Translations under genes and position numbers: made by a program
Notes under the pieces: model-generated
Told to the model about the DNA's origin: nothing
Seen by the model: only the letters and a program-made list of their open reading frames with translations
The model's database searches: none
Shown: piece after piece, positions 1 through 64,000 of the stretch
How positions within the stretch are numbered: the stretch's first letter is position 1
How the letters are laid out: every line of letters starts with the position of its first letter
Source of the DNA: an uncultured Gammaproteobacteria bacterium
GTDB taxonomy: Bacteria > Patescibacteriota > Patescibacteriia > Magasanikbacterales > UBA922
Direction of reading: 5' to 3'
NCBI GenBank assembly: GCA_964612105.1
Contig: CAZTEU010000001.1
Span: forward strand, 4,047 to 68,046
Length of the DNA stretch: 64,000 bases

Positions 1-16
1 AGTTCCAGAAAAAGAT

Positions 17-1063
17 TTGCCAGTCATCCTTCCAGATGATGTGGATTTTAAGCCAACAGGGGAGTCACCACTAAATTATTCAAAAGATTATAACAAGGGG
101 GTAGAAAAGAAGTACGGAAAAGGTTGGAAGAGAGAACCAGACACACTGGATACGTTTATGTGTTCTAGTTGGTATTTCTTTAGGTATCTAGATCCAAATA
201 ACAATAAAGAGTTTGCATCTAAAGAGCAATTAAAAAAATGGATGCCTGTAGATTTTTACCTAGGTGGTGCAGAACATGTTAACGGACACTTATTGTATGC
301 TCGTTTCTTCACCAAAGTATTACATGATGCGGGTTATATAGATTTTGACGAGCCTTTTGCAGTTAATAGGCACCAGGGATTAATTCTTGGGGCAGATCAT
401 AAGAAAATGAGTAAGAGGTGGGGAAATGTTGTTAATCCAACAGACGTTGTAAATGAATATGGTGCAGACACTTGTAGGATGTATGAGATGTTTATGGGTC
501 CGCTAGAAGACGCAAAACCATGGGACACAAACGGAGTAAAGGGTGTAAGAAGGTTTTTGGAAAAGGTGTGGAAGTTGAGAGACAAGGTTGGAGGAGAGAC
601 AGATGAATCTGAAAAAGTATTGCATAAGACAGTAAAAAAAGTTACAGAAGATCTAGATAGGTTAAGTTACAATACTGCAATTGCAAAATTAATGGAGCTG
701 GTAAATGTGTGGGTAAAGCAAAAGAGTATTCCTAAGGATAGTTTTGGAACGTTTATAAAAATGCTTTCACCGTTTGCTCCTCATATGGCAGAGGAGTTGT
801 GGAGTGAGTTGGAAAATAAGAAGTCTATATCATCAGAAAAATGGCCAAAGTTTGATACTAAATTAATAAAAGAAGACATAATTACACTAGCTGTACAAGT
901 GAATGGGAAGGTGCGTGCGACAGTGGAAGTTCCAGCAGATATTTCTGAGAAAGATGCAGAGAAAGAGGCTTTATCTAATGATAATGTAAAAAAATGGTTG
1001 GAAGGAAAAAAACCAAAAAAAGTTATATACATAAAGGGTAAACTAGTTTCTATAGTTACATAG
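17..1063 (+). CDS. leuS: Leucyl-tRNA synthetase, C-terminal portion (5' end lies outside the window)
   Basis: The KMSKRWGNVVNP class-I KMSKS motif is followed by the anticodon-binding/C-terminal domain of LeuS. The ORF runs in from the window edge. Confidence 0.9.
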   Translation: MPVILPDDVDFKPTGESPLNYSKDYNKGVEKKYGKGWKREPDTLDTFMCSSWYFFRYLDPNNNKEFASKEQLKKWMPVDFYLGGAEHVNGHLLYARFFTKVLHDAGYIDFDEPFAVNRHQGLILGADHKKMSKRWGNVVNPTDVVNEYGADTCRMYEMFMGPLEDAKPWDTNGVKGVRRFLEKVWKLRDKVGGETDESEKVLHKTVKKVTEDLDRLSYNTAIAKLMELVNVWVKQKSIPKDSFGTFIKMLSPFAPHMAEELWSELENKKSISSEKWPKFDTKLIKEDIITLAVQVNGKVRATVEVPADISEKDAEKEALSNDNVKKWLEGKKPKKVIYIKGKLVSIVT

Positions 1064-1081
1064 CAATTAAAAGGAGGGGGT

Positions 1082-2527
1082 ATGTTGGAGGACATATTAA
1101 AATCAAAAAGCAAAAGATTCATAGTCTTTTGTTTTTGTTTTCTTTTGGGAGTTGCAATTGCCTCTCTTTTAGAAATTACAAATCGTACATATATCCTAAT
1201 ATGTTCTTTTATTTTTGTAACATTATTAATTGCATATTGGGATAATAAAAGAAAAATGTTTTTTGTTATTTGTCTGTTATTATTATTTCTAGGCATGTCT
1301 CGTTATACTATTTCTTTTCCAGAAAAGAGAATAAGGGAAACAAAAAAAGAGGTTGTTGGATATATTTCTGCAGAGCCAGATGTTCGTATGGATGGTGTGC
1401 GGTACATTGTTATGACAGAAGATATTGGGCGTGTTTATGTAAAATCCTTTTTATATCCAAGATACAATTATGGAGATACGTTAAAACTAAAATGCAATAT
1501 ACAAATACCAGAGCAGATAGAGGATTTTCGTTATGATATGTACCTAGCGCGTTATAAAGTGTTTGCAATTTGTGGAAATGGATTTATTACGGATATTGGA
1601 GAGATAGATGGGTCATTTATTTTAAGAAATATTTATTTGTTTAAGAATATAATAGCAAAGAAGATTAACTTGCTTTGGCACGAACCACACGCAAGTTTTA
1701 TGGCTGGACTTTTATACGGCTATCGTGGGGGATTGGGGAGTCTCAATGAATTATTTAGTAGAACAGGTGTTACACACATTGTGGCTATCTCTGGATATAA
1801 CATAACAATTATTTCTACGATCCTATCTAGCATATTAGTCCAATTATCTATTCCAAGAAAAAAAGCTTTTTATTTTATAGTTTCTGGGATTACTGTTTTT
1901 GTTATCTTTGCTGGACTAAGTGCATCTGTAGTAAGGGCAGGTGTAATGGGAATTGTTGTTCTAATGGCAAGGCAGTCAGGTAGATCTTCACGTGTAGGAA
2001 ATGTTCTTGTCCTTACTGCTGTAATTATGACAGTACAAAACCCATTAATACTAATGTGGGATGCTGGTTTCCAACTCTCTTTCATTTCTACTTTAGGTCT
2101 GGTGTATGTAAGCCCTTTGTTTTCTACTTCTTTTAAGAAGATTCCAGAGACTCTTGGGCTTCGTGAGTCTATAGAAGCTACGCTTTCCGCAACCATTGCA
2201 ACACTTCCACTTATACTTTTTCAGTTTAAAAGACTTTCTGTTGTGGCTGTAATAGTAAATGTTCTTATATTATGGATAATCCCACTTCTTATGTTGCTTG
2301 GATTTCTAGCTGTTGTAATGAGCTTCATTTTTATTCCACTTGCAAATATTATTGCATGGCTTGCTTGGGTTGGATTAAGTTATATTATTTTTATTGTGAA
2401 GTGGTTTGCCGGCCTTAGTTTTGCTGCGGTGGATATACAGATTCCGTGGTGGGGGATGGTAGTTTCTTATCTATTAATTATTTATATGTGCAAAAGACCA
2501 AACAAAAAAACACCTTTCGGTGTCTAG
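1082..2527 (+). CDS. comEC: ComEC/Rec2 competence channel, N-terminal membrane part (DUF4131 plus competence domain)
   Basis: Polytopic membrane protein with the ComEC N-terminal architecture. A strong SD (GGAGGGGG) lies 4 nt upstream of the ATG. It ends in a TAG that is followed by a GC-rich insert. Confidence 0.75.
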   Translation: MLEDILKSKSKRFIVFCFCFLLGVAIASLLEITNRTYILICSFIFVTLLIAYWDNKRKMFFVICLLLLFLGMSRYTISFPEKRIRETKKEVVGYISAEPDVRMDGVRYIVMTEDIGRVYVKSFLYPRYNYGDTLKLKCNIQIPEQIEDFRYDMYLARYKVFAICGNGFITDIGEIDGSFILRNIYLFKNIIAKKINLLWHEPHASFMAGLLYGYRGGLGSLNELFSRTGVTHIVAISGYNITIISTILSSILVQLSIPRKKAFYFIVSGITVFVIFAGLSASVVRAGVMGIVVLMARQSGRSSRVGNVLVLTAVIMTVQNPLILMWDAGFQLSFISTLGLVYVSPLFSTSFKKIPETLGLRESIEATLSATIATLPLILFQFKRLSVVAVIVNVLILWIIPLLMLLGFLAVVMSFIFIPLANIIAWLAWVGLSYIIFIVKWFAGLSFAAVDIQIPWWGMVVSYLLIIYMCKRPNKKTPFGV

Positions 2528-2854
2528 TTAATTATTTAGTTTTGACTCACCGGAGACCAACCTAGACGCGCGTTTGCGTTTTGGTTGGTCTCCGGTTCGT
2601 CAGAGTCTCCTTTCGTTGCGTGACAACTAGCTAGTGTCAGGGGCATAGCGGAGGTACATGATGTACTTTTGATGTCGTTACCGACTCTGGTGTGATAGCT
2701 CTACCCTACGGGAGGGTAAGAGTTATGTGCGCCAGGGGGTCACGCGACCCTTCATGCTGTTCTCCAGGTGTAGCATGGTTTGTGCACGCGGATGTGCTAT
2801 AGGCAAGCTTGGCTGGGAAAGTATAGCACAAAATAGTCGCTATGTCAAGGTCTT
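2528..2854 (+). ncRNA. GC-rich highly structured noncoding element (candidate ribozyme, intron or sRNA) between the two comEC halves
   Basis: 327 nt at roughly 55% GC against about 35% in the flanks. A 14-bp perfect stem CCGGAGACCAACC...GGTTGGTCTCCGG with a 20-nt loop. A long-range CAGAGTC/GACTCTG pairing. The GTACATgATGTAC and GGGTCacgcGACCC hairpins. An 8-bp GTGCTATA/TATAGCAC stem. No ORF. Confidence 0.4.
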
Positions 2855-3739
2855 ATGAGTGATAAAATAGAAAAAATAGCTTATTTTAGCCTAATTCTAC
2901 TAATTGTGGTTTTGGTCCTAATTTGGTTTATAAGGGAAAAACAGCCTGTGGATAACTCAAATATGCTAAAAATCACTTTTTTGGATATTGGACAGGGTGA
3001 TGCTACATTTATTGAATTTCCTAGCGGTGAACAGATGTTAATTGACTGTGCGATAGACGCTGTGGTTGTGGAAGCACTTGGTCGAACTATGGATTTTTAT
3101 GATAGGACAATTGATTATCTTGTTGTAACGCATCCAGACTTAGATCACTACGGTGGGTGTGCAGATGTTCTATATCGTTTTAATATTAAACATATTATTT
3201 ATAATGGTTTTCAGAAACCAAATAGTGGAGTGTGGAATGGATTTATGGATGCAGTAGAAAAAGAAATAGACCAGGGTGCCGAATATATAATTGCAGATAA
3301 TGTTTTTGATTTGAAAGTTGATGATGTGTACATTTCCTATTTGTTTCCAGACAGGCCTGTAGATGTGGAGGATACAAATAACAATACCTCAATTGTAATG
3401 CGTATAAGTTATGGCGAGCAGGATGTGTTATTAACTGCTGATGCTGAAAAAGAGTTAGAACAATATCTTGTCGATGTCTATGATAATGAGCTGGATGTCG
3501 AAATATTAAAAGTTGGACACCATGGCTCATTAACATCTAGTATTTTAGAATTCCTGGGAGTTACATCGCCAAAGGATGCGATAATATCTTCTGGTGAAGA
3601 AAATAATTTTGGACATCCATCTGCTCGTATTATTAAGAGAATTGAACGTAAAGGTGTAAACATTTGGCGAACAGACCAACAAGGTGATATAATAGCTGAG
3701 ATTTATCCACAATTATATACAATCAACTCAAGTAAATAA
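2855..3739 (+). CDS. comEC: ComEC C-terminal part: transmembrane helix plus metallo-beta-lactamase domain
   Basis: ITFLDIGQGDA and VVTHPDLDHYGG MBL motifs, as found in the ComEC C-terminal domain. Same reading frame as 1082..2527. Confidence 0.8.
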   Translation: MSDKIEKIAYFSLILLIVVLVLIWFIREKQPVDNSNMLKITFLDIGQGDATFIEFPSGEQMLIDCAIDAVVVEALGRTMDFYDRTIDYLVVTHPDLDHYGGCADVLYRFNIKHIIYNGFQKPNSGVWNGFMDAVEKEIDQGAEYIIADNVFDLKVDDVYISYLFPDRPVDVEDTNNNTSIVMRISYGEQDVLLTADAEKELEQYLVDVYDNELDVEILKVGHHGSLTSSILEFLGVTSPKDAIISSGEENNFGHPSARIIKRIERKGVNIWRTDQQGDIIAEIYPQLYTINSSK

Positions 3740-3741
3740 TT

Positions 3742-5148
3742 ATGAAAAAAGCATTATTTTTTGGAGTAGTCTTTTCGTTTCTTATTCTCATAGGTTCTGC
3801 TTCTGCTGAATCTTTTAATTTTTGGGTAAGTAACAACATACTCCTATCTCCAGGTGAGCATTTTGCCGGTGATACAGTAAACGTATACACTGTTGTTGTT
3901 AATAACAACTTTGATAATTTGACTTCTAAAGTGGAATTCCTAAACCATGGAAAAGTTATAGGTAGTACTTCTGTGTCTAATCTAAGTTTTGAAGAAGCAA
4001 AGCAAGTAAAAATAGGATATAAACTACCCGCAGGAAAACAGGAGTTTGCAGTACGCCTTTCTAATGTGCGTGTAGTAGAAGACAGCTCATCAAGATCTTT
4101 GTCATCTGAAGAGGTGGCAACATTTGATTCACAAGCAGTTTTTGATATAGATATTGACACAGATAATGACGATATTGGTGATAAGAAAGATCCTGATGAT
4201 GATAATGATGGGCTTAGTGACTCAGAAGAATATGAAATTGGATCTGACAAAAAGAAGGTAGACACAGATGGGGACACAATAAATGACAAGATTGAGGTAG
4301 ACAGAGGTCTAGATCCTACGAAATCAGATACAGATGGGGATGGTGTAAAGGATAATAAAGACCTGTTCCCAATCGACAAAGGAGAATGGGTTGATGCAGA
4401 TGGAGATGGAATTGGTGACAACAGCGATCCAGATGATGATAATGATGGATTAAGCGATAAAGATGAAAAGAAGTTGGGCAGTGATCCACACAAGGCAGAC
4501 ACAGATGGTGACGGGTTAAGCGACTCTGAAGAGAAAAAATATGGTAGCAGTCCTACAAAATCTGACACGGATGGTGATGGTATAGATGATAAGACGGAAG
4601 TTGCCAATAAGACAAATCCAGCAAATGCTGATTCAGACAATGATGGACTTAGTGACTCACAGGAAGTTCAATACAAGACAGATCCAAATAATAAGGATTC
4701 AGATGGTGATGGACTTAATGATGGAGAGGAGATAAAAAAAGGAACCAATCCTCTCAAAGAGGATTCAGATGGTGATGGTGTTCCAGATTTGACTGATATG
4801 TTTCCTTTAGATGAGAATGAGTCTGTCGATACAGACTTGGATGGAATAGGGAATAACGCAGATGAAGATGATGACAATGATGGACTAAGTGATAAAGAAG
4901 AGGAAGAGAAGGGGACAGATCCATTACTTTCAGATACAGATGATGATGGTGTTTCTGATGCTGATGAAGTGAAAGATGGGACAGACCCGCTAGAAGGGGA
5001 CACAGATGGAGATGGAACGAAGGACTCAAAAGATGATGATCCTTTGGTTCCTTCCAAGTTTAATAAAAAGCGTGCGGTCGGAATTGGGGCGTTAATCTCA
5101 TTTATACTAGCTGTTGGATTCTACGGAGCATATAGCGTTAAGAAATAA
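3742..5148 (+). CDS. Secreted Ca-binding protein with about 14 thrombospondin type-3-like repeats and a C-terminal TM anchor
   Basis: Signal peptide. Repeated DxDxDGxxDxxE / DTDGDG motifs. Ends in the hydrophobic helix AVGIGALISFILAVGFYGAYSVKK. Confidence 0.6.
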   Translation: MKKALFFGVVFSFLILIGSASAESFNFWVSNNILLSPGEHFAGDTVNVYTVVVNNNFDNLTSKVEFLNHGKVIGSTSVSNLSFEEAKQVKIGYKLPAGKQEFAVRLSNVRVVEDSSSRSLSSEEVATFDSQAVFDIDIDTDNDDIGDKKDPDDDNDGLSDSEEYEIGSDKKKVDTDGDTINDKIEVDRGLDPTKSDTDGDGVKDNKDLFPIDKGEWVDADGDGIGDNSDPDDDNDGLSDKDEKKLGSDPHKADTDGDGLSDSEEKKYGSSPTKSDTDGDGIDDKTEVANKTNPANADSDNDGLSDSQEVQYKTDPNNKDSDGDGLNDGEEIKKGTNPLKEDSDGDGVPDLTDMFPLDENESVDTDLDGIGNNADEDDDNDGLSDKEEEEKGTDPLLSDTDDDGVSDADEVKDGTDPLEGDTDGDGTKDSKDDDPLVPSKFNKKRAVGIGALISFILAVGFYGAYSVKK

Positions 5149-5150
5149 TT

Positions 5151-5840
5151 ATGAAAAAAAGGATTATAATTTCCGTAGGTGGTTCTATTGTTATTCCAAC
5201 AACAGGTTTTAATGTCTCTTTTCTAAAGAAATTTCGTCAATTAATAATAAAACATGTAAAAAAAGGGAATGAGTTTATCCTAGTAATAGGGGGTGGTTCT
5301 ACATGCAGGGACTATCAGCAGGCAGCAAAAAAGGTTCAACCAAAACTATCAGATAAGGACTTGGATTGGATAGGTATTCACACAACACGATTTAATGCAC
5401 AGTTTGTAAGATACCTATTTAAAGACATTTCTGCAGAGGAAATTATCACAGACCCACATAAGACAGTAAAAACAAAAAAACCTATAATCATAGGTGCTGG
5501 ATATGAGCCAGGACACTCAACAGATATGGATGCTGTATTGTTAGCCAAAAAATACAATGCTAAAACTGTAATTAATCTTTCTAATATAGATTACGTATTT
5601 ACAAAGGACCCTAGTAAATACAGAGACGCCAAAAAGATAAAAGAAATAGATTGGAAGACTTTTCGCAAAGATATTGTTGGAAATAAGTGGGATCCAGGAA
5701 AGAATGCACCTTTTGATCCTATAGCTAGTAGAGAGGCAGAGAAAATTGGTTTAACAGTATCAATTTTGCGTGGTACAAATCTTAAAGAGGTAGGCAATGC
5801 AATTTCTGGAAAAAACTTTAAAGGAACAATAATAAAATAA
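5151..5840 (+). CDS. pyrH: Amino-acid-kinase family protein, archaeal-type UMP kinase-like
   Basis: IISVGGSIV...LVIGGGSTCRDY...DWIGIHTTRFNAQF matches the archaeal UMPK pattern (GGSV...GGG.AR.Y...IGI..TRLNA). Confidence 0.55.
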   Translation: MKKRIIISVGGSIVIPTTGFNVSFLKKFRQLIIKHVKKGNEFILVIGGGSTCRDYQQAAKKVQPKLSDKDLDWIGIHTTRFNAQFVRYLFKDISAEEIITDPHKTVKTKKPIIIGAGYEPGHSTDMDAVLLAKKYNAKTVINLSNIDYVFTKDPSKYRDAKKIKEIDWKTFRKDIVGNKWDPGKNAPFDPIASREAEKIGLTVSILRGTNLKEVGNAISGKNFKGTIIK

Positions 5841-5876
5841 AAAAATTCCAGACTTATATCTGGGTTTTTAATATAG

Positions 5877-6578
5877 TTATAATTTTGTAAACCTAAGCTT
5901 AATAATAACCAGGAAGAATTCCACTATATCTTTTTTTGATAATTTTGACTTCCCCTCTTGTCTGTCTATGAAGGAAACTGGAACTTCACTTATTAAAAAA
6001 CCGGCTTTTTGGGTTCTATAGAGCATCTCTTCTTGAAATGCATAGCCATTACTCCTTATTTCATTTAGTTTGATACTTTCCAAAACTCTCCTCTTGTAAC
6101 ACCTAAAACCAGATGTAACATCCTTTGCCTTTAGACCAAGTAGTGTCCTTGAAAGCCACATGGCTCCATTACTCATGAATTTTCTTATCCAACCCCACCC
6201 AATTATTCTACCCCCCTCAATTTTCCGCGAACCTATCACTAAATCGTAATCATTTCCTGTCTTATACAGTAGGGGAATGTCATCTGGATCATGTGAAAAG
6301 TCTGCATCCATTTCAAATATATGAGTGGCTCCAATGTCTAGAGCACGTCTAAATCCAGCAATATATGCAGATCCGAGCCCAAACTTACCTTTACGCTCTA
6401 TTAAGGAAACTGGATACTGAGCCTGTAATGACTTAACAACATTAGCTGTACCATCTGGTGAGCTATCATCTACAACAATTATTTCAAGATTTTCAACTCC
6501 ATTAGAAAAAATTCTAGTAATCAGTTTACCTATATTGTCTCTTTCATTATAAGTTGGTATAACTATAATTGGCTTCAC
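5877..6578 (-). CDS. GT2-family polyprenyl-phosphate glycosyltransferase (Dpm1/GtrB-like)
   Basis: PTYNERDNIGKL...IIVVDDSSPDGT, a DxD glycosyltransferase-2 N-terminus. Confidence 0.75.
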   Translation of the reverse strand: MKPIIVIPTYNERDNIGKLITRIFSNGVENLEIIVVDDSSPDGTANVVKSLQAQYPVSLIERKGKFGLGSAYIAGFRRALDIGATHIFEMDADFSHDPDDIPLLYKTGNDYDLVIGSRKIEGGRIIGWGWIRKFMSNGAMWLSRTLLGLKAKDVTSGFRCYKRRVLESIKLNEIRSNGYAFQEEMLYRTQKAGFLISEVPVSFIDRQEGKSKLSKKDIVEFFLVIIKLRFTKL

Positions 6579-6632
6579 AACTATTGATAATTTAGCTAAA
6601 TTATGTAACTATAAACATAATTATTTTACCCC

Positions 6633-7772
6633 TTGGTCATGGACAAGTCAACATATAAAATCTACTCGCAGTCTGGGGAAGCATGGGATGCCATGTACGA
6701 CGAGATTGCGAAAGCTAAAAAATCAGTATACTGGGAGCTTTTTATTTTTGTAGATGACAAAGAGGGAAATAGGTTCTTCGATTTATTGCAGAATAAATCT
6801 AGAAATGGTGTGGATGTAAAAATAATTGTAGATTCTTTGGGTAGTTTTGGTCTTTCAAGGAAAACCGTTAATAAACTAAAAAAAACAGGGGTAGATATAA
6901 GATTCTTTCATGAAAGAAAAAATAGGTATAGAGGAATATGGAAGAAGATGATATCTCGTACTCACAGGAAGATTCTTGTTGTTGATGAAGAAGTTGGCTT
7001 CATTGGTGGGGTAAATATACAGGCTTCCATGAAGGAGTGGTTAGATATTCATGTAAGAATAGAAGGAAATCCTGTTCATTCACTACTTAGGGCGTTCGCA
7101 AAAATGTATATCATATGTGGTGGCCCAAAGAAAAACGTAAAACACCTACTAAAATATAAGTTTAGGGTAAAGCAAGATTTTGTAGATTTTATATATGATG
7201 ATGCTGGTACAAAAAAATCCCTTGCTAGGAAGAAATACACAGAAGCCCTACTAAAAGCTAGGGAGCGTGTAATACTATTCTCTCCCTACTACTTCCCAGA
7301 CAAGAAATTCATGCACGCGCTTTGGAAGGCCAGGAAGAGGGGGGTCAGGGTGGATTTGTTGATTCCATATCGTACAGATGTCCGTATTGCAACGTATGCT
7401 GGGTATGCATGGCTCTCCCTTATGAAGAAATTGGGAGTGAAAGTTCATATGACAGATAAAATGATGCATGGAAAAGGTGTTGTTATGGATGATGAATGGG
7501 CAATGGTAGGTAGTAGTAATATAGATCATGGCAGTTTTTTTGATAACTATGAAGCCAATATACACAGTAGTGATCACAATTTTGTATCTGACCTCAAAAA
7601 CACTATCCAAGGATGGATGTCGTTATCTAAAAAACTTGATGATATATTGTGGGAAAAAAGGGGTAGATTACAGAAATTTAAGGAATGGATAGCTGTAAAG
7701 TTATATACAATATGGTATCCAGATTTTGACTCTTCTAATATTAAAAATAGCAATAATAAAAAGAAGAAATAA
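6633..7772 (+). CDS. Phospholipase D / cardiolipin synthase-like protein with two HKD motifs
   Basis: HRKILVVDEEVGFIGGVNI and MHGKGVVMDDEWAMVGSSNID. Confidence 0.7.
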   Translation: MVMDKSTYKIYSQSGEAWDAMYDEIAKAKKSVYWELFIFVDDKEGNRFFDLLQNKSRNGVDVKIIVDSLGSFGLSRKTVNKLKKTGVDIRFFHERKNRYRGIWKKMISRTHRKILVVDEEVGFIGGVNIQASMKEWLDIHVRIEGNPVHSLLRAFAKMYIICGGPKKNVKHLLKYKFRVKQDFVDFIYDDAGTKKSLARKKYTEALLKARERVILFSPYYFPDKKFMHALWKARKRGVRVDLLIPYRTDVRIATYAGYAWLSLMKKLGVKVHMTDKMMHGKGVVMDDEWAMVGSSNIDHGSFFDNYEANIHSSDHNFVSDLKNTIQGWMSLSKKLDDILWEKRGRLQKFKEWIAVKLYTIWYPDFDSSNIKNSNNKKKK

Positions 7773-7854
7773 TTTTATCCACAAGCTTTAAGTTCAATAT
7801 CTACTGCTATAATGGTATAATCATTGCAGTAGATATTTTTTATCCAAAATATTT

Positions 7855-8289
7855 GTGTTAAACAAAAGAAAGAAGGACGAACTTCATTTTTCTGTTTCTG
7901 TTCCAACGCTTATCTCACTAGTGGCTTTGGTTGTTGTGTTGCTTGTGGCTTGGAAACTTTTTGATAATCCTAACAATTTAACTACAGACAATACAAGTAA
8001 AACTACTGTAGAAGAGAATATTCTCAAAGGTGATAGCTCAGACTATTTAGATATTGAAGCAACAGATTCTAATTCCAAGTCTATTGTAGAGGCAGTTTCA
8101 AAGCACATACTCCTTCCAAAGGGGAATATTGAAATACACACAATAAAAGATATTGATTTACTTAGAGAAAAAGGACCTACACTTTTTCAGTTCGCGAAGA
8201 ACGGCGATAAAATGCTAGTCAGCAAGAATAGAATAATAATTTTTGATCCGGAATTAGACAAGGTTGTAGATGTAATTAGACCACAATAA
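7855..8289 (+). CDS. Hypothetical membrane-anchored protein
   Basis: N-terminal TM helix; no recognisable motif. Confidence 0.4.
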   Translation: MLNKRKKDELHFSVSVPTLISLVALVVVLLVAWKLFDNPNNLTTDNTSKTTVEENILKGDSSDYLDIEATDSNSKSIVEAVSKHILLPKGNIEIHTIKDIDLLREKGPTLFQFAKNGDKMLVSKNRIIIFDPELDKVVDVIRPQ

Positions 8290-8331
8290 TACTAAATATT
8301 TTAATTAGTCATTAATTTAATATATATATAT

Positions 8332-9189
8332 ATGACATATCATAGAGCTTTATTGCAGAGAAGCTCAACAAAAGTATGGCTTGTTGCTGTACTTATAGCC
8401 TCTGCTTTAATTATGTTGCTACCTATGGCTTCTGCCTCAGCAGCAACAACAGTAGGAAACAATGTTTCTGTTGGTGGAACACTTGCCGCGACAGGTGCAA
8501 CAACACTAAACGGAGCTGTTACACTTGGTGATGCTACAGGAGATAGTATAACAGTAAGAGGAAGGTTAGCAGCGGATTTAGATCCAAATGCTGATAATAG
8601 TATTAACTTAGGTGCGTTTGGACTAGCATATTCAGACATATATGCATCTGGTACCATTTACCTATCATCAGTGAATGTACTGGAGAATGGAAATATTACA
8701 TTCGGAACAAGTACAAGTAACACAATCACTCCAACAGCAAGATTTGCAGGAGACTTAGACCCTAGCACAAACAACGCAAGAGACTTTGGTCTGTTTGGTA
8801 ATGCTTGGAATGATTTATTTGCCTCTGGTACAGTTTACGCTGGAGTATACGAGGGAGTTGCGACGTCCACATTCAACGAACAAAGTGGTGACTACGACTT
8901 TAGAGTAGAGTCAAACAATAAAACTCACGCATTATTTGTAGACGCAGGTAATGATCTTGTATCATTCGGTTCAACAACGCCAAACAGTGAATATGGTATA
9001 GACTTCCACAACAATGGAGCAACAAGTTCAATAGCAATCTCATCAGCTGGGTCGTACACAGGCGGATGTCTTGCAATTGAGATGGTTAATGGGGGATTCT
9101 TATTCCTGTACGCAGACGCAGGGGGTAGATTTGTAACATCGACTGGAATATTAGGAAGTGCAGAAGATTGTACTCAGGGAGACGAATAA
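8332..9189 (+). CDS. Secreted hypothetical protein with two roughly 60-aa internal repeats
   Basis: Signal peptide. Repeat units RGRLAADLDPNADNSINLGAFGLAYSDIYASGTIY and ARFAGDLDPSTNNARDFGLFGNAWNDLFASGTVY. A (TA)7 tract lies immediately upstream. Confidence 0.5.
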   Translation: MTYHRALLQRSSTKVWLVAVLIASALIMLLPMASASAATTVGNNVSVGGTLAATGATTLNGAVTLGDATGDSITVRGRLAADLDPNADNSINLGAFGLAYSDIYASGTIYLSSVNVLENGNITFGTSTSNTITPTARFAGDLDPSTNNARDFGLFGNAWNDLFASGTVYAGVYEGVATSTFNEQSGDYDFRVESNNKTHALFVDAGNDLVSFGSTTPNSEYGIDFHNNGATSSIAISSAGSYTGGCLAIEMVNGGFLFLYADAGGRFVTSTGILGSAEDCTQGDE

Positions 9190-9210
9190 TACAGAACGTA
9201 AACAACTACT

Positions 9211-10581
9211 ATGAAAAAAATATTAATCATTATAGCTGTTCTGTTGTTTACCCCATCCGCTGCTTTTGCATACAACACTGTTACTGCAGACGATAGCCTA
9301 ATGTCATTCTCTTTATCAGATACTGGAAATACATATACCTTAGGGCTGAATTCAAGAATAGACTCTTTCACTGTGAATAGTGGATCAATAGAACTTACTG
9401 CTGCAGCAAATTCAATGTTTGTTATTACATCCTCGGATAGGAATGATTTTTCCATAGGAGGAAGTAATTGTACTTTACAACAGAGAACCTGTTCTTCATC
9501 TGAATCATCAATTACTGTAGACTGTTTAGCTGATGTAGCAAGTCATACAATTACTATTACACCTTCTGGAACATGTTCTTCAGATGATGACGTAAATTTA
9601 CAAACAGCAGGCGGTGGAGGTTCTTCAGGTGGCGGTGGAGGTGGAGGAGGTTCTTCCTCAGGCTCTTCGGAGTCTTCAGATGAGCCGGCAGCACAGTCAG
9701 TTTCATTCAAGATAGGTTCACCGGTGATATTGAATTTAGCGCCTGGAGTTAGTCACAAAGCGACAGTATCATCCGCAACTGATTCAGAAGTGTCTCTAAC
9801 AATAGAATCAGATCCTATAGATTTGACCCTAGCAAAGAATGAGAGCAAGGATTTGGACACAGACAGTGATGGAAAAAATGATCTTAGGGTACTATATCAA
9901 GGTCTTGACAATGGTAAACCAAAACTTGTGTTTACAGTAATTGCTGTTGATAAGGATGGAGATGCAAAGCCGGTTCTTATCAAGAAGAAAGTGGATGGTT
10001 GTGCTCTAGACAAGGAAACAGCTTACAAGCACAGTAAATCAAGATCTGTTTACTACGTTACCAAGGACTGTACAAAAAGAGCGTTTAAGAATCCAAAAAT
10101 ATTCTTTACCTACTTTGATTCTTGGGGTGATGTAAAGGTGGCTGATAAAACAACACTTGAGGGTATTTCGGATGATGAGTTAGACTTCATGCCATGGGGA
10201 CCAAAATTTGATCCTCAGTACGGAGCACTTGTAAAGGTTACATCAGATCCAAAGGTTTACCTATTACTTGGTACAACAAGGTATTGGATAACTTCAGAAG
10301 ATGTATTTAACACACTAAAATACTCATGGAATTGGATTGAAGACATTGCTGACTCCCTTCTTGCTAAATACACAGAAGGAAGCGAGATAACAGATACAAC
10401 AAAGCATCCAGATCACACTTTGGTCAAGTATAAGAATGATCCAAAGACATATAAGCTTGAGGATGGAAAGAAAAGACATATTAAGGATGAGAAGGCTTTC
10501 GTGAAGCTTAAATACAGATGGGATCGCATTGTGACAATAGATGATAGTGAAACATATCCAGATGGAGAGCAGTTAGAATAG
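9211..10581 (+). CDS. Secreted protein with a Gly/Ser linker and three C-terminal roughly 50-aa repeats (the same repeat family as in 46650..48899)
   Basis: Signal peptide. GGGGSSGGGGGGGGSSSGSS linker. Repeats of the form PK(V/T)Y..G..R..I.....F..LKY.W..I..I. Confidence 0.55.
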   Translation: MKKILIIIAVLLFTPSAAFAYNTVTADDSLMSFSLSDTGNTYTLGLNSRIDSFTVNSGSIELTAAANSMFVITSSDRNDFSIGGSNCTLQQRTCSSSESSITVDCLADVASHTITITPSGTCSSDDDVNLQTAGGGGSSGGGGGGGGSSSGSSESSDEPAAQSVSFKIGSPVILNLAPGVSHKATVSSATDSEVSLTIESDPIDLTLAKNESKDLDTDSDGKNDLRVLYQGLDNGKPKLVFTVIAVDKDGDAKPVLIKKKVDGCALDKETAYKHSKSRSVYYVTKDCTKRAFKNPKIFFTYFDSWGDVKVADKTTLEGISDDELDFMPWGPKFDPQYGALVKVTSDPKVYLLLGTTRYWITSEDVFNTLKYSWNWIEDIADSLLAKYTEGSEITDTTKHPDHTLVKYKNDPKTYKLEDGKKRHIKDEKAFVKLKYRWDRIVTIDDSETYPDGEQLE

Positions 10582-10591
10582 TACAGACATT

Positions 10592-10622
10592 AAAAAGCCC
10601 CGAGAAATCGGGGCTTTTTTAA
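10592..10622. terminator. Bidirectional intrinsic terminator between convergent genes
   Basis: AAAAAGCCCCGAgaaaTCGGGGCTTTTTT. Confidence 0.6.
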
Positions 10623-10630
10623 TTGTATAT

Positions 10631-11074
10631 TTATGATATACCCTCTATTTTGAATTTCCTACTTTCTTTGTCAGAGTATTCGATGTGTATACGTATTACA
10701 TTTCTATTTGTTAACAGGCTACTTGGTACTTTTTCTGGCCACTCAATCAAGGTGATAGTATTCAATTTCCCAATATAATCTTCTATACCAACGTCAATTA
10801 ACTCTTTCTCTTCCTTTAATCTATATGTATCTATGTGTACTAGCCTCTCAACGCCCTTATTTTGGCCTGTAAGCTCGTATAACTGCATAATAGCAAACGT
10901 AGGACTTGTAATGTTTTCCTCAACCCCCAGAGCCTTTGCGAGCCCTTTAACAAAGGTTGTTTTTCCAGCTCCAAGTTCTCCATAAAGTAGAACAATATCA
11001 CCACCGTTTAGCTTATTTGCTACATCAGATGCAATTTCTGTCGTTGACTTTATAGAATTAGAAGTAATTTCCAT
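10631..11074 (-). CDS. tsaE: tRNA t6A biosynthesis ATPase TsaE (YjeE)
   Basis: GELGAGKTTFVKG P-loop; about 147 aa. Confidence 0.8.
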   Translation of the reverse strand: MEITSNSIKSTTEIASDVANKLNGGDIVLLYGELGAGKTTFVKGLAKALGVEENITSPTFAIMQLYELTGQNKGVERLVHIDTYRLKEEKELIDVGIEDYIGKLNTITLIEWPEKVPSSLLTNRNVIRIHIEYSDKESRKFKIEGIS

Positions 11075-11076
11075 AA

Positions 11077-12348
11077 TTAGTTAGGAAGAGGAAAGCTTTT
11101 GCTCATATCCTTTACTTCTTGATGTATTACTTCCAATTCCGAATCATTGTCTATATTATTTAATGCTCGGTCGATAAGACCTGCAATTACACGCATCTCA
11201 TCCTCTTTCATACCACGAGTTGTTAATGCAGGTGTTCCCATGCGTATCCCAGATGGGTCGAATGGTTTACGAGGATCAAAAGGAACAGTATTCTTATTTA
11301 CAGTAATTCCAGCTTTACCAAGCGCTTTTTCTCCCTGTTGTCCGGAAATGTTCTTGTTGTTTAGGTCTATAAGAAGAAGATGATTATCTGTTCCACCTGT
11401 CACAAGTTCGTAGCCTTTTTGTACAAGCTCTTGCTCCAGTGTTTTTGCATTTTTAATAATCTGACTTGCATATTCTTTAAACCCTGGTTGCATTGCTTCC
11501 TTTAGTGCAACAGCGATTGCAGCGGTCTGATGATTGTGTGGTCCACCTTGTAATCCAGGGATGATTGCCCTGTCAATTAGACTTGGGATATTTTCCTTTG
11601 TCTTTTCTACCTTTTTTAGAGGTGTTGATGGGTTTCCATTTGACATAATAAGGGCACCACGAGGACCACGTAGTGTTTTATGTGTAGTTGTAGTTATAAC
11701 ATCTGCAATTCCAGCAGGAGATGGATGAACACCTCCAACAATTAGTCCTGCGATGTGACTTATATCTGCAAGTAGATAAGCACCTACCTCATCTGCAATT
11801 TCCTTATACACTTCCCATTCGTAGATTCTAGGGTATGCTGTAGCACCTACAACAATAAGTTTTGGTTTATGCTCTTGTGCAAGCTTACGCATACCATCCA
11901 CATCAATATAGCCATCCTTACGTGCTGTGTATTGTACGCTTTTATAAACTGTTCCAGAAAAATTCACCTTCAATCCGTGGGTCATATGTCCACCATGGTA
12001 TAACTTTAGGCCCATAACTGTATCTCCTGGCTCCATGAGAGCATAATAAACAGCCATATTAGCAGGTGAACCAGAGTAAGCCTGCACATTAGCGTGTGTC
12101 ACACCAAAAAGCTCTTTTGCACGGTCACGTGCAAGATTTTCTACAACATCTACATTTTCGCATCCCCCATAATACCGTATTCCAGGGTATCCTTCTGAAT
12201 ATTTGTCTGTCAGTCTAGACCCTAGTGCTTCTAGAACAGCACCAGATGTGTGGTTTTCTGATGGTATCATCTCCAAGCCCTCAGCTTGTCGCAAGGCCTC
12301 TTTCTCTATTAGGTTGTAGATATCTGGATCTGATTGTTTTAGATTCAT
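11077..12348 (-). CDS. glyA: Serine hydroxymethyltransferase
   Basis: Full-length SHMT with the TTTTHKTLRGPRG PLP-lysine region. Confidence 0.95.
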   Translation of the reverse strand: MNLKQSDPDIYNLIEKEALRQAEGLEMIPSENHTSGAVLEALGSRLTDKYSEGYPGIRYYGGCENVDVVENLARDRAKELFGVTHANVQAYSGSPANMAVYYALMEPGDTVMGLKLYHGGHMTHGLKVNFSGTVYKSVQYTARKDGYIDVDGMRKLAQEHKPKLIVVGATAYPRIYEWEVYKEIADEVGAYLLADISHIAGLIVGGVHPSPAGIADVITTTTHKTLRGPRGALIMSNGNPSTPLKKVEKTKENIPSLIDRAIIPGLQGGPHNHQTAAIAVALKEAMQPGFKEYASQIIKNAKTLEQELVQKGYELVTGGTDNHLLLIDLNNKNISGQQGEKALGKAGITVNKNTVPFDPRKPFDPSGIRMGTPALTTRGMKEDEMRVIAGLIDRALNNIDNDSELEVIHQEVKDMSKSFPLPN

Positions 12349-12433
12349 AAAATATTAACTTTATTTGATGTATTTTAGTTGTGGTATAAATAGGATAGCA
12401 AAGTATTTGTGCTACATCAACAGTGAGTGGAAA

Positions 12434-14161
12434 TTACATCTCTTTTATTACATAAGTGCCCATTTTTTTGTAGCCAAATTTCTTATAATAATCACGTACT
12501 CCAACCCCGGATATTACAGCAAGTTTATTATATTCATTTTCCTTTGTAATCTTTTCTGCAGCCTCTATAAGCTTCTTCCCAAGCCCTTTATGTTGTGAAG
12601 CTAACTCACTACGATCTCCAACTCTTACTAAAGTTCCATAAACATGGAGTTCCCTAATAAATGCAACACCCTTAATTTCTGGAATTAGGTCAAATAGTTC
12701 TTGTGAGTATGTGCTGTCCGGTATTCTAAGCCTTAGAAAGCCATAAACAGCCCTGCGGTTCTTGTCCTCAAAACTAAGGAAATATTCCTCACCTCCATCT
12801 GTTTCATATCTATCCACAAATAGAACCGGTTCACTAGTAATGTCTATATTTTTTTCCTGTCTTCCAATTTCCCTACAACGCAGACAAAGACAGCGTTTTC
12901 CATCTCTTTCTAACTCTTTAGATAGTTCCTCACGTAAGTTTGTGATTGAGTTTCCAGCATAGATTTCATTTGTTGGTATATCACGTATTAAACGAGATAT
13001 TCTACAGTATCTTGGAGTTAGTAATTTCATTTCTATAAGAGCCTTAAATAGCTCCTTCTCATCGTATGGTTTATATTTTCCATCTTTCCACCATTGGTAT
13101 AATTCTGCTGATTCCAGCACAGTGTTAGGGTATATCTTAATCATATCCGGCTTTAATCCTGGGTCTTCGAAGATGGTTTTATACATCTCGATATCATGTT
13201 TTGGTGTACTTCCTGGAAGATCTGGCATAAAGTGTAAATCAACCTTAAAACCAGCATTACGCAGTAAGCGCATTGCTCTTTTAAACTCCCGTACTGTATG
13301 TCCTCGTTTTACTAATTTTAATATTTCATCATCTGGAGCTTGTAAGCCTAATTCTATTCTAGTACACCCCTGCTGACGCATGTGGTAAATTGTTTTTGGA
13401 GAGATGGAATCTGGACGTGTTTCTAAAGTAATTCCAATTATTCTGTATCTAGCAGTTTCATTTTTTGTCTGCTCCTTTTCAACAATTTCTTTAAGCTCTT
13501 CTAAAGATTTATTAACAAAATCTTCTTCACAACTTTCTCCAATTGGTATTTCTTGAGATAAATCATTGCACGCTTTAAATGATTCATATATAAACCAGTA
13601 TTGATATTTTATTGGATATGCATTCCACGTTCCACCTTTAACTATAAATTCAATCTTATCTGCCTCATGACCATTCCTTTCTAACATCTTAATTCTCCTT
13701 TGCATCTGTTGATATGGAGAAAAATCAAGCCCTAGAGCTCTTGCTGCTGCAGGCTCGCTTGCAAGATAACTTTTTGGCATCCTTGCCTCTGTGGGGCAGT
13801 AAACACACTGACCCGGACAGTCATATGGTTTTACTAGGGAAGTAATAATAGATACTCCAGATAGACTTCTAATTGATGATTTTTTAAGAAAACTCTCAAA
13901 CAGCTCATTCTTTACTATCCTTTTCTTTTTGAGTAAACTCTGGTAGGCTGAAATAAACTCACGATTAGCCGGGCGTTGCATCTTTCTCTTACCGCAAGAA
14001 CGTCTCGCTACACTATTAAAATCATTACGAGTCTTCGGATTCGTTTCTATAACCTCTAGAAGTATATCTTCTAAGGTTTCTAAATTTGTTGTGTTTTCAA
14101 ACATGGATAAAGATAATGTAAAACAACTTATACAAATGAATCGCACCACATACAATGACAT
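12434..14161 (-). CDS. Elp3-like radical SAM plus GNAT acetyltransferase (tRNA wobble-uridine modification family)
   Basis: CPGQCVYCP radical-SAM cysteine triad, then a C-terminal GNAT domain. Length 575 aa, typical of Elp3. Confidence 0.8.
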   Translation of the reverse strand: MSLYVVRFICISCFTLSLSMFENTTNLETLEDILLEVIETNPKTRNDFNSVARRSCGKRKMQRPANREFISAYQSLLKKKRIVKNELFESFLKKSSIRSLSGVSIITSLVKPYDCPGQCVYCPTEARMPKSYLASEPAAARALGLDFSPYQQMQRRIKMLERNGHEADKIEFIVKGGTWNAYPIKYQYWFIYESFKACNDLSQEIPIGESCEEDFVNKSLEELKEIVEKEQTKNETARYRIIGITLETRPDSISPKTIYHMRQQGCTRIELGLQAPDDEILKLVKRGHTVREFKRAMRLLRNAGFKVDLHFMPDLPGSTPKHDIEMYKTIFEDPGLKPDMIKIYPNTVLESAELYQWWKDGKYKPYDEKELFKALIEMKLLTPRYCRISRLIRDIPTNEIYAGNSITNLREELSKELERDGKRCLCLRCREIGRQEKNIDITSEPVLFVDRYETDGGEEYFLSFEDKNRRAVYGFLRLRIPDSTYSQELFDLIPEIKGVAFIRELHVYGTLVRVGDRSELASQHKGLGKKLIEAAEKITKENEYNKLAVISGVGVRDYYKKFGYKKMGTYVIKEM

Positions 14162-14801
14162 TGCGGATCAGTTTTCTGGTACACGTGATTATCTGTGGGA
14201 TGATTTGCAGGAATTGAGTAAGTTCATTGTACCAAACTCGCGTGTTTTAGACATAGGGTGTGGTAACGGGAGATTATACCAGCTTGCTGAGAAAAATCAA
14301 GCTAAGTTTGTTGGTGTTGATCAAAGTGAAAAACTGATTGAGTTTGCAATAGAAAAGTTCCCAAAAGCCGAATTTGTGGTATCAGAAATGAATTTTCTAC
14401 CATTTAAAGATAATTCTTTTGATTTAATACTTGCTATTGCTTCACTTCATCATATTCCTTCAGAAGAAATGAGACAAAAAGCACTTGAGGAAATGAAGCG
14501 TGTTATAACAAAAAAAGGTACAATAATACTCTTAAATTGGAATATGTTCGGGGATTGGGTACAGAACAAAGTGCAGAAAGGGGACTATAATGAGTTTGAA
14601 CCTGGAGAGTTTATAGTTCCATGGAGAGATGGATCCAAGAAAAACTATGGAGATAGGTATTACCATGGATTTACTCCGGAAGAAATAGAAAAACTTTGCA
14701 AAAAAGTAGGACTTACTATACAAGAGCAATATTTCACAAAAAGAGGGGAGAGGTCTGAGGGTAGAGATGGCGATAATATAATTTCTATTGTCCAGAAATA
14801 A
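14091..14801 (+). CDS. Class I SAM-dependent methyltransferase; the true start is probably an internal Met about 14136
   Basis: VLDIGCGNGRL motif I. The annotated 5' end overlaps the divergent Elp3-like gene by 70 nt. Confidence 0.75.
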   Translation: MFSNMDKDNVKQLIQMNRTTYNDIADQFSGTRDYLWDDLQELSKFIVPNSRVLDIGCGNGRLYQLAEKNQAKFVGVDQSEKLIEFAIEKFPKAEFVVSEMNFLPFKDNSFDLILAIASLHHIPSEEMRQKALEEMKRVITKKGTIILLNWNMFGDWVQNKVQKGDYNEFEPGEFIVPWRDGSKKNYGDRYYHGFTPEEIEKLCKKVGLTIQEQYFTKRGERSEGRDGDNIISIVQK

Positions 14802-15666
14802 CACACGCAACAGGACCATTGCACTTCCAACCGCTCTTAGTAGCCTTCATTATTCCAGCAATCCCAAGAGCACTGTTAGTAGAAATAGAAAGTTTTGTTG
14901 TTTCTCTTACAAGTTTTTGGGCTTTTCTTATTTCTTCATCATTTATTACCCAACCAGCACCACTGGTATTTTTTATTAGTCCAACAAGTGAGCTTTTCCT
15001 GTGTGCAACATTGTCTACAATTGCACCAGCAAGAGATTTGTCTGTTTTTTCAAAATTATTATCAAACTCTTCAGCAATAGGGTGACTTGCTGTGGTTTGT
15101 GCAATATGAATTTGAATTGGTTTTTCTAGGTCTACAAATGTCTTTGCAATTGCTTCAGCAGAAGTTCCTGATGATGTGGGAATAAATACAGCACATAGGT
15201 TAGGTATTTTTACTAACTCTTGTGCAAGTGGAATATATCCCTCTAAAGCAATATTATCAGTAGATTGTCGTAAAGACTTTGCAGAACCATCTTTATCTAT
15301 CTGAAACGCCATTTGTTTGGGCTTCTCGACCTGCTCTATAGTTATAGCATCTGTCTCTTTGGATTCTTTTAACTTCATCAACTTCCTATCCTCAATTTTA
15401 TTACCAACAAAAACCCTGAGTGTAATTCTCTTGTCTGGATTGTTTTTATTATGCTGTTCTGTTGCCATTATTCCAGCTAATCCAGCATTTCCAGACGAGG
15501 AAATAACAAAGTCACGTATACCCCCTTTAACATAATTCTTAATCATGAATGGTATAGATCTACCTTTGTGAGATTTAAACTTATGCAGGTCTTCTCTCTT
15601 GAGATATATTTCTGATAGCCCAAGTGCTTTTGCAAGTTGTGGATATGATTGTTGTGGGGTTTTCAT
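14785..15666 (-). CDS. PLP-dependent fold-type II enzyme (threonine synthase / cysteine synthase-like)
   Basis: YLKREDLHKFKSHKGRS resembles the LNPTGSFKDRG lysine motif. A Gly-rich loop SSSGNAGLAG is present. Confidence 0.55.
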   Translation of the reverse strand: MKTPQQSYPQLAKALGLSEIYLKREDLHKFKSHKGRSIPFMIKNYVKGGIRDFVISSSGNAGLAGIMATEQHNKNNPDKRITLRVFVGNKIEDRKLMKLKESKETDAITIEQVEKPKQMAFQIDKDGSAKSLRQSTDNIALEGYIPLAQELVKIPNLCAVFIPTSSGTSAEAIAKTFVDLEKPIQIHIAQTTASHPIAEEFDNNFEKTDKSLAGAIVDNVAHRKSSLVGLIKNTSGAGWVINDEEIRKAQKLVRETTKLSISTNSALGIAGIMKATKSGWKCNGPVACVISGQ

Positions 15667-15709
15667 AGGTAGTTGAAAGTTTTCTCATCTTAGTATACAC
15701 TGTATCTGT

Positions 15710-15874
15710 ATGAAACTTATTTGTCCAGAATGCAAAAATGATGTTGACCTATCACAGCACCCAGATTTAAAGGCAGAACAAGTAATTGAATGTCAGATGT
15801 GCGGAATAACCCTAGGTGTTACAAACATTAATGGAGATAATGTAGAGGTCGAAATCGTAGACGAGGGAAAATAA
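15710..15874 (+). CDS. 54-aa zinc-ribbon protein resembling the LysW/ArgW amino-group carrier protein; absent from the ORF track
   Basis: MKLICPECKNDVDLSQHPDLKAEQVIECQMCGITLGVTNINGDNVEVEIVDEGK. Shares the CPEC...CxxCG...LEV/LGV pattern and acidic tail of LysW, but ends in Lys rather than Glu. Confidence 0.4.
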   Translation: MKLICPECKNDVDLSQHPDLKAEQVIECQMCGITLGVTNINGDNVEVEIVDEGK

Positions 15875-15895
15875 TCTATACCCTCAGACTTTCCA

Positions 15896-15925
15896 TAAAA
15901 GCCGAAAACTCTTCCGGCTTTTTGT
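15896..15925. terminator. Bidirectional terminator hairpin
   Basis: AAAAGCCGaaaactcttcCGGCTTTTT. Confidence 0.5.
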
Positions 15926-15933
15926 ATTTCTTA

Positions 15934-17319
15934 TTAAGAAAGCTTATCCACAACCTGCTCAATCATATTCCTAAAGCTGTGAGAACCAAGGAAAACAACA
16001 ACATCTCCATCTTTTGTTGACTCTCTAATATATTTTACCAATTCTTCATCGCCATCAATATATTTTACATTTTTCTGAGTTTTAGAAATTATATCAGCTA
16101 GTTGCTCCCCATTCATTGGCTTATCAGAATCATTTGGGTCTACTTTTAATTTAGTAAGACGTGGGATTATTACTTCATCTGCATTTATAAATGCATCTGC
16201 ATACCCCTCTTCACTCTGAGATCTACGATTGCCTGTATTAGGCTCAAAGACAGCAACTACTCTTCCTTTATAAAGATTTTTTAAGGTTTTTAGTACTGCA
16301 GTAGCTTTGCTTGGTGAGTGTGCTATATCATCATACACATCAACAACACCTAAGCTTCTTTTCTGTAAACGACGCTTCATTCCTTTGAAAGTATTAATTG
16401 TGGATATAATATTTTCAGGTTTCATGCCAATCGTTATTGCCATTGCAAAGCACCCTGTAATATTATCTGCATTATATTCACCAATTATTGGAGATTCTAT
16501 ATTATATGTACTACCATTATTTATAATCTTAAAAGATAGTTTTTCTTTAGTCTGGACAACGTCTGTGTATTGGAAATCATTATCTTTCTCTTTTCCATAT
16601 GAAATATATGATCCAGATATTTTATCTCCAATTACAGATAGAGCTTTTTCTGAGATTACCATTACACCATCCTCATTTATTGAGTTTGCAAGTCCTATAA
16701 ATGCTTCTATGTATTTTTCTTCTGTTGGATATACATCTGCATGATCCCACACGATAGATGTAAGTAATAGATGAGAAGGGGAGTAGTGTGCAAATTTTGG
16801 ACTATTGTCCCACCTAGATGTTTTGTATTCATCTCCCTCAACAACGCTCCACTGTGAATCTTCTTGTATATTAGCTGGAGCAAGATCATTTATGCTTATT
16901 CCACCAAACATGTGATTAATCTTCTCGTTATTCTGAGTAAGAATCCATGTCATTAGAGTAGAGGTTGTAGATTTTCCATAAGTACCTGCACATACTATTG
17001 ATTTTTCTTTTATAAGAAACTCTGCAACAACCTCCGGATATGACTTGTACGGAATATTGTTTTCTTTTATATATAACAACTCTGGGTTTTTTGACCCTGC
17101 TACATTTCCTACAACTACTAAATCCGGTACACTTTCTGCTGTCATTTTTTCTGGATGCCAACCTGGATAGAAATTAATTCCAGCCTCTCTAAGATTATCC
17201 GAAACAGGAGGATAGAAACCTTTATCACTACCTGTCACTTTGTATCCCAACTTCTGGAATGCAATAGCAAGGGCACTCATTGCAACCCCGCATATTCCTA
17301 TGAAATGAATATGTTTCAT
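15934..17319 (-). CDS. Mur ligase family (MurC / Mpl-like UDP-N-acetylmuramate ligase)
   Basis: IGICGVAMSALA N-terminus, YPPVS, and the GTYGKSTTSTLM P-loop. Confidence 0.8.
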   Translation of the reverse strand: MKHIHFIGICGVAMSALAIAFQKLGYKVTGSDKGFYPPVSDNLREAGINFYPGWHPEKMTAESVPDLVVVGNVAGSKNPELLYIKENNIPYKSYPEVVAEFLIKEKSIVCAGTYGKSTTSTLMTWILTQNNEKINHMFGGISINDLAPANIQEDSQWSVVEGDEYKTSRWDNSPKFAHYSPSHLLLTSIVWDHADVYPTEEKYIEAFIGLANSINEDGVMVISEKALSVIGDKISGSYISYGKEKDNDFQYTDVVQTKEKLSFKIINNGSTYNIESPIIGEYNADNITGCFAMAITIGMKPENIISTINTFKGMKRRLQKRSLGVVDVYDDIAHSPSKATAVLKTLKNLYKGRVVAVFEPNTGNRRSQSEEGYADAFINADEVIIPRLTKLKVDPNDSDKPMNGEQLADIISKTQKNVKYIDGDEELVKYIRESTKDGDVVVFLGSHSFRNMIEQVVDKLS

Positions 17320-17963
17320 AGCTGTGCCTTTAGTTTGTCTAAATCTGTTTGCCAGTTTTCTCCATCAAACCATTCCAACCCCTTAAACTGCAATTTATAA
17401 GTATCTGTTGGTCTTTGGAATGAGCCTAAATAAATATATTCCTTACCTTTCTCCTTTGCATACTCAATTGCTTTTACCATCATGCTCATTCCAATATTTT
17501 TATTTTCATAATTGAGGTTGTAAAAAGGGTAGGAATAGTGGATTATTTTATCTGTTTCTTTTGCAATAGAATAACCTTGTGTTTTTTTGTCTGAAAAAAT
17601 AAATAGAAGATTGAAGTTATGTTCACCCTCTAGTAGTTCTTTCATTTTATTTGCGCTAAAAGTTCCCTCACCAAACTTTGTTTCGTAAAAATCTTTTCCT
17701 AGTTTTCCTATCTCCCAAGAATAATTGCTGTATGGAAGCGGGGAAATGGACATAGAAATCTCTTCTGTTTTTCTTAGCACCCTTTTATTCTCAGAAGAAA
17801 GTTCAAACTTATTCAAATCAACACGCACGCTCCTTGTTTGGTCCATTGCACCTTTGCTTTTGCGTGTAAAAACACAACCCTCGTTATATAGAGAGTTTAT
17901 ATTTTCATAAGAAAAATCAGTAATAATTTTTTCTTCATCATTGAAACGAAAGTAATCTGCCAT
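17316..17963 (-). CDS. ATE_C-domain aminoacyl-tRNA--protein transferase-like (Bpt-like)
   Basis: The C-terminal YIYLGSFQRPTDTYKLQFKGLEWFDGENW resembles the Bpt/ATE motif YVYLGYWI...NYK.RFRPLE..DG.W. The N-terminal Cys motif is absent. Confidence 0.5.
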   Translation of the reverse strand: MADYFRFNDEEKIITDFSYENINSLYNEGCVFTRKSKGAMDQTRSVRVDLNKFELSSENKRVLRKTEEISMSISPLPYSNYSWEIGKLGKDFYETKFGEGTFSANKMKELLEGEHNFNLLFIFSDKKTQGYSIAKETDKIIHYSYPFYNLNYENKNIGMSMMVKAIEYAKEKGKEYIYLGSFQRPTDTYKLQFKGLEWFDGENWQTDLDKLKAQL

Positions 17964-17969
17964 AAGAGA

Positions 17970-19139
17970 TTAGTATAGGGCTATCCAGATACCCAGTAAA
18001 ACTGCACCTGCGTGGATAATCCAAAAACGCATAACGGTTTTTTCTTCACTCCATCCACGAAGTTCAAAATGGTGGTGAATTGGAGCCATCTTAAATATTC
18101 TTCTTCCTAACAGATACCTACCAGCAAGTTGTATGATTACAGACAATAGCTCTACGTAGAAAATAAAACCAAGGAGGGGTAATAGTAACATCTTGTTTAT
18201 AACAATTGCATTTATTGCTAAAAGAGCTCCTAAACCAAGAGAACCAACATCTCCCATCTGGAAACGTGCAGGTTTTACATTAAAATATGTGTAAGTAAGC
18301 AACGCACCTGCTGTAGTAGAGTTTAGTACGGCTAGTTCCTGATAACCAAACAACCAACTAAGGAGAGTAAGTGCAGAGAAGGTTGTTATAAGAGCTCCAC
18401 CTGCAAGTCCATCCATACCGTCTGCAACGTTAACAGCATTTGCAGTAAACATAACAAACAGGATAATGAGAGGAATAATCCACCACCCTATATTTACAAA
18501 TCCATCGAAAGGAATATATATCTCACGCCAATGCTCTCCCAGCTTAAAATACACCCACCAAGCTGTAATAGCTCCGGCAACAAACTGCAATAATAGTTTT
18601 TCGTGCACATGTACTCCTTTTCCTGGGTGGGAACCCAACCAAAGAGATGTGCGCTTAAAGACAGACCATGGGAAGGTTATAACAAGCCAAACTCTCTGTT
18701 TCCAGTCCTTATGTACTTTAATTAGTTTAATTACCTGAGATACTTTCCTGTTTCTTCGTCTGTGACCGTAAATATGCAATATATCATCTAATCCTCCCAA
18801 GAGTGATGCTAACAGCATTACCCCGATAGGTACCCATGTAAAACTACGATCCCAATTGAATAGATATGTAATAACTGTCACAGTAACAATAACTAGAAGA
18901 CCTCCCATTATTGGAATTCCATGCTTATGAGAGCGTCCTTTTATAGATAGTGTGGGGTCAAACTCACTTCTACGTGTTATTTTATACCTATATAATATTT
19001 TGATAAGAAGAGGAGCCCACACGAAGGCAACAACACACGAAACAAGACCATATGTAATGGTCGTTAGAAGTGTATCTATTTGTGGGAGGAATTGCTCCAT
19101 AAACAGAGAGAATATAGCAGAAATTGGCGAAAAAAGCAA
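17970..19139 (-). CDS. mraY: Phospho-N-acetylmuramoyl-pentapeptide transferase
   Basis: NAVNVADGMDGLAGG and the MraY-specific PIHHHFE motif. Confidence 0.85.
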   Translation of the reverse strand: MLFSPISAIFSLFMEQFLPQIDTLLTTITYGLVSCVVAFVWAPLLIKILYRYKITRRSEFDPTLSIKGRSHKHGIPIMGGLLVIVTVTVITYLFNWDRSFTWVPIGVMLLASLLGGLDDILHIYGHRRRNRKVSQVIKLIKVHKDWKQRVWLVITFPWSVFKRTSLWLGSHPGKGVHVHEKLLLQFVAGAITAWWVYFKLGEHWREIYIPFDGFVNIGWWIIPLIILFVMFTANAVNVADGMDGLAGGALITTFSALTLLSWLFGYQELAVLNSTTAGALLTYTYFNVKPARFQMGDVGSLGLGALLAINAIVINKMLLLPLLGFIFYVELLSVIIQLAGRYLLGRRIFKMAPIHHHFELRGWSEEKTVMRFWIIHAGAVLLGIWIALY

Positions 19140-19165
19140 GAAATGTGGAAATATTTGTTACTTAC

Positions 19166-19194
19166 AGAAAATCGCTTGACTTTTGTATTTTAAT
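19166..19194 (+). promoter_or_regulatory. Sigma70-like promoter upstream of the GC-rich orphan gene
   Basis: TTGACT, a 17-nt spacer, TATAAT, all in AT-rich sequence. Confidence 0.45.
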
Positions 19195-19326
19195 AGTATA
19201 TAATCCCGCTCGTTCAAATAGGGGGGTGAACACTCGCCCTTTTCATATGCCTTAGTCCTGTAGAAGACAGGGCAAAGGCTTCACCCAGCACTCCACAAAG
19301 TGCTTTGACTAGAGGAAAAATACAGG

Positions 19327-20283
19327 ATGACTACCACCCAGCAAAGGTTTGAGTTCGGAAATGGAATTCAAGCAGACGTGCTCGCAAACGCACTCAGAGG
19401 CTCATCAGCGATGCTACTCGCAAGAAGCGGGGACACTATCGGAGCGCATGCAATCCATCGTCCAGACGGAGCAGGTCTGCAAGACCCGCCGTCGGACATC
19501 GAAGACTCCGTGCTCTTCTCCACCGGCCTGAGGTTCGTCCCGGGAGGAATCTCCCTCATCGGCTTCACGCCAACTGGCACAAACGGATTCGAAGCATGTC
19601 TCGACGCATTCGACGGCGAGCTCATCCGTCAGTTCGGGGACACGGAGGACACCATCCTCCAGCACTTCTTCACGGCGCCCACAAGGCTGATCACACGACG
19701 ACAGATTCGCGCCTATGCCACGGTTGATGGTAGCCGGAAGCAGATCTTCAAGAACGAGCGCATCACCTGTGGTGATATCGAGCAACAAGATGATGATCTG
19801 AATGCCGCATGCATCGCAATCAGCGACGGACGCAGTCGTCACCGCCTCCTGAAGGTCAATCCCATTACGGGACGAACCATCGAGGCTGCCGGCTTCGCCA
19901 GTGCGATCAAGCACGTCAAGATCAGCCCGAACGGGTTCGTCTACGTGACGCTCACAGACGGAACACTGCGAATCTGCGGTTTCTACCGCAATCGCGTTGA
20001 TTTCAACCGAGTCGGCTCGATTCACCACGTGCGCAAGGTCGTGTTGCTCAAGGGACAGCAACTCGCCATTCTGGGCTCTGGTCGCCATCTCCTCCGAATC
20101 CTGAGCTACGGCTCTCACATCAAGAGGATCTCACTCGAAATCCCGGGATGCATGTCTGAGGAAAACACTGTGGCTCTCGGCTTCAGCGGATGTCATCCGG
20201 TCATCGTCGATCGGTCCACCGGTGTGACAGCGTTCCTCCCGCCGATCTCGGACATCGTTCCTCTCAACTGTCATTCGAACTGA
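19327..20283 (+). CDS. Orphan 318-aa protein encoded in a GC-rich (about 57%) island; no recognisable domain
   Basis: A long ORF whose composition contrasts sharply with the flanks. The antisense ORF 19414..20118 is a GC artefact. No signal peptide. Confidence 0.5.
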   Translation: MTTTQQRFEFGNGIQADVLANALRGSSAMLLARSGDTIGAHAIHRPDGAGLQDPPSDIEDSVLFSTGLRFVPGGISLIGFTPTGTNGFEACLDAFDGELIRQFGDTEDTILQHFFTAPTRLITRRQIRAYATVDGSRKQIFKNERITCGDIEQQDDDLNAACIAISDGRSRHRLLKVNPITGRTIEAAGFASAIKHVKISPNGFVYVTLTDGTLRICGFYRNRVDFNRVGSIHHVRKVVLLKGQQLAILGSGRHLLRILSYGSHIKRISLEIPGCMSEENTVALGFSGCHPVIVDRSTGVTAFLPPISDIVPLNCHSN

Positions 20284-20501
20284 CCCTCGCTGGGTGGCCT
20301 GGCACCCCCGTCCTCGGTTTTGTGGCCTTGGATGGGGGTGCTGGGCGTATCTCTTAAACATACCAATATCCGATTTTATCGGATGAGGTTGTCTAGTGAT
20401 ACACCGGCTGTACCAAAGTACAGCCAGAATTCTGGATATATAACTATGTTGTATAACCAGAATTACCCTGTACATACAGTGTACAGGGTAATTATAACCA
20501 C

Positions 20502-20530
20502 TTGACAATTTGCTCCTTTATGATTATAAT
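20502..20530 (+). promoter_or_regulatory. Consensus sigma70 promoter for rpmG
   Basis: TTGACA, a 17-nt spacer, TATAAT. Confidence 0.55.
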
Positions 20531-20580
20531 GATGGAGCTTTTGAAATGAATATACTATGTCACAAGACAACATGATAAAA

Positions 20581-20712
20581 ATGGAGTGTAAGGATTGTAA
20601 ACGTACAAATTATTTTTCCAGAAAAAATAAGAAGGTGATTAAGGATCGCCTAGAACTTAAAAAGTTCTGTAAGTTCTGCAAAAAACATTCACTCCACAAA
20701 GAAACAAAGTAA
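20581..20712 (+). CDS. rpmG: 50S ribosomal protein L33 (43 aa, below the ORF-track cutoff)
   Basis: [43 protein letters not shown], a zinc-ribbon L33. Confidence 0.85.
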
Positions 20713-20736
20713 TCCCGTAAGCGGGATTTCTTTGTT
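20711..20736 (+). terminator. Intrinsic terminator after rpmG
   Basis: ATCCCGtaagCGGGAT then a T-tract. Confidence 0.5.
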
Positions 20737-20777
20737 AGCTTGATTGTATGGTATTTTGTGTGTAAAATAGTTTACAT

Positions 20778-20848
20778 GGGCGCGTCGTATAGTGGTAGTA
20801 CATGGGTCTCCAAAACCTATAGCGGGAGTTCGATTCTCTCCGCGCCTG
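20778..20848 (+). tRNA. tRNA-Trp (anticodon CCA)
   Basis: Cloverleaf with acceptor GGGCGCG/CGCGCCT, anticodon loop CTCCAAA, and T-loop GGGAGTTCGATTCTCTC. Confidence 0.85.
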
Positions 20849-20887
20849 CATAAAACCCAACATTAGTTGTGGTTTTTTGTAAACTAG

Positions 20888-21550
20888 CTACCACTCAATA
20901 GGTGCCTGTAGGGTAGAAATTAAATAGTCATTGGTTTTACTAAAATGCTTACATCCAAAGAATCCACGGTGTGCAGACAGGGGAGAGGGGTGTGGTGCTT
21001 CTAAGATGTAGTGTTTAATTCGGTCAATAATCTGACCTTTTTTTTGTGCATAAGAACCCCACAGCAAGAATACAACATTCTCTTTCTCGTCAGATATTTT
21101 CTTAATTACAGCATCTGTAAACTCTTCCCAACCTTTTCCTTGGTGAGAACCTGCACGGTGTGCTTGTACAGTTAATGTTGCATTAAGTAATAACACCCCT
21201 TGTTTAGTCCAACGATTTAGATTACCACTTGCAGGAGTCTCAATTCCTAAATCTTCCCCAATTTCTTTATACATGTTTCTAAGAGATGGTGGAATTTGTA
21301 CGTTTTCGTTTACAGAAAAGCATAGACCGTGTGCTTGTCCTGTTCCATGGTATGGGTCCTGCCCAAGTATTACCACTCTCACGTTATCAAAAGGGCATGC
21401 GTTAAAAGCATGAAATATCTGTTTTGGGGGTGGGTATACGGTTGTTCTTATGTACTCTCCTTTTACATAGGAACTCAAATCTTTGAAATATTGCTTTTCG
21501 AACTCATCATTTAACCTGCCTTTCCAAGATTCATGGATGTTTACACTCAT
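20888..21550 (-). CDS. ung: Uracil-DNA glycosylase (family 1)
   Basis: GQDPYHGTGQAHGLCFSV and HPSPLS motifs. Confidence 0.9.
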   Translation of the reverse strand: MSVNIHESWKGRLNDEFEKQYFKDLSSYVKGEYIRTTVYPPPKQIFHAFNACPFDNVRVVILGQDPYHGTGQAHGLCFSVNENVQIPPSLRNMYKEIGEDLGIETPASGNLNRWTKQGVLLLNATLTVQAHRAGSHQGKGWEEFTDAVIKKISDEKENVVFLLWGSYAQKKGQIIDRIKHYILEAPHPSPLSAHRGFFGCKHFSKTNDYLISTLQAPIEW

Positions 21551-21737
21551 ATTATTTGCATTATAGCAGGGATTTTACTCCGTGCAAGTACTAAAATGCA
21601 AAAAAGTAAACGATTTGTTTACTTTTATGTGTTTTTTGATGAGTCTATTAGACTGATTTTTGTTCCTAATACAAAATAATTGTGTATCTGCGCACAAGCC
21701 ATGTTGGTTTGTGACGACAGGTCGCCCCAAGGAGGGG

Positions 21738-22292
21738 ATGATGTTTGGGAAAAAAGTGTTTGTTCTGATGGTCGCATCTGCGCTGTTCGTTGGCTGTATG
21801 GCCGAGACCGAGGAAGATCTTCCTACCACGAAGCAGATTCAGGGCTCTGTCGCATACCAAGGTGTCGCGGTGGCAGGAGCTGAGGTGGTCGCGACAACCG
21901 GAGATGAGCCGGATTCGCCAAGCTTCGCAAGTGCATCGGATGATCTGGGCCACTTCTCGCTGGAGATGCCGAAAGATCTTCCGATCTGCAAAGTGCAGGC
22001 CGCTGTCGAACTCGATGGCAAGTTGCTTATTGGTGAAGCTCTGGATCCTGGCGAGTTGGACCCAATCGAGCTGAGGGAATTCACTGAGGAAGAGGCACAA
22101 GAAGCCCAGAAATCCTTCGATCTGGAGGTGGAAGGAGTCAGTACCTTTGTTGGGTACAAAGGGTGGGGTTGTGCGTGTCACAAGCAAGGCAAGTACTTCG
22201 GGAAGCTCTGCTGTGGCTACTACGAACTGAAAAAGCCTCAGAACGCAACCTTCTGCTCCATCCCACTACCGTTTGTCTGCTACTGGAAGTAG
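21738..22292 (+). CDS. GC-rich island lipoprotein with a Cys-rich C-terminus
   Basis: AAGGAGG SD, then MMFGKKVFVLMVASALFVGC (a lipobox). The C-terminal GWGCACHKQGKYFGKLCCGYYELKKPQNATFCSIPLPFVCYWK carries 8 Cys. I take the start at 21738, not the ORF-track 21660. Confidence 0.5.
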   Translation: MMFGKKVFVLMVASALFVGCMAETEEDLPTTKQIQGSVAYQGVAVAGAEVVATTGDEPDSPSFASASDDLGHFSLEMPKDLPICKVQAAVELDGKLLIGEALDPGELDPIELREFTEEEAQEAQKSFDLEVEGVSTFVGYKGWGCACHKQGKYFGKLCCGYYELKKPQNATFCSIPLPFVCYWK

Positions 22293-22309
22293 CATTCCAC
22301 TCTTTGATA

Positions 22310-22347
22310 GGGAGGGGTAGTAAAAACTACCCCTCCTTTCTTCTTTT
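22310..22347 (+). terminator. Intrinsic terminator after the lipoprotein gene
   Basis: GGGAGGGGTAGtaaaaaCTACCCCTCC then TTTCTTCTTTT. Confidence 0.6.
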
Positions 22348-22349
22348 AC

Positions 22350-22500
22350 TAACATAGCAAGCGCAGACCTACGTCGGATGAACCTATGTCTACAAAGGGA
22401 TACCTGTTCGGTAAGAGAACACAACGACCTCAAGGGAGTCGGTCCGCTTTCGAGCGGATTGACTCCTGGTCGTCGATTCACACACTACACGTGTGTTTTT
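22350..22500 (+). ncRNA. Candidate small structured RNA (GC-rich, nested stems, UUCG tetraloop, own terminator)
   Basis: CGACC..GGGAGTC[TCCGCTttcgAGCGGA]GACTCC.GGTCG nested helices. Ends with a CACACactacacGTGTG hairpin and T7. Confidence 0.3.
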
Positions 22501-22514
22501 TTATTAAGTAGTTT

Positions 22515-23906
22515 TTGATTTCATGGTATAATAATGCTATGACAAAACAAAAAACAAAAAAGCTTCCCAAAAAAGCCTATGTTCTTACGGTAGACATGGG
22601 TTATGGTCACCAACGTGCTGTACACCCATTAAAAGATATCGCTACAAATCCTGTGGGTTGGAAAGGTAATCCTATAATCTCGGCAAATAATTATCCGGGA
22701 ATTCCAAAGAGCGATCGTAAGAAATGGGAGGGAAGCAGAAAACTTTATGAAACAATTTCTAGAATGAAACACACTCCAATCATTGGTAATTGGATTTTTG
22801 GTGCGATGGACCATTTTCAGAAAATACAACCGTTTTACCCAAAGAGAGATTTATCAAAGCCAATAATGCAGGTAAAACAAATCTATAAAATGATTAGAAA
22901 GGGTTGGGGAAAAGCCCTTATAGATGAGCTTAATAAAAAACCTCTTCCACTTGTCACATCTTTTTTTGCAACAGCCTTTTTTGCAGAGGAGCATGGATAT
23001 AAGGGAGAAATATATTGTTTGTGCACTGACACGGATATTTCACGTGCTTGGGTTGCACTCAATCCTAAAAAAAGTAGAATAAAATATTTTGCACCAAACA
23101 AAAGAGTAAAAGAGCGTCTTGGTTTGTATGGAGTAAAAACAAGTAATATATATATAACTGGTTTTCCTCTACCAAAAGAAAATATTGGAGGAAGAAATCT
23201 GGAAATATTAAAGAGTTCTATTGGTTGTAGGATTAGCAATCTAGATCCAAATAATAGGTATCAGAGGAAATACGAAAAAACACTTAATCAATTTCTTGGG
23301 GCCCGTTATTGCAATATGCATGCAGACCATAAATTAACCATTACCTTTGCTGTTGGTGGTGCTGGAGCACAAAGAGAAATTGGAGCAGAGATTTTAGAAA
23401 GTTTGCATGATTATATAGACAAGGGAGAAGTTAACCTAAATCTTGTTGCTGGATCTCGTGCAGACGTGTACGAGTATTACTACAATGTTGTAAAAGATCT
23501 GCATTTAGAAAAAAAGCATGGGGGTAGTGTTAAAATAGTTTACAACGAGGATAAGTTAAAATATTTTGATGAGTTTAATGAGATTTTACTCACAACAGAT
23601 GTGCTTTGGACTAAACCAAGTGAACTGTCATTCTACTCTGGGCTTGGTATTCCTATTATTATGGCGCCAACAATTGGATCGCAAGAGGTGTTTAATCGTA
23701 CGTGGTTACATTCGATTGGTTCTGGTATGGAACAGGAAGATCCACGACACTGCAATGAATGGCTCTTCGATTGGTTGGAGTCTGGGTGGTTAGCGCAGGC
23801 AGCGATGGAAGGCTTCTTGGATGCGCCTAGAATGGGGGCATACCACATAGAGGACATTGTATTAAAAGGAAAAAAGAGTGAGATAGAAGATATGCATCTA
23901 ATGTAA
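22515..23906 (+). CDS. GT-B glycosyltransferase, MGDG-synthase/UgtP-like (GT28-like)
   Basis: The N-terminal VLTVDMGYGHQRA resembles the G.GH..A motif of MGDG synthase/UgtP. Length 463 aa. Confidence 0.45.
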   Translation: MISWYNNAMTKQKTKKLPKKAYVLTVDMGYGHQRAVHPLKDIATNPVGWKGNPIISANNYPGIPKSDRKKWEGSRKLYETISRMKHTPIIGNWIFGAMDHFQKIQPFYPKRDLSKPIMQVKQIYKMIRKGWGKALIDELNKKPLPLVTSFFATAFFAEEHGYKGEIYCLCTDTDISRAWVALNPKKSRIKYFAPNKRVKERLGLYGVKTSNIYITGFPLPKENIGGRNLEILKSSIGCRISNLDPNNRYQRKYEKTLNQFLGARYCNMHADHKLTITFAVGGAGAQREIGAEILESLHDYIDKGEVNLNLVAGSRADVYEYYYNVVKDLHLEKKHGGSVKIVYNEDKLKYFDEFNEILLTTDVLWTKPSELSFYSGLGIPIIMAPTIGSQEVFNRTWLHSIGSGMEQEDPRHCNEWLFDWLESGWLAQAAMEGFLDAPRMGAYHIEDIVLKGKKSEIEDMHLM

Positions 23907-23907
23907 T

Positions 23908-24816
23908 ATGTTTTGGTTTTTTATAGCAATTATAGGGTATACAGCGCAATCGCTTGTTTTTGTTTTAGACAAAATAATATTATCTAAATCTCTTGGTAAG
24001 CCGGTTGTTTATACTTTTTATTCAACTATATATTTCTTTGGAGCACTTTTAGCATTTCCGTTTGGAGTGGAATTGTTAAATAGTGGTTTTGATTGGTTTA
24101 TGGCACTTGTTTCTGGTCTGAGTTTTGGTCTAGCGCTTTGGACAATGTTTGTTGCAGTAAAGAAAGGGGAGGCAAGCCACATAAACCCATTTATTGGAGC
24201 TGTAATAACAATTGCGACCTATGGTATGTCTACCTTGTTCCTGTCTGAGAACTTGTCATCTGTACAAATTGCAGGCATGAGTATTCTGGTTTTCGCTTCG
24301 CTTCTTCTTTCTTTTGAAAAAAGTAAAAAATATTCTGGAGTCCACATTGGATTTTTGTGGGCAGTAATTTCTGGACTGTTTTTTGCACTTTCACATGTAA
24401 GTGCAAAGTATATTTATGATATATATCCATTTTTGACAGGGTTTGTATGGACACGTGCAACCACAGGGCTTTTGGGATTGTTTGTACTATTTTTTCCTTC
24501 TGTGCGTAAAGCACTTAGTCCAAAAAAGAAAAAAAGTAAGACTTTTGCAAAACGTCACAAACTAGGAATTATTGTTGTGGATAAGTTGCTTGCACTTGTG
24601 GCAATAGTTGCAATACAGTATGCGATTGCAATTGGAAGTGTGACCCTGGTAAATGCAATGAGTGGTCTGCAGTTTGCACTCATGTTTATTATTGTTTACT
24701 TGTCTACTCGTTTCGTGCCAAAAGTATTTAAAGAATATTTCACAAAGAAAGAACTAGCTGTGCAAACAATAGCTGTTATTCTTGTTGTGTTAGGTAGTGC
24801 TCTATTTGTATTATGA
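23908..24816 (+). CDS. DMT/EamA-like polytopic membrane protein (about 10 TM)
   Basis: Hydropathy. Overlaps neighbouring genes in an operon. Confidence 0.45.
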   Translation: MFWFFIAIIGYTAQSLVFVLDKIILSKSLGKPVVYTFYSTIYFFGALLAFPFGVELLNSGFDWFMALVSGLSFGLALWTMFVAVKKGEASHINPFIGAVITIATYGMSTLFLSENLSSVQIAGMSILVFASLLLSFEKSKKYSGVHIGFLWAVISGLFFALSHVSAKYIYDIYPFLTGFVWTRATTGLLGLFVLFFPSVRKALSPKKKKSKTFAKRHKLGIIVVDKLLALVAIVAIQYAIAIGSVTLVNAMSGLQFALMFIIVYLSTRFVPKVFKEYFTKKELAVQTIAVILVVLGSALFVL

Positions 24817-25805
24817 ATGTAATTTTTAAAATATTGTTGATTGTGGTTGGGGTTGTACTGTTTTTGTATATTATTTTTATATTGTTTAGTTTTAAAAAAT
24901 TTCCTGTTGAGTATGGTATTAGCTTTAATCAAAATCATGCATCTTCTCTTGGTCTAGACTGGAGAGAAACATATGATGCAATGTTGGGAGATCTAAAACC
25001 TAAACACGTTCGTATTGCAGCAATGTGGAGTGAGGTTGAAAAAACAAAATATGAATATAATTTTGATGATGTAGATTGGATGATTGGGAGGGCACACGAC
25101 GAGGGTGTAAAAGTTATACTAGTTGTTGGTCAGAAAGCACCACGGTGGCCAGAGTGTCATGTTCCTGACTGGATAGGGGAGTACACATCTAGTGGGGCAG
25201 CTGCTCATTTACGTGAGTATGTTAGAAGAACAGTTGAACGTTATAAGGATCATCCTGCTCTGGATATGTGGCAGATTGAGAACGAACCTTTTATAAGATT
25301 CACTTTTGGAGAATGTGCTGGTTATAAGAAAGATTTAATTTATGATGAGATAGGTATTGTACGTGATTTAGATCCAGATAGAAAAATTATCATTACAGAT
25401 AGTGGTGAGCTCAGTACATGGTGGAAATCTACACGCACAGGTGATATTTTTGGAACAACACTTTACAGAGTTGTACGGACTCCAAATGGACACATTTTTA
25501 CTTACGACTGGTTACCAGCTGGATTTTATAGATTGAAATCAAGAGCACTTGGAAGAAGTTATGATGAGTTTTTTGTTTCTGAGCTTCAAGCTGAGCCTTG
25601 GTTTAGTGACGCTAGTGCTCAAAATACCCCGATTGAGGAGCAGGAAAATACTATGAATCCAAAAAGGCTACAAAAGCACTTAGATGTTGCTTCAAAAGTT
25701 GGAGCTTCGCGGGTATATTTGTGGGGAGTAGAGTGGTGGTATTGGATGAAAAAAACTCAGAATAATTCTGAGTACTGGGATCTAATTAAAAATAGTATAA
25801 ATTAA
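24813..25805 (+). CDS. Membrane-anchored glycoside hydrolase, clan GH-A (GH5-like)
   Basis: N-terminal TM helix. WQIENEP acid/base Glu motif. Confidence 0.5.
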   Translation: MNVIFKILLIVVGVVLFLYIIFILFSFKKFPVEYGISFNQNHASSLGLDWRETYDAMLGDLKPKHVRIAAMWSEVEKTKYEYNFDDVDWMIGRAHDEGVKVILVVGQKAPRWPECHVPDWIGEYTSSGAAAHLREYVRRTVERYKDHPALDMWQIENEPFIRFTFGECAGYKKDLIYDEIGIVRDLDPDRKIIITDSGELSTWWKSTRTGDIFGTTLYRVVRTPNGHIFTYDWLPAGFYRLKSRALGRSYDEFFVSELQAEPWFSDASAQNTPIEEQENTMNPKRLQKHLDVASKVGASRVYLWGVEWWYWMKKTQNNSEYWDLIKNSIN

Positions 25806-25825
25806 AAAAAGTGCCGAGGCACTTG

Positions 25826-25899
25826 TGCACGCCAAGGGATTCGAACCCCTGACCCCCTCGGTGTAAACGAGGTGCTCTAACCAACTGAGCTAGGCGTGC
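25826..25899 (-). tRNA. tRNA-Val (anticodon TAC)
   Basis: Minus-strand read GCACGCCTAGCTCAGTTGGTTAGAGCACCTCGTTTACACCGAGGGGGTCAGGGGTTCGAATCCCTTGGCGTGCA. Perfect 7-bp acceptor stem. Confidence 0.85.
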
Positions 25900-25940
25900 A
25901 TGCGGAAAAGTATATCTAAAAACCAAAAATTTGTCAACAT

Positions 25941-27134
25941 ATGTTTGGATACAAATATAAGAGAGAAAAATACAACCCACAACTTGTAAAACATCATGGG
26001 ATTTTTCGTAGACAACTGTCTCTGTGGGAGGGAATGTCCTTAATACTAAGTGGTACCATTGGAGCAGGAATGTTAGCTATCCCATATGCTGTAGCTCAGG
26101 TAGGAATTGGGATAGGTTTAACTTATCTACTAGTAATAGGTCTTCTGATGATAGGACTCAATCTTATGATTGGAGAAGTGTCAGTAAGGACAAAAGCTCG
26201 GTTCCAAATCCCAGGTCTTGCAAGGAAATATCTTGGAAAGACAATGGGCAAATTCATGACACTCATCATTTTCTTCATGGTTTTTGGTGTGCAGGTTGTT
26301 TATATAATTGGAGTTGGAGAATCATTGGATGCGCTGGTTGGTGGTGGTGCGTTTAAGTGGGGAATAATATTCTTCCTGTTTGCAATGATTCCAATATATA
26401 TAGGATTACGTACCATAAAAATAGTGGAATTATTATTGATGGTATTAATACTTATTATAATTACATTTATTGCGGGATCAGCCATTCCAGAAATACATTT
26501 TGACTATTTTAAGCATGTTAGTTTTGCATCACTACTGTTGCCGTATGGTGTTATTTTGTTTGGTTATCATGGGGTCTCAGCTGTACCGGAAGCACATAGT
26601 TTACTGGTAAAAAAACCTGTTGTGTTTAAGAAAGCAATAATATACTCCGGATTGATTACGATGGTTATATACATGTTATTTTCTATTGTGGCTGTTGGTG
26701 TGATGGGAACTAGCACATCAGAAATTGCAACTATTGGTTTGGGGGAGAGGTTGGGTCCTCATATAATGTGGCTTGGAAACCTTTTTGCTTTACTTGCTAT
26801 GGGCACTAGCTTTTTAATGAACGGAGTTGCTGCACGAGACTCTTTCGTGTGGGATTATAAGGTGAATAAGTGGATTGCAAGTACAATAATAGGTATTGTT
26901 CCACTTACTCTATTTGTGTTTGGTCTAAGACAGTTTATAGAAGTACTAGATATAGTTGGAGGAGTTTTTGTTAGTACAGAAATGCTCTTATTGATAGTTA
27001 TTTATTGGAGAGCAAAACAAATTGGGGATTTGGATGTTGGAAAATACAAATTACACCATGTTGTTTTGTTAGCAGGTGTTCTTGTGGTAGCATTAACCAT
27101 TGGAGCTATATACAGTGTGATAAATATCTTCTAA
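25941..27134 (+). CDS. Amino acid permease (APC-superfamily transporter, about 11 TM)
   Basis: Polytopic hydropathy typical of the AAAP/APC fold. Confidence 0.6.
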   Translation: MFGYKYKREKYNPQLVKHHGIFRRQLSLWEGMSLILSGTIGAGMLAIPYAVAQVGIGIGLTYLLVIGLLMIGLNLMIGEVSVRTKARFQIPGLARKYLGKTMGKFMTLIIFFMVFGVQVVYIIGVGESLDALVGGGAFKWGIIFFLFAMIPIYIGLRTIKIVELLLMVLILIIITFIAGSAIPEIHFDYFKHVSFASLLLPYGVILFGYHGVSAVPEAHSLLVKKPVVFKKAIIYSGLITMVIYMLFSIVAVGVMGTSTSEIATIGLGERLGPHIMWLGNLFALLAMGTSFLMNGVAARDSFVWDYKVNKWIASTIIGIVPLTLFVFGLRQFIEVLDIVGGVFVSTEMLLLIVIYWRAKQIGDLDVGKYKLHHVVLLAGVLVVALTIGAIYSVINIF

Positions 27135-27136
27135 GG

Positions 27137-27165
27137 TTGACAAAAACCACTATTTGTTCTACAAT
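27137..27165 (+). promoter_or_regulatory. Sigma70-like promoter for metK
   Basis: TTGACA, a 17-nt spacer, TACAAT. Confidence 0.5.
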
Positions 27166-27182
27166 CAGTACAAATTAATTAA

Positions 27183-27336
27183 GTTCTCAGATGGTGTTCG
27201 TTGTTGGTTGGTCCTATACAGACTAGTAGGCATTTGCCTGTCTAATCCGCATTACTGCTCAACAACGTCCGACCCTGATCATTCAGGGCGTCTATCTTCG
27301 AGAACATCCCGTATTTTGGGATGATTTTTATTCTCT
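27183..27336 (+). promoter_or_regulatory. Structured metK leader: closing stem GTTCTC/GAGAAC, then an intrinsic terminator (riboswitch-like; possibly SAM-responsive, class undetermined)
   Basis: P1-like stem at 27183-27188 / 27300-27305 encloses about 110 nt with internal CGTTGTTGG/CTCAACAACG pairing. The ATCCCgtatttTGGGAT hairpin plus a T-tract lies immediately 5' of the metK ATG. Confidence 0.35.
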
Positions 27337-28545
27337 ATGGCAGAGAAACAGTTTTTTACCTCAGAATCTGTGACTGAGGGACACCCAGACAAAATCTGTG
27401 ATCAGATCTCAGATGCTGTTTTGGATGCAGTATTAAAAGATGATCCAGATGGAGCATGTTGCTGTGAGGTTTTCACTACAACTGGACTTGTTGTTGTTGG
27501 TGGGGAAATTACAACGAAAACATATGTAGATATTCCAGCTATTGTCCGTGGAACCCTAAAAGACATTGGATATGTAAATCCAGACTACGGTATAGACTAC
27601 AAGAGCTGTGGTGTTATGGTTGCTGTTGACGAACAAAGTCCAGACATAGCACAAGGAGAAAAAGAGACAGATGGAAGTCACAAAGCACAAGGGGCAGGGG
27701 ATCAGGGTATGATGTTTGGGTATGCATGTAAAGAAACCCCAGAACTTATGCCACTTCCAATAATGTTGGCACATGGAATTACAAAAAGACTTTCACGTGT
27801 TCGTAAGAAAGGCGAGATTCCTTATTTACGTCCAGATGGAAAGAGTCAGGTTACTGTTGAGTATGAGAATGGTCAGCCAAAGCGAGTAGATGCTGTTGTT
27901 GTTGCTGCTCAACACGATCCAGGCATAACATTAGAACAATTACGAGAGGATATTAAGAGGGATGTGATACAGCCTGTATGTGGTCAGTATGTTGACGAGA
28001 ATACAAAATACTATATAAACGAGACTGGTACATTTATCATTGGTGGACCACAGGGAGATACTGGGGTTACAGGTAGAAAGGTTATAGTAGATACATATGG
28101 TGGAATGGGTCGCCATGGTGGCGGGGCGTTTTCTGGAAAAGTTCCAAACAAACAGGATCGCTCTGGTGCATATATGGCACGTTATATTGCAAAGAATATT
28201 GTTGCAGCGGATCTAGCAGATCGCTGTGAAGTACAACTTTCATATGCAATTGGTTTTCCTGAACCTATTAGTGTATTAGTTGAGACGTTTGGAACAATAA
28301 AATGTGATGAGGACAAACTAGTAGAAGCTGTGCGATCTGTATTTGACCTAACACCAGCAGGAATAATTAAGCAATTAGACCTAAAACGTCCAATGTACAA
28401 AGAAACAGCTGCATATGGGCACTTTGGACGCGAAGAGTTTTCCTGGGAGAGAAAGGACAAAGTGGAAGCGCTCAAAGAAGCAGTATCTACAAGTGGGCCT
28501 ACATGCACCTGCAATGTTCCATCCCATACTGGGTCTCACACATAA
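27337..28545 (+). CDS. metK: S-adenosylmethionine synthetase
   Basis: [26 protein letters not shown], full length. Confidence 0.95.
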
Positions 28546-28556
28546 AAAACAATTAA

Positions 28557-28584
28557 AAAATCCCGATTTCTCGGGATTTTTTAA
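28557..28584. terminator. Bidirectional terminator after metK
   Basis: AAAAAATCCCGAtttcTCGGGATTTTTT. Confidence 0.65.
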
Positions 28585-28703
28585 TTTCTTCTTCTGCAAA
28601 TACATTTGCAAGAAAAGGAACGTATGCACATGGTGTACGTACGCCCCGCCCCCTCCGTTGGAGACTCGTCGTCCATGTGCATGCTGGTCACCCCCCTTTG
28701 ATG

Positions 28704-29231
28704 TCAGCGGTTGTCCGAGATGGTGTCCATCCACTCGATGTTCTTCGCTTTCGGCTTGATTGCTGGGTTCAGGCGAACCCGTAGCGTCTTCTTGTCGACC
28801 TTAGGAACCATCTGGCTGGTACGCTTGGTCTCGGGCTCCGCACATCTCTCAACCTGGGCAGGTGTCGGCTTCCTCCTCTCCCCAGTTTTGATGTTTCTTC
28901 TGTGCTGAAGGTCGAGCTGTTCTCGTTGTCTTCTTCTCTCGATTCTCCACACTAGGATTCCCAAGAGAAATACCACTAGAACGCCACCAAGCGTCATCAG
29001 GAAGAAATGGCTCTTGGTCTGCCCAAGTCTTCGCCAAATCCCACTGGATCCACCAAAGGCCAATGCCCAGTCACTGTAACCGAGCATCAGGAAGAAACAG
29101 ACTGTGACAATCAAGTCACGGATCCACTCCATTGTTCTCTGTGTCATTGCGCCCTCCTGCGCTGACCGCTGTACGGTCGGGTTTGTGTCCTTAGGACGCG
29201 TTTTTATATCATAAGTATGCCAATTTGTCAA
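28704..29231 (-). CDS. Small 2-TM membrane protein encoded in a GC-rich island; the start is probably an internal Met
   Basis: GC-rich ORF. Two hydrophobic helices. Arg-rich C-terminus. Confidence 0.4.
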   Translation of the reverse strand: MTNWHTYDIKTRPKDTNPTVQRSAQEGAMTQRTMEWIRDLIVTVCFFLMLGYSDWALAFGGSSGIWRRLGQTKSHFFLMTLGGVLVVFLLGILVWRIERRRQREQLDLQHRRNIKTGERRKPTPAQVERCAEPETKRTSQMVPKVDKKTLRVRLNPAIKPKAKNIEWMDTISDNR

Positions 29232-29283
29232 GCTTTGTCAAGTAAAAATCGCTCAAATGAGCAAAATATGATATAATCTGTAC

Positions 29284-30084
29284 ATGACAGTAATGCAAGC
29301 CTTAATACTAGGGATTATTCAAGGTCTAACAGAGTTTCTCCCAATATCGTCATCTGGGCACCTTGTTTTTGTACCAAAACTACTTGGATGGGCAGACCAA
29401 GGGCTTAGTTTTGATGTGGTAGTGCATGTAGGCTCTTTATTAGCTGTAATAGTGTATTTTAGAAGGAGATTATGGACTCTTACAAAAGGACTATTCGGAA
29501 GTAATAAAGCTACAAAAAAAGAGAGAAAACTTGCTTGGTATATTCTCCTTACAATCATTCCAGCAGGTATTGTAGGGTTTTTATTTGGTGATTGGATAGA
29601 ACTTAATTTACGATCCACAAGATTAATTGCTTTTGGGCTTATATTTTGGGGTGTCATGCTCGGTTTTGTAGACACAGTTTCTTCTAGGATTAAGAAGAAA
29701 AAAACGCTCGATGAAACAAGTTGGCAGACATCTCTATTTATTGGTCTTGCGCAAGCAATAGCACTAATCCCGGGAACAAGTAGGTCTGGAATAACAATGA
29801 CAGCAGGTCTTGCGGGTAAGATGAGCAAAGAGTCTGCTGCGGAATTTTCTTTTCTAATGTCAGTACCAATAATAGCACTAGCTGGAGCTCTTAAGATAAC
29901 AGAACTGATAAAGGTTGGATTAGAAGGCTTCTCTATCACAACCCTTTCTGTTGGGTTTGCTGCTTCTGCAGTATCTGGTTTTTTGGCTATAAAACTTTTG
30001 TTGGGGATAGTAAGGCGTTGGAATTTTATGCCTTTTGTTTTTTATAGAATTATTATTGGTTTGTTGATATTAATTTATGTATAA
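29284..30084 (+). CDS. uppP: Undecaprenyl-diphosphate phosphatase
   Basis: LTEFLPISSSGHL and SRSGITMT motifs. Confidence 0.9.
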   Translation: MTVMQALILGIIQGLTEFLPISSSGHLVFVPKLLGWADQGLSFDVVVHVGSLLAVIVYFRRRLWTLTKGLFGSNKATKKERKLAWYILLTIIPAGIVGFLFGDWIELNLRSTRLIAFGLIFWGVMLGFVDTVSSRIKKKKTLDETSWQTSLFIGLAQAIALIPGTSRSGITMTAGLAGKMSKESAAEFSFLMSVPIIALAGALKITELIKVGLEGFSITTLSVGFAASAVSGFLAIKLLLGIVRRWNFMPFVFYRIIIGLLILIYV

Positions 30085-31090
30085 GAACAAGAACAAACCA
30101 AAAGTTGTTACTGTACTAGGTGCTGGTAATTTTGGAACAGCAATTTCACAAGTACTAGCAGAGAATGGGCATCGTGTAAATTTATGGAATTGGGAGCAAG
30201 ATCACTTACCACTTAAGCAGATAGAAAAGTACCACGAGAACAAGAAATACATGCCTGGTATTAAGCTTTTGAAGAATATCGTTCCAATGTACAGGTTAGA
30301 TATGGCATTGCATGCTACAAATGCTGTATTTTTTGCTGTACCAAGTATGTCTATGGAGCATGTTGTCTCTTTTGCCTCTAGAAGTATTGAATCAAAAAGT
30401 ATATTAGTAAATTTATCAAAAGGACTGCATCCAGAGTTACATAAGCCAATGTCCTCAATTATAGGAAAACATGTTAGGCCTGCATTAAAAAAGAAAATAG
30501 TAACTATTTCAGGACCTGCAGTGGCTGAACAACTAATTCATCACCATGTTTCGATGATGAATATCGCTGGAAAAAACAGAGGTTCTGTAAATCAAGTTAA
30601 GAACATACTGGAAAATGATTTTGTAAAACTAGTACCTGTAAAAGATATGATAGGTATAGAAGTCGCTGGATCTTTCAAGAATGTATACGCAGTACTTATG
30701 GGCGTGTGTGATGGGATGAAGCATGGACTAAACACAAAAGCTGGTCTATTAGCTTTTGCTATGTCAGAAATTGGAGATGTTGTTCATGCGCTTGGTGGAA
30801 AAAGAAAAACAGCACATGAGCTTGCAGGATTAGGAGACCTCGTTGGAACTGCCTTTTCTCAGTACAGTAGAAATAGACAATTCGGTGAGTATATAGGAAA
30901 AGGTCTATCAAGGAAGAAAGCCCTCTCCAAGATGAAACAAACTGTAGAAGGTATAAATGCAACACACTGCCTTCATTCAATTGCCAAGAAAAATGGAATT
31001 AAGCTTCCTTTGGCGTCTCTGGTGTATTCAATGGTGTTTGGCAGAGGGGATGCTCGTAAAAAGATGCAAAATTTCCTAAAAAAACTATAA
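30077..31090 (+). CDS. gpsA: NAD(P)H-dependent glycerol-3-phosphate dehydrogenase
   Basis: VLGAGNFGTAI Rossmann fold; GpsA length. Confidence 0.85.
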   Translation: MYKNKNKPKVVTVLGAGNFGTAISQVLAENGHRVNLWNWEQDHLPLKQIEKYHENKKYMPGIKLLKNIVPMYRLDMALHATNAVFFAVPSMSMEHVVSFASRSIESKSILVNLSKGLHPELHKPMSSIIGKHVRPALKKKIVTISGPAVAEQLIHHHVSMMNIAGKNRGSVNQVKNILENDFVKLVPVKDMIGIEVAGSFKNVYAVLMGVCDGMKHGLNTKAGLLAFAMSEIGDVVHALGGKRKTAHELAGLGDLVGTAFSQYSRNRQFGEYIGKGLSRKKALSKMKQTVEGINATHCLHSIAKKNGIKLPLASLVYSMVFGRGDARKKMQNFLKKL

Positions 31091-31129
31091 TTGACAGGAC
31101 TTTGATTTGTGATAGTATAGCTGGCTAAT

Positions 31130-32614
31130 ATGGAAATAAAGAAACTATTCAAAACTATACAGAAAGTAAGCAAGAAAACATCTACCGATGTATATATTGT
31201 TGGTGGCTTTGTGAGGGATTTGCTTTTATTCGGAAAAAAGTATCAAGCAAAAGATATAGATTTTGTTGTTCTTGGTAGTGGATTAGAGTTTGCAAAGGAA
31301 TTTGACAGTGCAGTCAAGCAATCAGGCTCTTTAGTAGAGTTTGAGGATTTTGATACTGCTCGCTATGTCTTTGTAAAAGAGGATAAAAAAGGAAAAATTA
31401 TAGAAAAATTAGAAATAGAATTTGCAGGAGCTCGTAGTGAAGAATACAAGAAAATGTCACGTAAACCAAAAGTAGAACCAGCAACCCTAGAAAAAGATCT
31501 TTCACGTCGTGATTTTACAGTGAATGCAATGGCTCTTCCTATTTCTATATTTTCAAAAGGAGTTCCTTCAGATAAGGTAATAATGGAAAATCTAATAGAC
31601 CCATACGGCGGAACTAAAGACTTACAAAAAAAGGTAATCAAAACACCACTAAATCCAGATGAAACTTTTTCAGATGATCCACTAAGAATGCTACGAGCAG
31701 TTAGATTTGCATCTCAATTAGATTTCAAGATAGACAAAAAGACGTACAAATCAATAAAAGACTCTTCGTCCCGTCTTAGTATTATTTCTAAAGAAAGGGT
31801 GCAGGAAGAATTCTTTAAACTACTTGCAACAAAAAAACCTGTAGTTGGATTAGAGTTGTTACATGATAGTAAGCTATTCTTGGAGTTTATTCCAGAAATA
31901 AATGATCTAGAAGGAGTGGAAGAGGTAAAAGGCTACGCACATAAAGATAACCTATCACATACTTTCGCTGTGGTAGAAAATATATCACAATATACGGATA
32001 ATACTTTACTGAGGCTTGCAGGGCTTTTACATGACATTGCAAAGCCCAAAACAAAAAAACTAGAAAAAGGAAGAGGGTGGACCTTTGATATGCATGAGCA
32101 TCTTGGAAAGAAAATGGTAAGAGATATAGGAAAGAGGCTTAGAATGAAGAAAAGTGATACAGAGTATGTTGCAAATCTAGTTAGATGGCATCTGCAACCA
32201 ATATCCCTAATGGATGACGGAGTAACAGACAGTGCAGTCCGTCGCTTAGTTGTAAATTTAAAGGATGATTTAGATGATCTTCTACTACTGTGCAGGAGTG
32301 ATATAACTACAGGTAATCAGAAGAAAAAAAAGCGAAGACTAAAGAACTATGATGTATTAGAAAAAAGAATAGCTGAGGTGAATGAAAAGGATCAATTAAG
32401 GGCGTTTCAATCACCATTACGAGGCGAAGAGATAATGAAGCTTACAGGACTAAAACCAGGACCAACAGTAGGTAGAATTAAAAAAGCCATAGAAGAAGCT
32501 ATTCTAGATGGGGACATAAAGAATGAGTATAAAGCATCAAAAAAGTATTTCGAGAAGATAAAAGATAAGCTTATGAGAGATGTAGAGGGGTGGGAAATAG
32601 AAAAGAACAAATAA
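31130..32614 (+). CDS. cca: CCA-adding tRNA nucleotidyltransferase with HD domain
   Basis: IVGGFVRDLLL, HD motif HDIAKP. Confidence 0.85.
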   Translation: MEIKKLFKTIQKVSKKTSTDVYIVGGFVRDLLLFGKKYQAKDIDFVVLGSGLEFAKEFDSAVKQSGSLVEFEDFDTARYVFVKEDKKGKIIEKLEIEFAGARSEEYKKMSRKPKVEPATLEKDLSRRDFTVNAMALPISIFSKGVPSDKVIMENLIDPYGGTKDLQKKVIKTPLNPDETFSDDPLRMLRAVRFASQLDFKIDKKTYKSIKDSSSRLSIISKERVQEEFFKLLATKKPVVGLELLHDSKLFLEFIPEINDLEGVEEVKGYAHKDNLSHTFAVVENISQYTDNTLLRLAGLLHDIAKPKTKKLEKGRGWTFDMHEHLGKKMVRDIGKRLRMKKSDTEYVANLVRWHLQPISLMDDGVTDSAVRRLVVNLKDDLDDLLLLCRSDITTGNQKKKKRRLKNYDVLEKRIAEVNEKDQLRAFQSPLRGEEIMKLTGLKPGPTVGRIKKAIEEAILDGDIKNEYKASKKYFEKIKDKLMRDVEGWEIEKNK

Positions 32615-32640
32615 ATCCAGACCTACGTCTGGATTTTTGA
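32614..32640 (+). terminator. Terminator after cca
   Basis: AAATCCAGACctacgGTCTGGATTTTT. Confidence 0.6.
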
Positions 32641-32781
32641 TACAAAAAAATGGCTATTGCCATAACGTTTATTTTATTGAACCACGAGCCGGGACCATAC
32701 TACGCATTCGCAGTGATGATCCCGGCTCGGGTAACAGGCGCCAGATACCCCGCAGGTATCCTTGTGGTCGCCGGTCAGCGG

Positions 32782-32855
32782 TCGGGTGGGCTGGATTTGA
32801 ACCAGCGACCTTGAGCTTTGTAGGCTCACACTCTACCTGACTGAGCTACCCCCCG
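32782..32855 (-). tRNA. tRNA whose apparent anticodon is ACA (it would read Cys UGU); identity needs checking
   Basis: Minus-strand read CGGGGGGTAGCTCAGTCAGGTAGAGTGTGAGCCTACAAAGCTCAAGGTCGCTGGTTCAAATCCAGCCCACCCGA. Anticodon stem TGAGC/GCTCA, loop CTACAAA. T-arm GCTGGTTCAAATCCAGC. Confidence 0.7.
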
Positions 32856-32882
32856 AAAAAAGAACAAAGAACAATTAATCAA

Positions 32883-33063
32883 GCGGAACCCCCCAACCAG
32901 TGCGTCATCCGACTGTCCGCATGGAGGAGGGGTTCCGCTGTGCCAGCGGTGTTTTGCAAGCTACGGACTCCCGCAACCAGCCCTCAGGTGACTACCATGT
33001 GAGGCTACCGCTGGAACGAAGTGGTGGAGGGATTAGAACCCTTGTGCTTCGACGACTCACCAC
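32883..33063 (-). other. GC-rich structured flank of the tRNA: a 10-bp inverted repeat, and a tRNA-like minihelix with an acceptor-like stem and T-arm-like hairpin
   Basis: GCGGAACCCC...36 nt...GGGGTTCCGC at 32883-32938. GTGGTGG[AGGGattagaaCCCT]...TCACCAC at 33021-33063. On the minus strand the hairpin loop reads TTCTAAT, which is T-loop-like. Confidence 0.3.
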
Positions 33064-33179
33064 GGTACGAAGATTACGAAAATCATTTTACATTATGAAT
33101 ATAAAACTGTCAAACAGTATTTATTAACATATACACAATACATTGCTTTTGTGCGTAAAATCTAGTACAATATGCATAT

Positions 33180-33887
33180 ATGATAGAACTCTGGAATATA
33201 TACTTATACCAGCCTGTATTTAATTTGCTTATCTGGATTTATTCAAATTGGACAGATCAAAATCTAGGCTGGGCTATTGTTTATCTTACAGTGCTACTAC
33301 GTGGTGCGCTTCTACCTCTAACTGTAATTCAGCATATGAAGCAGGCAAGAAACGAGAGCTTGGGAGAAGATGTAATGAAACTCCAGAAGGAGTTGCACAA
33401 CGATGAAGTTCTAAAGAAACAGGAGATTAGGAAGCTACTTAAGAGAAAGAAAGTGAGTCCGTGGGCAAAGTTCGTGTCCTTAGGAATACAAGGTTTGGTA
33501 TTGTTACTACTTTATCAAGTATTCCTCAATGGAATAACAGGAGAGAAGCTTTTTAGTACGCTCTATTCATCTGTAGACTTTCCTGGTAAAATAAACGCAA
33601 TGTTCTACGGTTTTGATCTTGGAGTAAGGGATGTAATTTGGGCAGCTGTAGTGGGACTCTTGCTCTTTGCTGAGAATTACTATCACGCGATAAAAGCAAA
33701 GAGAATGTTTCAGAAAACAGACCTAAGTTATTTTGTGCTTTTTCCACTGGCTGTATTCGTAGCACTTTGGGCACTACCAATGGTTAAATCCTTGTTCGTA
33801 TTGACTTCAATGCTATTTTCCATTATTATTGGCTTGTTTTTATCACTACTTATTAAACCAATTAAACCAAAGAAAAAAACAGCCTAG
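33180..33887 (+). CDS. yidC: YidC/Oxa1-family membrane insertase (short form)
   Basis: Conserved N-terminal region LIWIYSNW...AIVYLTVLLRGALLPL. About 5 TM. Confidence 0.65.
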   Translation: MIELWNIYLYQPVFNLLIWIYSNWTDQNLGWAIVYLTVLLRGALLPLTVIQHMKQARNESLGEDVMKLQKELHNDEVLKKQEIRKLLKRKKVSPWAKFVSLGIQGLVLLLLYQVFLNGITGEKLFSTLYSSVDFPGKINAMFYGFDLGVRDVIWAAVVGLLLFAENYYHAIKAKRMFQKTDLSYFVLFPLAVFVALWALPMVKSLFVLTSMLFSIIIGLFLSLLIKPIKPKKKTA

Positions 33888-33899
33888 TAAAGTAAATAT

Positions 33900-34490
33900 A
33901 TGTCACAGTCCTTAGATAAATTAATGTATTCCTTCGTCATGGAGGATGTCCTAAAGGGAATATTTATATATGTTCCACCTGGATATGTTGCTTGTGTATA
34001 TGATCTTGGTAGGGGAGTACTAAAGAAAGTACTCACACCAGGACTACACTTCAAGATACCATTCTGGCAAAAAGCGAAGCTTTTTAACACACAGACCTTG
34101 GAATATAGTATTTCTCGGGATTTTAATCCAGAGAATGAAAAAGCGCTTGGAGATATTCCAATTGCAGCTGTAACACAGGATAATAAGAGAATCGGAGTTG
34201 AGGGTGCAATCCTACTAAGACTAGACATACACCAGATTCCAGCTATATGGCAGACAATCGGTGAAGACTTTATAGCTAAAATTATTAGACCAACCGTTAG
34301 AAGTAGGATAAGGATGGTTGCAAGTAGGTTCGATAACAAAGAAATTGTTGGTCCAAAAAGAGATGCTGTAGAAACAGAACTCAAGAACGAGCTTGAAAGG
34401 ATATTCTACTCCAGAGGAATTTATGTAGAAAATGTCCTCCTGAGCGAGGTAGCGAGTGTAGAGGAGTTTAAAAGAACAGCCAAAGAGTAA
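33900..34490 (+). CDS. SPFH/band-7 domain protein
   Basis: Band-7 core (IAAVTQDNKRIGVEGAILLRL). Confidence 0.65.
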   Translation: MSQSLDKLMYSFVMEDVLKGIFIYVPPGYVACVYDLGRGVLKKVLTPGLHFKIPFWQKAKLFNTQTLEYSISRDFNPENEKALGDIPIAAVTQDNKRIGVEGAILLRLDIHQIPAIWQTIGEDFIAKIIRPTVRSRIRMVASRFDNKEIVGPKRDAVETELKNELERIFYSRGIYVENVLLSEVASVEEFKRTAKE

Positions 34491-34492
34491 AT

Positions 34493-34527
34493 AAGAAAAA
34501 AATCCCTTAAATAAGGGGTTTTTTAGT
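34493..34527 (+). terminator. Intrinsic terminator
   Basis: AAAAAAATCCCTTAaataAGGGGTTTTTT. Confidence 0.55.
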
Positions 34528-34553
34528 TACAGAAAAGTAGTTATCCACAGTAT

Positions 34554-34607
34554 TTGACAGGTATTTGCACCCATGGTATATTATCACTCGTCAATCAAGA
34601 GTGATAA
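34554..34607 (+). promoter_or_regulatory. hrcA promoter (TTGACA-17-TATATT) with a CIRCE-like inverted repeat (34581..34607) as HrcA operator
   Basis: TTATCACTC-N9-GAGTGATAA against the CIRCE consensus TTAGCACTC-N9-GAGTGCTAA. Confidence 0.7.
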
Positions 34608-34608
34608 T

Positions 34609-35289
34609 ATGACAGAACGCCAGAAACAACTTCTACAACTAATAACAGAATATTATATTGAGACTGCAGAGCCGGTAGGTTCTCAGATGTTAGTTGAATC
34701 TAATATTTTAGATGTTAGTGGGGCAACTGTACGTAATGATATGAGAGCTCTAGAAGAAGCAGGTTTTTTGACTCATCCACATACTTCTGCTGGTCGTGTT
34801 CCGACTCCAATGGGATATGAGTTCTACTCAGAACACATAATGAATAAACCGGAAGTACACAAAGAGTTAAGTGATTTATGTACAGACATAGCAAGTAGGG
34901 CAGATAATGAGCATCATGCTCTTAAGCAAAGTGCCAAAGAAATTGCAGAAATTGCGAATACTGCTGTTATTATGAGTCTGGGAGAGCAGAGTGTGTATTA
35001 CACAGGACTATCTCTACTGTTTGCTCAACCAGAATTTGTAGATCGTTCAATGTCATTAAATGTATCTGCTATGTTTGATAGGTGTGAACAGATACTCCCA
35101 GAAATTTTTGAGAAAGTAAATGAAGAACCAACAATATTTATTGGAAAAAATAATCCACTTGGCGATATGTGTGGAACAGTTGTTGGAAAAATAGGAAAAA
35201 ACAACTTATGTGCAATTGTTGGACCAACTAGAATGGATTATGAAAAGAATAGTCATCTAATACATACCATTCAAAAAATATTTGAATAA
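34609..35289 (+). CDS. hrcA: Heat-inducible transcription repressor HrcA (start at MTERQKQ; the ORF-track start 34573 lies inside the operator)
   Basis: MTERQKQLLQLITEYYIETAEPVGSQ winged-helix N-terminus. Confidence 0.85.
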   Translation: MTERQKQLLQLITEYYIETAEPVGSQMLVESNILDVSGATVRNDMRALEEAGFLTHPHTSAGRVPTPMGYEFYSEHIMNKPEVHKELSDLCTDIASRADNEHHALKQSAKEIAEIANTAVIMSLGEQSVYYTGLSLLFAQPEFVDRSMSLNVSAMFDRCEQILPEIFEKVNEEPTIFIGKNNPLGDMCGTVVGKIGKNNLCAIVGPTRMDYEKNSHLIHTIQKIFE

Positions 35290-35291
35290 TT

Positions 35292-36173
35292 ATGAATAAA
35301 AAAGACAGAAAACTTCCTCGCGCAACAACAGGAATATATATAGTAAATAAGAATGGAGAAATCCTACTTGCTCGTTCCAGTAAATGGAATGATTTACTTG
35401 TTCCACCAGGTGGTCATATAGAATACGGTGAGCCAATTATAGATTGTGTTGTTAGAGAGGCCAAAGAGGAAACCGGACTAGATGTAAAAAATGCTTCACT
35501 GTTGACTGTAATAGACATGATTGAACCAGAGAACTTTAACGCGTATACCACCCACTTTGTAGGACTACAGTTCCGCGCAGAGGTGGATAATCATGAAGAT
35601 GTTGTACTTGAAGAGCGTGAGTTACAGGATTACGAGTGGCTATTGCCAGAAGAAATAGTAAAAAGAGATGACGTGGAAGATTTGTCCAAAAAAATAGTTC
35701 AAGAGTACTTTGTAGATAGTACTCCAGAAAAAATAGACTCATTAAAAATTCAGCTAAATGAATTCAAGGAAGGGTGGAAGAGAGCCCAGGCAGATTATCA
35801 AAATCTGCACAAAAGTGTGGAGGATAATAGGAGTGAACTTGTAAGATTAAGTGAGCTACAGATTCTAAATGAGTTTTTACCAATATTGGATAATTTTAAG
35901 AAGTGTTTTAACTCAGTACCAGAAGACGATAAGCAGTGGGAGAATTGGAAAAAGGGTGTTGAATATATAATGAAACAATTCTCAGACGTAATGAAAGCAC
36001 ATAATATAGAAGATATAAGTACAGTAGGAAAGAAGTTTGATCCAGAGCTACATGAAGCAGTAGGAGAAGAAGAATCAGAAGAAAAAGAGGGGGTTGTAAT
36101 AAGAGAGGTAGACGCTGGATATACAATGAAAGGAAAAGTAATAAAAGTGGCAAAAGTAATTGTATCTAAATAA
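35292..36173 (+). CDS. grpE: Nudix hydrolase domain fused to GrpE nucleotide-exchange factor
   Basis: N-terminal GGHIEYGEPIIDCVVREAKEETGL Nudix box (aa about 30-140). C-terminal GrpE coiled-coil and beta-domain (...GKKFDPELHEAV...VIREVDAGYTMKGKVIKVAKV). Confidence 0.75.
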   Translation: MNKKDRKLPRATTGIYIVNKNGEILLARSSKWNDLLVPPGGHIEYGEPIIDCVVREAKEETGLDVKNASLLTVIDMIEPENFNAYTTHFVGLQFRAEVDNHEDVVLEERELQDYEWLLPEEIVKRDDVEDLSKKIVQEYFVDSTPEKIDSLKIQLNEFKEGWKRAQADYQNLHKSVEDNRSELVRLSELQILNEFLPILDNFKKCFNSVPEDDKQWENWKKGVEYIMKQFSDVMKAHNIEDISTVGKKFDPELHEAVGEEESEEKEGVVIREVDAGYTMKGKVIKVAKVIVSK

Positions 36174-36189
36174 TCAATAATATATTCAT

Positions 36190-36615
36190 ATGACACTAGT
36201 AAGATATTCCCCCAATTGGGATCCGTTCGAAGAAATGGCGGAGCTAATGAGAGGTTCACACTCACGCTCATACATGCCAGCAATGGATATGTACGAAGAA
36301 AAAGATAGCATAGTTGTAAAAACACCACTTGCAGGAATTAATCCAGATAATGTGCAAGTAAGTGTGGAAAAAGGAGTGGTAACAATACAAGGAGAATCAA
36401 AAAAAGAACATGAGGTAGATGATAAGAACTATTACAGAAAAGAAATCAGAGGCGGTTCATTCTTTAGACAAGTAGTACTTCCAACTGCGGTAAAGGAAAA
36501 AGATGTAAAAGCGGAATTTGAGGATGGAGTACTAAAAATAACATGCCCGAAAAAAGAAGAAGAAAAAGCTAAACAAATTAATGTAAAAATAATCAAGAAA
36601 TCTAATAAAAAATAA
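36190..36615 (+). CDS. Hsp20/alpha-crystallin small heat-shock protein
   Basis: Alpha-crystallin domain; about 141 aa. Confidence 0.8.
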   Translation: MTLVRYSPNWDPFEEMAELMRGSHSRSYMPAMDMYEEKDSIVVKTPLAGINPDNVQVSVEKGVVTIQGESKKEHEVDDKNYYRKEIRGGSFFRQVVLPTAVKEKDVKAEFEDGVLKITCPKKEEEKAKQINVKIIKKSNKK

Positions 36616-36618
36616 TAT

Positions 36619-38580
36619 ATGTCAAAGATTCTAGGAATAGACCTTGGAACAACAAATAGCTGTATGGCTATAGTGGAGGGTGGACAACCAAAGGTATTAG
36701 AAAACAAAGAGGGGAACAGAACTACACCATCTATTGTGGCTGTATCAAAAACAGGAGAACGTCTGGTAGGTCAGCTAGCAAAAAGACAAGCTGTAACAAA
36801 TCCACAAAACACACTCCATTCTGTAAAGCGTCTTATCGGACGTAGAATTAATGATGCAGAGGTACAGGATGTGAAGAAACACGCACCGTACGAAATTTCT
36901 GCTGATGGCGAGCGTGTAAAAGTAAAAATAGGAGACAAGACTCACACACCACCAGAAATAGCTGCTATGGTATTGCAGAAACTAAAAGCAGATGCTGAAG
37001 AAAAAACAGGTGAAAAAATAGAAGAAGCGGTTATTACTGTTCCAGCGTACTTTGATGATTCACAGCGCCAAGCTACTAAAGCAGCTGGAGAAATAGCCGG
37101 ACTAAAAGTAAGTAGGATTATTAACGAACCTACAGCAGCAGCTTTTGCTTATGGTTTTGATAAGAAGAATGATCAGAAGATAGTGGTATATGATTTGGGA
37201 GGTGGAACTTTCGATGTTTCTGTATTGGAGATTTCACATGATAGTGAGGACAACGCTTCAACTGTAGAGGTTAAGGCTACAAGTGGTGATACACACCTTG
37301 GTGGTGACGACTTTGACAAGAAGATTATTGATTGGATATTGGATGAATTTAAGAAGGTAGAAGGAATTGACTTATCCTCAGACCCATTAAGTCTACAACG
37401 TGTAAAGGACGCCGCTGAGAAGGCAAAAATTGAGCTCTCAAGCACTCCGGAGACAGAAATCAATGAACCATTCATAACAAGCGGGGCAGAAGGTCCCAAG
37501 CACCTAAATCTAAAACTTTCCCGCGCTAAGCTAGAAGATCTTGTTGCGGAACTAACAGAAAAGACAATGCGTCCTGTAGAAAAGGCACTTGCAGACTCTG
37601 GATATAGTAAGTCAGAAATTGATGAAGTAATTCTGGTTGGTGGAATGACACGTATGCCATTGATTCAGAACAAAGTAGAAGAGTTTTTTGGTAAGAAACC
37701 AAATGTAAGTGTTAACCCAGACGAAGTAGTATCAATTGGTGCAGCAATACAAGCCGGACAGCTACAAGGTGACCTAGGGCAAGACATTCTTCTTCTAGAT
37801 GTTACTCCGCTTTCACTTGGGCTAGAAACATTGGGAAGTGTTTCTACAAAACTTATAGAAAAAAACACAACAATTCCAACAAGTAAATCACAAGTATTTT
37901 CTACTGCAGCAGATAGTCAACCAAGTGTAAAAGTACATGTGTTACAAGGAGAGCGTGAGATGGCAGCAGACAATAAGTCTCTCGGTAGATTTATTCTAGA
38001 CGGACTTCCACCTGCACCACGCGGAGTTCCTCAAATTGAAGTTACATTTGATATAGACGCTAATGGGATATTAAATGTTTCTGCCAAAGATAAAGGCACG
38101 GGAAAAGAGCAGAGTATTCGTATAGAGGCATCAAGTGGTCTTTCTGATGAAGAAATTGAAAAGATGAAAAAAGATGCGGAAGCTCACGCAGATGATGATA
38201 AAAAGAAACGTGAGTTAATAGATGTGCGTAACACAGCAGATACAATGGTGTATACTACAGAAAAAATGATGAAAGATGTGGAAGAGAAGAAAATAGAAAT
38301 TACAGATGAAGAAAAGAAAGCTGTAGAAGATGCTCTCACAAAGATGAAAGAATTAAAGGACGGAGAGGATTTAGAAGCTATCAAAAGTGCATCTGAAGAA
38401 CTCTCAAAAGCAGGTCAGGCAGTTGGTATGAAAATGTACCAGGCTGAACAAGCAAAAGCAGGGGAAGGTAATCCAGAAGCCCCAAAAGAAGGTGAGAATG
38501 AAGAAAAGAAAGAAGAGGCTGTAGAGGGTGAGGTAGTAGATGATTCATCTGCTGGTACAGATGAAGAAAAAAGTGCATAA
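36619..38580 (+). CDS. dnaK: Chaperone DnaK (Hsp70)
   Basis: [18 protein letters not shown], full length 653 aa. Confidence 0.97.
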
Positions 38581-38645
38581 TGATAAGACATGTTGCCTCA
38601 CAGTATAATGTGGGGCAAACGTTTTAACATTAAGACAAATATATT

Positions 38646-39218
38646 ATGTCAAACTCCGACAAAGGGAGAGGAACAGGGCCAAAACCAGACGTTGGCCACT
38701 TCGCATCAGTAGAACAAAGAGATTTAAAACAAAGAATCACAGAATTCCAAGCGCACTTTAGGTCTCTTATTGAAAAAGTAAAATCTGGGGAATTTGCAGA
38801 TAAACCAATCTTGGACTTAGAAAACATGATTGATAATCTAGGGGAAAAAGAATTAAAAGTATGGGAACAGTATGAAAGTATGCTTGTGGGGATTGTCCGT
38901 CGTTTTGAAGGCGTGGAGCAGAGCGAAGAAGAGAGAAGTAGAGGCCACAAGGTAGTTAATCCAGACACCAATCCGCTGTACGAACATATTCAGAATGGCA
39001 CCACTGGTAATTTTAAAGAATGGGCAAGGAATAGGTGGGGAACCACAAAGACATTGCTGTCTGGTTATAGAGAATCAGATGATCAACAAGAAAAAGAAGA
39101 AATAGCACAAGATTTACTAACAGAAGCAAGACGTTATTTAGACGAAGATTTATATAAAAGCCTGACAGAAGTAGAAGAAGTGGGGGTGGAGGAAATAAGT
39201 GGGGATAGTGAAGAGTAA
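38646..39218 (+). CDS. Acidic hypothetical protein inserted between dnaK and dnaJ
   Basis: 190 aa. No motif. Glu/Asp-rich C-terminus. Confidence 0.4.
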   Translation: MSNSDKGRGTGPKPDVGHFASVEQRDLKQRITEFQAHFRSLIEKVKSGEFADKPILDLENMIDNLGEKELKVWEQYESMLVGIVRRFEGVEQSEEERSRGHKVVNPDTNPLYEHIQNGTTGNFKEWARNRWGTTKTLLSGYRESDDQQEKEEIAQDLLTEARRYLDEDLYKSLTEVEEVGVEEISGDSEE

Positions 39219-39235
39219 TCCAACAGCTAACAATT

Positions 39236-39511
39236 ATGTCCAAAGACTATTACAAAATCTTAGGTGTAGAAAAAAGTGCATCTCAAAAAGATATAAAGAG
39301 TTCGTTCTATAGTCTTAAAAAAGGAGTAGATCCTGAAAGTGACCCATACAAAGACCTATATCAGGCCTATGTGGTAATTAGTAATCCTAAACTTAGAGAG
39401 AAGTATGATTTATATGGAGAAACGTATGAAGATAGGCCGAAGAAATTTTCTGACTGGCTGTACGGAACTGGAATATCAGAGCTTGGGGATATAATAGATT
39501 TATTAGATTAG
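39236..39511 (+). CDS. J-domain-like protein lacking the HPD motif, derived from a duplication of the dnaJ 5' end
   Basis: The first roughly 50 nt are about 85% identical to the dnaJ start ([13 protein letters not shown]). The HPD position reads KKGVDPESD. Confidence 0.55.
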
Positions 39512-39513
39512 AC

Positions 39514-40605
39514 ATGTCCAAAGACTACTATAAAATTTTAGGCGTAGAAAAAAAAGCAACTCAAGAAGAAATTAAAAAGACTTTCAGAAAACTGGCTCAC
39601 AAATATCATCCAGACAAAAAAACAGGTGATGAGGCAAAGTTCAAGGAAGTAAATGAGGCTTACCAAGTTCTTGGGGACGAAAAGAAGCGCCAGCAATACG
39701 ACCAGTTTGGATCTAACTTTGACCAACAAGGTGGTTTTGGTGGTGGAATGGGCTGGGATGACTTCATGCGTGCAACAAGAGGTGGAGGAGGCTTCTCTGG
39801 TAATTTTGGTGGTGTAGATTTAGGGGATATATTTGGTGATATATTTGGATTTGGTGGACGCTCACGTGGAAACCGTAAAGCAAGAGGTCGTGATATACAA
39901 GTGGATGTTGAGATAGATTTCAAAGATGCTGTGTATGGCACAGAAAAACAAATACATCTTGCAAAACACAATGCTTGTAATGACTGTAATGGAAGTGGTG
40001 GACAGCCAGGATCTGGAACAGAAACGTGTAAAGAATGTAATGGACAGGGGCAAGTTATGCGTGTTCAGAGGACAATACTTGGTGCCATGCAGACAGCAAG
40101 TGCCTGCACAAGCTGTAGCGGAAGAGGACAAATAATTAAAGAAAAATGCAAAAAGTGCAACGGGCATGGTGCATTACGAGAAAATACAGAGATAAGTATA
40201 AAGATTCCAGCAGGGATAGATGATGGACAGTCCATTAGACTATCAGGAAAAGGGGAGTACCCTGGACAAGGCGGTGTGGCTGGAGATTTATATGTGCAAA
40301 TTCATGTAAAGGCAGACAAAAAGTTTAAACGCGATGGTTATGATATATTAAGCGAAACGACAATTTCATATCCACAAGCTGTTTTGGGTGACCAGATAAA
40401 AATACAAACAGTAGATGGTGAAAAAACACTTGTCATTCCTGCAGGAACCCAATCTCATCAGAAGTTTAGACTAAAAGATCTTGGGGTGACACACCTAAAT
40501 GGAAGTAGTCGTGGTAGTCAGTACATTACAGTTGTAGTGGATGTGCCCAAGAAAGTAAATAAAAAGACAAGAAAGTTGATTGAGGAATTAAAAAAAGAAA
40601 TATAA
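39514..40605 (+). CDS. dnaJ: Chaperone DnaJ
   Basis: J domain with HPD, a G/F region, and four CxxCxGxG zinc-finger repeats. Confidence 0.95.
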
Positions 40606-40652
40606 ACAATAATTATTGGATTATCCACAGATGATACAGAATTTTAGCAGTT

Positions 40653-40680
40653 AAATGAGTGCAACTTCACTCATTTTTTG
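40653..40680 (+). terminator. Terminator after dnaJ
   Basis: AAATGAGTGcaacttCACTCATTTTTT. Confidence 0.55.
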
Positions 40681-40689
40681 ATAATATAA

Positions 40690-41040
40690 ATACAACTTCA
40701 ACCCATAACCGGAGACCTACTCCATGCCACCAGGACTAGTAAGAGACTACTCGTTCAGACCAACAGCAATGCACAGGAAGTGCATGATGCAGGGATGTCG
40801 AGGATCTCGAGGGGGGTGTGTGCATTGCAGACACACTGGCTTCAAGCTTTCAAAGTCGGAGATTCGAGAGATCGATAATTCCGAACGGAGAAGCAGAAGG
40901 CGGCGTCGAATGCGCTAGACCCATGGTTCCAGGCAAAAACAACTAGTGGGGTTGAAGATGCAAAAGGACATTGTTTCGACCCCGACCTTTTACTTTGATT
41001 ACTCAATGTAAAAGTTAGGGGATAGGTCGAAGCAAACATA
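40690..41040. other. About 350-nt noncoding region with moderately elevated GC and several hairpins; candidate ncRNA
   Basis: No convincing ORF; the 64-aa ORF 40724..40918 is Arg-rich and low-complexity. GTGTGTGcattgcagaCACACT and TCGAGgatcTCGA stems. Ends at the AAAGAACCCGGttGGGTTCTTTTTTT terminator (41041..41066). Confidence 0.25.
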
Positions 41041-41064
41041 AAAGAACCCGGTTGGGTTCTTTTT

Positions 41065-42567
41065 TTACATGAATTTTGGTAGCTTTAGTCTGTGGAACAC
41101 CCTGTACAGTATAGTTATGGTGCGATCGAATATATTTGGAGGTTTCATAATATATGTAGCAGAAAATACTACAAATAGTAGTCCAAACACGTGAAATAAT
41201 GCAGGTGCTGTAATGTTCATAACTAGAAAACTTACCAGCCCTGCCAATAAACCAACATAAAAATCATGGTAATCAGCAACAGACCTAGTTTTCTGTATTA
41301 ATTGAAAGGCTAGTAGTAGCAATATAACTATGTATGTTCCGGCACCAAGCAGTCCAAGTTCTGTCCACATTTCTAAATACCCCCAATCAAACTGATTTGT
41401 TTCTTTAAGCTCGAGTGTAGAAGGGTCTGTATACTTTACTGTTGCACCAAGTCCATGACCAAAGAAAGGTCTTTCTTCAATCTTTCTCAAGATTGGATCT
41501 AGTAGTGTCATGCGTATGTTAGAACTTGTCTCGATTGTTGGAGAGGAAATACTCAATAACCTTACCCCAAACAATTGCCAACCTGTAGAGGTAAGATTGC
41601 TAGCGACAAGGCTTATACATGTGAAAGAGGCAATAAGTAGAACTATTAAAAATGCACACTCTTTTATCCACTCAATGATCTTATGTTTCCATAATAGAAC
41701 TATAAGCCCAGCACCAAGAGCAAGGAAATAACCACGTGAAAGATTAAGTGCAAGTACTAACATGCAAGAGAACAGCAAATATCTCCACAATGTGTGGTGC
41801 TTTTCATCACGCATTAGTAGTGATGCTATGATTAGTGAGATAGGAACCATTAATAGATGTTCCGGTAGAACTACCCTAAAAAAACCATTACCCATATCTG
41901 TAATTTTACCCATTGATATGTTTCTCAACCATGCATAGAAATCACCATGTATAGAAGCTAAATCAGCTGAGAATGTTATAAATATTATAAGTGATAATAT
42001 AGCCGACCCAATGATGAATACAGTTAGTAATCTTACAAGATATTCATGTGAGTCTTCCTCCTGAAACAGATGATATGCTGGTAGTAATAAGATTAAATAC
42101 ATGTATGGAACAATGTCTTGCGCTATGTTAATGACATTGTGTCCATTCCAAAAACCAAGTCCAATAGCTACTATTAAAAATATGAAAAACGGAAACCCTA
42201 TATAATAAGCACTATTACGTATATGTAACCTCTCCCTGAGATTTTTATTTGCAAGTGTTTGTGATGCCCAAAGCATCAAAAATATAATTGTAAGTACACT
42301 CCTTAAAGATAGTCCCAATAAATCAAGAAAATGCCCAGCTCCACCAAGTAGTATTTCACCAATAAGGACGTACCAAGCCCACTTTGGATTTTCATAATAC
42401 AAAATTCCGAAAGCCATTATTACAAGGAACATGAGTATTCCCTGTGCAATAGGATGATCTACAATAAACCAGGATAGTAATCTTAACCCAAAAAAAGCAA
42501 AAAACAGCCAAAGCGTCTGCCTATCAAAAAAAATAGATTTGGATGTAAGCCTAAATTGATAAAACAT
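41065..42567 (-). CDS. O-antigen ligase / Wzy_C-like polytopic membrane protein
   Basis: 12 or more TM helices with a periplasmic loop FFGHGLGATVKY. Confidence 0.45.
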   Translation of the reverse strand: MFYQFRLTSKSIFFDRQTLWLFFAFFGLRLLSWFIVDHPIAQGILMFLVIMAFGILYYENPKWAWYVLIGEILLGGAGHFLDLLGLSLRSVLTIIFLMLWASQTLANKNLRERLHIRNSAYYIGFPFFIFLIVAIGLGFWNGHNVINIAQDIVPYMYLILLLPAYHLFQEEDSHEYLVRLLTVFIIGSAILSLIIFITFSADLASIHGDFYAWLRNISMGKITDMGNGFFRVVLPEHLLMVPISLIIASLLMRDEKHHTLWRYLLFSCMLVLALNLSRGYFLALGAGLIVLLWKHKIIEWIKECAFLIVLLIASFTCISLVASNLTSTGWQLFGVRLLSISSPTIETSSNIRMTLLDPILRKIEERPFFGHGLGATVKYTDPSTLELKETNQFDWGYLEMWTELGLLGAGTYIVILLLLAFQLIQKTRSVADYHDFYVGLLAGLVSFLVMNITAPALFHVFGLLFVVFSATYIMKPPNIFDRTITILYRVFHRLKLPKFM

Positions 42568-42576
42568 GTACGTGCA

Positions 42577-43494
42577 TTAAACTAAAACTGCACCATCAAA
42601 GTTTTTTATTCCATTAGCAAATGTTTCCGCATCCATTTTTGTTTTACCTTCAAGTTGTAACTTTTCAACAAGAATAGATCCATTTGCACAACCAATCTCT
42701 ATTGTACCATGTTTTACACTCACTGCGCCAGGTGAAATAGTCCTTTTTCCTGGTTTTATTTTAAGAAGTTTGATTCTTTTGTCATTCCAAGAAGTCCATA
42801 CTCCAGGCCATGGAGTCAGTGCACGATACTGATTATATATTTCTAAAGCATTTTTATTCCAATCAACTTTTCCGTCCTCACGCACAAATCGCTTACACAC
42901 CTTAGACTCACTGTCATTCTGTGGAATTCTGGTTAACTCACCTCCAATATATTTTAATAGAGTATTTGGTAGTATATTTATTGCTTCGGTTGCCAATTTA
43001 TTTTCTATATCCGAAAACATGTCATTTTCATCTATAGAAACCTTTGACTGCACCAGAATATCCCCGGTGTCCATTCCCTCATCCATAACCATAATTGTGA
43101 TGCCGGTTTCTTTTTCACCATTCAATATTGCTGATTGTATAGGCGATGCCCCTCGATATTTTGGCAATAGAGACGTGTGAACATTTACAACACCATGTTT
43201 TGGAGATTGTAGTATAGAAGTTGGAATCATCTGACCGTATTGCGCAAGTATTGCTATATCGAATTCAGTTGGAAGATTATAATTCTTAATTACTTTTGGC
43301 TGTTCCACTTTTATATTGTGCTTCTCTGCAAGTATTTTTATGGGTGGAGACTGTATTTCCTTTTTTCTTCCTACAGGTTTGTCTGGTTGTGTTATAACTA
43401 AACTAATATTAATTTCTGGACTGTCTATAAGTCCCTCTAAAATTTTTACTGCAAAATTGTGTGTTCCAATGAACACTGCATTTATCTTTCGCAT
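42577..43494 (-). CDS. fmt: Methionyl-tRNA formyltransferase (start probably at MRKINAVFIG)
   Basis: HTSLLPKYRGASPIQSAILNGEKETGITIM. Confidence 0.85.
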   Translation of the reverse strand: MRKINAVFIGTHNFAVKILEGLIDSPEINISLVITQPDKPVGRKKEIQSPPIKILAEKHNIKVEQPKVIKNYNLPTEFDIAILAQYGQMIPTSILQSPKHGVVNVHTSLLPKYRGASPIQSAILNGEKETGITIMVMDEGMDTGDILVQSKVSIDENDMFSDIENKLATEAINILPNTLLKYIGGELTRIPQNDSESKVCKRFVREDGKVDWNKNALEIYNQYRALTPWPGVWTSWNDKRIKLLKIKPGKRTISPGAVSVKHGTIEIGCANGSILVEKLQLEGKTKMDAETFANGIKNFDGAVLV

Positions 43495-43495
43495 A

Positions 43496-43999
43496 TTATA
43501 CAGATACAGCAGGCTTCTTATCTGACGGATCCACTGTGTACACATCCTTTGCTTTATCTACAAACAGAATTCCATCAAGGTGATCTACTTCATGTTGAAC
43601 AACTCTTGCAAAGAAGTTTTTTGCTACAAATGTAATCTCTTTTCCTTCTTTGTCTAGTGCACTCACTGTAATGTCTTTATATCTTTTTACTTTTCCATAA
43701 GTATATGGAACAGATAAGCAACCTTCGGCATCCCACACAGTTTTACGGCTGTTCTTCTCCCACACCGGATTAAATAAAACTAAATCTTTCTTTAGGCTTT
43801 TATCTGCCTCTTTTCCAATAATACACAATCTAATATTCTTTCCAACTTGTGGAGCAGCAAGACCAACGCCATCATCTTCATACATTGTTGGTATCATTTT
43901 AGAAATCAGTGTTTGTGTTTCATCAGACAACAAAAAATCACGATCTACCTCTATAGAACGCTCCCTAAGTGATTTTGTTGGTGATTTTAATATTTCCAT
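43496..43999 (-). CDS. def: Peptide deformylase
   Basis: GVGLAAPQVG, EGCLSVP, HEVDHLDG. Confidence 0.9.
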   Translation of the reverse strand: MEILKSPTKSLRERSIEVDRDFLLSDETQTLISKMIPTMYEDDGVGLAAPQVGKNIRLCIIGKEADKSLKKDLVLFNPVWEKNSRKTVWDAEGCLSVPYTYGKVKRYKDITVSALDKEGKEITFVAKNFFARVVQHEVDHLDGILFVDKAKDVYTVDPSDKKPAVSV

Positions 44000-44000
44000 T

Positions 44001-45854
44001 TTATCTGTTTAGTAATCCATTTGGGTGCGGATCCACTTTCCAGGCATCTGGTATCATTTCGTTTAGCCAGTTCAGATTACTCTTCCACAAAAGCGCATCC
44101 GATTTAACAACTATAGTATACCAAAACTTTCCTCTGTAGTAACCTGGGTGCATTTCTACAGGATGTAACATCTTAATACTTTTTTTCTCTTTTGTCAATG
44201 CTTGCGATATCTTTTGGTAAATCTTGTTGGTATGTTCTTTTGCTAATTTTGGATTTGCATTTCCATAAAAATATCTAACCAGGTAACTGTAAGGGGGGTA
44301 TAGCAGGGATCTTCTTAGGTTTAAATCTGTCCTATAGAACCTGTCAGGCTCATATATTGACCGGAATAGAATATGATCTGGAGAACTTGTTTGTATAATT
44401 AGTTGGGTATTACTTTTTTTATAATAAGAGAGTGTAGAAAGTATGTGCCAAGCATTTTCTGCTGAATAATACTCTGGAATATGTAATTGTTGGTCAATAT
44501 TCACAATAATAATAGCATCCAACTCATCTAACTTAATTTGAGAAAGTGCTGAGCCTGTCCCTACAAATATTATTGGATTGTCACTTTTTTTTATTTCAAC
44601 ATCTTTATCAACACAAACAACCTCTCTTAGGTCTCCTTTATTTTGTAATTCTCTAACTGTGTGAGCAACCTTCTCTATACCTACACCATGTAATTTCATA
44701 GTACCAAACGTACAGGATGGGCATGATGTATGTAAAGTAGAAATTGTCTTGCAGTAATTACATGAGACTTTTCCTGCTTTATAAAAAATCATGGGTAATT
44801 CACACTGCTTGCACCTGTGAGTGTAGCCACATTTATTACACTTCATAGACGTGGCATATCCCTTTCTATTCATGTACAGAAGTATATTCCCCTGTGTTTC
44901 TCTAATGATATTCTGTGCACGGTTTGAAAGAGGGGAGTAGTTTTGCCCAAATCTCTCAGCATTCATATCTTCCACCTGAGCATTTATGTTTCTAAGTTTT
45001 ATATCCTGCAACTTGTCAAAATACCCCTTATGAATTGCAAAGTATGACTCTAAACTCGGGGAGTAACTCATAAAATGCAGTTTTGCACCATATTCCTCAG
45101 ACAGTATTTTTACTACATCGTGTACATGAAATCTTGGTGCTTGGTCCCAATGCTTGTGCTCCCTGTCATGCTCATAATCAATCACAATGCTATTTATCTC
45201 CTGTAAAGGAAGGAATACAGCACTACGGGTTCCAATTATTACTGAATAATCATTATTCCTAATTCTTATCCAGTTTGTAAATTTGTCTTTTTGAGAAAGT
45301 TCTGAATGCCATAGAACAGTTCTACTTTGCTCTTCTTTTGTAAGTAGATTATATGCAGAGGAGATCTTAGAAATCTCTGGAACAAAAATCAATGTTTTGT
45401 TAGTAACTGTTTTAGAATAGGTAGTCCTGTGTTCATCTTCATCAACATACAGATGGTATGTTGGTAATTTATTTTCAATTAAGTTGTCCGCTGTGCTTTG
45501 AGGGCTATCTGTAATATCAATTTTGCCTAGCTTTCTTTTTTGTAATGGAGGTAGCATCATTCTAGTAATGACAGATGGTGACACTTTGTATAATTTGGAG
45601 AGTGTTTTTATTAGGTATAATTGTCTGACAGACAAAAGCGTACTTTCTTGAACTATACCTAAAATTTCTTTTGTATTATTACTACGCTCTTTCTCTGCAA
45701 AGTCAAAAACAAGTCCTAATATTTGGGACTTGCGAAATGGTATATTTACCAGCTGTCCTTTTTTTATTTTGTTCCTCAGGCTATCTGGAACTCTGTAATC
45801 AAAAAAACTTATGGACGCAGGCAGGCGACGAATTGGAATTACTTGGACAACCAT
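44001..45854 (-). CDS. priA: Primosomal protein N' (PriA) homolog with degenerate helicase ATPase motifs
   Basis: N-terminal 3'-DNA-binding domain (VVQVIPIRRLPASISFFDYRVP). CxxC...CxxC zinc ribbon. Walker A GVTGSGKTEVY is replaced by YVDEDEHRTTY, and the DEEH box by DYEH. Confidence 0.7.
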   Translation of the reverse strand: MVVQVIPIRRLPASISFFDYRVPDSLRNKIKKGQLVNIPFRKSQILGLVFDFAEKERSNNTKEILGIVQESTLLSVRQLYLIKTLSKLYKVSPSVITRMMLPPLQKRKLGKIDITDSPQSTADNLIENKLPTYHLYVDEDEHRTTYSKTVTNKTLIFVPEISKISSAYNLLTKEEQSRTVLWHSELSQKDKFTNWIRIRNNDYSVIIGTRSAVFLPLQEINSIVIDYEHDREHKHWDQAPRFHVHDVVKILSEEYGAKLHFMSYSPSLESYFAIHKGYFDKLQDIKLRNINAQVEDMNAERFGQNYSPLSNRAQNIIRETQGNILLYMNRKGYATSMKCNKCGYTHRCKQCELPMIFYKAGKVSCNYCKTISTLHTSCPSCTFGTMKLHGVGIEKVAHTVRELQNKGDLREVVCVDKDVEIKKSDNPIIFVGTGSALSQIKLDELDAIIIVNIDQQLHIPEYYSAENAWHILSTLSYYKKSNTQLIIQTSSPDHILFRSIYEPDRFYRTDLNLRRSLLYPPYSYLVRYFYGNANPKLAKEHTNKIYQKISQALTKEKKSIKMLHPVEMHPGYYRGKFWYTIVVKSDALLWKSNLNWLNEMIPDAWKVDPHPNGLLNR

Positions 45855-45855
45855 G

Positions 45856-46647
45856 TTAGAAAACGAACTGTCCTGTAAGATAACCAACCCCAAATGGATG
45901 TTCGTAACACAACAGCTCAAATTTATGGTTCATGTTATGTAGTATGCCAGAACCGATTAGCATGGTGCGATATCCAGTCTGATCTGCATTCTTTATAACA
46001 GATGGCTTTATTAACAGAAGATCTTCTAGCTTGCTTGTCTGCAATGCTTCTATAACAGCCTCATCGAATACCTCACCATCTTCATGATAGCCACCCGGAG
46101 CATCCTCTGTCAATGTGTGAGATAGTACGCTGGAGATTATTACAGCTATTCTTTTTTCAGATGACAGTATTGATTCCTTCAATAATTTACCAAATTTTAC
46201 GTGTTCTTCAGGTGATAAATCACTAAATCCAATGGGTAAAACATGTACATCACTCATTTCTGACGCTAAAAGATGTAGTGGAACAGAACAACCTAAACAT
46301 AGAGGATCTTGAGAATCTAGTTGTACTTTTACATCGTGCTCACTTGCTTCATGAGCTATTTTTGATGCCAGTACAGGCTCTCCTTTCCAACTCTCTGAAA
46401 CATTTACATTACCAAACGAGGAAAAGTCTGTGCTAAACTCTTCATGAGCATTTATTGTAAATGAATTCTCATGTAATCCAGCATGTGGTGATAGCACAAC
46501 AATAACATCTGGCTTAGAAGCTTCTAATTTTTCCTTAAGTGCTGTAATTGCTTCGTGTGTTTTTGTAAGTTTTTCTTGTTGCTCCTTTCCAATTTCTGGA
46601 ATAAGAAGAGGGGAGTGTGGTATTACTGCTGTGAATACAAGTGACAT
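45856..46647 (-). CDS. LigB-family (class III extradiol dioxygenase / Memo-like) protein
   Basis: AVIPHSPLLIP and VLSPHAG His motifs. Confidence 0.4.
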   Translation of the reverse strand: MSLVFTAVIPHSPLLIPEIGKEQQEKLTKTHEAITALKEKLEASKPDVIVVLSPHAGLHENSFTINAHEEFSTDFSSFGNVNVSESWKGEPVLASKIAHEASEHDVKVQLDSQDPLCLGCSVPLHLLASEMSDVHVLPIGFSDLSPEEHVKFGKLLKESILSSEKRIAVIISSVLSHTLTEDAPGGYHEDGEVFDEAVIEALQTSKLEDLLLIKPSVIKNADQTGYRTMLIGSGILHNMNHKFELLCYEHPFGVGYLTGQFVF

Positions 46648-46649
46648 AA

Positions 46650-48899
46650 TTAGAAATTGTTTACTGCCCAGCGTGCTATGTTTTCTGGTTCATTAAATCT
46701 TATTGAATAATTTGGATTTCCCATAGTAATTATTATAAACTTCTTACCATCTCTATTTCTTTCTACTAGCATCACCAATCCTGCGCCAGCTTCGTCTAGA
46801 TATCCTGTTTTACTTGCGAGAATATTAAATGGCAATCCTGATTTCTTTGTTAATTTGTTACTATTTGTGTCGTAGTGATTTTTTCTTTTATCACTCTCTG
46901 TATATACCTTTTCATATGCGTAGGATGTTGTTCCAAGGTATTTTTTAACATCCGCATTCTTAACAGCCTTTCTAAATATTGTAACGTAATCTCTGGCTGT
47001 AGACTTTGTCTCTAAGCTTTCTCCTGTAACATCTGAGAAGGTTGTGTTGTCTAGCCCCCAATCATCTGCCTGCTTGTTCATTCTCTCTATAAATGCGTTT
47101 CGGTTTGGCTCTACGCTAGACACAGCCATATTTACAGGTGTATTTAGTGACGAAACGAGCATAGCAGAGAGTAGATCTTTGTTCAAGACCTGGTCTCCAA
47201 CACCTATGTTGTATCTGTGATATGTCGCTTTATGCTTGTTTGGGCTATAGCTTACAGAGCTTTGTAACATTAGACCCTCTTTAAAGAGTCTATAAGCTGT
47301 CATAACTTTAGTAAATGATGCAATTGGTCTTACGTCATCTACATTTTTTCCAGCCAATATTTCTCCGGTCTCATAGTCGGCTATAGCATAATTGTTTATC
47401 TGTGTTTCATACTTATTTCCAATATATTTCACTTCTTTTGGGGGAGTACTCCACATCTTTCCATTCTCCACTCTTTCATATGTAATGTTTGATTCTACTT
47501 GTGCAATTTCTGCAGAAGGTACATTTGTATTAATAACCGGACGTTTTAGGTATACTGGTTGACCTGTTTCATGAGCCATTCCTGCAAAGGTATTTATCCA
47601 CACAATATTGTCCCATTTAAATCCTAGACCTGTGAACACGTCTTCAGAAACGATATGCCTCTTTTTACCATGCTCAACAACATATATGCTATTCTCTCCC
47701 TCAATTCCAAATAATGTACCATCTTTTAATAGAACTTTTGGTCCGGAGATAAGTGTTCCTAATGTAATAGCGGAAGCTACCTCAGTCTGCAGTTGTGGGT
47801 AATTTACACTGGCTATACGCTCATCGTAGACTGGGAAGTATTGGTTATCCTTTATGTAATAAAGAGACTGGTTTTCTTTAACACGAACAAGACGACCTTG
47901 TGGATTTGTTGTTGCTGTGATAACTGGACCTTTTGAGTAGTGAGAAATATCTGAGTAGGTTACAGATATAATTTCATCTGGATGATATCCTAACTGACGA
48001 ACCGTATCATTAGACTGGAATGGACGTAACATGTCATCATCTAGTAAATAGTATTTACTACCTTGTTTTAACACTGCATAGTTTGGTAAAGAAATATTTC
48101 TACCTGTCTCATAATTACTTAATTCACTTGTAGGAACCTCAATAATAAGATTCGGATTAAACCTACTTGTTAAGGCAGACATGTTCTTAAATGGATATTT
48201 TATCTTATCCTTTACAAGATAAACAACAGAGTCACCGGTAGCTTTCATAAGAGTCCCATCTGGATACACCTGGTCAAACCACCTCTGCCACAAAGTCCAA
48301 AAATTCTTGTTACCTTGTATATGAGGAGTGTATGTGTATAGGAAAGCTGTGGCATGATTTGCCGGCTGTACAGTATTACCATCTATGGAATATGCAATAT
48401 TAGCTCTCTTTATCCACTTTTCCCTAGTATAGTTATCATAATACCAGCGTATAATTGCTGCCGCACTGTCCACCTGCGTACCCAACCCCCTGTGTTTTTG
48501 TAAACTAGGATCGTTCATGCTACAGCTATCACATATTCCATAACCTGTAGCCCAATCTAATTGTTTTTGTGTAGGAGAATTTTCTGTAACAAGACTCTGC
48601 TCCTTCTGTAGTTTTACAAGAAGATACTTGGGATTAATCCTATGCTCCTTAGATGCTCTAGAAATAATATCTGGGATGTCACGGACATCTCCATCCTTAT
48701 CCGGAACCTTTAGTGTACTAATCGCCCCTCCTTTATCATCCAAAAATGCCTCAATGTCCTCACGATTCATCGAATTATATGCTGTCATCTCTTCATCCGA
48801 GATAAGATAATTGGGATTAAAATCCTCTTCACCAAGAGTAAGAGAGGGAGACAGAACGAGTCCCAAAACCAGAATACTTAAAAAATATTTTGAATTCAT
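46650..48899 (-). CDS. Secreted D-Ala-D-Ala carboxypeptidase (S11 / PBP5-like) C-terminal domain fused to four N-terminal roughly 55-aa repeats
   Basis: ASFTKVMT (SxxK), SSLN (SxN) and KTGY motifs. N-terminal repeats such as SIYVVEHGKKRHIVSEDVFTGLGFKWDNIVWIN. Confidence 0.7.
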   Translation of the reverse strand: MNSKYFLSILVLGLVLSPSLTLGEEDFNPNYLISDEEMTAYNSMNREDIEAFLDDKGGAISTLKVPDKDGDVRDIPDIISRASKEHRINPKYLLVKLQKEQSLVTENSPTQKQLDWATGYGICDSCSMNDPSLQKHRGLGTQVDSAAAIIRWYYDNYTREKWIKRANIAYSIDGNTVQPANHATAFLYTYTPHIQGNKNFWTLWQRWFDQVYPDGTLMKATGDSVVYLVKDKIKYPFKNMSALTSRFNPNLIIEVPTSELSNYETGRNISLPNYAVLKQGSKYYLLDDDMLRPFQSNDTVRQLGYHPDEIISVTYSDISHYSKGPVITATTNPQGRLVRVKENQSLYYIKDNQYFPVYDERIASVNYPQLQTEVASAITLGTLISGPKVLLKDGTLFGIEGENSIYVVEHGKKRHIVSEDVFTGLGFKWDNIVWINTFAGMAHETGQPVYLKRPVINTNVPSAEIAQVESNITYERVENGKMWSTPPKEVKYIGNKYETQINNYAIADYETGEILAGKNVDDVRPIASFTKVMTAYRLFKEGLMLQSSVSYSPNKHKATYHRYNIGVGDQVLNKDLLSAMLVSSLNTPVNMAVSSVEPNRNAFIERMNKQADDWGLDNTTFSDVTGESLETKSTARDYVTIFRKAVKNADVKKYLGTTSYAYEKVYTESDKRKNHYDTNSNKLTKKSGLPFNILASKTGYLDEAGAGLVMLVERNRDGKKFIIITMGNPNYSIRFNEPENIARWAVNNF

Positions 48900-49071
48900 A
48901 ACAAAATTTATTTGTATTAATTATACCATATTATAATAAATAACATTAACTGGATAAAATAACTATTATTTAACTTTGTCCACGACAAGCTATGTGCTAT
49001 CCTTGTAGTAGGAAACGAACAGCTCTCATTAAGGATATGGGGGTGATACACAACCAAAACAGGGGGAACCG

Positions 49072-49422
49072 ATGGGACATAAAAAACCTGAGTCAGACTT
49101 CGACCTTCATTTTGTAACAGCCTCTCCATTTCAAAAGTGGCTGGACAAGATAAACCCAGAAACTGCATTGTTGTTGGCAACCTTTTGGAACTGTATGATG
49201 GTAGTCATCTTATCTGCACCTCTCATCTGGGTAACCACTGACATGGATATGAGCTCTTCCATCGTATACGTTGCGGAGTATTGGTCTGAGTTTGCCCTCT
49301 TTATGATTGCGGCATTGGCACAACTCGCTATTCTCCTCATAGCAATGATTTCGTCTGTTCTGGCCTTCTCTGGACTTCTTTATCTGCTCGATAGGGTGTG
49401 CATGCGCTGTTCCAAATCCTGA
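49072..49422 (+). CDS. Small 3-TM membrane protein in a GC-elevated islet
   Basis: ORF in a region of about 48% GC, followed by a terminator near 49505..49540. Confidence 0.3.
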   Translation: MGHKKPESDFDLHFVTASPFQKWLDKINPETALLLATFWNCMMVVILSAPLIWVTTDMDMSSSIVYVAEYWSEFALFMIAALAQLAILLIAMISSVLAFSGLLYLLDRVCMRCSKS

Positions 49423-49588
49423 GTCCTCTCCGACCTACGGTCGTTGTACGCCGAACTGATTCGCTTCATGCGACAGCCAAGCGTCATGCGTGGGTCGGAA
49501 CAGTTCAAAAAAACACCAACAATGGTGTTTTTTTGTTTTATGCTCGTATTTACTTGATTTTTTAGCCAAATTTGTTACTATTAGTACT

Positions 49589-50260
49589 ATGAGTAAAGCA
49601 ATATTCTACATCGTAGCAACACCAATAGGTAATTTGGGAGATATGAGTCTCAGGGGAGTTGAGGTTCTTAAAGAAGTAGACACCGTGCTATGTGAAGACA
49701 CACGTGTAACAAAAAAGCTGTTAGCTTATTATAATATAGGAACAAAAACGTTGAGTTACCACCAGCATAGCTCAGAAAAGAAGATGGGAGAAATTGTGGA
49801 CTTACTTAATGGTGGAAACTCTCTAGCATTGGTTACAGATGCAGGTACACCAGGTATTAGTGATCCTGGTGGTGTGTTGATTGAATACATAGTAAAGAAT
49901 GCTCCAGATATAGACATTGTTCCAGTTCCAGGAGCTTCTGCTGTAGTTACAGCACTCAGTGTATCTGGTTTTCCTACAGACAAGTTTTTGTTTCTAGGTT
50001 TTCCTCCTCATAAGAACAAGAGAAAGAAGTTTTTTGAAGAAGTTGCTGAGTCAAAACATACGGTTGCATTTTATGAATCTAATCATAGGATAAAGAAAGC
50101 ATTAAAGGAATTGAGCGATATGTTAGGTGGTGATAGGAAAGTATGTGTTTGTAGGGAGCTTACAAAGAAGTTTGAAAGCACATACAGAGGAACAATAGAA
50201 GAGATTATGGAAATGGATATACCAGAAAAAGGGGAATTCGTTGTAGTTATAAGAAGATAA
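49589..50260 (+). CDS. rsmI: 16S rRNA (cytidine1402-2'-O)-methyltransferase RsmI
   Basis: IFYIVATPIGNLGDMSLRGVEVLKEVDTVLCEDTR, a tetrapyrrole-methylase fold. Start taken at MSKAIFY. Confidence 0.85.
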   Translation: MSKAIFYIVATPIGNLGDMSLRGVEVLKEVDTVLCEDTRVTKKLLAYYNIGTKTLSYHQHSSEKKMGEIVDLLNGGNSLALVTDAGTPGISDPGGVLIEYIVKNAPDIDIVPVPGASAVVTALSVSGFPTDKFLFLGFPPHKNKRKKFFEEVAESKHTVAFYESNHRIKKALKELSDMLGGDRKVCVCRELTKKFESTYRGTIEEIMEMDIPEKGEFVVVIRR

Positions 50261-50269
50261 ACAATTAAT

Positions 50270-51769
50270 ATGAACAAGTATTACATAACAACCACACTTC
50301 CATATGTGAATGCAGAGCCTCACATTGGTTTTGCGTTGGAAATTATTCAGGCAGATGTTATAGCACGCTACCAGAGGCTTTTGGGTAAGGAAGTAGTTTT
50401 TAATACAGGTACTGATGAACACGGATTAAAGATTTACAGAAACGCAAAAGAAGTTGGAATTGATACTCAAGAATATGCAGATATAAACGCAAAGAAATTT
50501 GATAACCTAAAAGAAGCCCTTAACTTGAGTTATACAAGTTTTATCCGTACTACAGATGAACACCATGTAAAATCTGCACAGGAATTTTGGAAACTCTGTG
50601 AAAAAAATGGAGATATTTATAAGAAGAAGTACCAGGTTAAGTATTGTGTTGGTTGTGAGTTGGAAAAGACAGACTCAGAATTGGAAAATGATAAATGTCC
50701 AATTCATCCAACATACGAATTGGAATTAATTGATGAGGAAAACTATTTTTTTAAGTTTTCTAATTATCAAGAGAAGTTGTTAGAACTCTATGATAGCAAT
50801 AAAGATTTTGTAATACCGGAACACAGATTAAATGAGATAAAAGCATTTACAGAAAGAGGGTTGCAAGACTTTAGTATTTCTAGGCTAAAAGAAAAATTAC
50901 CGTGGGGGGTACCAGTACCAGGCGATGAAGAACACGTCATGTATGTATGGTTTGATGCGCTTACAAATTATATTTCTACACTAGGTTGGCCAGAAGATGG
51001 GAAGAATTTTAAAGATTTCTGGCCAGGCGTGCAGGTTGCTGGAAAAGATAATCTAAGGCAACAGTCTGCTATGTGGCAAGCAATGTTGCTATCTGCAGGT
51101 CTTCCAACATCTAAACAGGTGTTTATACACGGATTTATTACTTCTGAAGGACAGAAAATGAGTAAAAGTGTTGGAAATGTAGTAGACCCTATGCAAAAAG
51201 TAGAGGAGTACGGAACAGATGCTGTACGATTCTACTTGCTTGGGGCATTACCAAGTTATGATGATGGTGATTTCTCAAAGAAACGTTTTGAGGAGTTTTA
51301 TACAGCTCACCTAGTGAATGGAATAGGTAACCTAACATCTAGGATTCTTACAATGGCAGAAAAATATTCAGATAAAATTGCAGAAAATGCTGATGATATT
51401 TTTGATACAAAAACATTCTGGAAGAATTATGAAGATGCTATAAATGTTTTTGATTTTGAAAAAGCTGTGCGTACAGTTAATGACTTAGTTTCTGTATGTG
51501 ATCAGGAGATATCTAAGGAGAAACCATGGGAGAAAGAAAAGGCTGGAGAGGATATATCTGAATTTATATACCAACTTATAGAATGCTTAAGACATATTGG
51601 TTTAGGTTTACTTCCTATTGTTCCAAAGGCAGGGGAATCTATCTTGAACCAACTTGGAATTAATCCAGATGAGTTGTCTACACTGGACAAGGAAAAAGTG
51701 TGGGGTAAAACACAGAAAAGTGCTATACTAAAAAAAGGAGAACAACTATTTCCAAGATTAACAAAATAA
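50270..51769 (+). CDS. metG: Methionyl-tRNA synthetase
   Basis: PYVNAEPHIGF (HIGH region) and KMSKSVGN. Confidence 0.95.
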   Translation: MNKYYITTTLPYVNAEPHIGFALEIIQADVIARYQRLLGKEVVFNTGTDEHGLKIYRNAKEVGIDTQEYADINAKKFDNLKEALNLSYTSFIRTTDEHHVKSAQEFWKLCEKNGDIYKKKYQVKYCVGCELEKTDSELENDKCPIHPTYELELIDEENYFFKFSNYQEKLLELYDSNKDFVIPEHRLNEIKAFTERGLQDFSISRLKEKLPWGVPVPGDEEHVMYVWFDALTNYISTLGWPEDGKNFKDFWPGVQVAGKDNLRQQSAMWQAMLLSAGLPTSKQVFIHGFITSEGQKMSKSVGNVVDPMQKVEEYGTDAVRFYLLGALPSYDDGDFSKKRFEEFYTAHLVNGIGNLTSRILTMAEKYSDKIAENADDIFDTKTFWKNYEDAINVFDFEKAVRTVNDLVSVCDQEISKEKPWEKEKAGEDISEFIYQLIECLRHIGLGLLPIVPKAGESILNQLGINPDELSTLDKEKVWGKTQKSAILKKGEQLFPRLTK

Positions 51770-51770
51770 T

Positions 51771-52316
51771 ATGGGCATCTTTGACGTTACTTTGCTAACC
51801 ATCATAGCAGGCTTTGGCTTGTTTGGATTGTGGTTTGGGCTAATACACACAATTGGCTCCCTAATAGGAACACTATTAGGAGCATTCCTTGCTGGTAGGT
51901 ATTATGAACCAATGGCAGATTGGCTTGCTGGGGTTACTGGTTGGGAAGGAAATGTACCAGAGGTTGTAATGTTTATTGTTGCGTTTATTGTAATTAATAG
52001 GCTAGTTGGATTTGCCTTCTGGATAATAGATAGAATGTTTAAGGTTGTTACAATTTTACCATTCATGAATTCCTTAAACAGAATTTTAGGTGCTATTGCT
52101 GGTGTTTTTGAGGGAGTAATAACACTTGGTTTAATTCTTTACTTCATAGAAAGATTTCCTTTATCTGAAAAAGTAATGGAAATGATGGCAACATCTGTGG
52201 TTTCCCCAATACTTGTAACAGTTGCTGGAGTTCTTCTACCGCTTCTGCCTGAGGCGCTAAAAGCACTACAGTCTAGTGTTGATTACATAGAAAATATTGT
52301 TCTTGAGCAGATATGA
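51771..52316 (+). CDS. CvpA-family membrane protein
   Basis: Four TM helices with a CvpA-like N-terminus. Confidence 0.5.
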   Translation: MGIFDVTLLTIIAGFGLFGLWFGLIHTIGSLIGTLLGAFLAGRYYEPMADWLAGVTGWEGNVPEVVMFIVAFIVINRLVGFAFWIIDRMFKVVTILPFMNSLNRILGAIAGVFEGVITLGLILYFIERFPLSEKVMEMMATSVVSPILVTVAGVLLPLLPEALKALQSSVDYIENIVLEQI

Positions 52317-54139
52317 GCATAAGGTTGTTAGGTATCCTATTGTCTGTACTATTAATAAATGGGTGTGGTTTTTCACCTTTTTATTTTTCTCAAAGTGCAG
52401 AATTTAATTTGGAATTTAGTAAAGAAAAAGAATACCAGTATGCCGGACCTTGGGATACAGAAATATATGAAGTGTCGTACAAGCGTGCAGAGAGAATAGA
52501 ACCTCTAGCTATCAAAGAAGAAATTAAAGGTGGAATTGTACCTCACCATCTAATGTCAGGACACTCAATTGCGGAGTTTTTTGAAACAATAAAAAAAGAT
52601 AGCCCATCGACAATTGTATTAATTGGTCCTAATCATTTCATGAGAGGGCAATCTTCTATAATTACAACAATGTTAGATTGGAAAACTCCATATGGTGATA
52701 TTAGAACAGACAAGAAAATTACTAATAAATTAGTAAAAGATGGTGTGCTAAAAGTAGATGAGGAAGTTATTAAAGAAGAACATAGTGTTTACTCATTAAC
52801 TAGCTTTATAGCAAGGTCTGTCCCAAAAGCAAGGGTTGTTTCTATAATTATAAAGGAAGACGCAAAAGACGATGAACTAAATAGACTAGTAGACTCCCTG
52901 AAGGAATATTCACCAAAAGATACAGTTTTTGTTGGCTCTATCGACTTCTCACATTATCAGACACCGGAGGTGGCTCAGTTTCATGATGACCTCTCGATTA
53001 ATGTAATTAAAAGTTTTGATTACCCCAGAATTAATAGTACAGAGATAGATTCACATAAGACTCTATACACAATATTAAAATTAATGGAATTAGGAGGGAA
53101 TCAGCGAATAGTAGCAGAAAGACATACAAATTCTGCGCTTGTTGTTGGTGACAAGGGTGGTAAAAATACAACTTCGCATTATATTCCATATTTTGCAAAA
53201 GGCGAGCCAGAAACAGAGAAATCAATTAGCCTCTTATTTTTTGGGGACATGATGCTGGATAGAAATGTAAAGAACAGGATAGATAAAAATGAGGGTGGAG
53301 ACTATCTTTTTAGGGAGCTTGCTGGGATAGAGAATAGGTTTTTTACAGGGATGGACCTAGTTCATGCAAATCTAGAGGGTCCTTTTGCTAATTACAGACG
53401 AGAAACAACAAAAGAAATTGCTTTTCGATTCAATCCAACATTACTTCCAACATTAAAAAAATATAATTTTGATATATTTACTTTAGCCAACAATCATTCA
53501 TTAGATATGGGTCATGCTGGCTTTGCTGAAGGGAAGAAAAATCTAGAAGAATATGGTTTTGATTATTATGGTGAGCAATTAAAAGTTAGTGAAGACAGTT
53601 TACTTACAAAAGAGATTGCTGGAAAGAAGATAGGATTTATTGGACTTAATGATACAAACACTCCGATTAATGAAACTAAAGTTAAAGCTCTTATTAAAGA
53701 CACAAAAGAGAAGGTGGATTATGTAATTATAAATGTACACTGGGGAGCAGAGTATATCCCAACCTCGCAAAAAAGAAGCAAGTATCTAGCACACTTATTT
53801 GTGGATGCCGGAGCAGATGTAATTATTGGGCACCACCCTCATGTTGTGCAAGAAATGGAAATATATAAAGACAAGCCAATATTCTATTCCTTAGGAAATT
53901 TTGTTTTTGATCAGTATTTTTCTATCCCAACTCAACAGTCAATCGGAGTTGGATTAATTCTAAAAAATGAAGATACTTCCGTGTACGTTTTCCCTTTCGA
54001 AGGGGAAGAAAGCCAAATTAGACAAATGCCATATGAAAAAGGTGAGAAATTCATGCAAGATTTTATTGACAAAAGCCGTCTAGATGGATATAATTTCAAT
54101 GATTTTTCACTAAAAATAAACAAATATGAGCAAAAATAA
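52313..54139 (+). CDS. Fusion of Memo-like (AmmeMemoRadiSam system protein B-like) domain with CapA-type metallophosphatase domain
   Basis: GGIVPHHLMSGH...LIGPNHF (Memo-like). LLFFGDMMLDRNV, ANNHSLDMGHAGF and GHHPHVVQE...YSLGNF (CapA/PGA_cap). Confidence 0.55.
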   Translation: MSIRLLGILLSVLLINGCGFSPFYFSQSAEFNLEFSKEKEYQYAGPWDTEIYEVSYKRAERIEPLAIKEEIKGGIVPHHLMSGHSIAEFFETIKKDSPSTIVLIGPNHFMRGQSSIITTMLDWKTPYGDIRTDKKITNKLVKDGVLKVDEEVIKEEHSVYSLTSFIARSVPKARVVSIIIKEDAKDDELNRLVDSLKEYSPKDTVFVGSIDFSHYQTPEVAQFHDDLSINVIKSFDYPRINSTEIDSHKTLYTILKLMELGGNQRIVAERHTNSALVVGDKGGKNTTSHYIPYFAKGEPETEKSISLLFFGDMMLDRNVKNRIDKNEGGDYLFRELAGIENRFFTGMDLVHANLEGPFANYRRETTKEIAFRFNPTLLPTLKKYNFDIFTLANNHSLDMGHAGFAEGKKNLEEYGFDYYGEQLKVSEDSLLTKEIAGKKIGFIGLNDTNTPINETKVKALIKDTKEKVDYVIINVHWGAEYIPTSQKRSKYLAHLFVDAGADVIIGHHPHVVQEMEIYKDKPIFYSLGNFVFDQYFSIPTQQSIGVGLILKNEDTSVYVFPFEGEESQIRQMPYEKGEKFMQDFIDKSRLDGYNFNDFSLKINKYEQK

Positions 54140-56237
54140 ATGGAAAGGTTTTTTAGATATAATTAACGGACAGAGTGATAAGTTAGTTACCTATATCTTT
54201 GCATTTAGTATAGTATTCGTAGTGATTATTTATGCATTGGTAATCCTTGGTATAACTATTGGTAAAACTACAATAAAATTACATTATTTAAAGGATACAA
54301 AGGTTTCTACAGATGATTCTAAAACTTACAATGACGAAGGGGTGGTATTTGATCAATATGCGCTTGAAAATGCAGGAACTCCAAAATATCTTGATTACCT
54401 GAATAATAATAACTCTGGAAAAATATATACAGTAGGCCCACCTATGAGAGGTCAGAATGTTCTTGGTGAGTGGACAGCAAACGAGAATGAGTATAGAGAA
54501 TATACTTTAAAAAGTGATGTTACAGGCACAAGGCTTTCTATTAAAATAGATTGGGAGAAATATGGTAAACCACTCTCAAAGAGGAATATAAATAAAGTTA
54601 TAGAAAAGGTTGGTGGCATTTCTGAGGAAGGTCAGAAGTATCTAGATAATCTAGATACAGAATACGGTGATTGCTATTACGACGAGTTCTTCGTACCAGA
54701 AGACGAAAAGGAGAAAATTAGATGTGGAATAAGAATATGGGAGGCGGGTACAGTTACAGCGCCAGACAAGATTGCTGGAAGCAAAGTATACTATATTGGT
54801 TATACAGTACCAGGGATGGGGGTATTCGAGGAAGTTACTACTGCCTTTTTAAGTGAGGATCTTAATAAATTTGTCTTCTTAAAACAAGGTGGTACGGGAG
54901 AATACGATGCTAACGGGCTAACATACAATATCGCAGCGGCAGAACTTTTTGATGGATATATAACATATAATGCTGAGGAATATTACGACACTCCAGAGAA
55001 AATATTAATTCCCAATACAAACTCCCACCTAAAATACTATGGACAAAGAACATCTCCTTGGGATGTTTTGGCAAAAGATAATGGAAATGACAAGAAAGTT
55101 TTTACAGATTTTGAAGCTGGAGATGTTATGTTTGATGGAAGTTCACACTACACGTACAAGTCAAACGGCAATTCATTCAATTATATATTTGTTCCTCCAT
55201 TTCTTAGTCATGAAGATTATAATGAAAAAGATTTTTATAGAGCAGGATATGTAAGTGATATAGTTTGGAGCAAAAAGGGTGAGAGTAATGCAGAATTATT
55301 TCAGATTGGAGGAGATATTACATATGGCGGATGTTCATCAGGGATAGACTCACTTGACTCAAATATTGTAAATGGAAAGAAATGGTTTGATGAGTCTTAT
55401 TTAGAAGAAGTTGGAAAGACAAAATATGGTGGTGGAATATACGAGTTTGCAGAAAAGTACAGAAAAACTAGTGAGATATATGATGATTTATATAAATTTG
55501 GGATGACAGCTAGGATGTACAGAGAATTAGATCCAGACTTTGAGGACATATCAGAATCAAAAAAACGAGTACTCTTCCAAGAAGACACTCCAATAATATT
55601 CTGGAAGGATTATTTGGGCAACTGGAGATCCTATTACAAAGACACATATCAGACAGCTGCAGAATGTGGGAAACCCGTGATCTATCTTTACCCGGAAGAA
55701 ATAACAGATGTGCGTGTGCAAGTGGAACCAAATGGAGGTTTGACATACGTAGACCCGGCGTATCCAGAGGATGGTTGGTTTGTGCGTGCAGAGCCTAATG
55801 GAACAATATACAATTATGAAAATGACACAGAATATCCATATTTATTCTGGGAGGGTCATGCGGACGGAATAAGTGTCCCAGAAGAAGGATTTGTAATGTC
55901 TAATGAGGAGGTACCAGTGCAGATGAGAGATTTATTAGTGGAGGCAGGGCTTAACAGCGTAGAAACAGAAGATTTTATGGATTTTTGGGAGGATTATCTA
56001 ATGGTAAAACCATACGTGTTTGTTACCTTCGTTTCTCAACGCGAATTTGATATTGCTGTACCACTAAATGTAGAACCAAAACCAGACTATGTACACAGAC
56101 TATTCATGTACTACGAACCACTTGATAGACCTAAAGAAGTAGAACCATTAAGAATTAGTGTCCCAGAGCGCCACGGCTTCTCTGTAATAGAATGGGGTGG
56201 AGGTACTCATCATATAGATATACAAGATGCTCGTTGA
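54126..56237 (+). CDS. Large membrane-anchored hypothetical protein (703 aa)
   Basis: One N-terminal TM helix, then a large extracytoplasmic domain with no recognised motif. Confidence 0.4.
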   Translation: MSKNKWKGFLDIINGQSDKLVTYIFAFSIVFVVIIYALVILGITIGKTTIKLHYLKDTKVSTDDSKTYNDEGVVFDQYALENAGTPKYLDYLNNNNSGKIYTVGPPMRGQNVLGEWTANENEYREYTLKSDVTGTRLSIKIDWEKYGKPLSKRNINKVIEKVGGISEEGQKYLDNLDTEYGDCYYDEFFVPEDEKEKIRCGIRIWEAGTVTAPDKIAGSKVYYIGYTVPGMGVFEEVTTAFLSEDLNKFVFLKQGGTGEYDANGLTYNIAAAELFDGYITYNAEEYYDTPEKILIPNTNSHLKYYGQRTSPWDVLAKDNGNDKKVFTDFEAGDVMFDGSSHYTYKSNGNSFNYIFVPPFLSHEDYNEKDFYRAGYVSDIVWSKKGESNAELFQIGGDITYGGCSSGIDSLDSNIVNGKKWFDESYLEEVGKTKYGGGIYEFAEKYRKTSEIYDDLYKFGMTARMYRELDPDFEDISESKKRVLFQEDTPIIFWKDYLGNWRSYYKDTYQTAAECGKPVIYLYPEEITDVRVQVEPNGGLTYVDPAYPEDGWFVRAEPNGTIYNYENDTEYPYLFWEGHADGISVPEEGFVMSNEEVPVQMRDLLVEAGLNSVETEDFMDFWEDYLMVKPYVFVTFVSQREFDIAVPLNVEPKPDYVHRLFMYYEPLDRPKEVEPLRISVPERHGFSVIEWGGGTHHIDIQDAR

Positions 56238-57072
56238 TTCACATTGCCACATTCAATTTAAGGCTTTTAACAATGACCGTAATGAGGTCATTGTTAAGTG
56301 TGCAGAAAATAATATAGTAATGAATGTGGTGGGGACACAGGCGGATACCAGTAAATTAGCAGTGGAACTTGCTGAGAAATATGACAATATATATGCAACC
56401 GTTGGGCTTCATCCGATACAGAAGTATGTAATTCCTGTAAAAGAAGAAGATACAAGTTTTACAGCCAGAGGTGAAGACTTTGATTTTGATTTCTATGATA
56501 ATCTGATTAAAAGTTCTAAAAAAGTAATAGCTGTAGGGGAGACAGGTCTGGATAAGTATCATATTCCAAAAGATAAAACCTCAGAAGAAATCTTTGAAAA
56601 ACAAAAAGAAACTTTTCTTCAACATTACAAACTTGCAGAGAAAAACAATTTACCACTTGTTATTCATGTGCGCGATGCACACGAAGAAATGCTTTCTGTA
56701 ATTGAAGAGCTTCCAAAACCTGTAAGAGGTACAATTCATTGCTTTTCTGGAAATAGGGAGCAGGCAGAGCGATATGTCGACGCAGGACTTTATCTAGGTT
56801 TTACTGGAGTTATAACATTCCCTCCTAAAAAAACTAATCCAAAACCTCAGAATGATTTGATTGATGTTATAAAAAACATGCCATTGGATAAAATATTAAT
56901 AGAAACAGATGCCCCATATCTTGCTCCACAGGCATATAGAGGAAAAAGATGCGAACCTTGGATGGTTGGAGAGTGTGCGAAAAAGGTAGTAGAGATTCGC
57001 GGTATAAAAGAAGAGGAGGTAGAAAAAATTACAGTGGAAAACACAAAGAGGTTATTTTCTAAAATTAAGTAA
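56227..57072 (+). CDS. tatD: TatD-family metal-dependent hydrolase
   Basis: MLVDSHCHIQF plus later His/Asp/Glu motifs (IHVRDAHEE, ETDAPYL). Confidence 0.8.
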   Translation: MLVDSHCHIQFKAFNNDRNEVIVKCAENNIVMNVVGTQADTSKLAVELAEKYDNIYATVGLHPIQKYVIPVKEEDTSFTARGEDFDFDFYDNLIKSSKKVIAVGETGLDKYHIPKDKTSEEIFEKQKETFLQHYKLAEKNNLPLVIHVRDAHEEMLSVIEELPKPVRGTIHCFSGNREQAERYVDAGLYLGFTGVITFPPKKTNPKPQNDLIDVIKNMPLDKILIETDAPYLAPQAYRGKRCEPWMVGECAKKVVEIRGIKEEEVEKITVENTKRLFSKIK

Positions 57073-57083
57073 TACAACAATTC

Positions 57084-57353
57084 ATGCCAATACTTCCAGA
57101 AGATCCAAAAGATAGGAAATATGCAATACTTGGAATAAAGATAGCAGGGGATTTTGGTGCAACCTTAGCTGTCCCAATAGTGGTTTTTGTGGTGGTGGCT
57201 CAGTGGCTCGCTCAGAAGTATGGTTTAGGGTTGTGGATAACTATTTTAGCTTTTGTGCTAGCAGCCTCACTTTCTGCTAGTATTATTGTAAGGAAGGCAA
57301 AGATGTACGGAAAACAGTATCAGGATTTAGATACAGATACCAAAGAAAACTAG
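57084..57353 (+). CDS. Small 2-TM protein preceding F0 set 1 (AtpZ/AtpI/AtpR-like accessory subunit)
   Basis: 89 aa, two hydrophobic helices, placed immediately upstream of atpB. Confidence 0.35.
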   Translation: MPILPEDPKDRKYAILGIKIAGDFGATLAVPIVVFVVVAQWLAQKYGLGLWITILAFVLAASLSASIIVRKAKMYGKQYQDLDTDTKEN

Positions 57354-57354
57354 T

Positions 57355-58134
57355 ATGGAGATACATATCCCAACATTAGCTCCTGAGGTTATATTTAATC
57401 TGGGGCCTATTGCCATAACAAATACTTTGATTAATACATGGATAGCAATTATTTTGTTCCTTCTCTTGGCATATGCGCTTAGAGGGAAGATTAAAATGAA
57501 GCCCGGTAAACTACAGAATGCTTGTGAACATGTCCTAGAATTGTTATTTCCTTATTTTGATCAGGTAACAGGTGATAGGAAGAAAACAATTAGGTTTTTA
57601 CCTGTAGTGGGCTCTATCTTCTTTTTTATATTACTGTCTAATTGGTTGGGGTTAATTCCAGGTACAGGCAGTATTAGTGTTGGGCACAACTTCTTACTAC
57701 GACCTGCTAATTCAGATTTAAACCTAACTGTGGCAATGGCACTAGTTGCAGTAATCTCCTCACACCTATTTGGTTTTATTACAATTGGGGTATTTACACA
57801 TGTAGGCAAATTTTTACAATTTGGTGGATTTATTAAAAGTCTTAAAAAAGGGCCGATTGCAATATTTACAGCAATAATAGAATTTGGTGTAGGTATTCTA
57901 GAGATTATTAGTGAGATTGCAAAAATATTATCTTTGTCTCTACGTTTGTTTGGAAATATATTTGCTGGCGAAGTGCTAATTTCTGTAATAGGTGCACTAG
58001 TAGCTTTTCTGGTTCCAACTCCTTTTATGCTTTTAGAGCTACTTGTTGGCTTGATACAAGCATCCGTATTTGCTATGTTAACTTTGGTGTATTTAACGGT
58101 TGCAAGTGAAATGCCCCATGGTTCGCATGATTAA
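57355..58134 (+). CDS. atpB: ATP synthase F0 subunit a, copy 1
   Basis: LSLSLRLFGNIFAGEVL with the conserved Arg. Confidence 0.9.
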   Translation: MEIHIPTLAPEVIFNLGPIAITNTLINTWIAIILFLLLAYALRGKIKMKPGKLQNACEHVLELLFPYFDQVTGDRKKTIRFLPVVGSIFFFILLSNWLGLIPGTGSISVGHNFLLRPANSDLNLTVAMALVAVISSHLFGFITIGVFTHVGKFLQFGGFIKSLKKGPIAIFTAIIEFGVGILEIISEIAKILSLSLRLFGNIFAGEVLISVIGALVAFLVPTPFMLLELLVGLIQASVFAMLTLVYLTVASEMPHGSHD

Positions 58135-58215
58135 TTATTGTATTTATTAAGATTCCATCCGCGAGGTTAAAAATCATTCCCACTCGGCCGGCTCTGGAGT
58201 TATAACAAAAACCGT

Positions 58216-58449
58216 ATGTTTCAAGGACTAGATCACGCATCCGTAGTGGTGCTAGCGAAGGCATTTACTATTGGTATTGGTAGTATAGGGCCTGCCTTTG
58301 CTATTGGAAGACTTGTGGCCAAGGCAATGGAAGCTATTGGTAGAAATCCAGGAGCAGCTGGAAAAGTATTCGTTCCCATGCTTCTTGGGGCTGCTTTTGC
58401 AGAGGCAATTGCAATTTATGCACTTGTTGTTGTGTTTACACTTAAATAA
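58216..58449 (+). CDS. atpE: ATP synthase F0 subunit c, copy 1 (H+-type ion site)
   Basis: Hairpin c-subunit. Ion site AFAEAIAIY with no Ser/Thr after Glu, and no Gln/Glu in helix 1. Confidence 0.85.
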   Translation: MFQGLDHASVVVLAKAFTIGIGSIGPAFAIGRLVAKAMEAIGRNPGAAGKVFVPMLLGAAFAEAIAIYALVVVFTLK

Positions 58450-58452
58450 TTC

Positions 58453-59061
58453 TTGTCGCAAGACACTAAAAGTCTGAATATGGCGACAGAAATACACATT
58501 GATGAACATGTAGCTGAAGATGGAGTAGAGGTTCATACTACAGTGGAATCTCATGGCGCTGCAGCTGATGAAGGTGTTTTAGCATCACTTGGACTAAATG
58601 CCCAGTTGTTTGGTTTTCAGGTGCTCAATTTTGCAATAGTGGTGCTTGTACTATGGTTTTTAATACTAAAACCTCTTGTAAAGCAGATGGAAGAGAGAAA
58701 AACTCTTGTAGATGAGAGTATAGACAATGCAAAAGAGGCAGAAGTTAACCTAGAAATGAGCAAAAAGAAGTATGAAGAGTCCTTAGATAAAGCTAAAACC
58801 GAGGCAAATAAGATTGTAGAAAAAGCTCATGATGATGCAAGACAGCACGCAGAAGGTGTAAAAACGAGAGCTAAGGAAGAGATAGAGCAGTTAATTGACA
58901 AAGCAAAGAATGATATTAGGGATCAAAGGGTACACATGGTCGATGAAATAAAAGAGGAGACTCTAGGCCTTGTTGTAAGGATATCTGAGAAATTCTTAGC
59001 AACAAAGGTAGATAAAGAGTCAGATACTAAGATAATTGAAGAAATTGTAAAGAATATATAA
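58453..59061 (+). CDS. atpF: ATP synthase F0 subunit b, copy 1
   Basis: N-terminal TM helix, then a long charged coiled coil. Confidence 0.8.
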   Translation: MSQDTKSLNMATEIHIDEHVAEDGVEVHTTVESHGAAADEGVLASLGLNAQLFGFQVLNFAIVVLVLWFLILKPLVKQMEERKTLVDESIDNAKEAEVNLEMSKKKYEESLDKAKTEANKIVEKAHDDARQHAEGVKTRAKEEIEQLIDKAKNDIRDQRVHMVDEIKEETLGLVVRISEKFLATKVDKESDTKIIEEIVKNI

Positions 59062-59133
59062 TATAACTAGATTTGAGCTAAGATAAGATACATTTTACCT
59101 GCTACACTTATACACAAAAATTAAAAAAAACAT

Positions 59134-59161
59134 TGACAAAATTGCGCAACTTCTATATAAT
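59134..59161 (+). promoter_or_regulatory. Sigma70-like promoter between F0 set 1 and set 2
   Basis: TTGACA, a 16-nt spacer, TATAAT. Confidence 0.45.
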
Positions 59162-59177
59162 AGTTGCGCTTTTATTT

Positions 59178-59471
59178 ATGACAGATAGTAAATTAGAACA
59201 AAAAAGAGAGGAACTGAGGCATAAGACATTTAAGCTTATGTTGAGGGTCCTTATTATATTTGGAATACCAGCTATTATTGCTTATTTTGCAGGTAATCAT
59301 CTAGATAGTACATACAATATGCGTCCATACGGCTCATTAATAGCAATTATGGTTGCACTAACAATATCGTGGATTATTACTTTTAGGATGTATGTAAAAT
59401 TAAATAGAGAGTTTCGTAGTCTAAGATCAGCTCAGGAGAAAGAAATTGAGGAGGAAGAGAAATCAATATAA
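59178..59471 (+). CDS. Small 2-TM protein preceding F0 set 2 (AtpI/AtpR-like); start taken at the internal ATG downstream of the promoter
   Basis: Two hydrophobic helices. Same position relative to atpB as in set 1. Confidence 0.35.
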   Translation: MTDSKLEQKREELRHKTFKLMLRVLIIFGIPAIIAYFAGNHLDSTYNMRPYGSLIAIMVALTISWIITFRMYVKLNREFRSLRSAQEKEIEEEEKSI

Positions 59472-59473
59472 AT

Positions 59474-60253
59474 ATGTTATTTAGTGTAAAAGCAGAACAA
59501 GCACCCATAAGACCAGAGACAATTTTTAATATCGGATCTCTAGATATAACAAACGCAATGATTTTGGGTGTAATAATAACAATTGGTTTTACATTTTTTT
59601 CCCTGTACATAAGAAAAAGAAGAAAACTTGTACCATCAAAATTTCAGACTATATTAGAAATTACAGTACAAAGCTTTCTCAATTTATTAGAACAGATTGC
59701 TGGATCAAAAAAAGCAGCAAGGACACTTCTTCCACTTGTAGGGACAATATTCTTGTTTTTTGGTGTTTCAAACCTTATAGGATTAATTCCGGGTGTTACA
59801 GCTTTCACATACAATGGAGCACCTTTGCTTAGAACACCTACAAATGATTTCAACATGACATTTAGTATTGCTCTTGCTATGATTATACTTACACAGGTTG
59901 TGAGTATTAAGGAATTTGGACTTTTTGGGCACCTTGGTAAGTTTATTAAAGTGAAAGAAGTTATAGTTGGGTTTAGGCATGGGTTTAAAAGTGGAATAAT
60001 GTCTATTGTAGATTTTGTTCTAGGGTTACTGGATATAATTTCAGAAATTGCAAAAGTGTTCTCACTTTCGCTAAGGCTGTTTGGAAATATGTATGCTGGA
60101 GAAGTGTTGATGGTTGTTCTACTGGGAGCATTTGCAGTTGCTGTGCCAAGTATTTGGTTAGCTATGAACCTACTTGTGGGAGTATTGCAGGCAATGGTAT
60201 TTGGAGCACTTACAGCTGCGTATTATGGACTGGCTGTACAAAAAATGGAGTAA
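59474..60253 (+). CDS. atpB: ATP synthase F0 subunit a, copy 2
   Basis: FSLSLRLFGNMYAGEVL. Confidence 0.85.
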   Translation: MLFSVKAEQAPIRPETIFNIGSLDITNAMILGVIITIGFTFFSLYIRKRRKLVPSKFQTILEITVQSFLNLLEQIAGSKKAARTLLPLVGTIFLFFGVSNLIGLIPGVTAFTYNGAPLLRTPTNDFNMTFSIALAMIILTQVVSIKEFGLFGHLGKFIKVKEVIVGFRHGFKSGIMSIVDFVLGLLDIISEIAKVFSLSLRLFGNMYAGEVLMVVLLGAFAVAVPSIWLAMNLLVGVLQAMVFGALTAAYYGLAVQKME

Positions 60254-60284
60254 ATAAATTTAACTTAATTAATAATATAAATAT

Positions 60285-60500
60285 ATGGAAGTAGAAGCAG
60301 CACACCTTATCGCAAAAGGGCTTTGTACAATTACCATGGGAGGTTCTGGTATTGGTGAGGGATACCTCATAGGAAAGGCTTTAGAAGCTATTGGACGAAA
60401 CCCTAAAGTAGAGGGTAATATATTTCCAAAGATGTTTATTGGAGTTGCATTAGCAGAGTCCACTGCTATTTACGCTCTAGTTGCATTCTTTATTATCTAA
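60285..60500 (+). CDS. atpE: ATP synthase F0 subunit c, copy 2 (Na+-type ion site)
   Basis: GIGEGYLIGKALEAIGRNP...ALAESTAIYALV. The E-S-T...Y signature matches Na+-binding c-subunits (for example I. tartaricus AESTGIYSLV), with Glu in place of the helix-1 Gln. Confidence 0.85.
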   Translation: MEVEAAHLIAKGLCTITMGGSGIGEGYLIGKALEAIGRNPKVEGNIFPKMFIGVALAESTAIYALVAFFII

Positions 60501-60557
60501 AGTAGATTGTGTAGCCCTGGCGCTCAGGGCCACATAGATGTATAGTAGATAATCAAT

Positions 60558-61061
60558 ATGCAGTTTATATTAGAAAACTTAGGAAAAATAGGATTTGAGT
60601 GGAAAATGGCTCTTTTTAACCTTGTAAACTTCCTTATTCTTTTTTGGATACTTAAGAGGTATTTCTTCAAGCCAATTGTTGCTACAATAGACGAAAGACA
60701 GGCAAAGGCTAAAGAGAGTATGGATAATTTCCAAAGAGCCAAGACAGAACTTCAGTTAGCTGAGAAGAGGGCACAAGATATTGTAGATGAGGCAAAAGTC
60801 GAATCGAACAAGATAATTTCCAAATCACATGATGATGGAAAAGAACTTGGTCAGAATTTGCGTTTGCGTGCTAAAGAGGAGATTGAAAAGGTGATTGATC
60901 AGGCTAAACAAAATATAGAGGTAGATAGAAAGAAAATGAGAGAGGAGCTAAAAAAAGAGACTGCTGGACTTGTGGTTTCTGCTGTAGAAAAAGTAATTGA
61001 TACAAAATTAGATAAAAAAAGTGATGAAAAGATTGTAAAAGAAGCAATAGTGCAACTATAA
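60558..61061 (+). CDS. atpF: ATP synthase F0 subunit b, copy 2
   Basis: TM helix plus coiled coil. Confidence 0.75.
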   Translation: MQFILENLGKIGFEWKMALFNLVNFLILFWILKRYFFKPIVATIDERQAKAKESMDNFQRAKTELQLAEKRAQDIVDEAKVESNKIISKSHDDGKELGQNLRLRAKEEIEKVIDQAKQNIEVDRKKMREELKKETAGLVVSAVEKVIDTKLDKKSDEKIVKEAIVQL

Positions 61062-61062
61062 T

Positions 61063-61452
61063 ATGCCAAAGTTAATCCCCCAACAATATGCTAAACTACT
61101 GTATGGACTAACCAAAGGTCTTGAGGGGAAGAAACTGGATAGTGCTGTGAGGGTTTTTGCGGACTACCTTAAAAAGGAACAGTCATTATCTAAAGTGGAT
61201 TACATCTTAAAACACTTTGAATCTTACGCAAAAGAAAAGGAAGGAATAACTCAGATTAGTATTACAGGAGCTAGGAAATTGTCTACTGAATCAGTTGATG
61301 AAATTAAAAAATCGTTTGGAAAGAACGTAGAAACTGTTACCGGCACCGATAAATCGTTAATAGGTGGAGTTATAGTCAGAACAAAAAACACTATTTTAGA
61401 TGGAAGTATAAGAACCCAATTACAAAATCTTAAAAGAAAAATGTCTAAATAA
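61063..61452 (+). CDS. atpH: ATP synthase F1 subunit delta (OSCP), short form
   Basis: Position between b and alpha. 129 aa with the helical OSCP N-domain. Confidence 0.65.
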
Positions 61453-62948
61453 TGCATATGTCATATACAGATACAGTGATCAGCGCACTTAAAAAGCACA
61501 TAGACGAATTTAAAAGCGACGTGAATATAGAGGAAGTAGGTACAGTCATGGAAGTTAAGGATGGTATTGCAAGAGTAGATGGACTAACAAGTTGTCAATC
61601 GCAAGAAATGCTAGAGTTTCCGGGAGGGACGCACGGAATTGCTCTTAACCTAGAGGAAGAAACAGTTGGTGCTGTTATATTAGGACCTTTTTCACACATT
61701 AAAGAAGGGGACACAGTAAAAAGAACGAAGAAAATCATGTCTGTACCTGTTGGAGACGCTTTAATTGGAAGGGTTGTTAACTCACTTGGACAGGCTATAG
61801 ATGGGGAGGGTGATATAAAAACAAACGAATCCGCACCAATTGAAAAAGTTGCTCCTGGTGTAATGACACGTGAACCTGTTAATCGTCCATTACAGACCGG
61901 TGTTAAAGCAATCGATGCTCTAATTCCAATTGGACGAGGACAACGTGAACTTATTATTGGGGATCGTCAGACAGGAAAAACAGCGATTGCAATAGATACA
62001 ATTCTTAATCAAAAAGGACAAGATGTAATTTGTATATATGTTGCTGTAGGTCAGAAAGAGTCTAAGGTTGCTCGCCTTGTTGCTAAACTAAAAGAGGGTG
62101 GAGCCATGGATTACACGACAGTTGTTGTTGCAGGTGCATCAGAACCAGCCCCTATGAGTTATATTGCTCCATATTCTGGTGTTACAATGGCAGAATACTT
62201 CTCAGGAAAAGGAAAAGATGTATTAATAATTTATGATGATTTAACACGTCAGGCATGGGCATATCGTGAAATGTCATTACTATTACGTCGTCCACCAGGA
62301 CGTGAGGCATATCCAGGTGATGTTTTTTATCTTCACTCTAGACTTTTAGAACGTGCATGTAACCTAAATGAAGAAAATGGTGGTGGTTCTATTACAGCTC
62401 TACCTATTATAGAAACACAGGGTGGTGATATTTCTGCATATATTCCTACAAACGTAATTTCCATTACAGACGGACAAATCTTTCTAGAAACAGACCTATT
62501 CTATCGTGGAATTAGACCAGCGCTAAATGTTGGACTTTCTGTGTCTCGTGTTGGTGGTTCTGCTCAGATTAAGCCAATGAAAAAAGTAGCTGGAAGTATG
62601 AAACTTGCACTAGCTCAGTTTAGAGAATTAGAAGCATTTGCTCAGTTTGCAAGTGATTTGGATGCAGAAACTAAGTCACAGATTGACAGGGGGCGTAGAA
62701 TTACAGAGATGTTAAAACAGCCACAGTACGAACCATTACCTGTAGAACAGCAGGTTGCTTCAATTTTTGCTGTAGATAGGGGCTACTTTGATGATATAGA
62801 TGTTAATGATGTAACAAAGAAAGAGGCTGAGTTTATTTCATTTATGACAAAAAGCAAAGGAAAACTACTAGAGAAAATTTCCTCTGGAGAATGGGATGAG
62901 AAAGTGGAGACAGAACTTAAATCAGCCTGTGAAGAATTCAAGAAATAG
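61452..62948 (+). CDS. atpA: ATP synthase F1 subunit alpha
   Basis: GDRQTGKTA Walker A; full length. Confidence 0.97.
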
Positions 62949-62960
62949 CCTTTCTTAATT

Positions 62961-63920
62961 ATGGCAGTTAATACAAAAGCAATTAAGAGACGTATAAAAT
63001 CTGTTACAAACACCAAGAAAATTACAAAGGCTATGGAGATGGTGTCAGCAGCAAAAATGCGTAAATCAGTAGACGCAACACTCAATACTAGAGTGTATGC
63101 AATGCTTGGTCGTGAGCTTTTGGAAAAACTATCTGGACTGCACGGAGGCGGAAATGCACCACTTCTAGAGGTGCGCTCTGTACAAAATGTTCTCGTTGTT
63201 GTAATAACATCAAACAGAGGACTTTGTGGGAGTTTTAACACAAATGTTACAAAGAGGGCGCAGAAATTAATATCTGAAATAAAAGATTTTGCTGCGCAGA
63301 CAACTGAAGATGGTGAGACGCTAGAACCCAAAGGAAAAATAAATGTAAAAGTAGTAGGTCTTGGAAAGAAAAGTGTGGGATTTGCAAAAAGAAATGAGCT
63401 AGAGCTTGTTGGTGTTTTTGATGAACTCAGAGAGAAGCCGGACTTTGATGATATCTTACCTATCACAAAAATAATGATGGATGGCTATAAGGAAGGCACA
63501 TACGACAAGGTTTTTGTTGTATATACGGACTATGTTTCAAGTATTGTACAGGAAACTAAAATTAGACAACTATTACCACTAAAAAAGCAACATATTGATG
63601 AGATGATTAAAGAACTCGGTAAAAACGAGGAGGAAAAGGAAATTCTTGATGACTTTCATATTGACACAGCAATATTAGAGCCAAGAATAGACGATATTAT
63701 AAATATTGTTATACCAAGATTGGTTGAGATACAGTTATACCAATCAATATTGGAAAGCGCAGCTAGTGAACACAGTGCTCGTATGCTTGCTATGAAAAGC
63801 GCAAGCGAAGCTGCAGAAGAAATGATAGACTCACTAACACTAACATACAACAAAGGTCGACAAGCAGCAATTACACAGGAAATTGCAGAAATAGCTGGTG
63901 GGGCAGCTGCTCTAGAATAA
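62961..63920 (+). CDS. atpG: ATP synthase F1 subunit gamma
   Basis: N- and C-terminal conserved gamma helices (ITKAMEMVSAAKMRK...AAITQEIAEIAGGAAAL). Confidence 0.9.
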   Translation: MAVNTKAIKRRIKSVTNTKKITKAMEMVSAAKMRKSVDATLNTRVYAMLGRELLEKLSGLHGGGNAPLLEVRSVQNVLVVVITSNRGLCGSFNTNVTKRAQKLISEIKDFAAQTTEDGETLEPKGKINVKVVGLGKKSVGFAKRNELELVGVFDELREKPDFDDILPITKIMMDGYKEGTYDKVFVVYTDYVSSIVQETKIRQLLPLKKQHIDEMIKELGKNEEEKEILDDFHIDTAILEPRIDDIINIVIPRLVEIQLYQSILESAASEHSARMLAMKSASEAAEEMIDSLTLTYNKGRQAAITQEIAEIAGGAAALE

Positions 63921-64000
63921 TTTGGCGCTTGACACCTGGTAAATTTTATCAGATGTTAATCGCTAAAATGTTAAATAATAATGATTATGAATAAAGGAAA

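Follow-up and report, generated by a model that had tools for sequence, protein, structure and literature searches.

A GC-rich block of tRNA-like elements and long hairpins between cca and yidC in a Magasanikbacteria-like bacterium: a possible accessory operon of tRNA-mimic RNAs

The window analyzed in this study is a 64,000-nucleotide (64-kb) stretch of DNA from the chromosome of a Magasanikbacteria-like CPR bacterium, which is AT-rich (37.6% GC). The gene order around the locus is bacA, gpsA, cca, an RNA block, yidC, band-7, hrcA, and grpE, so that the block has ordinary housekeeping neighbors. It occupies the gap between cca and yidC on the minus strand and has its own promoter and terminator sequences, which enclose the GC-rich segment exactly (Table 1). 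The GC content is 0.55-0.63 in the block versus 0.30-0.40 in the flanks, and the minus-strand RNA of positions 32640-33100 has a folding energy of -184 kcal/mol (z -6.2). At least two other GC-rich intergenic islands were seen within the window. A 591-nt region of the locus was 100% identical across contigs from ENA, JGI (two samples), and Logan, representing four independent assemblies.

Table 1. Sequence elements in the gap between cca and yidC (positions in the window)
Feature	Position	Strand	Description
Sigma-70-type promoter TTGACA-17-TAAAAT	33085..33113	-	11 of 12 consensus positions; divergent from yidC; would drive the RNA unit
tRNA-like minihelix, 45 nt	33020..33064	-	6-bp acceptor-like stem, 14-nt linker, T-like arm, then U and UCG
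Three-way junction	32943..33014	-	8-bp closing stem CCAGCGGU/ACCGCUGG, D-arm-like hairpin, 8-bp hairpin
Long GC-rich hairpin	32882..32939	-	13 continuous base pairs; dG -37.2, z -5.5; inverted repeat I1
A/U-rich spacer and tRNA 5′ leader	32856..32881	-	read from the sequence
Cloverleaf tRNA, anticodon ACA	32782..32855	-	ARAGORN; Rfam 64.6 bits with alignment; four assemblies identical
Hairpin with internal loop, 3′ trailer	32732..32777	-	dG -20.7, z -1.8
19-bp near-perfect GC-rich hairpin, then UGGUUCAAU	32686..32728	-	dG -33.8, z -7.3; inverted repeat I3, direct repeat D9
Intrinsic-terminator-like hairpin ATGGCAATAGCCAT and seven-T run	32643..32663	-	would close the RNA unit
10-bp perfect hairpin	32613..32636	.	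would terminate the convergent cca gene (31130..32614, +); inverted repeat I5

The first-pass annotation of this DNA had described long-stem hairpins and inverted repeats around a tRNA, and all of them were recovered where it had placed them. The inverted repeat AGCGGAACCCC / GGGGTTCCGCT (32882-32892 and 32929-32939, 36 nt apart) belongs to the long GC-rich hairpin. The arms GAGCCGGGA and TCCCGGCTC (32686-32694 and 32720-32728) are part of a hairpin whose pairing reaches 19 bp, after which the T-loop-like UGGUUCAAU leads into AT-rich sequence. In the three-way junction (dG -34.8, z -3.1), the D-arm-like hairpin has GGUA within its loop, and equally good folds were found in none of 200 shuffles. 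The 5′ end of the junction (CCAGCGGUAGCCUCA) is similar to the 5′ end of the ACA tRNA (repeat D3). Chance was judged sufficient to account for an 11-nt complementarity of the leader to the anticodon arm (I8) and for the internal direct repeats D2-D5. No repeated hairpin family of the REP or MITE kind was found in the 64-kb window, and the hairpins have no sequence homologue among phages, plasmids, or the compared loci of relatives. When the flanking RNA was compared with Rfam (tmRNA, RNase P, SRP, 6S, ribozymes, and others), nothing reached the gathering score or E<=10 except generic or chance matches.

The acceptor/T-arm minihelix noted in the first reading is also present. Its T-like stem is 4 bp and its loop is UUCUAAU; by itself its folding energy is unremarkable (z -0.8). 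The sequence GGTTCNANTCC occurs three times in the 64 kb (in tRNA-Val, the ACA tRNA, and the minihelix) versus 0.31 expected. A scanner for an acceptor stem plus a T arm found only the three tRNAs and the minihelix in the window, with 0.75-1.0 expected per 64 kb for both strands. Is the minihelix a tmRNA domain or a remnant of a tRNA 3′ end, as had been proposed? ARAGORN found no tmRNA, and the Rfam tmRNA model, whose gathering score is 47, matched with 7.6 bits and lacked its entire middle part. The third pair of the minihelix is G3:C70 in the register of the first reading or U3:A70 in that of the scanner, never the G3:U70 expected of a tmRNA. A remnant of a tRNA 3′ end would not keep the complementary 5′ strand, which is present here; such a remnant is not supported.

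The tRNA has an ordinary cloverleaf fold and positions 34-36 read ACA, in agreement with the initial reading. ARAGORN predicts tRNA-Cys(aca) at 32780..32855 (minus strand), and the Rfam RF00005 match spans the 74 nt given in Table 1, its score exceeding the gathering score of 29 and lying in a range similar to those of the two canonical tRNAs of the window (69.1 and 60.2 bits). In the Rfam alignment, the anticodon stem is UGAGC/GCUCA and the loop is C32 U33 A34 C35 A36 A37 A38. An alternative register of the anticodon was ruled out, as both ARAGORN and Rfam give a 5-bp stem and a 7-nt loop. Since the four assemblies agree fully, ACA is not a base-call error for GCA. The tRNA keeps the conserved tertiary nucleotides of its family (U8, A14, G15:C48, G18G19, U33, G53:C61, and the T-loop UUCAAAU). 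Its acceptor stem has C1:G72, G3:C70, and a G5.A68 mismatch, followed by A73; CCG lies downstream and CCA is not encoded. A pattern scan for ACA-loop tRNAs with a common D arm gave one viral and five metagenome loci, none of them related. Matches of the 15-mer anticodon arm in viral contigs (113) were judged to be chance, and ARAGORN found no ACA tRNA among these loci.

Is this a cysteine tRNA? ARAGORN assigns it so, by the anticodon. U73 and G34 are determinants of cysteine identity in Bacteria, Archaea, and Eukarya (PMC9976931). The ACA tRNA resembles a canonical tRNA-Cys(GCA) in its cloverleaf and in C35-A36, but has A73, A34, and G3:C70 instead of U73, G34, and C3:G70, together with C1:G72. 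Judging from these identity nucleotides, the gene almost certainly does not encode a cysteine tRNA. The first-pass annotation had further suggested that A34, if deaminated to inosine, would allow the reading of UGU, UGC, and UGA. The loop does have three of the four bases recognized by TadA, U33-A34-C35, as in the TadA-edited tRNA-Arg(ACG), but A36 stands where G36 is found in the latter. The TadA enzymes studied, those of E. coli and S. aureus, recognize U33-A34-C35-G36 and strictly prefer G36 (PMC10586758).

The codon usage of the window does not favor such a decoder either. UGC accounts for 42 of the 152 Cys codons (28%) in the ORFs of the window, which argues that a canonical, G34-bearing tRNA-Cys(GCA) exists elsewhere in the genome. 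UGA serves as a stop codon in six of the 55 ORFs; several of these ends lie near or overlap the start of the next gene (three overlap by coordinates), and in four of them the next in-frame stop codon comes 1-7 codons on. Under table 11, the housekeeping proteins and their Pfam domains are full length, and the conserved proteins show no in-frame UGA problems. The standard genetic code is used. Moreover, the tRNA gene is missing from relatives at 65-73% cca identity. A tRNA-Cys with A34 or possibly I34 that reads UGU, UGC, and perhaps UGA is extremely improbable. An annotation based on the anticodon names this gene tRNA-Cys and could lead to an A34/I34 Cys decoder or a recoded UGA being claimed wrongly; the identity nucleotides contradict both.

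The acceptor end points elsewhere. Judged by its identity nucleotides, the combination of C1:G72 and A73 is of the bacterial Pro type or of the archaeal-type Tyr set of many Parcubacteria, which have an archaeal-type TyrRS with a C1:G72 tRNA-Tyr (PMC5370408). Together with G15:C48 and G49, these nucleotides agree with the identity elements that bacterial tRNA-Pro has apart from its anticodon. Annotated tRNA-Pro genes are among the best full-length BLAST matches. In comparison with 60-odd tRNAs, the similarity is 0.62-0.72 for many isotypes, and that to tRNA-Pro is no higher. Since overall similarity is uninformative, the Pro/Tyr-type assignment is based only on C1:G72, A73, G15:C48, and G49.

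It was considered whether the cloverleaf, charged with proline by ProRS or with tyrosine by an archaeal-type TyrRS, reads UGU and weakly UGC, causing low-level or conditional Cys-to-Pro or Cys-to-Tyr mistranslation. A precedent exists in the tRNAProX group (tRNAProA, tRNAProT, and tRNAProN) of Streptomyces and Kitasatospora, which have the anticodons AGC, AGU, and AUU and whose members can be charged by E. coli ProRS (PMC10404621). Like tRNAProX, the ACA tRNA pairs C1:G72 and A73 with an A34 anticodon of another amino acid, so that an anticodon-based annotation would mislabel the gene. Its cloverleaf is canonical throughout, as is the 7-nt loop containing A36-A37-A38. However, tRNAProX has A33, A15:A48, and G21, whereas the window tRNA has U33, G15:C48, and A21. 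tRNAProX usually adjoins a ProRSx gene, whereas the window tRNA is flanked by cca and yidC; no ProRS-like gene is adjacent, and no ProRS domain was found among the 55 ORFs of the 64-kb window. The anticodons of tRNAProX are those of Ala, Thr, and Asn, but that of the window tRNA is of Cys, in a CPR host, and the comparison showed no sequence homology. Strong determinants of ProRS include G35 and G36, and determinants of TyrRS include G34 and U35, but the loop has A34, C35, and A36. The gene is missing from close relatives, and the elements that relatives have at the same site (see below) are incapable of normal decoding. Overall, mistranslation of Cys codons by a dual-identity tRNA appears improbable.

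I compared the gap between cca and yidC in relatives. In three of them (L086, L096, and L098), the gap holds other irregular tRNA-like genes and long hairpins, and in three further relatives (L089, L099, and L101) it is empty. Thus, the RNA unit is dispensable. A further relative, at 73% identity (JGI 3300072015), has a gap of 476 nt. In L086, L096, and L098, a minus-strand promoter, TTGAC(A/T/C)-17-TAnnnT, ends 14-17 nt before the first tRNA-like element. Counting the window, each of the four occupied loci has a near-consensus promoter, and terminator-like hairpins were seen at three of them. The L086 unit consists of a 117-nt tRNA-like element (with intact acceptor stem and T arm and a hairpin-expanded middle), a tRNA(CAU), a 101-nt tRNA-like element whose loop is 8 nt, and a hairpin of 24 bp; the island also bears a GC-rich ORF for a secreted protein. 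In L098, a long hairpin accompanies two tRNAs whose anticodon loops are enlarged. In L096, there is a 46-nt minihelix, and long hairpins take up about 550 nt. This minihelix (5583..5538) is the positional counterpart of the window minihelix and has the same architecture, with a 15-nt linker; a MAFFT alignment of the two disregarded structure, and no pair counts were drawn from it. All eight elements of the four loci keep an acceptor stem (6-7 of 7 pairs) and a T arm, with the D/anticodon domain deleted, expanded, or irregular (loops of 8-9 nt in the relatives). No conserved sequence is common to the occupied loci, and the elements are taken as orthologous by their position and architecture, not by their sequence. 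A search of genome contigs with a cca alignment gave only three CPR loci, which lack the RNA; the matches were dominated by Bacteroidota.

This distribution is open to other explanations. The block could be a former cluster of ordinary tRNA genes, either native or gained by horizontal transfer, that now consists of functionless pseudogenes, in which the minihelix is an internally deleted tRNA, the junction and the hairpins are rearranged fragments, and ACA is a mutated anticodon. The occupied, different, and empty gaps of the relatives and the loci without a common conserved sequence fit such decay, as do the irregular 8-9-nt loops, the G5.A68 mismatch in the acceptor stem, and the T-loop-like UGGUUCAAU that passes into AT-rich sequence beyond the last hairpin. 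Weak internal repeats (D2-D5 and D9) hint at local duplication of tRNA pieces, but their number is at chance level (by estimate, 0.5-0.8 expected). On the other hand, 55-63% GC is maintained in a streamlined genome of 37.6% GC, and near-perfect stems of 13-19 bp with z of -5.5 to -7.3 are not expected products of decay. The conserved presence of promoters and, mostly, of terminator-like hairpins also speaks against pseudogenes, and the ACA tRNA scores on a par with canonical tRNAs. I regard decay as rather unlikely.

A mobile-element scar or cargo was also considered, that is, foreign DNA that landed beside, or carried, tRNA fragments used as attachment sites. A GC-rich island within an AT-rich genome, a gap that is variable or empty in relatives, and the secreted-protein ORF in the L086 island agree with this idea. 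So does a viral contig of 65% GC (L102) that matches the T arm and the 3′ strand of the acceptor stem exactly over 25 nt, but this match lies inside a YrlA-type tRNA mimic and not in an attachment site, and it could be chance among very many tRNA-like sequences. At an attachment site, an island with an integrase would be expected to lie beside direct repeats that stem from a copied tRNA 3′ end; there is neither an integrase nor a transposase, and flanking direct repeats are at chance level. The attachment-site remnant proposed at first is not supported. The phage and plasmid matches reflect generic tRNA similarity only, as just the tRNA part matches other tRNAs, and there were no PHROG matches; an origin from a phage or plasmid was rejected. 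The window has no further copies of the hairpins. A mobile element is very unlikely to explain the block.

The reading that I prefer, with a probability of roughly 40%, is that 32643..33113 (minus strand) is an accessory, fast-evolving, lineage-specific operon of non-coding, tRNA-derived mimic RNAs in which the anticodon is probably not used for decoding. This reading is favored because the cloverleaf is intact and yet has a non-Cys identity and a loop that is not preferred by the studied TadA enzymes, because the block (z -6.2) and individual hairpins (z -5.5 and -7.3) fold far better than shuffles, and because the gap of relatives holds promoter-led, minus-strand tRNA-like units. It is weakened because the patchy distribution suits decay or horizontal insertion equally. 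The non-decoding part is weakened because both the 7-nt loop (U33, A37, and A38) and the D arm of the cloverleaf are perfectly canonical, as in a decoding tRNA and less obviously so in a drifting module.

In the proposed operon, the near-consensus promoter would give rise to a precursor of about 430 nt, closed by the intrinsic terminator. The precursor would bear two tRNA-shaped modules, the 45-nt acceptor/T-arm minihelix at the 5′ end and the complete ACA-loop cloverleaf, interspersed with highly stable, GC-rich hairpins. A stacked acceptor stem and T arm is the least that RNase P, RNase Z, and the CCA-adding enzyme require of a substrate. Since this is the part that the modules have and the CCA-adding enzyme is encoded next door, they would most likely be handles for processing, stability, or protein binding. 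Cutting of the precursor would yield the minihelix, about 140 nt of RNA with two elements, a tRNA-shaped piece of 74 nt, and a trailer of hairpins about 100 nt long. The anticodon domain would then be free of decoding constraint, and ACA would be incidental. Any charging of the cloverleaf would, to judge from its acceptor end (C1:G72, A73, G15:C48, and G49), be by ProRS or an archaeal-type TyrRS, not by CysRS.

A bolder joint reading, to which I give low odds, is that CPR bacteria of the Magasanikbacteria lineage have a fixed-site, fast-diversifying tRNA-mimic operon whose handles release long GC-rich hairpin RNAs or, alternatively, that a minimal-genome symbiont has a Pro- or Tyr-accepting ACA tRNA that deliberately misreads Cys codons. 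In the first case, mimics such as complete cloverleaves with non-cognate anticodons or enlarged loops and 45-nt minihelices, encoded next to the gene of the CCA-adding enzyme, would be processed by that enzyme together with RNase P and RNase Z. Bacteria would then have their own form of tRNA-punctuated or mascRNA-type processing, which would produce an undescribed class of small structured RNAs. The locus illustrates how, in AT-rich CPR genomes, intergenic islands of high GC content mark structured RNAs outside all Rfam families. It is a compact testable case, with about 430 nt, one promoter, and three relatives having different cargo at the same site.

How does the unit compare with other known tRNA-like systems? 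The irregular-tRNA or allo-tRNA polycistrons of Acidobacteria, often near toxin-antitoxin genes, have tRNAs with 8/4 or 9/3 acceptor/T stems, long variable arms, and G-1 or E-loops (Mukai et al. 2017, PMC5389517). Like the putative transcript of the window locus, they have several non-canonical tRNA-like genes in one unit and anticodons at odds with identity, but the window locus combines a 7/5 cloverleaf with a minihelix and with long GC-rich hairpins, and its neighbors are housekeeping genes. Another bacterial tRNA mimic is YrlA (RF02553), a Y RNA-like non-coding RNA with a permuted arrangement (T arm, acceptor-like stem, and D arm) that is recognized by tRNA enzymes; it has a capped acceptor stem, a Ro-binding stem, and a linkage to rsr. 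The YrlA-like RNA of the viral contig L102 has the exact 25-mer in common with the window tRNA. Only that contig matched YrlA; the window region gave no match at E<=10, and no TROVE/Ro gene was found in the 64-kb window.

The mascRNA/menRNA family (RF01684) of vertebrates occurs at the 3′ ends of lncRNAs, where it is a processing signal for RNase P and RNase Z. The likeness, which the first reading had raised for the minihelix, is a structural analogy only, namely an acceptor/T-arm fold without a proper anticodon arm. The shape is indeed shared, and the L096 minihelix gives a weak RF01684 match (26.4 bits, E 0.005), but all scores are under the gathering score of 42.5 and the window minihelix has no match at E<=10. 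If the operon is functional, it would be a CPR addition to the few known bacterial tRNA mimics and irregular-tRNA polycistrons (tRNAProX, allo-tRNA polycistrons, and YrlA), and it would suggest that acceptor/T-arm minihelices serve as processing modules in bacteria.

Of the three tRNAs that ARAGORN found in the window, one was called as tRNA-Cys(aca) at 32780..32855 (-). The Rfam tRNA model gave 64.6 bits for 32782..32855 (-), and 69.1 and 60.2 bits for the tRNA-Val and tRNA-Trp of the window. Both tools thus agree on the cloverleaf with an ACA anticodon proposed in the first-pass annotation, whose two inverted repeats and 43-nt minihelix were also found where they had been placed. A base-call error had been considered. 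Since the 591-nt region has the same sequence in the ENA, JGI (two samples), and Logan assemblies, ACA is not such an artefact.

The decoding roles suggested for this tRNA were not supported. In all three domains, U73 and G34-C35-A36 have been determined experimentally as Cys identity nucleotides, to which bacteria add G2:C71 and C3:G70 (PMC9976931). The tRNA(ACA) has A73, A34, and G3:C70 instead of U73, G34, and C3:G70, the wrong nucleotides for a tRNA-Cys. The E. coli and S. aureus TadA enzymes recognise the loop sequence U33-A34-C35-G36 and strictly prefer G36 (PMC10586758). Thus, inosine formation at A34 is doubtful, because the loop has A36. Reading of UGA is contradicted by the ORFs (translation table 11), which end in TAA (41), TAG (8), or TGA (6), while the conserved proteins of the window are full length. 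For three of the TGA stops, the coordinates show an overlap with the start of the following gene, and four are followed by another in-frame stop only 1-7 codons downstream. The 110 UGU and 42 UGC codons for Cys in the window argue that a G34 tRNA-Cys is encoded elsewhere in the genome.

Bacterial Pro determinants include C1:G72, A73, G15:C48, and G49 together with G35, G36, and G37 of the anticodon (PMC9976931). The tRNA(ACA) has the first four and lacks the last three. C1:G72 and A73 also form the archaeal and eukaryal Tyr set (PMC9976931), and in many Parcubacteria, TyrRS is of the archaeal type and tRNA-Tyr has C1:G72 (PMC5370408). Full-length BLAST matches in phage records are annotated as tRNA-Pro and also as tRNA-Thr and tRNA-Arg. 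The pattern CGGG..GTAGC...CCCGA is common to tRNA(ACA) and the tRNA-Pro genes of one CPR relative, and overall identity to other tRNAs does not discriminate between isotypes.

The GC content is 0.55-0.63 within the block containing tRNA(ACA) (32640-33100, minus strand) versus 0.30-0.40 outside (37.6% for the whole window). The block has a folding energy of -184 kcal/mol (z -6.2). The z scores are -7.3 for a 19-bp hairpin, -5.5 for a 58-nt hairpin, -3.1 for a three-way junction, and an unremarkable -0.8 for the minihelix. In the 64 kb, GGTTCNANTCC, the T-loop consensus, has only three occurrences (0.31 expected), one each in tRNA-Val, tRNA(ACA), and the minihelix. An acceptor/T-arm scanner with a background of 0.75-1.0 matches per 64 kb (both strands, shuffled or 58%-GC random sequence) found the three tRNAs and the minihelix, and nothing else in the window. 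Together with a counterpart in a related genome, these results bear out the tRNA-like nature of the minihelix and extend it. The block hairpins have no match in phage or plasmid collections and no further copies within the 64-kb window. Since a promoter and a terminator-like hairpin bracket the block exactly, its sequence implies a single precursor of ~430 nt, which would comprise the minihelix, the three-way junction, a hairpin, an A/U spacer, tRNA(ACA), and two hairpins.

Is this unit common in related genomes? I compared the DNA that follows cca in ten of them, with one further relative represented by a gene table only. Minus-strand tRNA-like units were found in the cca-yidC gap of three relatives, L086 (OZ246405.1), L096, and L098, whose cca genes are 73%, 68%, and 65% identical to that of the window. 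The gap is 371 nt without tRNA-like elements in L087 and ~50 nt in L089, L099, and L101, while L088, L097, and L100 are not syntenic. In the 117-nt tRNA-like element of L086, two extra hairpins in the D-loop region expand the middle; its G3.U70 with A73 is an alanine and tmRNA-type acceptor. The GC-rich ORF downstream has no PHROG match. The L096 minihelix has the same architecture as that of the window and scores 26.4 bits (E 0.005) against Rfam mascRNA. The two L098 tRNAs have enlarged anticodon regions, one with CGCCCAUAG and the other with a 13-nt insert, and were labelled SeC(tca) and Trp(cca) by ARAGORN. All four occupied loci including the window have a TTGAC(A/T/C)-17-TAnnnT promoter, whose end lies 14-21 nt upstream of the first tRNA-like element. 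The acceptor stem and T arm are retained across the eight elements of these loci. The D/anticodon domain is deleted, expanded, or irregular, the window cloverleaf being regular but non-cognate. There is no primary-sequence homology between the four loci.

Features of the tRNA-like units in the cca-yidC gap of the window and three relatives
Locus	Feature	Position	Strand	Details
Window	promoter	33113..33085	-	TTGACA-17-TAAAAT, 11/12 matches
Window	minihelix	33020..33064	-	acceptor/T-arm only
Window	three-way junction	32943..33014	-	
Window	hairpin	32882-32939		58 nt
Window	tRNA(ACA) acceptor		-	CGGGGGG/CCACCCG; C1:G72, G2:C71, G3:C70, G4:C69, G5.A68 mismatch, G6:C67, G7:C66 (Rfam alignment)
Window	tRNA(ACA) positions 8, 9		-	U8, A9 (Rfam alignment)
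Window	tRNA(ACA) D arm		-	GCUC-AGUCAGGUA-GAGU (Rfam alignment)
Window	tRNA(ACA) anticodon stem		-	UGAGC/GCUCA (Rfam alignment)
Window	tRNA(ACA) anticodon loop		-	C32 U33 A34 C35 A36 A37 A38 (Rfam alignment)
Window	tRNA(ACA) variable loop		-	AGGUC (Rfam alignment)
Window	tRNA(ACA) T arm		-	GCUGG-UUCAAAU-CCAGC (Rfam alignment)
Window	tRNA(ACA) 3' end		-	discriminator A73, then CCG (Rfam alignment)
Window	hairpins	32732-32777, 32686-32728		
Window	terminator-like hairpin	32663..32650	-	followed by run of seven T
Window	separate 10-bp hairpin			end of convergent cca gene
L086	117-nt tRNA-like	6519-6403	-	G1:C72, G2.U71, G3.U70, A73, T arm intact
L086	tRNA(CAU)	cca-yidC gap	-	
L086	101-nt class-II-like tRNA-like	6226-6126	-	8-nt loop; Rfam tRNA 30.5 bits
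L086	24-bp hairpin	cca-yidC gap		z -5.3
L086	GC-rich 124-aa ORF	5572-5946	-	signal-peptide-like N-terminus; downstream of tRNA-like unit
L096	46-nt minihelix			6/7 acceptor pairs, 15-nt linker, 5-bp T stem, loop UUCCAAU
L096	long hairpins			~550 nt, z -4.6
L098	two tRNAs	5294-5112	-	Rfam 49.7 and 49.5 bits
L098	long hairpin	cca-yidC gap		

On this evidence, the block fits best as a putative accessory and fast-evolving operon of tRNA-derived non-coding RNAs, although their function is unproven. The acceptor/T-arm stack and the stable hairpins would be under selection, but decoding would not. RNase P, RNase Z, and the CCA-adding enzyme need no more than such a stack as their substrate, and the precursor may be processed in this way at this locus. 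An operon of this kind would explain why ACA is non-cognate, why there are minihelices and, in relatives, enlarged loops, why the promoters have been kept and the GC content is high, and why the unit is dispensable. The main rival is that an earlier tRNA cluster, or foreign DNA, has simply decayed; this may account for the patchy distribution among relatives and the absence of sequence conservation, but not readily for a GC content that has stayed high, stems that are nearly perfect, and promoters that are intact.

The unit is flanked by bacA, gpsA, and the CCA-adding enzyme gene on one side and by yidC, band-7, hrcA, NUDIX-grpE, and hsp20 on the other. The other genes of the window are those of an ordinary chromosome (aminoacyl-tRNA synthetase, murein, dnaK/dnaJ, fmt/def, priA, and ATP synthase). 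The CCA enzyme homologues are named Candidatus Magasanikbacteria or Parcubacteria, the nearest being just 73% identical. ProRS, CysRS, TyrRS, TadA, an integrase, and a Ro protein are not encoded in the window. A 215-aa protein (17316-17963, minus strand) matches ATE_C, the C-terminal domain of arginine-tRNA-protein transferase (E 2e-6). It is encoded between a Mur ligase and a Glycos_transf_4 family glycosyltransferase (MraY-like), a context that suggests a cell-wall enzyme dependent on aminoacyl-tRNA. Non-decoding tRNAs could serve an enzyme of this type, yet its gene is ~15 kb away from the RNA locus. A radical-SAM and GNAT protein (12434-14161, minus strand) has an Elp3-like architecture, which is uncommon in bacteria; its gene and tsaE are three genes apart, and an SHMT gene lies between the two. 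The atpB-atpF genes (ATP synthase a and b subunits) occur twice in succession (57355-59061 and 59474-61061, plus strand), and the two a subunits are 39% identical.

Other GC-rich islands were found in the window. An intergenic island of ~300 nt (2535-2850, plus strand) upstream of a metallo-beta-lactamase-fold gene has a multi-branched fold (-139 kcal/mol, z -8.2) including a 14-bp perfect hairpin, and matches no Rfam family even at E<=0.5. A second one (40690-41062), between dnaJ and a Wzy-like gene, has z scores of -6.2 (plus strand) and -5.6 (minus strand) and no Rfam match. The two share the 9-mer CCGGAGACC, which occurs three times in the window (0.07 expected). A short island (49400-49510) overlaps the start of a TP_methylase-family gene (ORF 49490-50260). 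Three ORFs with a GC content of up to 0.64 (19327-20283 and 21660-22292, plus strand; 28704-29231, minus strand), two of which end in TGA, matched nothing significantly in Pfam or PHROG; they may have been acquired horizontally or be specific to the lineage.

ACA-loop tRNAs with the common D arm are very rare: a pattern scan found one viral and five metagenome loci, none of which resembles the window tRNA(ACA). Among them, L091 has a tRNA(ACA) (2488-2561, plus strand) in a Val-Asp-ACA-Asp array; its body is Val-like and its CCA is encoded. The viral locus and four others are phage tRNA arrays with an ACA-loop tRNA-like element uncalled by ARAGORN, and one is a truncated fragment. In L090, L092, L093, and L094, three of which have 13-14 tRNAs, the uncalled element lies beside a canonical tRNA-Cys(GCA). 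The 25-nt sequence of the T arm and acceptor 3' strand of the window tRNA(ACA) has a single identical counterpart, in L102, a viral contig of 65% GC (IMG/VR UViG_3300035674_000009). It lies in the first of two tandem YrlA-like Y RNAs (1755-2001, minus strand; Rfam 41.1 bits, E 2.4e-7, and 35.2 bits), where U5:A68 replaces the G5.A68 of the window. This sequence match is a lead and possibly a coincidence; Rfam found no YrlA in the window, which also has no Ro gene.

The tRNAProX family of Streptomyces is defined by a Pro-type acceptor combined with an A34 anticodon that belongs to a different amino acid (PMC10404621), and tRNA(ACA) has the same combination. It is possible that tRNA(ACA) is a mistranslating tRNA of this kind, because its cloverleaf is fully canonical apart from the identity mismatch. 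However, it lacks the anticodon determinants needed by ProRS or TyrRS and every other hallmark of tRNAProX, namely A33, A15:A48, G21, and an adjoining ProRSx gene (PMC10404621). Acidobacteria have polycistrons of irregular tRNAs that are chargeable yet unused in translation (PMC5389517; reviewed in PMC7609411). The cca-yidC locus touches on two known kinds of RNA, dual-identity or irregular tRNAs and the tRNA mimics in non-coding RNAs.

Follow-up and report, generated by a model that had tools for sequence, protein, structure and literature searches.

What is a Nudix hydrolase doing at the front of GrpE, and does joining the two tie the Hsp70 cycle to a nucleotide? These questions are raised by the second gene of a heat-shock operon in the 64-kb window (the whole stretch of DNA that was analyzed). 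A preliminary description had proposed that a complete Nudix domain is fused there to a bona fide GrpE within an hrcA-grpE-dnaK operon, and had taken the linkage to suggest that chaperone cycling is coupled to a pool of nucleotides or alarmones. The gene and its parts are as follows.

35292..36173, plus strand, nudix-grpE fusion gene, 293 residues and a stop codon (ORF reading, Pfam and homologs)
35316..35714, plus strand, Nudix hydrolase domain with an alpha/beta/alpha fold, residues 9-141 (Pfam PF00293, AF2 and Foldseek)
35412..35480, plus strand, Nudix box GHIEYGEPIIDCVVREAKEETGL, the metal-binding catalytic motif, residues 41-63 (alignment conservation)
35715..35723, plus strand, very short inter-domain linker, residues 142-144 (AF2 secondary structure)
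35721..36170, plus strand, GrpE domain, residues 144-293 (Pfam PF01025, PDB matches and AF2)

The ATG start codon of the fusion gene lies 2 nt past the hrcA stop codon, and the reading frame has no in-frame stop. Both halves scored far above their Pfam cutoffs: PF00293 (NUDIX) matched residues 9-137 (E = 1.3e-22, 80.6 bits against a cutoff of 21.1) and PF01025 (GrpE) matched residues 144-293 (E = 5.5e-38, 130.7 bits against 25.8), spanning positions 16-165 of the 165 in the profile. The uninterrupted reading frame, the presence of the identical protein in an independent ENA assembly (P0001) and the recurrence of the two-domain architecture across independent assemblies rule out a frameshift or missed stop codon, and we consider this a single gene. 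That adjacent genes were merged by sequencing or assembly error, or that this is a pseudogene, would be in keeping with a few database entries (P0143 and P0212) that appear to be free-standing close relatives and are in fact fusions interrupted just within the GrpE helix; we regard it as a negligible prospect given the continuous reading frame in the window, the 122 distinct sequences, drawn from many independent assemblies and in part from closed 1.2-Mb contigs, that show the same continuous architecture, and the purifying selection on both halves. There is no in-frame ATG, GTG or TTG between M76 and M227, so a separate GrpE isoform with the long helix cannot begin inside the gene, and neither half has a further match elsewhere in the 64-kb window.

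The C-terminal 150 residues align with canonical GrpE of Escherichia coli (PDB 1DKG, 1.2e-14) and Geobacillus kaustophilus (4ANI, 2e-19) over the long helix, four-helix bundle and beta domain, and they retain R164, A167, D168, N171, L172, F195, P197, F249-D-P, H254 and G276-Y277. In the AF2 model this half comprises a long helix (residues 145-178), two helices in the four-helix-bundle region (180-205 and 213-236) and a beta domain (239-292), with block-mean pLDDT values of ~68-94, and Foldseek matched the fusion model to the GrpE-DnaK model 9a81. The best NCBIfam GrpE equivalog, NF010738, gave 101.8 bits against a cutoff of 137 and all GrpE equivalog cutoffs were missed, which we attribute to divergence rather than non-membership because these models are lineage-specific. 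The PROSITE pattern PS01071 is not matched strictly owing to a lysine at one [RI] position; a relaxed form matches from F249. The Pfam score and the modeled helix, bundle and beta domain together bear out the identification as a bona fide GrpE. Its role as a homodimeric nucleotide exchange factor that speeds ADP release by DnaK is predicted, dnaK lying two genes downstream in a window with no other match to this half.

The departure from canonical GrpE is at the N-terminus. Whereas canonical GrpE proteins have ~170-200 residues, including a disordered tail of ~30 residues with a motif that binds the substrate-binding domain (SBD) of DnaK (IIM in E. coli, PMC12915176), the 293-residue fusion has in place of the tail a folded 140-residue Nudix domain. 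The AF2 model places a Nudix helix at residues 130-141 and starts the GrpE long helix at 145, a join of ~3 residues; the linker in relatives has a median length of ~17 residues, is long and charged in many, and often carries a CxxC motif that the window protein lacks.

The Nudix fold was predicted with confidence (pLDDT ~95-97), and the box, G41-x5-E47-x7-R55-E56-x2-E59-E60-x-G62-L63, is exactly that quoted in the preliminary description. On proper alignment its catalytic residues, including the REx2EE positions whose loss would have undone the original identification, proved to be conserved: in 33 fusion proteins G41, E47, R55 and E59 never vary and E56, E60 and L63 are at least 90% conserved, and across 121 fused domains the conservation of the E/R positions is 98-100%. 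The strict box pattern was matched by 78 of 122 fusions; of the remaining 44, 35 retain the G, E and R-E positions and usually deviate either in the last G (replaced by N) or in the hydrophobic residue following R-E, and for nine of the 122 a regular-expression scan located neither the strict nor the loose pattern, making these possible exceptions. P0029 and P0327 are further possible exceptions. In the three pairs with unsaturated dS, dN/dS was 0.03-0.10 for the Nudix half and 0.03-0.14 for the GrpE half, which matches purifying selection on the former like that on the latter. From the conserved catalytic residues and these ratios, the Nudix half is apparently catalytically competent, and it is predicted to hydrolyze a nucleoside-diphosphate-X substrate with Mg or Mn as cofactor.

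Which substrate might it act on? The best PDB sequence matches were AtNUDX1/RhNUDX1 and human NUDT15 (6FL4, 5GP0, 6YPB and 5BON) at 2e-13 and 5e-8, small pyrophosphatases of NTPs or prenyl diphosphates that have in common with the Nudix half the PGGH-x-E-x-GE start of the box and a size of ~140 residues. However, these enzymes are free-standing and only 24-34% identical, and no substrate-defining residues are transferable from them to the fusion. The best Foldseek match was 4kyx (probability 1.00, TM 0.82 normalized to target, 132 columns, rmsd 2.0), whose own name is an unverified annotation, followed by AtNUDX1, NUDT15 and GDPMH; Ap4A/Ap6A hydrolases (1vc8, 4ijx and 1ktg) were also among the structural neighbors. 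Among NCBIfam models for specific Nudix subfamilies (Ap4A, ADP-ribose, NADH, MutT), none reached its curated threshold: the MutT 8-oxo-dGTP diphosphatase models gave 37.9 bits against a cutoff of 97.9 (TIGR00586) and 29.4 against 148 (NF008044), NudC NAD(H) diphosphatase 43.3 against 158, NudB DHNTP diphosphatase 30.8 against 103, GDP-mannose mannosyl hydrolase 40.2 against 146 and ADP-ribose pyrophosphatase (TIGR00052) 20.2 against 79.6, and no Ap4A hydrolase model appeared among the NCBIfam matches. ADP-ribose pyrophosphatases are marked by a proline ~16 residues beyond the box; P79 of the window protein is 16 residues past L63, a position at which just 44% of the fused relatives and 50% of the free-standing ones have proline. 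A tyrosine ~16-18 residues after the box was reportedly described by Dunn et al. in 1999 as marking Ap(n)A hydrolases; the corresponding column, Y85, is not conserved, having K, P or G in fused relatives, and Ap4A hydrolases in the PDB match the Nudix half only at 1e-6 to 8e-6. No substrate assignment emerged from NCBIfam, the PDB, Foldseek or gene neighborhoods, and we consider this half to be most likely a small NUDX1/NUDT15/MutT-like pyrophosphohydrolase of the "PGGH-x-E-x-GE" group.

The nearest relatives of the fused domain outside the operon are free-standing Nudix proteins of 138-145 residues from Patescibacteria and other uncultivated prokaryotes (e.g., P0129 of Cand. Magasanikbacteria, and P0125), which are 40-44% identical to it and have no GrpE attached. 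They share its signature residues, and positions outside the box (N19, K31, W32, P39, G40, H42, H88, E110 and W116) are conserved to a like extent among the 121 fused domains and the 108 free-standing ones compared, suggesting that the biochemistry has not changed. The genomic contexts of the free-standing proteins are mixed: a glycosyltransferase/sugar-nucleotidyltransferase cluster, a position after groESL, and one adjoining PCNA/primase in an archaeon. The relative that adjoins groES-groEL represents a second association with a chaperone and could hint at a real functional link.

The operon to which the fusion gene belongs has the order hrcA, nudix-grpE, hsp20, dnaK, then dnaJ, and includes the following additional features.

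34504..34524, plus strand, terminator-like hairpin, CCCTTA-AA-TAAGGG and a T run (sequence reading)
34554..34582, plus strand, sigma-70-like promoter with -35 TTGACA at 34554-34559, a 17-nt spacer and -10 TATATT at 34577-34582 (sequence reading)
34581..34607, plus strand, CIRCE-like HrcA operator, a perfect inverted repeat TTATCACTC-N9-GAGTGATAA (consensus match)
34609..35289, plus strand, hrcA, short form (Pfam HrcA C-terminal domain 1.1e-12 and HTH matches; sequence reading)
36190..36615, plus strand, hsp20, small heat-shock protein of the same operon (Pfam HSP20 4.2e-22)
36619..38580, plus strand, dnaK, the Hsp70 partner of GrpE (Pfam HSP70 1.5e-245)
39514..40605, plus strand, dnaJ, full length with J, zinc-finger and C-terminal domains (Pfam)

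The hairpin ends the upstream SPFH/Band7 gene and sets the heat-shock operon apart from it. The operator has two symmetric mismatches to the consensus TTAGCACTC-N9-GAGTGCTAA, a match for which 0.01 chance occurrences are expected; its left arm is overlapped by the -10 hexamer, and of 79 related loci, 78 have an equivalent element ahead of hrcA. The true start of hrcA is likely the ATG at 34609, since the longest-ORF start at 34573 would put the CIRCE and -10 box within coding sequence. As the operator sits at the promoter and hrcA is itself a gene of the operon, nudix-grpE is predicted from the sequence to be under HrcA/CIRCE control. The heat-shock context, which canonical GrpE shares, was thereby borne out, with the additions of the CIRCE and of hsp20 between grpE and dnaK; hsp20 is present in 36 of 42 fused and 29 of 41 short related loci.

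The survey of GrpE architectures in related genomes revealed the fusion to be recurrent. It was found in 122 distinct sequences from two groups of Patescibacteria, Cand. Magasanikbacteria and Falkowbacteria, where it invariably takes the slot that follows hrcA, in ~74 cluster representatives with 41-58% identity and the same two-domain architecture, and in 41 of 80 GTDB species-representative loci. When the GrpE half alone was the query, the best 120 matches comprised ~31 fused, 8 DUF1653-bearing and ~80 short proteins; an impression that all Falkowbacteria carry the fusion was an ascertainment artifact of ranking loci by the fused query. Several observations lead us to view the Nudix domain as accessory: fused and short GrpE proteins form sister pairs on the DnaK tree (93-100% bootstrap), the domain being missing in close relatives; loci L007 and L082, one with and one without it, have GrpE halves ~85% identical by eye; the domain has decayed in one relative (P0327); the slot holds DUF1653-GrpE or Nudix-Nudix-GrpE in some relatives; and this small Nudix family is also joined elsewhere to unrelated enzymes. 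DUF1653-GrpE fusions of Cand. Falkowbacteria (e.g., P0274, locus L094) occupy the same slot, hrcA-X-grpE-hsp20-dnaK, and likewise have a small folded domain before the GrpE long helix, and their GrpE half reaches 87% identity with the GrpE half of one Nudix-GrpE protein (L068); DUF1653 itself is an unrelated 62-residue domain (PF07866) whose sole PDB relative, 3be3, was deposited as an "uncharacterized protein."

As to how the fusion arose, no Nudix ORF was present on either strand within ~6 kb in any of the 41 short-GrpE loci, where hrcA abuts grpE directly, and none had an unfused hrcA-nudix-grpE arrangement; these loci thus do not document an origin by joining of adjacent genes. A single origin could not be argued from a neighbor-joining tree of the Nudix domains or from their nearest-neighbor identities, in both of which domains from fusions and from free-standing proteins were intermixed at 40-60% identity. 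We also considered whether an HD_4 (RelA/SpoT-type) hydrolase replaces the Nudix domain functionally where the latter is missing, and rejected this because there is no anticorrelation (HD_4 in two of 42 fused and two of 41 short loci). In one short-GrpE locus (L001) an HD_4 hydrolase lies between dnaK and dnaJ.

Does the fusion then couple the chaperone cycle to a nucleotide? In this scenario the tethered Nudix domain would hydrolyze a nucleotide acting on DnaK (Ap4A, damaged ATP/ADP analogs or released ADP), and GrpE would not only empty the Hsp70 nucleotide site but "clean" it too, or would clear an inhibitor during heat shock. The catalytic residues conserved under purifying selection, the predicted heat-shock control through the CIRCE, the free-standing relative after groES-groEL and the Ap4A/Ap6A hydrolases among the structural neighbors are consistent with such a role, as is the photo-crosslinking of Ap4A to DnaK, GroEL and ClpB in E. 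coli together with its degradation by Nudix enzymes (review PMC10148737). Nevertheless, we consider direct coupling unlikely. The domain is present or absent between close relatives and is swapped for the unrelated DUF1653, or duplicated, in others; fused and free-standing domains have one signature; other free-standing relatives lie in contexts unrelated to chaperones; and the Ap(n)A tyrosine and the subfamily thresholds weigh against it in turn. In the AF2 model the 34-residue helix separates the Nudix domain from the beta domain that binds the DnaK nucleotide-binding domain, and it is the SBD, not the nucleotide cleft, that lies near the N-terminal end of the long helix (PMC12915176; PMC10803776). 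The computed evidence favors coupling no more than simple co-regulation, and this part of the preliminary description is not supported.

That same geometry raises the question of whether the folded domain, by steric bulk or as a temperature-sensitive element, tunes client release in place of the pseudo-substrate tail, catalysis being secondary, with the slot taking Nudix or DUF1653 for this purpose. The disordered tail binds the DnaK SBD, and substrate release depends critically on it (PMC12915176; PMC10803776); in the window protein it is almost wholly replaced, with a linker of only 3 residues, and three different N-terminal solutions occur in one slot. We nonetheless hold this, too, to be improbable, in that catalytic and ligand-side residues needless for a steric role are kept as in the free-standing enzymes, and in many relatives the linker is still long and charged and might serve as a tail. 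A phmmer alignment placed "PEEIV" opposite the E. coli tail motif PEEIIM; we rejected it as a remnant of the tail because it is equally conserved in free-standing Nudix relatives and so belongs to the Nudix fold in general. Nudix folds also have an established use as sensors, as in NrtR. A domain that binds a nucleotide metabolite and regulates GrpE allosterically, with the short rigid junction of Nudix C-terminal helix and GrpE long helix in the AF2 model transmitting conformational change, seems to us very unlikely: sensor Nudix domains typically have degenerate boxes, whereas almost every member here has an intact box (possible exceptions being P0029, P0327 and the nine sequences in which the scan located no pattern), and nothing in the analysis points to a dedicated ligand.

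The explanation that we favor, with about even confidence, is that the protein is bifunctional, an ordinary GrpE bearing as accessory cargo a heat-shock-co-regulated NUDX1/NUDT15/MutT-like hydrolase, the two activities probably being independent. By analogy with those enzymes, the Nudix half would most likely remove pyrophosphate from damaged or non-canonical nucleoside-triphosphate-type substrates. Standing where ordinary GrpE has its disordered tail, it would by fusion be placed under the HrcA/CIRCE switch and produced 1:1 with GrpE, the coiled coil of GrpE would presumably hold two copies of it together at its tip, and the Nudix half would probably take no part in the exchange mechanism. 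Several considerations count against this cargo reading: the strong and long-lasting purifying selection on the fused, not split, form may mean that physical linkage itself matters; the role of the lost tail in DnaK substrate release may have passed to the Nudix domain or been altered by it; and the missing substrate assignment, the absence of an unfused precursor arrangement from the 41 short-GrpE loci and the free-standing relative beside groES-groEL weigh on the same side. A more speculative and rather doubtful proposal is that the GrpE N-terminus serves as a modular docking arm that brings small enzymes (Nudix, DUF1653) to the DnaK SBD, the Nudix domain acting on a target specific to the chaperone cycle; it might then rid DnaK of Ap4A or damaged adenine nucleotides that act as poisons in stress, or strip nucleotide-derived modifications off DnaK or its clients.

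GrpE is among the most thoroughly studied co-chaperones, and recent work centers on the effect of its disordered tail on the DnaK SBD. No published description of a Nudix-GrpE fusion was found in the literature searched, and public databases name these proteins simply "nucleotide exchange factor GrpE," the extra domain being absent from the names. Two candidate phyla have swapped the tail for an apparently active folded enzyme, for DUF1653 or for two enzymes, and close relatives with and without the Nudix domain provide natural controls. If the docking-arm proposal is true, this would be the first GrpE-type exchange factor with built-in catalysis feeding into Hsp70 function, and if the linkage is functional it would offer a first handle on the long-suspected connection between stress nucleotides, Ap4A among them, and the function of Hsp70. 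If co-regulation is all there is, the position of the GrpE tail would still be shown to tolerate large cargo, and the Patescibacteria, with their reduced genomes, would be using HrcA/CIRCE, one of their few regulons, for nucleotide housecleaning.

The nudix-grpE gene is a single open reading frame (35292..36173, +) that starts 2 nt past the hrcA stop and encodes a 293-aa protein. Pfam recognizes a NUDIX domain at residues 9-137 of this product (80.6 bits against a cutoff of 21.1) and a GrpE domain at residues 144-293 (130.7 bits against 25.8), and the Nudix box quoted in the preliminary description was found at residues 41-63, upholding the claim made there that the two domains share one gene. 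AlphaFold2, run with the family alignment, predicted a Nudix fold joined through a linker of ~3 residues to the helices and beta domain of GrpE (mean pLDDT 88.8; ~96 over residues 10-141). On reading the sequence, no in-frame ATG, GTG or TTG occurs from M76 to M227, and therefore no separate long-helix GrpE can arise from an internal start. Neither half has a further match within the 64-kb window.

A search of 5.8 billion proteins identified an identical protein in another assembly and ~74 NUDIX+GrpE cluster representatives with 41-58% identity to the window protein, followed by GrpE-only proteins of 160-190 aa (55-63% identical across the GrpE half). The fusion was present in 41 of 80 loci in a scan of species-representative genomes, and all sources pooled gave 122 distinct fusion sequences, with the Nudix domain N-terminal to GrpE in every one. 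Given this recurrence, the identical protein in a second assembly and the lack of any internal stop, we exclude a missed stop or frameshift, merged genes or a pseudogene as the source of the fusion. Named records are from Cand. Magasanikbacteria and Cand. Falkowbacteria (Patescibacteria/Parcubacteria group). Many MAG records are titled "uncultured Gammaproteobacteria bacterium" (e.g., related loci L005, L007, L012, and L014), titles which appear to be placeholders or mislabels because a DnaK tree places these records inside Patescibacteria clades. In the sources, the fusion proteins are called simply "nucleotide exchange factor GrpE" or "Protein GrpE", and full-text literature searches pairing GrpE and Nudix turned up no published account of the fusion. 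GrpE itself is known; what is new is a GrpE with a predicted catalytic N-terminal domain, in a lineage where that terminus is modular.

The gene order of the hrcA-grpE-dnaK heat-shock operon was as first described, with hsp20 additionally between grpE and dnaK and with CIRCE, the HrcA operator, overlapping the promoter. Features of the locus are as follows.

Gene order: SPFH/Band7, terminator-like hairpin, hrcA, nudix-grpE, hsp20, dnaK, 190-aa ORF, 91-aa J-like ORF, dnaJ
32782-32855 (-), tRNA gene in the gap separating yidC from the CCA-adding enzyme gene, overlapped by several spurious ORFs
Sigma-70-like promoter, TTGACA, 17 nt, TATATT, overlapped by the CIRCE repeat
34581-34607, CIRCE-like operator, TTATCACTC-N9-GAGTGATAA, a perfect inverted repeat
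38646-39218 (+), acidic 190-aa ORF between dnaK and dnaJ
39236-39511 (+), 91-aa ORF directly upstream of dnaJ, a J domain alone

The window operator is the CIRCE consensus with two symmetric changes (chance expectation 0.01 matches), and 78 of 79 related loci carry a CIRCE-type element ahead of hrcA; thus nudix-grpE is a member of a conserved HrcA/CIRCE operon. The flanking order (CCA-adding enzyme, YidC, Band7, HrcA, GrpE, Hsp20, DnaK, DnaJ) is the same with or without the Nudix domain. Across loci L005-L084 there are two CIRCE variants: TTATCACTC-N9-GAGTG[AC]TAA in those of Magasanikbacteria type and, in those of Falkowbacteria type, the canonical TTAGCACTC-N9-GAGTGCTAA, whose 9-nt spacer contains a TTGACA (-35-like) hexamer. 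The longest hrcA ORF begins at 34573, which would take the -10 box and CIRCE into coding sequence, and for this reason the true start is probably the ATG at 34609; HrcA is short here (226 aa). The 190-aa ORF has no Pfam or NCBIfam match and a homolog in just one of 42 related fusion loci. The 91-aa ORF is 40% identical to the J domain of DnaJ, nearly exactly so over its first 13 residues, has DPE in place of the catalytic HPD motif, and is probably a degenerate duplicate of that domain. A gene for an HD_4 (RelA/SpoT-type HD hydrolase) protein lies between dnaK and dnaJ in four related loci (L001 9746-10384; also L006, L013, and L053), its occurrence being uncorrelated with whether a locus has the Nudix domain.

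The Nudix catalytic residues withstood alignment: across 33 fusions, G41, E47, R55, and E59 never vary, with E56, E60, and L63 at least 90% conserved. A strict Nudix box occurs in 78 of the 122 fusions, and 35 of the other 44 fit a looser pattern retaining the G, E, and R-E positions, in most of which the sole change is at the closing G (replaced by N) or at the hydrophobic site that follows R-E; the pattern scan located neither form in nine, and the box of one protein, P0029, is clearly degenerate. For three close pairs with unsaturated synonymous divergence, dN/dS was 0.03-0.10 in the Nudix half and 0.03-0.14 in the GrpE half. The nearest structures by Foldseek were 4kyx (TM 0.82 normalized to target), AtNUDX1, GDP-mannose mannosyl hydrolase, and NUDT15, with AtNUDX1 the best PDB sequence match (2e-13); among NCBIfam equivalog models (NudC, GDPMH, MutT, NudB, RppH, and others) none came close to its own cutoff.

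An exhaustive HMMER search with residues 1-140 found many single-domain proteins of 138-145 aa (35-44% identity), including P0129 from Cand. Magasanikbacteria. Positions outside the box (N19, K31, W32, P39, G40, H42, H88, E110, and W116) show about equal conservation when 121 fused domains are set against 108 free-standing ones, and on this comparison the fused domain looks like an ordinary family member, not a re-purposed one. One free-standing relative overlaps a sugar-nucleotidyltransferase gene within a glycosyltransferase cluster, one adjoins GrpB, and another, from an archaeon, has PCNA and primase genes on either side. In an unrelated MAG (L088 4625-8426), the genes following groES-groEL encode a CxxCxxCC protein and two Nudix proteins; P0125, the second of these Nudix proteins (44% identical), is among the closest free-standing relatives. 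The small Nudix family is a domain with many fusion partners, others being HAD+FolB, HAD alone, tetrapyrrole methylase, and PfkB kinase (P0222, P0236, P0241, and P0249); the HAD+FolB partner suggests a dihydroneopterin-triphosphate route.

The tree of linked DnaKs (611 columns, 100 bootstraps) resolved Falkowbacteria-type and Magasanikbacteria-type clades, each with 100% support, and the latter includes strongly supported sister pairs of one fused and one short (Nudix-less) form (support: L007/L082, 100; L009/L081, 100; L008/L033, 99; L005/L042, 93). The GrpE halves of L007 and L082 share ~85% identity by eye, and both proteins keep the linker and its CxxC, with an acidic tail of ~40 aa in place of the Nudix domain in the short form; in P0327 a 140-aa N-terminal region retains a decayed box. 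Loss of the Nudix domain is directly evidenced. The Nudix halves of L009 and L012 are 51% identical and their GrpE halves 88%. The change is abrupt, at DYKAGWQRAQ, which indicates mosaic evolution and suggests that recombination swapped one module. An apparently all-fused Falkowbacteria clade proved to be sampling bias, as a GrpE-only query brought up many short forms: the best 120 matches to the L068 GrpE half comprised ~31 Nudix-GrpE, 8 DUF1653-GrpE, and ~80 short proteins. The DUF1653-GrpE proteins of Falkowbacteria-type genomes (P0274-P0276, P0279, P0332, P0362, P0369, and P0371; locus L094 6001-6642) occupy the same hrcA-X-grpE-hsp20-dnaK slot and have a 62-aa DUF1653 (PF07866; no function on record) N-terminal to a GrpE half that reaches 87% identity with its counterpart in the Nudix-bearing L068. 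Proteins P0166 and P0201 (~450 aa) have two tandem Nudix domains before GrpE. We conclude that the GrpE N-terminus in these lineages is a slot for domain gain, swap, and loss. A CxxC directly precedes the GrpE long helix in 58 of 122 fusions (alignment A1 columns ~180-195, the linker) and 15 of 46 short forms (N-termini of P0075-P0120), and a dimer, with two such motifs, could assemble a Cys4 metal or redox site where its coiled coil begins at the base; the linker of the window protein is without it.

The disordered tail of GrpE has been shown to bind the substrate-binding domain (SBD) of DnaK at its canonical substrate site and to promote client release, and the long helix also contacts the SBD (PMC12915176, PMC10803776). 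Short relatives carry a charged, low-complexity tail of 30-40 aa. Nearly the whole tail has given way to the Nudix domain in the window protein. From this replacement, the published contacts and the model, we infer that in a complex the Nudix domain would sit beside the SBD, with a 34-residue helix between it and the GrpE region responsible for opening the nucleotide cleft, a position which argues against direct handling of nucleotide released by DnaK and would still allow client release to be affected.

The best-supported reading, to which we give an even chance, is a bifunctional protein, in which a normal GrpE is joined to an active housecleaning hydrolase of the NUDX1/NUDT15/MutT type. Fusion would tie expression of the hydrolase to the heat-shock regulon and GrpE would set its copy number and dimeric state, with the two activities independent of each other. 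The coupling of chaperone cycling to a nucleotide pool proposed in the preliminary description, for instance by Nudix action on a DnaK-acting nucleotide such as Ap4A, has in its favor the published crosslinking of Ap4A to DnaK, GroEL, and ClpB (PMC10148737) and a free-standing relative adjoining groESL; however, the domain is dispensable in relatives, DUF1653 is an alternative occupant of the slot, the Nudix domain has no Ap4A-hydrolase signature, and the predicted geometry points away from the cleft, so that we consider such coupling unlikely. That the Nudix domain tunes the contact of GrpE with the SBD seems improbable to us, and that it is a ligand sensor very improbable. Between a new mechanism and an accessory cargo that is co-regulated, the analysis favors the cargo. 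The fused architecture is surprising in so well studied a co-chaperone, and the natural pairs with and without the Nudix domain offer clean tests of its role.

Follow-up and report, generated by a model that had tools for sequence, protein, structure and literature searches.

Tandem EccB-type repeats in a predicted three-part peptidoglycan-remodelling enzyme and a second exported protein of Candidatus Magasanikbacteria

Introduction

The periplasmic domain of EccB (Rv3869/EccB1, EccB3 and EccB5; PF05108), a core component of ESX type VII secretion (T7SS), contains four repeats, R1 to R4, of 50-60 aa each. EccB carries an N-terminal transmembrane helix, its repeats are interrupted by a central six-stranded core (in the order R1, core, R2, R3, core, R4), and the protein functions within a T7SS gene cluster, together with EccC, EccD, MycP and WXG100. 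The repeats of EccB1 pack together into a continuous hydrophobic core, and a structural role was suggested by the authors who described them; EccB is not known to bind a ligand (PMC4769845, PMC6986878). As to what the EccB periplasmic domain does in mycobacterial ESX secretion, the one hint to date is its weak resemblance to PlyCB, which serves the streptococcal phage lysin PlyC as cell-wall-binding subunit (PDB 4F87) and forms an octameric ring of single domains.

Other described systems with features relevant to this study are the low-molecular-weight class C PBPs of family S11, such as PBP5/DacA and PBP7/PbpG of E. coli; the GH73 N-acetylglucosaminidases (PF01832), such as AtlE of S. aureus (4PI7), LytB of S. 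pneumoniae (7PJ4), and SagB (6U0O), within a wider lysozyme-like superfamily that includes the GH23 lytic transglycosylases; and the classical wall-anchoring repeats LysM, SH3b, CW_binding_1/2, SLH, LGFP, and PG_binding_1, which are tandem, usually C-terminal and promiscuously fused to amidases, glucosaminidases, endopeptidases, proteases, and nucleases.

Here, we describe two proteins, A and B, encoded in a 64,000-nt stretch of DNA (hereafter, the window), the source organism of which belongs to Candidatus Magasanikbacteria. In the view towards which we lean, protein A is a peptidoglycan-remodelling enzyme of three parts that is exported and core to this lineage, and its EccB-type repeats bind a glycopolymer of the cell envelope.

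Domain organisation of proteins A and B

Both open reading frames, of 749 and 456 aa, were recovered from the window, along with the two peptides that an earlier, sequence-only reading had quoted from them. The protein A gene and the parts of its product were located as follows.

46650..48899, minus strand: protein A gene (749 aa), encoding a signal peptide, a lysozyme-like domain as modelled, four EccB-type repeats, a linker, and an S11 DD-peptidase domain
48831..48899, minus strand: aa 1-23, predicted Sec signal peptide or N-terminal anchor (MNSKYFLSILVLGLVLSPSLTLG, read from the sequence)
48267..48830, minus strand: aa 24-211, N-terminal domain, lysozyme-like (GH73-like) according to AlphaFold and Foldseek, with invariant K99-E100-Q-S-L and Y-T-Y-T-P-H motifs
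48087..48266, minus strand: aa 212-271, repeat A1 (58.0 bits with the database-derived HMM)
47904..48086, minus strand: aa 272-332, repeat A2 (43.1 bits with the same HMM)
47727..47903, minus strand: aa 333-391, repeat A3, the most divergent (11.2 bits; leave-one-out E 0.22; supported by strand/helix order in the model)
47547..47726, minus strand: aa 392-451, repeat A4, the most canonical (62.1 bits; GKKRHI motif, in which RHI is invariant in orthologues)
47400..47546, minus strand: aa 452-500, linker, poorly conserved (mean top-residue frequency 0.35, versus 0.63-0.75 in the domains)
46713..47399, minus strand: aa 501-729, peptidase S11 DD-peptidase domain (PF00768, 112 bits; S528xxK, S584xN, K697TG)

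Protein B, on the opposite strand, had the following layout.

9211..10581, plus strand: protein B gene (456 aa), encoding a signal peptide, two beta-rich regions parted by a Gly/Ser linker, and three EccB-type repeats
10012..10212, plus strand: aa 268-334, repeat B1, divergent, with an 8-aa insertion (21.7 bits; leave-one-out E 0.0017)
10213..10407, plus strand: aa 335-399, repeat B2 (71.1 bits with the database-derived HMM)
10408..10578, plus strand: aa 400-456, repeat B3 (72.1 bits with the same HMM; GKKRHI motif as in A4)

Orthologues of protein A, of about 750 aa, numbered in the hundreds in Candidatus Magasanikbacteria; they shared 52-72% identity and all contained PF00768. The gene lay within a housekeeping block (LigB/Memo, PriA, Def, and Fmt) in which synteny was kept. 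Conservation among the orthologues was highest in the N-terminal domain (0.75), followed by the repeats (0.64) and the S11 domain (0.63), and lowest in the linker (0.35). A Mur ligase gene was also found in the window by Pfam scan, which indicates that the organism makes peptidoglycan.

The C-terminal domain matched PF00768 at aa 501-729 with an E-value of 3.5e-32 (112.2 bits; gathering cutoff 27.6). All three S11 motifs reported previously were present, as S528-F-T-K531, S584-L-N586, and K697-T-G699, with the motif written earlier as SSLN corresponding to S583-S584-L-N586; the catalytic residues within them (S, K, S, N, K, T, and G) were invariant in 60 out of 60 orthologues. With its strong Pfam match and intact motifs, protein A resembles the low-molecular-weight class C PBPs, but the earlier description as PBP5-like proved imprecise. 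The protein stops 20 aa past the S11 domain and thus has no PBP5 C-terminal domain, and PBP5_C was not matched in a Pfam scan of protein A; the beta-sandwich domain II and the amphipathic anchor of PBP5 are both missing. Among NCBIfam models, PBP7/PbpG endopeptidase scored best (82.6 bits, equivalog cutoff 294) and outscored DacA (47.6 bits, equivalog cutoff 694), with neither cutoff being reached. Membership of the PBP5/DacA subfamily was therefore rejected, on account of the missing PBP5_C domain and membrane anchor and a score far under the equivalog cutoff. We know of no characterised S11 enzyme that combines EccB-type repeats with a lysozyme-like domain at its N-terminus.

The N-terminal 450 aa or so had been described as built from repeats, which does not hold for the signal peptide (aa 1-23) or for aa 24-211, a separate and mostly helical domain. 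Its AlphaFold model (pLDDT 93.5, pTM 0.89) was compared with the PDB using Foldseek, and the top match was AtlE (4pi7; E 5e-3, probability 1.0, TMq 0.56), followed by LytB, SagB, and an autolysin of C. perfringens, and then by lytic transglycosylases. The domain thus models as a lysozyme-like fold, nearest to the GH73 glucosaminidases, at a marginal Foldseek E-value (5e-3). The K99-E100-Q-S-L and Y-T-Y-T-P-H motifs were invariant in 60 out of 60 orthologues, with Glu100 located in the K-E-Q-S motif at the end of a helix (H67-78 of the model, in which this Glu is position 77). The sole hhalign segment placed Glu100 on the GH73 catalytic motif AILES, in an alignment that was non-significant (two GH73 domains compared). 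In contrast to GH73 enzymes, neither PF01832, SLT, nor any other Pfam family matched this domain in protein A or 61 orthologues at E ≤ 1, and Glu100 is the only candidate catalytic residue; a profile of the domain likewise gave no credible match to PDB sequences. A glycosidase activity with Glu100 as the putative catalytic residue is suggested by the fold, and protein A would then probably be a two-enzyme hydrolase, in which the lysozyme-like domain is the second, putatively catalytic one.

Common origin of the seven repeats

The proposal that the four repeats of protein A and the three C-terminal repeats of protein B represent one module was confirmed by cross-protein HMM searches, which scored far above shuffled sequences. 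An HMM built from the repeats of protein B alone detected protein A with 51.4 bits (E 3e-15), compared with at most 7.1 bits for 500 shuffles, and the reverse search, using the repeats of protein A, detected protein B with 75.7 bits (shuffles at most 8.3 bits). A profile made from database relatives detected all seven copies (58, 43, 11, 62, 22, 71, and 72 bits for A1-A4 and B1-B3, respectively) and no further copies in the window. By leave-one-out analysis, A3 (E 0.22) and B1 (E 0.0017) were the weak copies; in the AlphaFold model, which covers the repeats of protein A, the order of strands and helices in A3 was identical to that in A1, A2, and A4. The repeat unit measured about 60 aa, rather than the roughly 55 aa first estimated. 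There was no similarity between the repeats at the DNA level, which indicates that the duplication is ancient and rules out a recent tandem duplication.

Relation of the repeats to EccB

The model of the four protein A repeats (pLDDT 90.8, pTM 0.82) showed, by DSSP, a β-β-β-α-β-α arrangement (E-E-E-H-E-H) for each repeat, which corresponds to a four-stranded sheet and two helices. Foldseek searches of the PDB with this model returned 11 significant matches, and all of them were EccB1, EccB3, or EccB5 (E 9e-7 to 1e-4, probability about 1), with the next matches at E > 0.01; the global TM-score against EccB was only about 0.2. PlyCB was absent from the top 50 Foldseek matches of the four-repeat model. 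The repeats of protein A form a tandem array, unlike the ring of PlyCB, and any kinship would be remote.

A sequence link to EccB was found by way of other family members. Of 68 family members, 9 were matched by PF05108 (T7SS_ESX1_EccB) directly within their repeats, at profile positions that correspond to R2 and R4 of EccB. The highest score was that of P0248 (61.4 bits, E 8.8e-17, cutoff 27; aa 180-244 aligned to profile positions 183-247), which was also matched by the window-derived repeat profile at E 5.9e-52; P0232 was matched by PF05108 with 31.7 bits (cutoff 27). Proteins A and B themselves were not matched by PF05108, which reached E 0.055 at best in orthologues of protein A. Nor did the repeat profiles retrieve EccB chains from PDB sequences: searches with aa 1-470 of protein A, a seven-repeat profile, and a diverse profile of 96 repeat sequences gave nothing credible, the best matches (a flagellin-hook protein, EF-P, and the CARDS toxin; E 0.07-0.5) being judged as noise.

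Judging from the modelled fold and from this indirect sequence link through family members, the repeats are probably homologues of the EccB repeat domains R1-R4. The module, which was earlier said to defy naming, can therefore be called an EccB-type repeat domain, on the basis of the fold match and the PF05108 bridge. The repeats resemble those of EccB in size and in the order of their elements, and the modal copy number per protein is four in the repeat family, as it is in EccB (PMC4769845). The repeats of proteins A and B differ from those of EccB in being strictly tandem, with no core domain, and within the family such repeats occur either joined to hydrolases or by themselves. The neighbours of the two genes are housekeeping genes rather than T7SS genes, and no T7SS component was found by Pfam scan among 20 open reading frames of the window (those next to A and B, and ten more of 461-703 aa). 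This architecture and gene context rule out proteins A and B as EccB/T7SS proteins.

At E ≤ 1, Pfam and NCBIfam scans of proteins A and B gave no match to SH3b, LysM, PASTA, CW_binding_1/2, SLH, SPOR, or PG_binding_1; SH3b, PASTA, and CW_binding had been set beforehand against the novelty of the module, and the repeats match none of them. Although the EccB-type family shares the logic of the classical wall-anchoring repeats, and the same kinds of fused enzymes, its module has no sequence match to them and sometimes accompanies LGFP or PG_binding_1 instead of replacing them.

Size, partners and distribution of the repeat family

The repeat family comprised at least 6,430 representatives (50%-identity clusters) at E ≤ 1e-3, and 2,609 at E ≤ 1e-10, with 3 to 17 copies per protein. 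The module is mobile and tends to occupy the C-terminus, where the repeat block was located in 103 of the 142 top family members. Partner domains identified among 68 relatives were mainly associated with peptidoglycan hydrolysis, namely Amidase_2 (13), SpoIID (12), Glucosaminidase (3), S11 (2), M23 (2), CHAP (1), and NlpC/P60 (1), and half of the family members scanned individually (15 out of 30) carried a peptidoglycan hydrolase domain. A hydrolase-repeats-hydrolase layout recurred, with Amidase_2 and SpoIID flanking the repeats in P0231, P0241, and P0244. Other partners were not related to peptidoglycan (subtilase, nuclease, cohesin, and GH123), and further copies of the module were carried by glycosyltransferases of cytoplasmic type and by a surface protein from an archaeon. 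In Brevibacillus, a small secreted protein consisted wholly of a signal peptide and two repeats.

Outside CPR, a partial census found the module in Firmicutes, in an archaeon, and in actinophages, where it occurred in small proteins detected by fold search. A search aimed at plasmid-borne EccB returned Firmicute and archaeal copies of the repeat module, a tblastn search of the protein B repeats against annotated phages gave no matches, and a large homology search with a diverse repeat alignment yielded 57 candidates and one match.

Possible function of protein A and its repeats

In the reading we favour, the N-terminal lysozyme-like domain would act on glycan strands, and the trimming of D-Ala-D-Ala termini or cleavage of cross-links would fall to the S11 serine DD-peptidase at the C-terminus. 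Between the two domains, the tandem repeats would constitute a conserved, rigid body able to bind a glycopolymer of the cell envelope, in protein A most likely peptidoglycan, so that the attached domains are held on the wall and the two active sites positioned. The suggestion, made earlier, of a wall- or surface-binding module draws indirect support from the mobility and C-terminal position of the module and from its hydrolase partners, while binding itself, like the identity of the ligand, is something that we infer from this domain association. The copies found on glycosyltransferases of cytoplasmic type and on a protein from an archaeon imply that the ligand need not be peptidoglycan, and argue against strict peptidoglycan specificity of the module.

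The same glycosyltransferases, on which binding to the mature wall would be impossible, are among the observations that would fit a purely structural module with no ligand, acting as a rigid spacer or oligomerisation scaffold. The repeats of protein A would then merely set the distance between the catalytic domains, and elsewhere they would serve as a stalk or drive multimerisation. Such a role has been proposed for the elongated periplasmic domain of EccB, where the EccB1 repeats share their hydrophobic core; moreover, the pTM of 0.82 implies a fixed mutual arrangement of the four repeats, and many partners (the subtilase, nuclease, cohesin, and GH123 proteins) have no relation to peptidoglycan. 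We nevertheless consider this explanation rather unlikely: a spacer is not expected at the extreme C-terminus of 103 out of 142 proteins, with nothing after it, nor as the whole of the small Brevibacillus protein, and the strong enrichment in wall hydrolases is a signature of targeting modules.

A different target, the surface of a host, seems improbable. A life attached to hosts is widely assumed for CPR/Patescibacteria, and the repeats could be adhesion modules with which proteins A and B bind the wall of the host bacterium, protein A also digesting it. In these genomes, a wide variety of secreted proteins carry the module, and protein B, which has no enzymatic domain, looks like a surface protein. 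Protein A, however, is conserved across many Magasanikbacteria MAGs (52-72% identity) and encoded in a housekeeping block, which fits upkeep of the cell's own wall; the Mur ligase in the window and the frequency of the module beyond CPR (Firmicutes, actinophages, and an archaeon) also speak against adhesion to a host. We give very little credence to the sequence-only reading in its original form, in which a PBP5-like carboxypeptidase carries an array of repeats, from a new family that cannot be named, throughout its N-terminal 450 aa. Protein A does have four repeats and the S11 motifs, and neither Pfam nor NCBIfam offers a dedicated family for the repeats of proteins A and B, but aa 24-211 appear to form a distinct helical, lysozyme-like domain, the repeat has a counterpart of solved structure in EccB and is partially covered in Pfam via PF05108, and there is no PBP5_C domain.

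Tentatively, the repeat of EccB might be one case of an ancient, widespread and so far unnamed domain that binds envelope glycopolymers, rather than a peculiarity of T7SS, with protein A as a bifunctional wall hydrolase of a new kind (glycosidase and DD-peptidase on one chain), core to Magasanikbacteria; we regard this wider view as possible, but short of probable. If true, fusion of the module to amidases, SpoIID, glucosaminidases, CHAP, M23, and S11 would be the first functional evidence that the EccB periplasmic domain engages the cell wall. Since stand-alone homologues are mostly found on peptidoglycan hydrolases, wall binding by EccB would be directly testable on soluble surrogates that are easy to handle. 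In protein A, a genome-reduced CPR lineage would have packed predicted glycan-cleaving and peptide-cleaving activities into one conserved polypeptide, which makes it a candidate key enzyme for turning over the wall or separating the cells of organisms that so far cannot be grown alone.

Annotation of the module and relatives of protein B

The family, which counts thousands of members on exported enzymes, has neither a name nor a model of its own. Databases either miss the module, as in both proteins of the window, or mislabel it as "type VII secretion EccB", as in P0248 and P0232, and a dedicated model would better annotate the surface proteomes of CPR and Gram-positive bacteria. Protein B illustrates the former case, with no match in Pfam or NCBIfam scans. 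A locus search using its repeat block retrieved six close loci of the Magasanikbacteria type and no others. Full-length homologues of protein B were found in Magasanikbacteria, and its type of repeat block recurred in other architectures, joined to PG_binding_1, CAP/YkwD, fn3, Big_13, or DsbA domains.

Repeats shared by proteins A and B

Both ORFs pointed out in the sequence-only reading, and the two peptides quoted from them, were found in the sequence. Each product begins with a hydrophobic, signal-peptide-like segment.

46650..48899, minus strand: protein A, 749-aa ORF
9211..10581, plus strand: protein B, 456-aa ORF

The G+C content of the window is 37.6%, and the nearest relatives of both proteins belong to Candidatus Magasanikbacteria (Patescibacteria/CPR lineage). 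These relatives are encoded on OZ246405.1 (a 1.23 Mb chromosome) and CAYPPF010000032.1, with 75% identity to the repeats of protein B; the database relative P0002 is 72% identical to protein A. Both records are titled 'uncultured Gammaproteobacteria bacterium'; their gene content is Magasanikbacteria-like and the label is probably wrong.

Pairwise BLASTP of protein A against protein B aligned ~110 aa (E 5e-8), with further alignments in shifted registers. Seven repeat units were delimited and scored with a profile built from database relatives.

Repeat units (residues; score with the database-relative profile)
A1: protein A aa 212-271; 58 bits
A2: protein A aa 272-332; 43 bits
A3: protein A aa 333-391; 11 bits
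A4: protein A aa 392-451; 62 bits
B1: protein B aa 268-334; 22 bits
B2: protein B aa 335-399; 71 bits
B3: protein B aa 400-456; 72 bits

Since an HMM scored on its own training targets is circular, we ran cross-protein controls, in which an HMM from the repeats of one protein was scored on the other, with 500 shuffles as background. The B-only HMM scored 51.4 bits on protein A (E 3e-15; top shuffle 7.1 bits) and the A-only HMM 75.7 bits on protein B (E 6e-23; top shuffle 8.3 bits), which supports the proposed sharing of four repeats in protein A and three in protein B. A3 and B1 were weak units by sequence; in the structure model, A3 showed the same order of secondary structure as A1, A2 and A4. 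The database-relative profile detected no further copies when all six reading frames of the window were translated, and no similarity was found among the repeats at the DNA level, indicating that the duplication is old. The array is shorter than first proposed: rather than repeats over the N-terminal ~450 aa, protein A carries a signal peptide and a separate domain in aa 1-211.

The non-repeat part of protein B (aa 21-267; window 9271..10011, plus strand) comprises two Ser/Thr-rich regions with a ~30-aa Gly/Ser run between them, and had no Pfam or NCBIfam match. The adjoining upstream ORF (8332..9189, plus strand; 285 aa) has a signal-peptide-like start and was also unmatched; the two genes may encode a pair of as yet uncharacterised CPR surface proteins.

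Fold of the repeats

The AlphaFold model of protein A aa 205-460 (pLDDT 90.8, pTM 0.82) showed four equivalent units, each strand-strand-strand-helix-strand-helix. In a Foldseek search of the PDB, all 11 matches at E <= 1e-3 were EccB, a component of mycobacterial ESX type VII secretion (including 7nps, 7np7, 6sgy, 3x3n, 4kk7, 3x3m, 5ebc and 5cyu; E 9e-7 to 1e-4), followed by gelsolin and hemopexin at E > 0.01. The repeat domains R1-R4 of EccB1 have 50-57 residues (S74-M124, E185-P241, V267-A320 and G391-L445; PMC4769845). Global TM-scores to EccB were low (~0.2) because the core domain around which the EccB repeats are arranged is missing in protein A.

The EccB family model PF05108 (T7SS_ESX1_EccB) matched 9 of 68 diverse repeat-family members, on the repeats and at profile positions corresponding to EccB R2 and R4.

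Representative PF05108 matches
P0248 (CHAP + 5 repeats): aa 180-244; PF05108 183-247; 61.4 bits, E 8.8e-17 (cutoff 27)
P0232 (Amidase_2 + repeats): aa 566-635; PF05108 178-249; 31.7 bits
P0256 (repeats only): aa 202-257; PF05108 188-245; 24.5 bits
P0252 (repeats): aa 285-332; PF05108 413-460; 17.4 bits

As the seven-repeat profile from the window also matched P0248 (E 5.9e-52), homology between the repeats and EccB is bridged transitively. PF05108 did not match proteins A and B themselves, its best E value on orthologues of protein A was 0.055, and sequence searches with the repeat profiles did not retrieve mycobacterial EccB chains. By its predicted fold, the module, which had previously been left without a name, belongs with the EccB repeat domains. 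It would work like LysM, SH3b, SLH and CW_binding repeats but matched none of these known domains in Pfam and NCBIfam searches.

Within 2307..5643 of JGI metagenome contig Ga0679465_0014718, the gene for P0248 directly follows one of the CsgG family (curli secretion channel-like). Long Pro/Ala-rich linkers lie between the repeats of P0248, whereas those of protein A are tightly packed in tandem.

S11 domain and candidate catalytic N-terminal domain of protein A

Peptidase_S11 (Pfam) matched aa 501-729 of protein A (E 3.5e-32; 112 bits, cutoff 27.6). All three S11 motifs reported earlier are present (S528-F-T-K531, S584-L-N586 and K697-T-G699), with the catalytic residues unchanged in 60/60 aligned orthologues; judged by sequence, the active-site chemistry is intact. 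The designation 'PBP5-like' is loose: the PBP5 C-terminal domain is absent, the chain stopping 20 residues past the catalytic domain, and among NCBIfam models PBP7/PbpG endopeptidase scored best (82.6 bits, versus 47.6 for DacA), both far under their equivalog cutoffs.

Among orthologues, aa 24-211 are the best-conserved part of protein A (mean top-residue frequency 0.75); the repeats (0.64) and S11 (0.63) follow, and the linker is lowest (0.35). Purifying selection is as strong on the repeats as on S11. Public records name these orthologues 'serine hydrolase' or 'D-alanyl-D-alanine carboxypeptidase', S11 being the sole domain recognised.

The N-terminal domain contains the invariant blocks INPKYLLVKLQKEQSL and ATAFLYTYTPH..GN.NFW. 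No Pfam family matched it in any of 61 orthologues, nor did its profile match PDB sequences. Its AlphaFold model (ortholog alignment supplied; pLDDT 93.5, pTM 0.89) was mostly helical, and its best Foldseek PDB matches were GH73 peptidoglycan glycosidases: S. aureus AtlE (4pi7; E 5e-3, probability 1.0, TMq 0.56), pneumococcal LytB, SagB and a C. perfringens autolysin, followed by lytic transglycosylases, goose-type lysozyme and FlgJ. Comparison of the domain profile with two GH73 domains from this hit set was not significant (E 0.16); in its sole aligned segment, the '..AILES' catalytic motif of GH73 aligns with Glu100 ('..LQKEQS'). From the fold matches and the conservation, rather than from sequence statistics, we named the domain lysozyme-like and GH73-like, with Glu100 as the candidate catalytic residue. 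Activity of the domain on glycans is fairly probable, and this unannotated domain probably makes protein A a bifunctional hydrolase.

Overall, the domain order of protein A is signal peptide, lysozyme-like domain, four EccB-type repeats, linker and S11; we consider this anatomy and the EccB relationship highly likely.

Gene context

Downstream of protein A are a LigB/Memo-family gene, priA, def, fmt and a Wzy-type ligase gene, and upstream are rsmI and metG; another genome keeps this order around an orthologue with 56% identity. The 20 window ORFs scanned with Pfam include DnaK, ComEC, ATP synthase alpha, CCA-adding enzyme and a Mur ligase, the last indicating that the organism builds peptidoglycan, and no type VII component. 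Given its neighbours, the kept gene order and the Mur ligase, protein A is a core, vertically inherited envelope enzyme. Classification of proteins A and B as EccB proteins was rejected, as they have no core domain, no type VII context and no PF05108 match.

The LigB/Memo-family gene (45856..46647, minus strand) adjoins protein A, an adjacency kept in another genome. Another Memo domain is encoded on the opposite strand (52313..54139, plus strand), 3.4 kb upstream of the protein A start, in a fusion with a PGA_cap capsule-synthesis domain.

Distribution and proposed role of the repeat family

Counted as representatives of 50% identity clusters, the seven-repeat profile matched 6,430 proteins at E <= 1e-3, 2,609 at <= 1e-10 and 375 at <= 1e-30. 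The best 142 members carry 3 to 17 copies (mode 4), and in 103 of them the block ends <=30 residues from the C-terminus. Pfam partners among 68 members were Amidase_2 (13), SpoIID (12), Peptidase_S8 (7), Glucosaminidase and Cohesin (3 each), Peptidase_S11 and Peptidase_M23 (2 each), and CHAP, NlpC/P60, CAP, SNase and LGFP (1 each); a peptidoglycan hydrolase domain was present in 15 of 30 members scanned singly. P0231, P0241 and P0244 combine Amidase_2, repeats and SpoIID, and so share the layout of protein A, in which the repeats lie between two hydrolase domains. The three-repeat block of protein B recurs at 50-60% identity on other CPR proteins, with PG_binding_1, fn3, CAP/YkwD, Big_13, Pur_ac_phosph_N (purple acid phosphatase N-terminal) or DsbA domains.

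Copies outside CPR were confirmed with a diverse-repeat HMM. A 184-aa secreted Brevibacillus protein consists of a signal peptide and two repeats. Adjacent genes in a dTDP-rhamnose/teichoic-acid-type cluster of Priestia aryabhattai plasmid NZ_CP129010.1 (L010), and one on Methanomethylovorans hollandica plasmid pMETHO01 (L009), also carry copies:

L010 2552..4183, plus strand: TagF-like CDP-glycerol glycerophosphotransferase, one copy at the end, 59 bits
L010 4711..5970, minus strand: GT2 glycosyltransferase, two copies at the end, 42 bits
L009 2936..7636, plus strand: 1,566-aa PGF-CTERM surface protein, also with LVIVD and LGFP repeats; one clear copy, 59.7 bits

The two L010 enzymes are of cytoplasmic type, unexpected carriers for a presumed wall-binding module. 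With M. hollandica, the family crosses into archaea, which lack peptidoglycan. By fold search, the module is also present in small actinophage proteins that are uncharacterised so far, such as one of Streptomyces phage LukeCage (TMt 0.78, rmsd 2.8 A, 101 columns).

We propose that the repeats bind a cell-envelope glycopolymer, which would be peptidoglycan for protein A. By holding or orienting the enzyme on the wall, they would let its glycosidase and DD-peptidase domains work on adjacent glycan and peptide bonds; the repeats of protein B would serve to anchor a surface protein that is otherwise uncharacterised. The family is statistically associated with wall hydrolases and with a C-terminal position, and we infer ligand binding with confidence and doubt evenly balanced. 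The chief alternative is that the repeats serve purely as a structural scaffold, the role suggested for EccB and one supported by fusion to cytoplasmic-type glycosyltransferases, but the terminal position of the block and secreted proteins made of repeats alone argue against it. Host adhesion, conceivable for an episymbiont, fits poorly with the housekeeping context of protein A. Wall binding remains our preferred reading; together with the anatomy, the EccB relationship and a glycan-active N-terminal domain, it has a little better than an even chance of being right as a whole. The EccB-type fold was known and is partly modelled; here it occurs on wall enzymes as free-standing, mobile tandem copies. 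The finding should help annotation and would offer a way into the function of EccB.

Other features of the window

Two uncharacterised ORFs encode a 703-aa product with zero Pfam matches (54126..56237, plus strand) and a 468-aa protein with six bacterial TSP3 (calcium-binding) repeats (3742..5148, plus strand). A well-formed tRNA (32782..32855, minus strand; Rfam 64.6 bits) has the anticodon loop CU-ACA-AA and was called tRNA-Cys(ACA) by ARAGORN; to our knowledge, A34 is unusual in bacterial tRNAs other than tRNA-Arg(ACG). No standard tRNA-Cys(GCA) was found within the window. If A34 is deaminated to inosine, this tRNA would read UGU, UGC and UGA.
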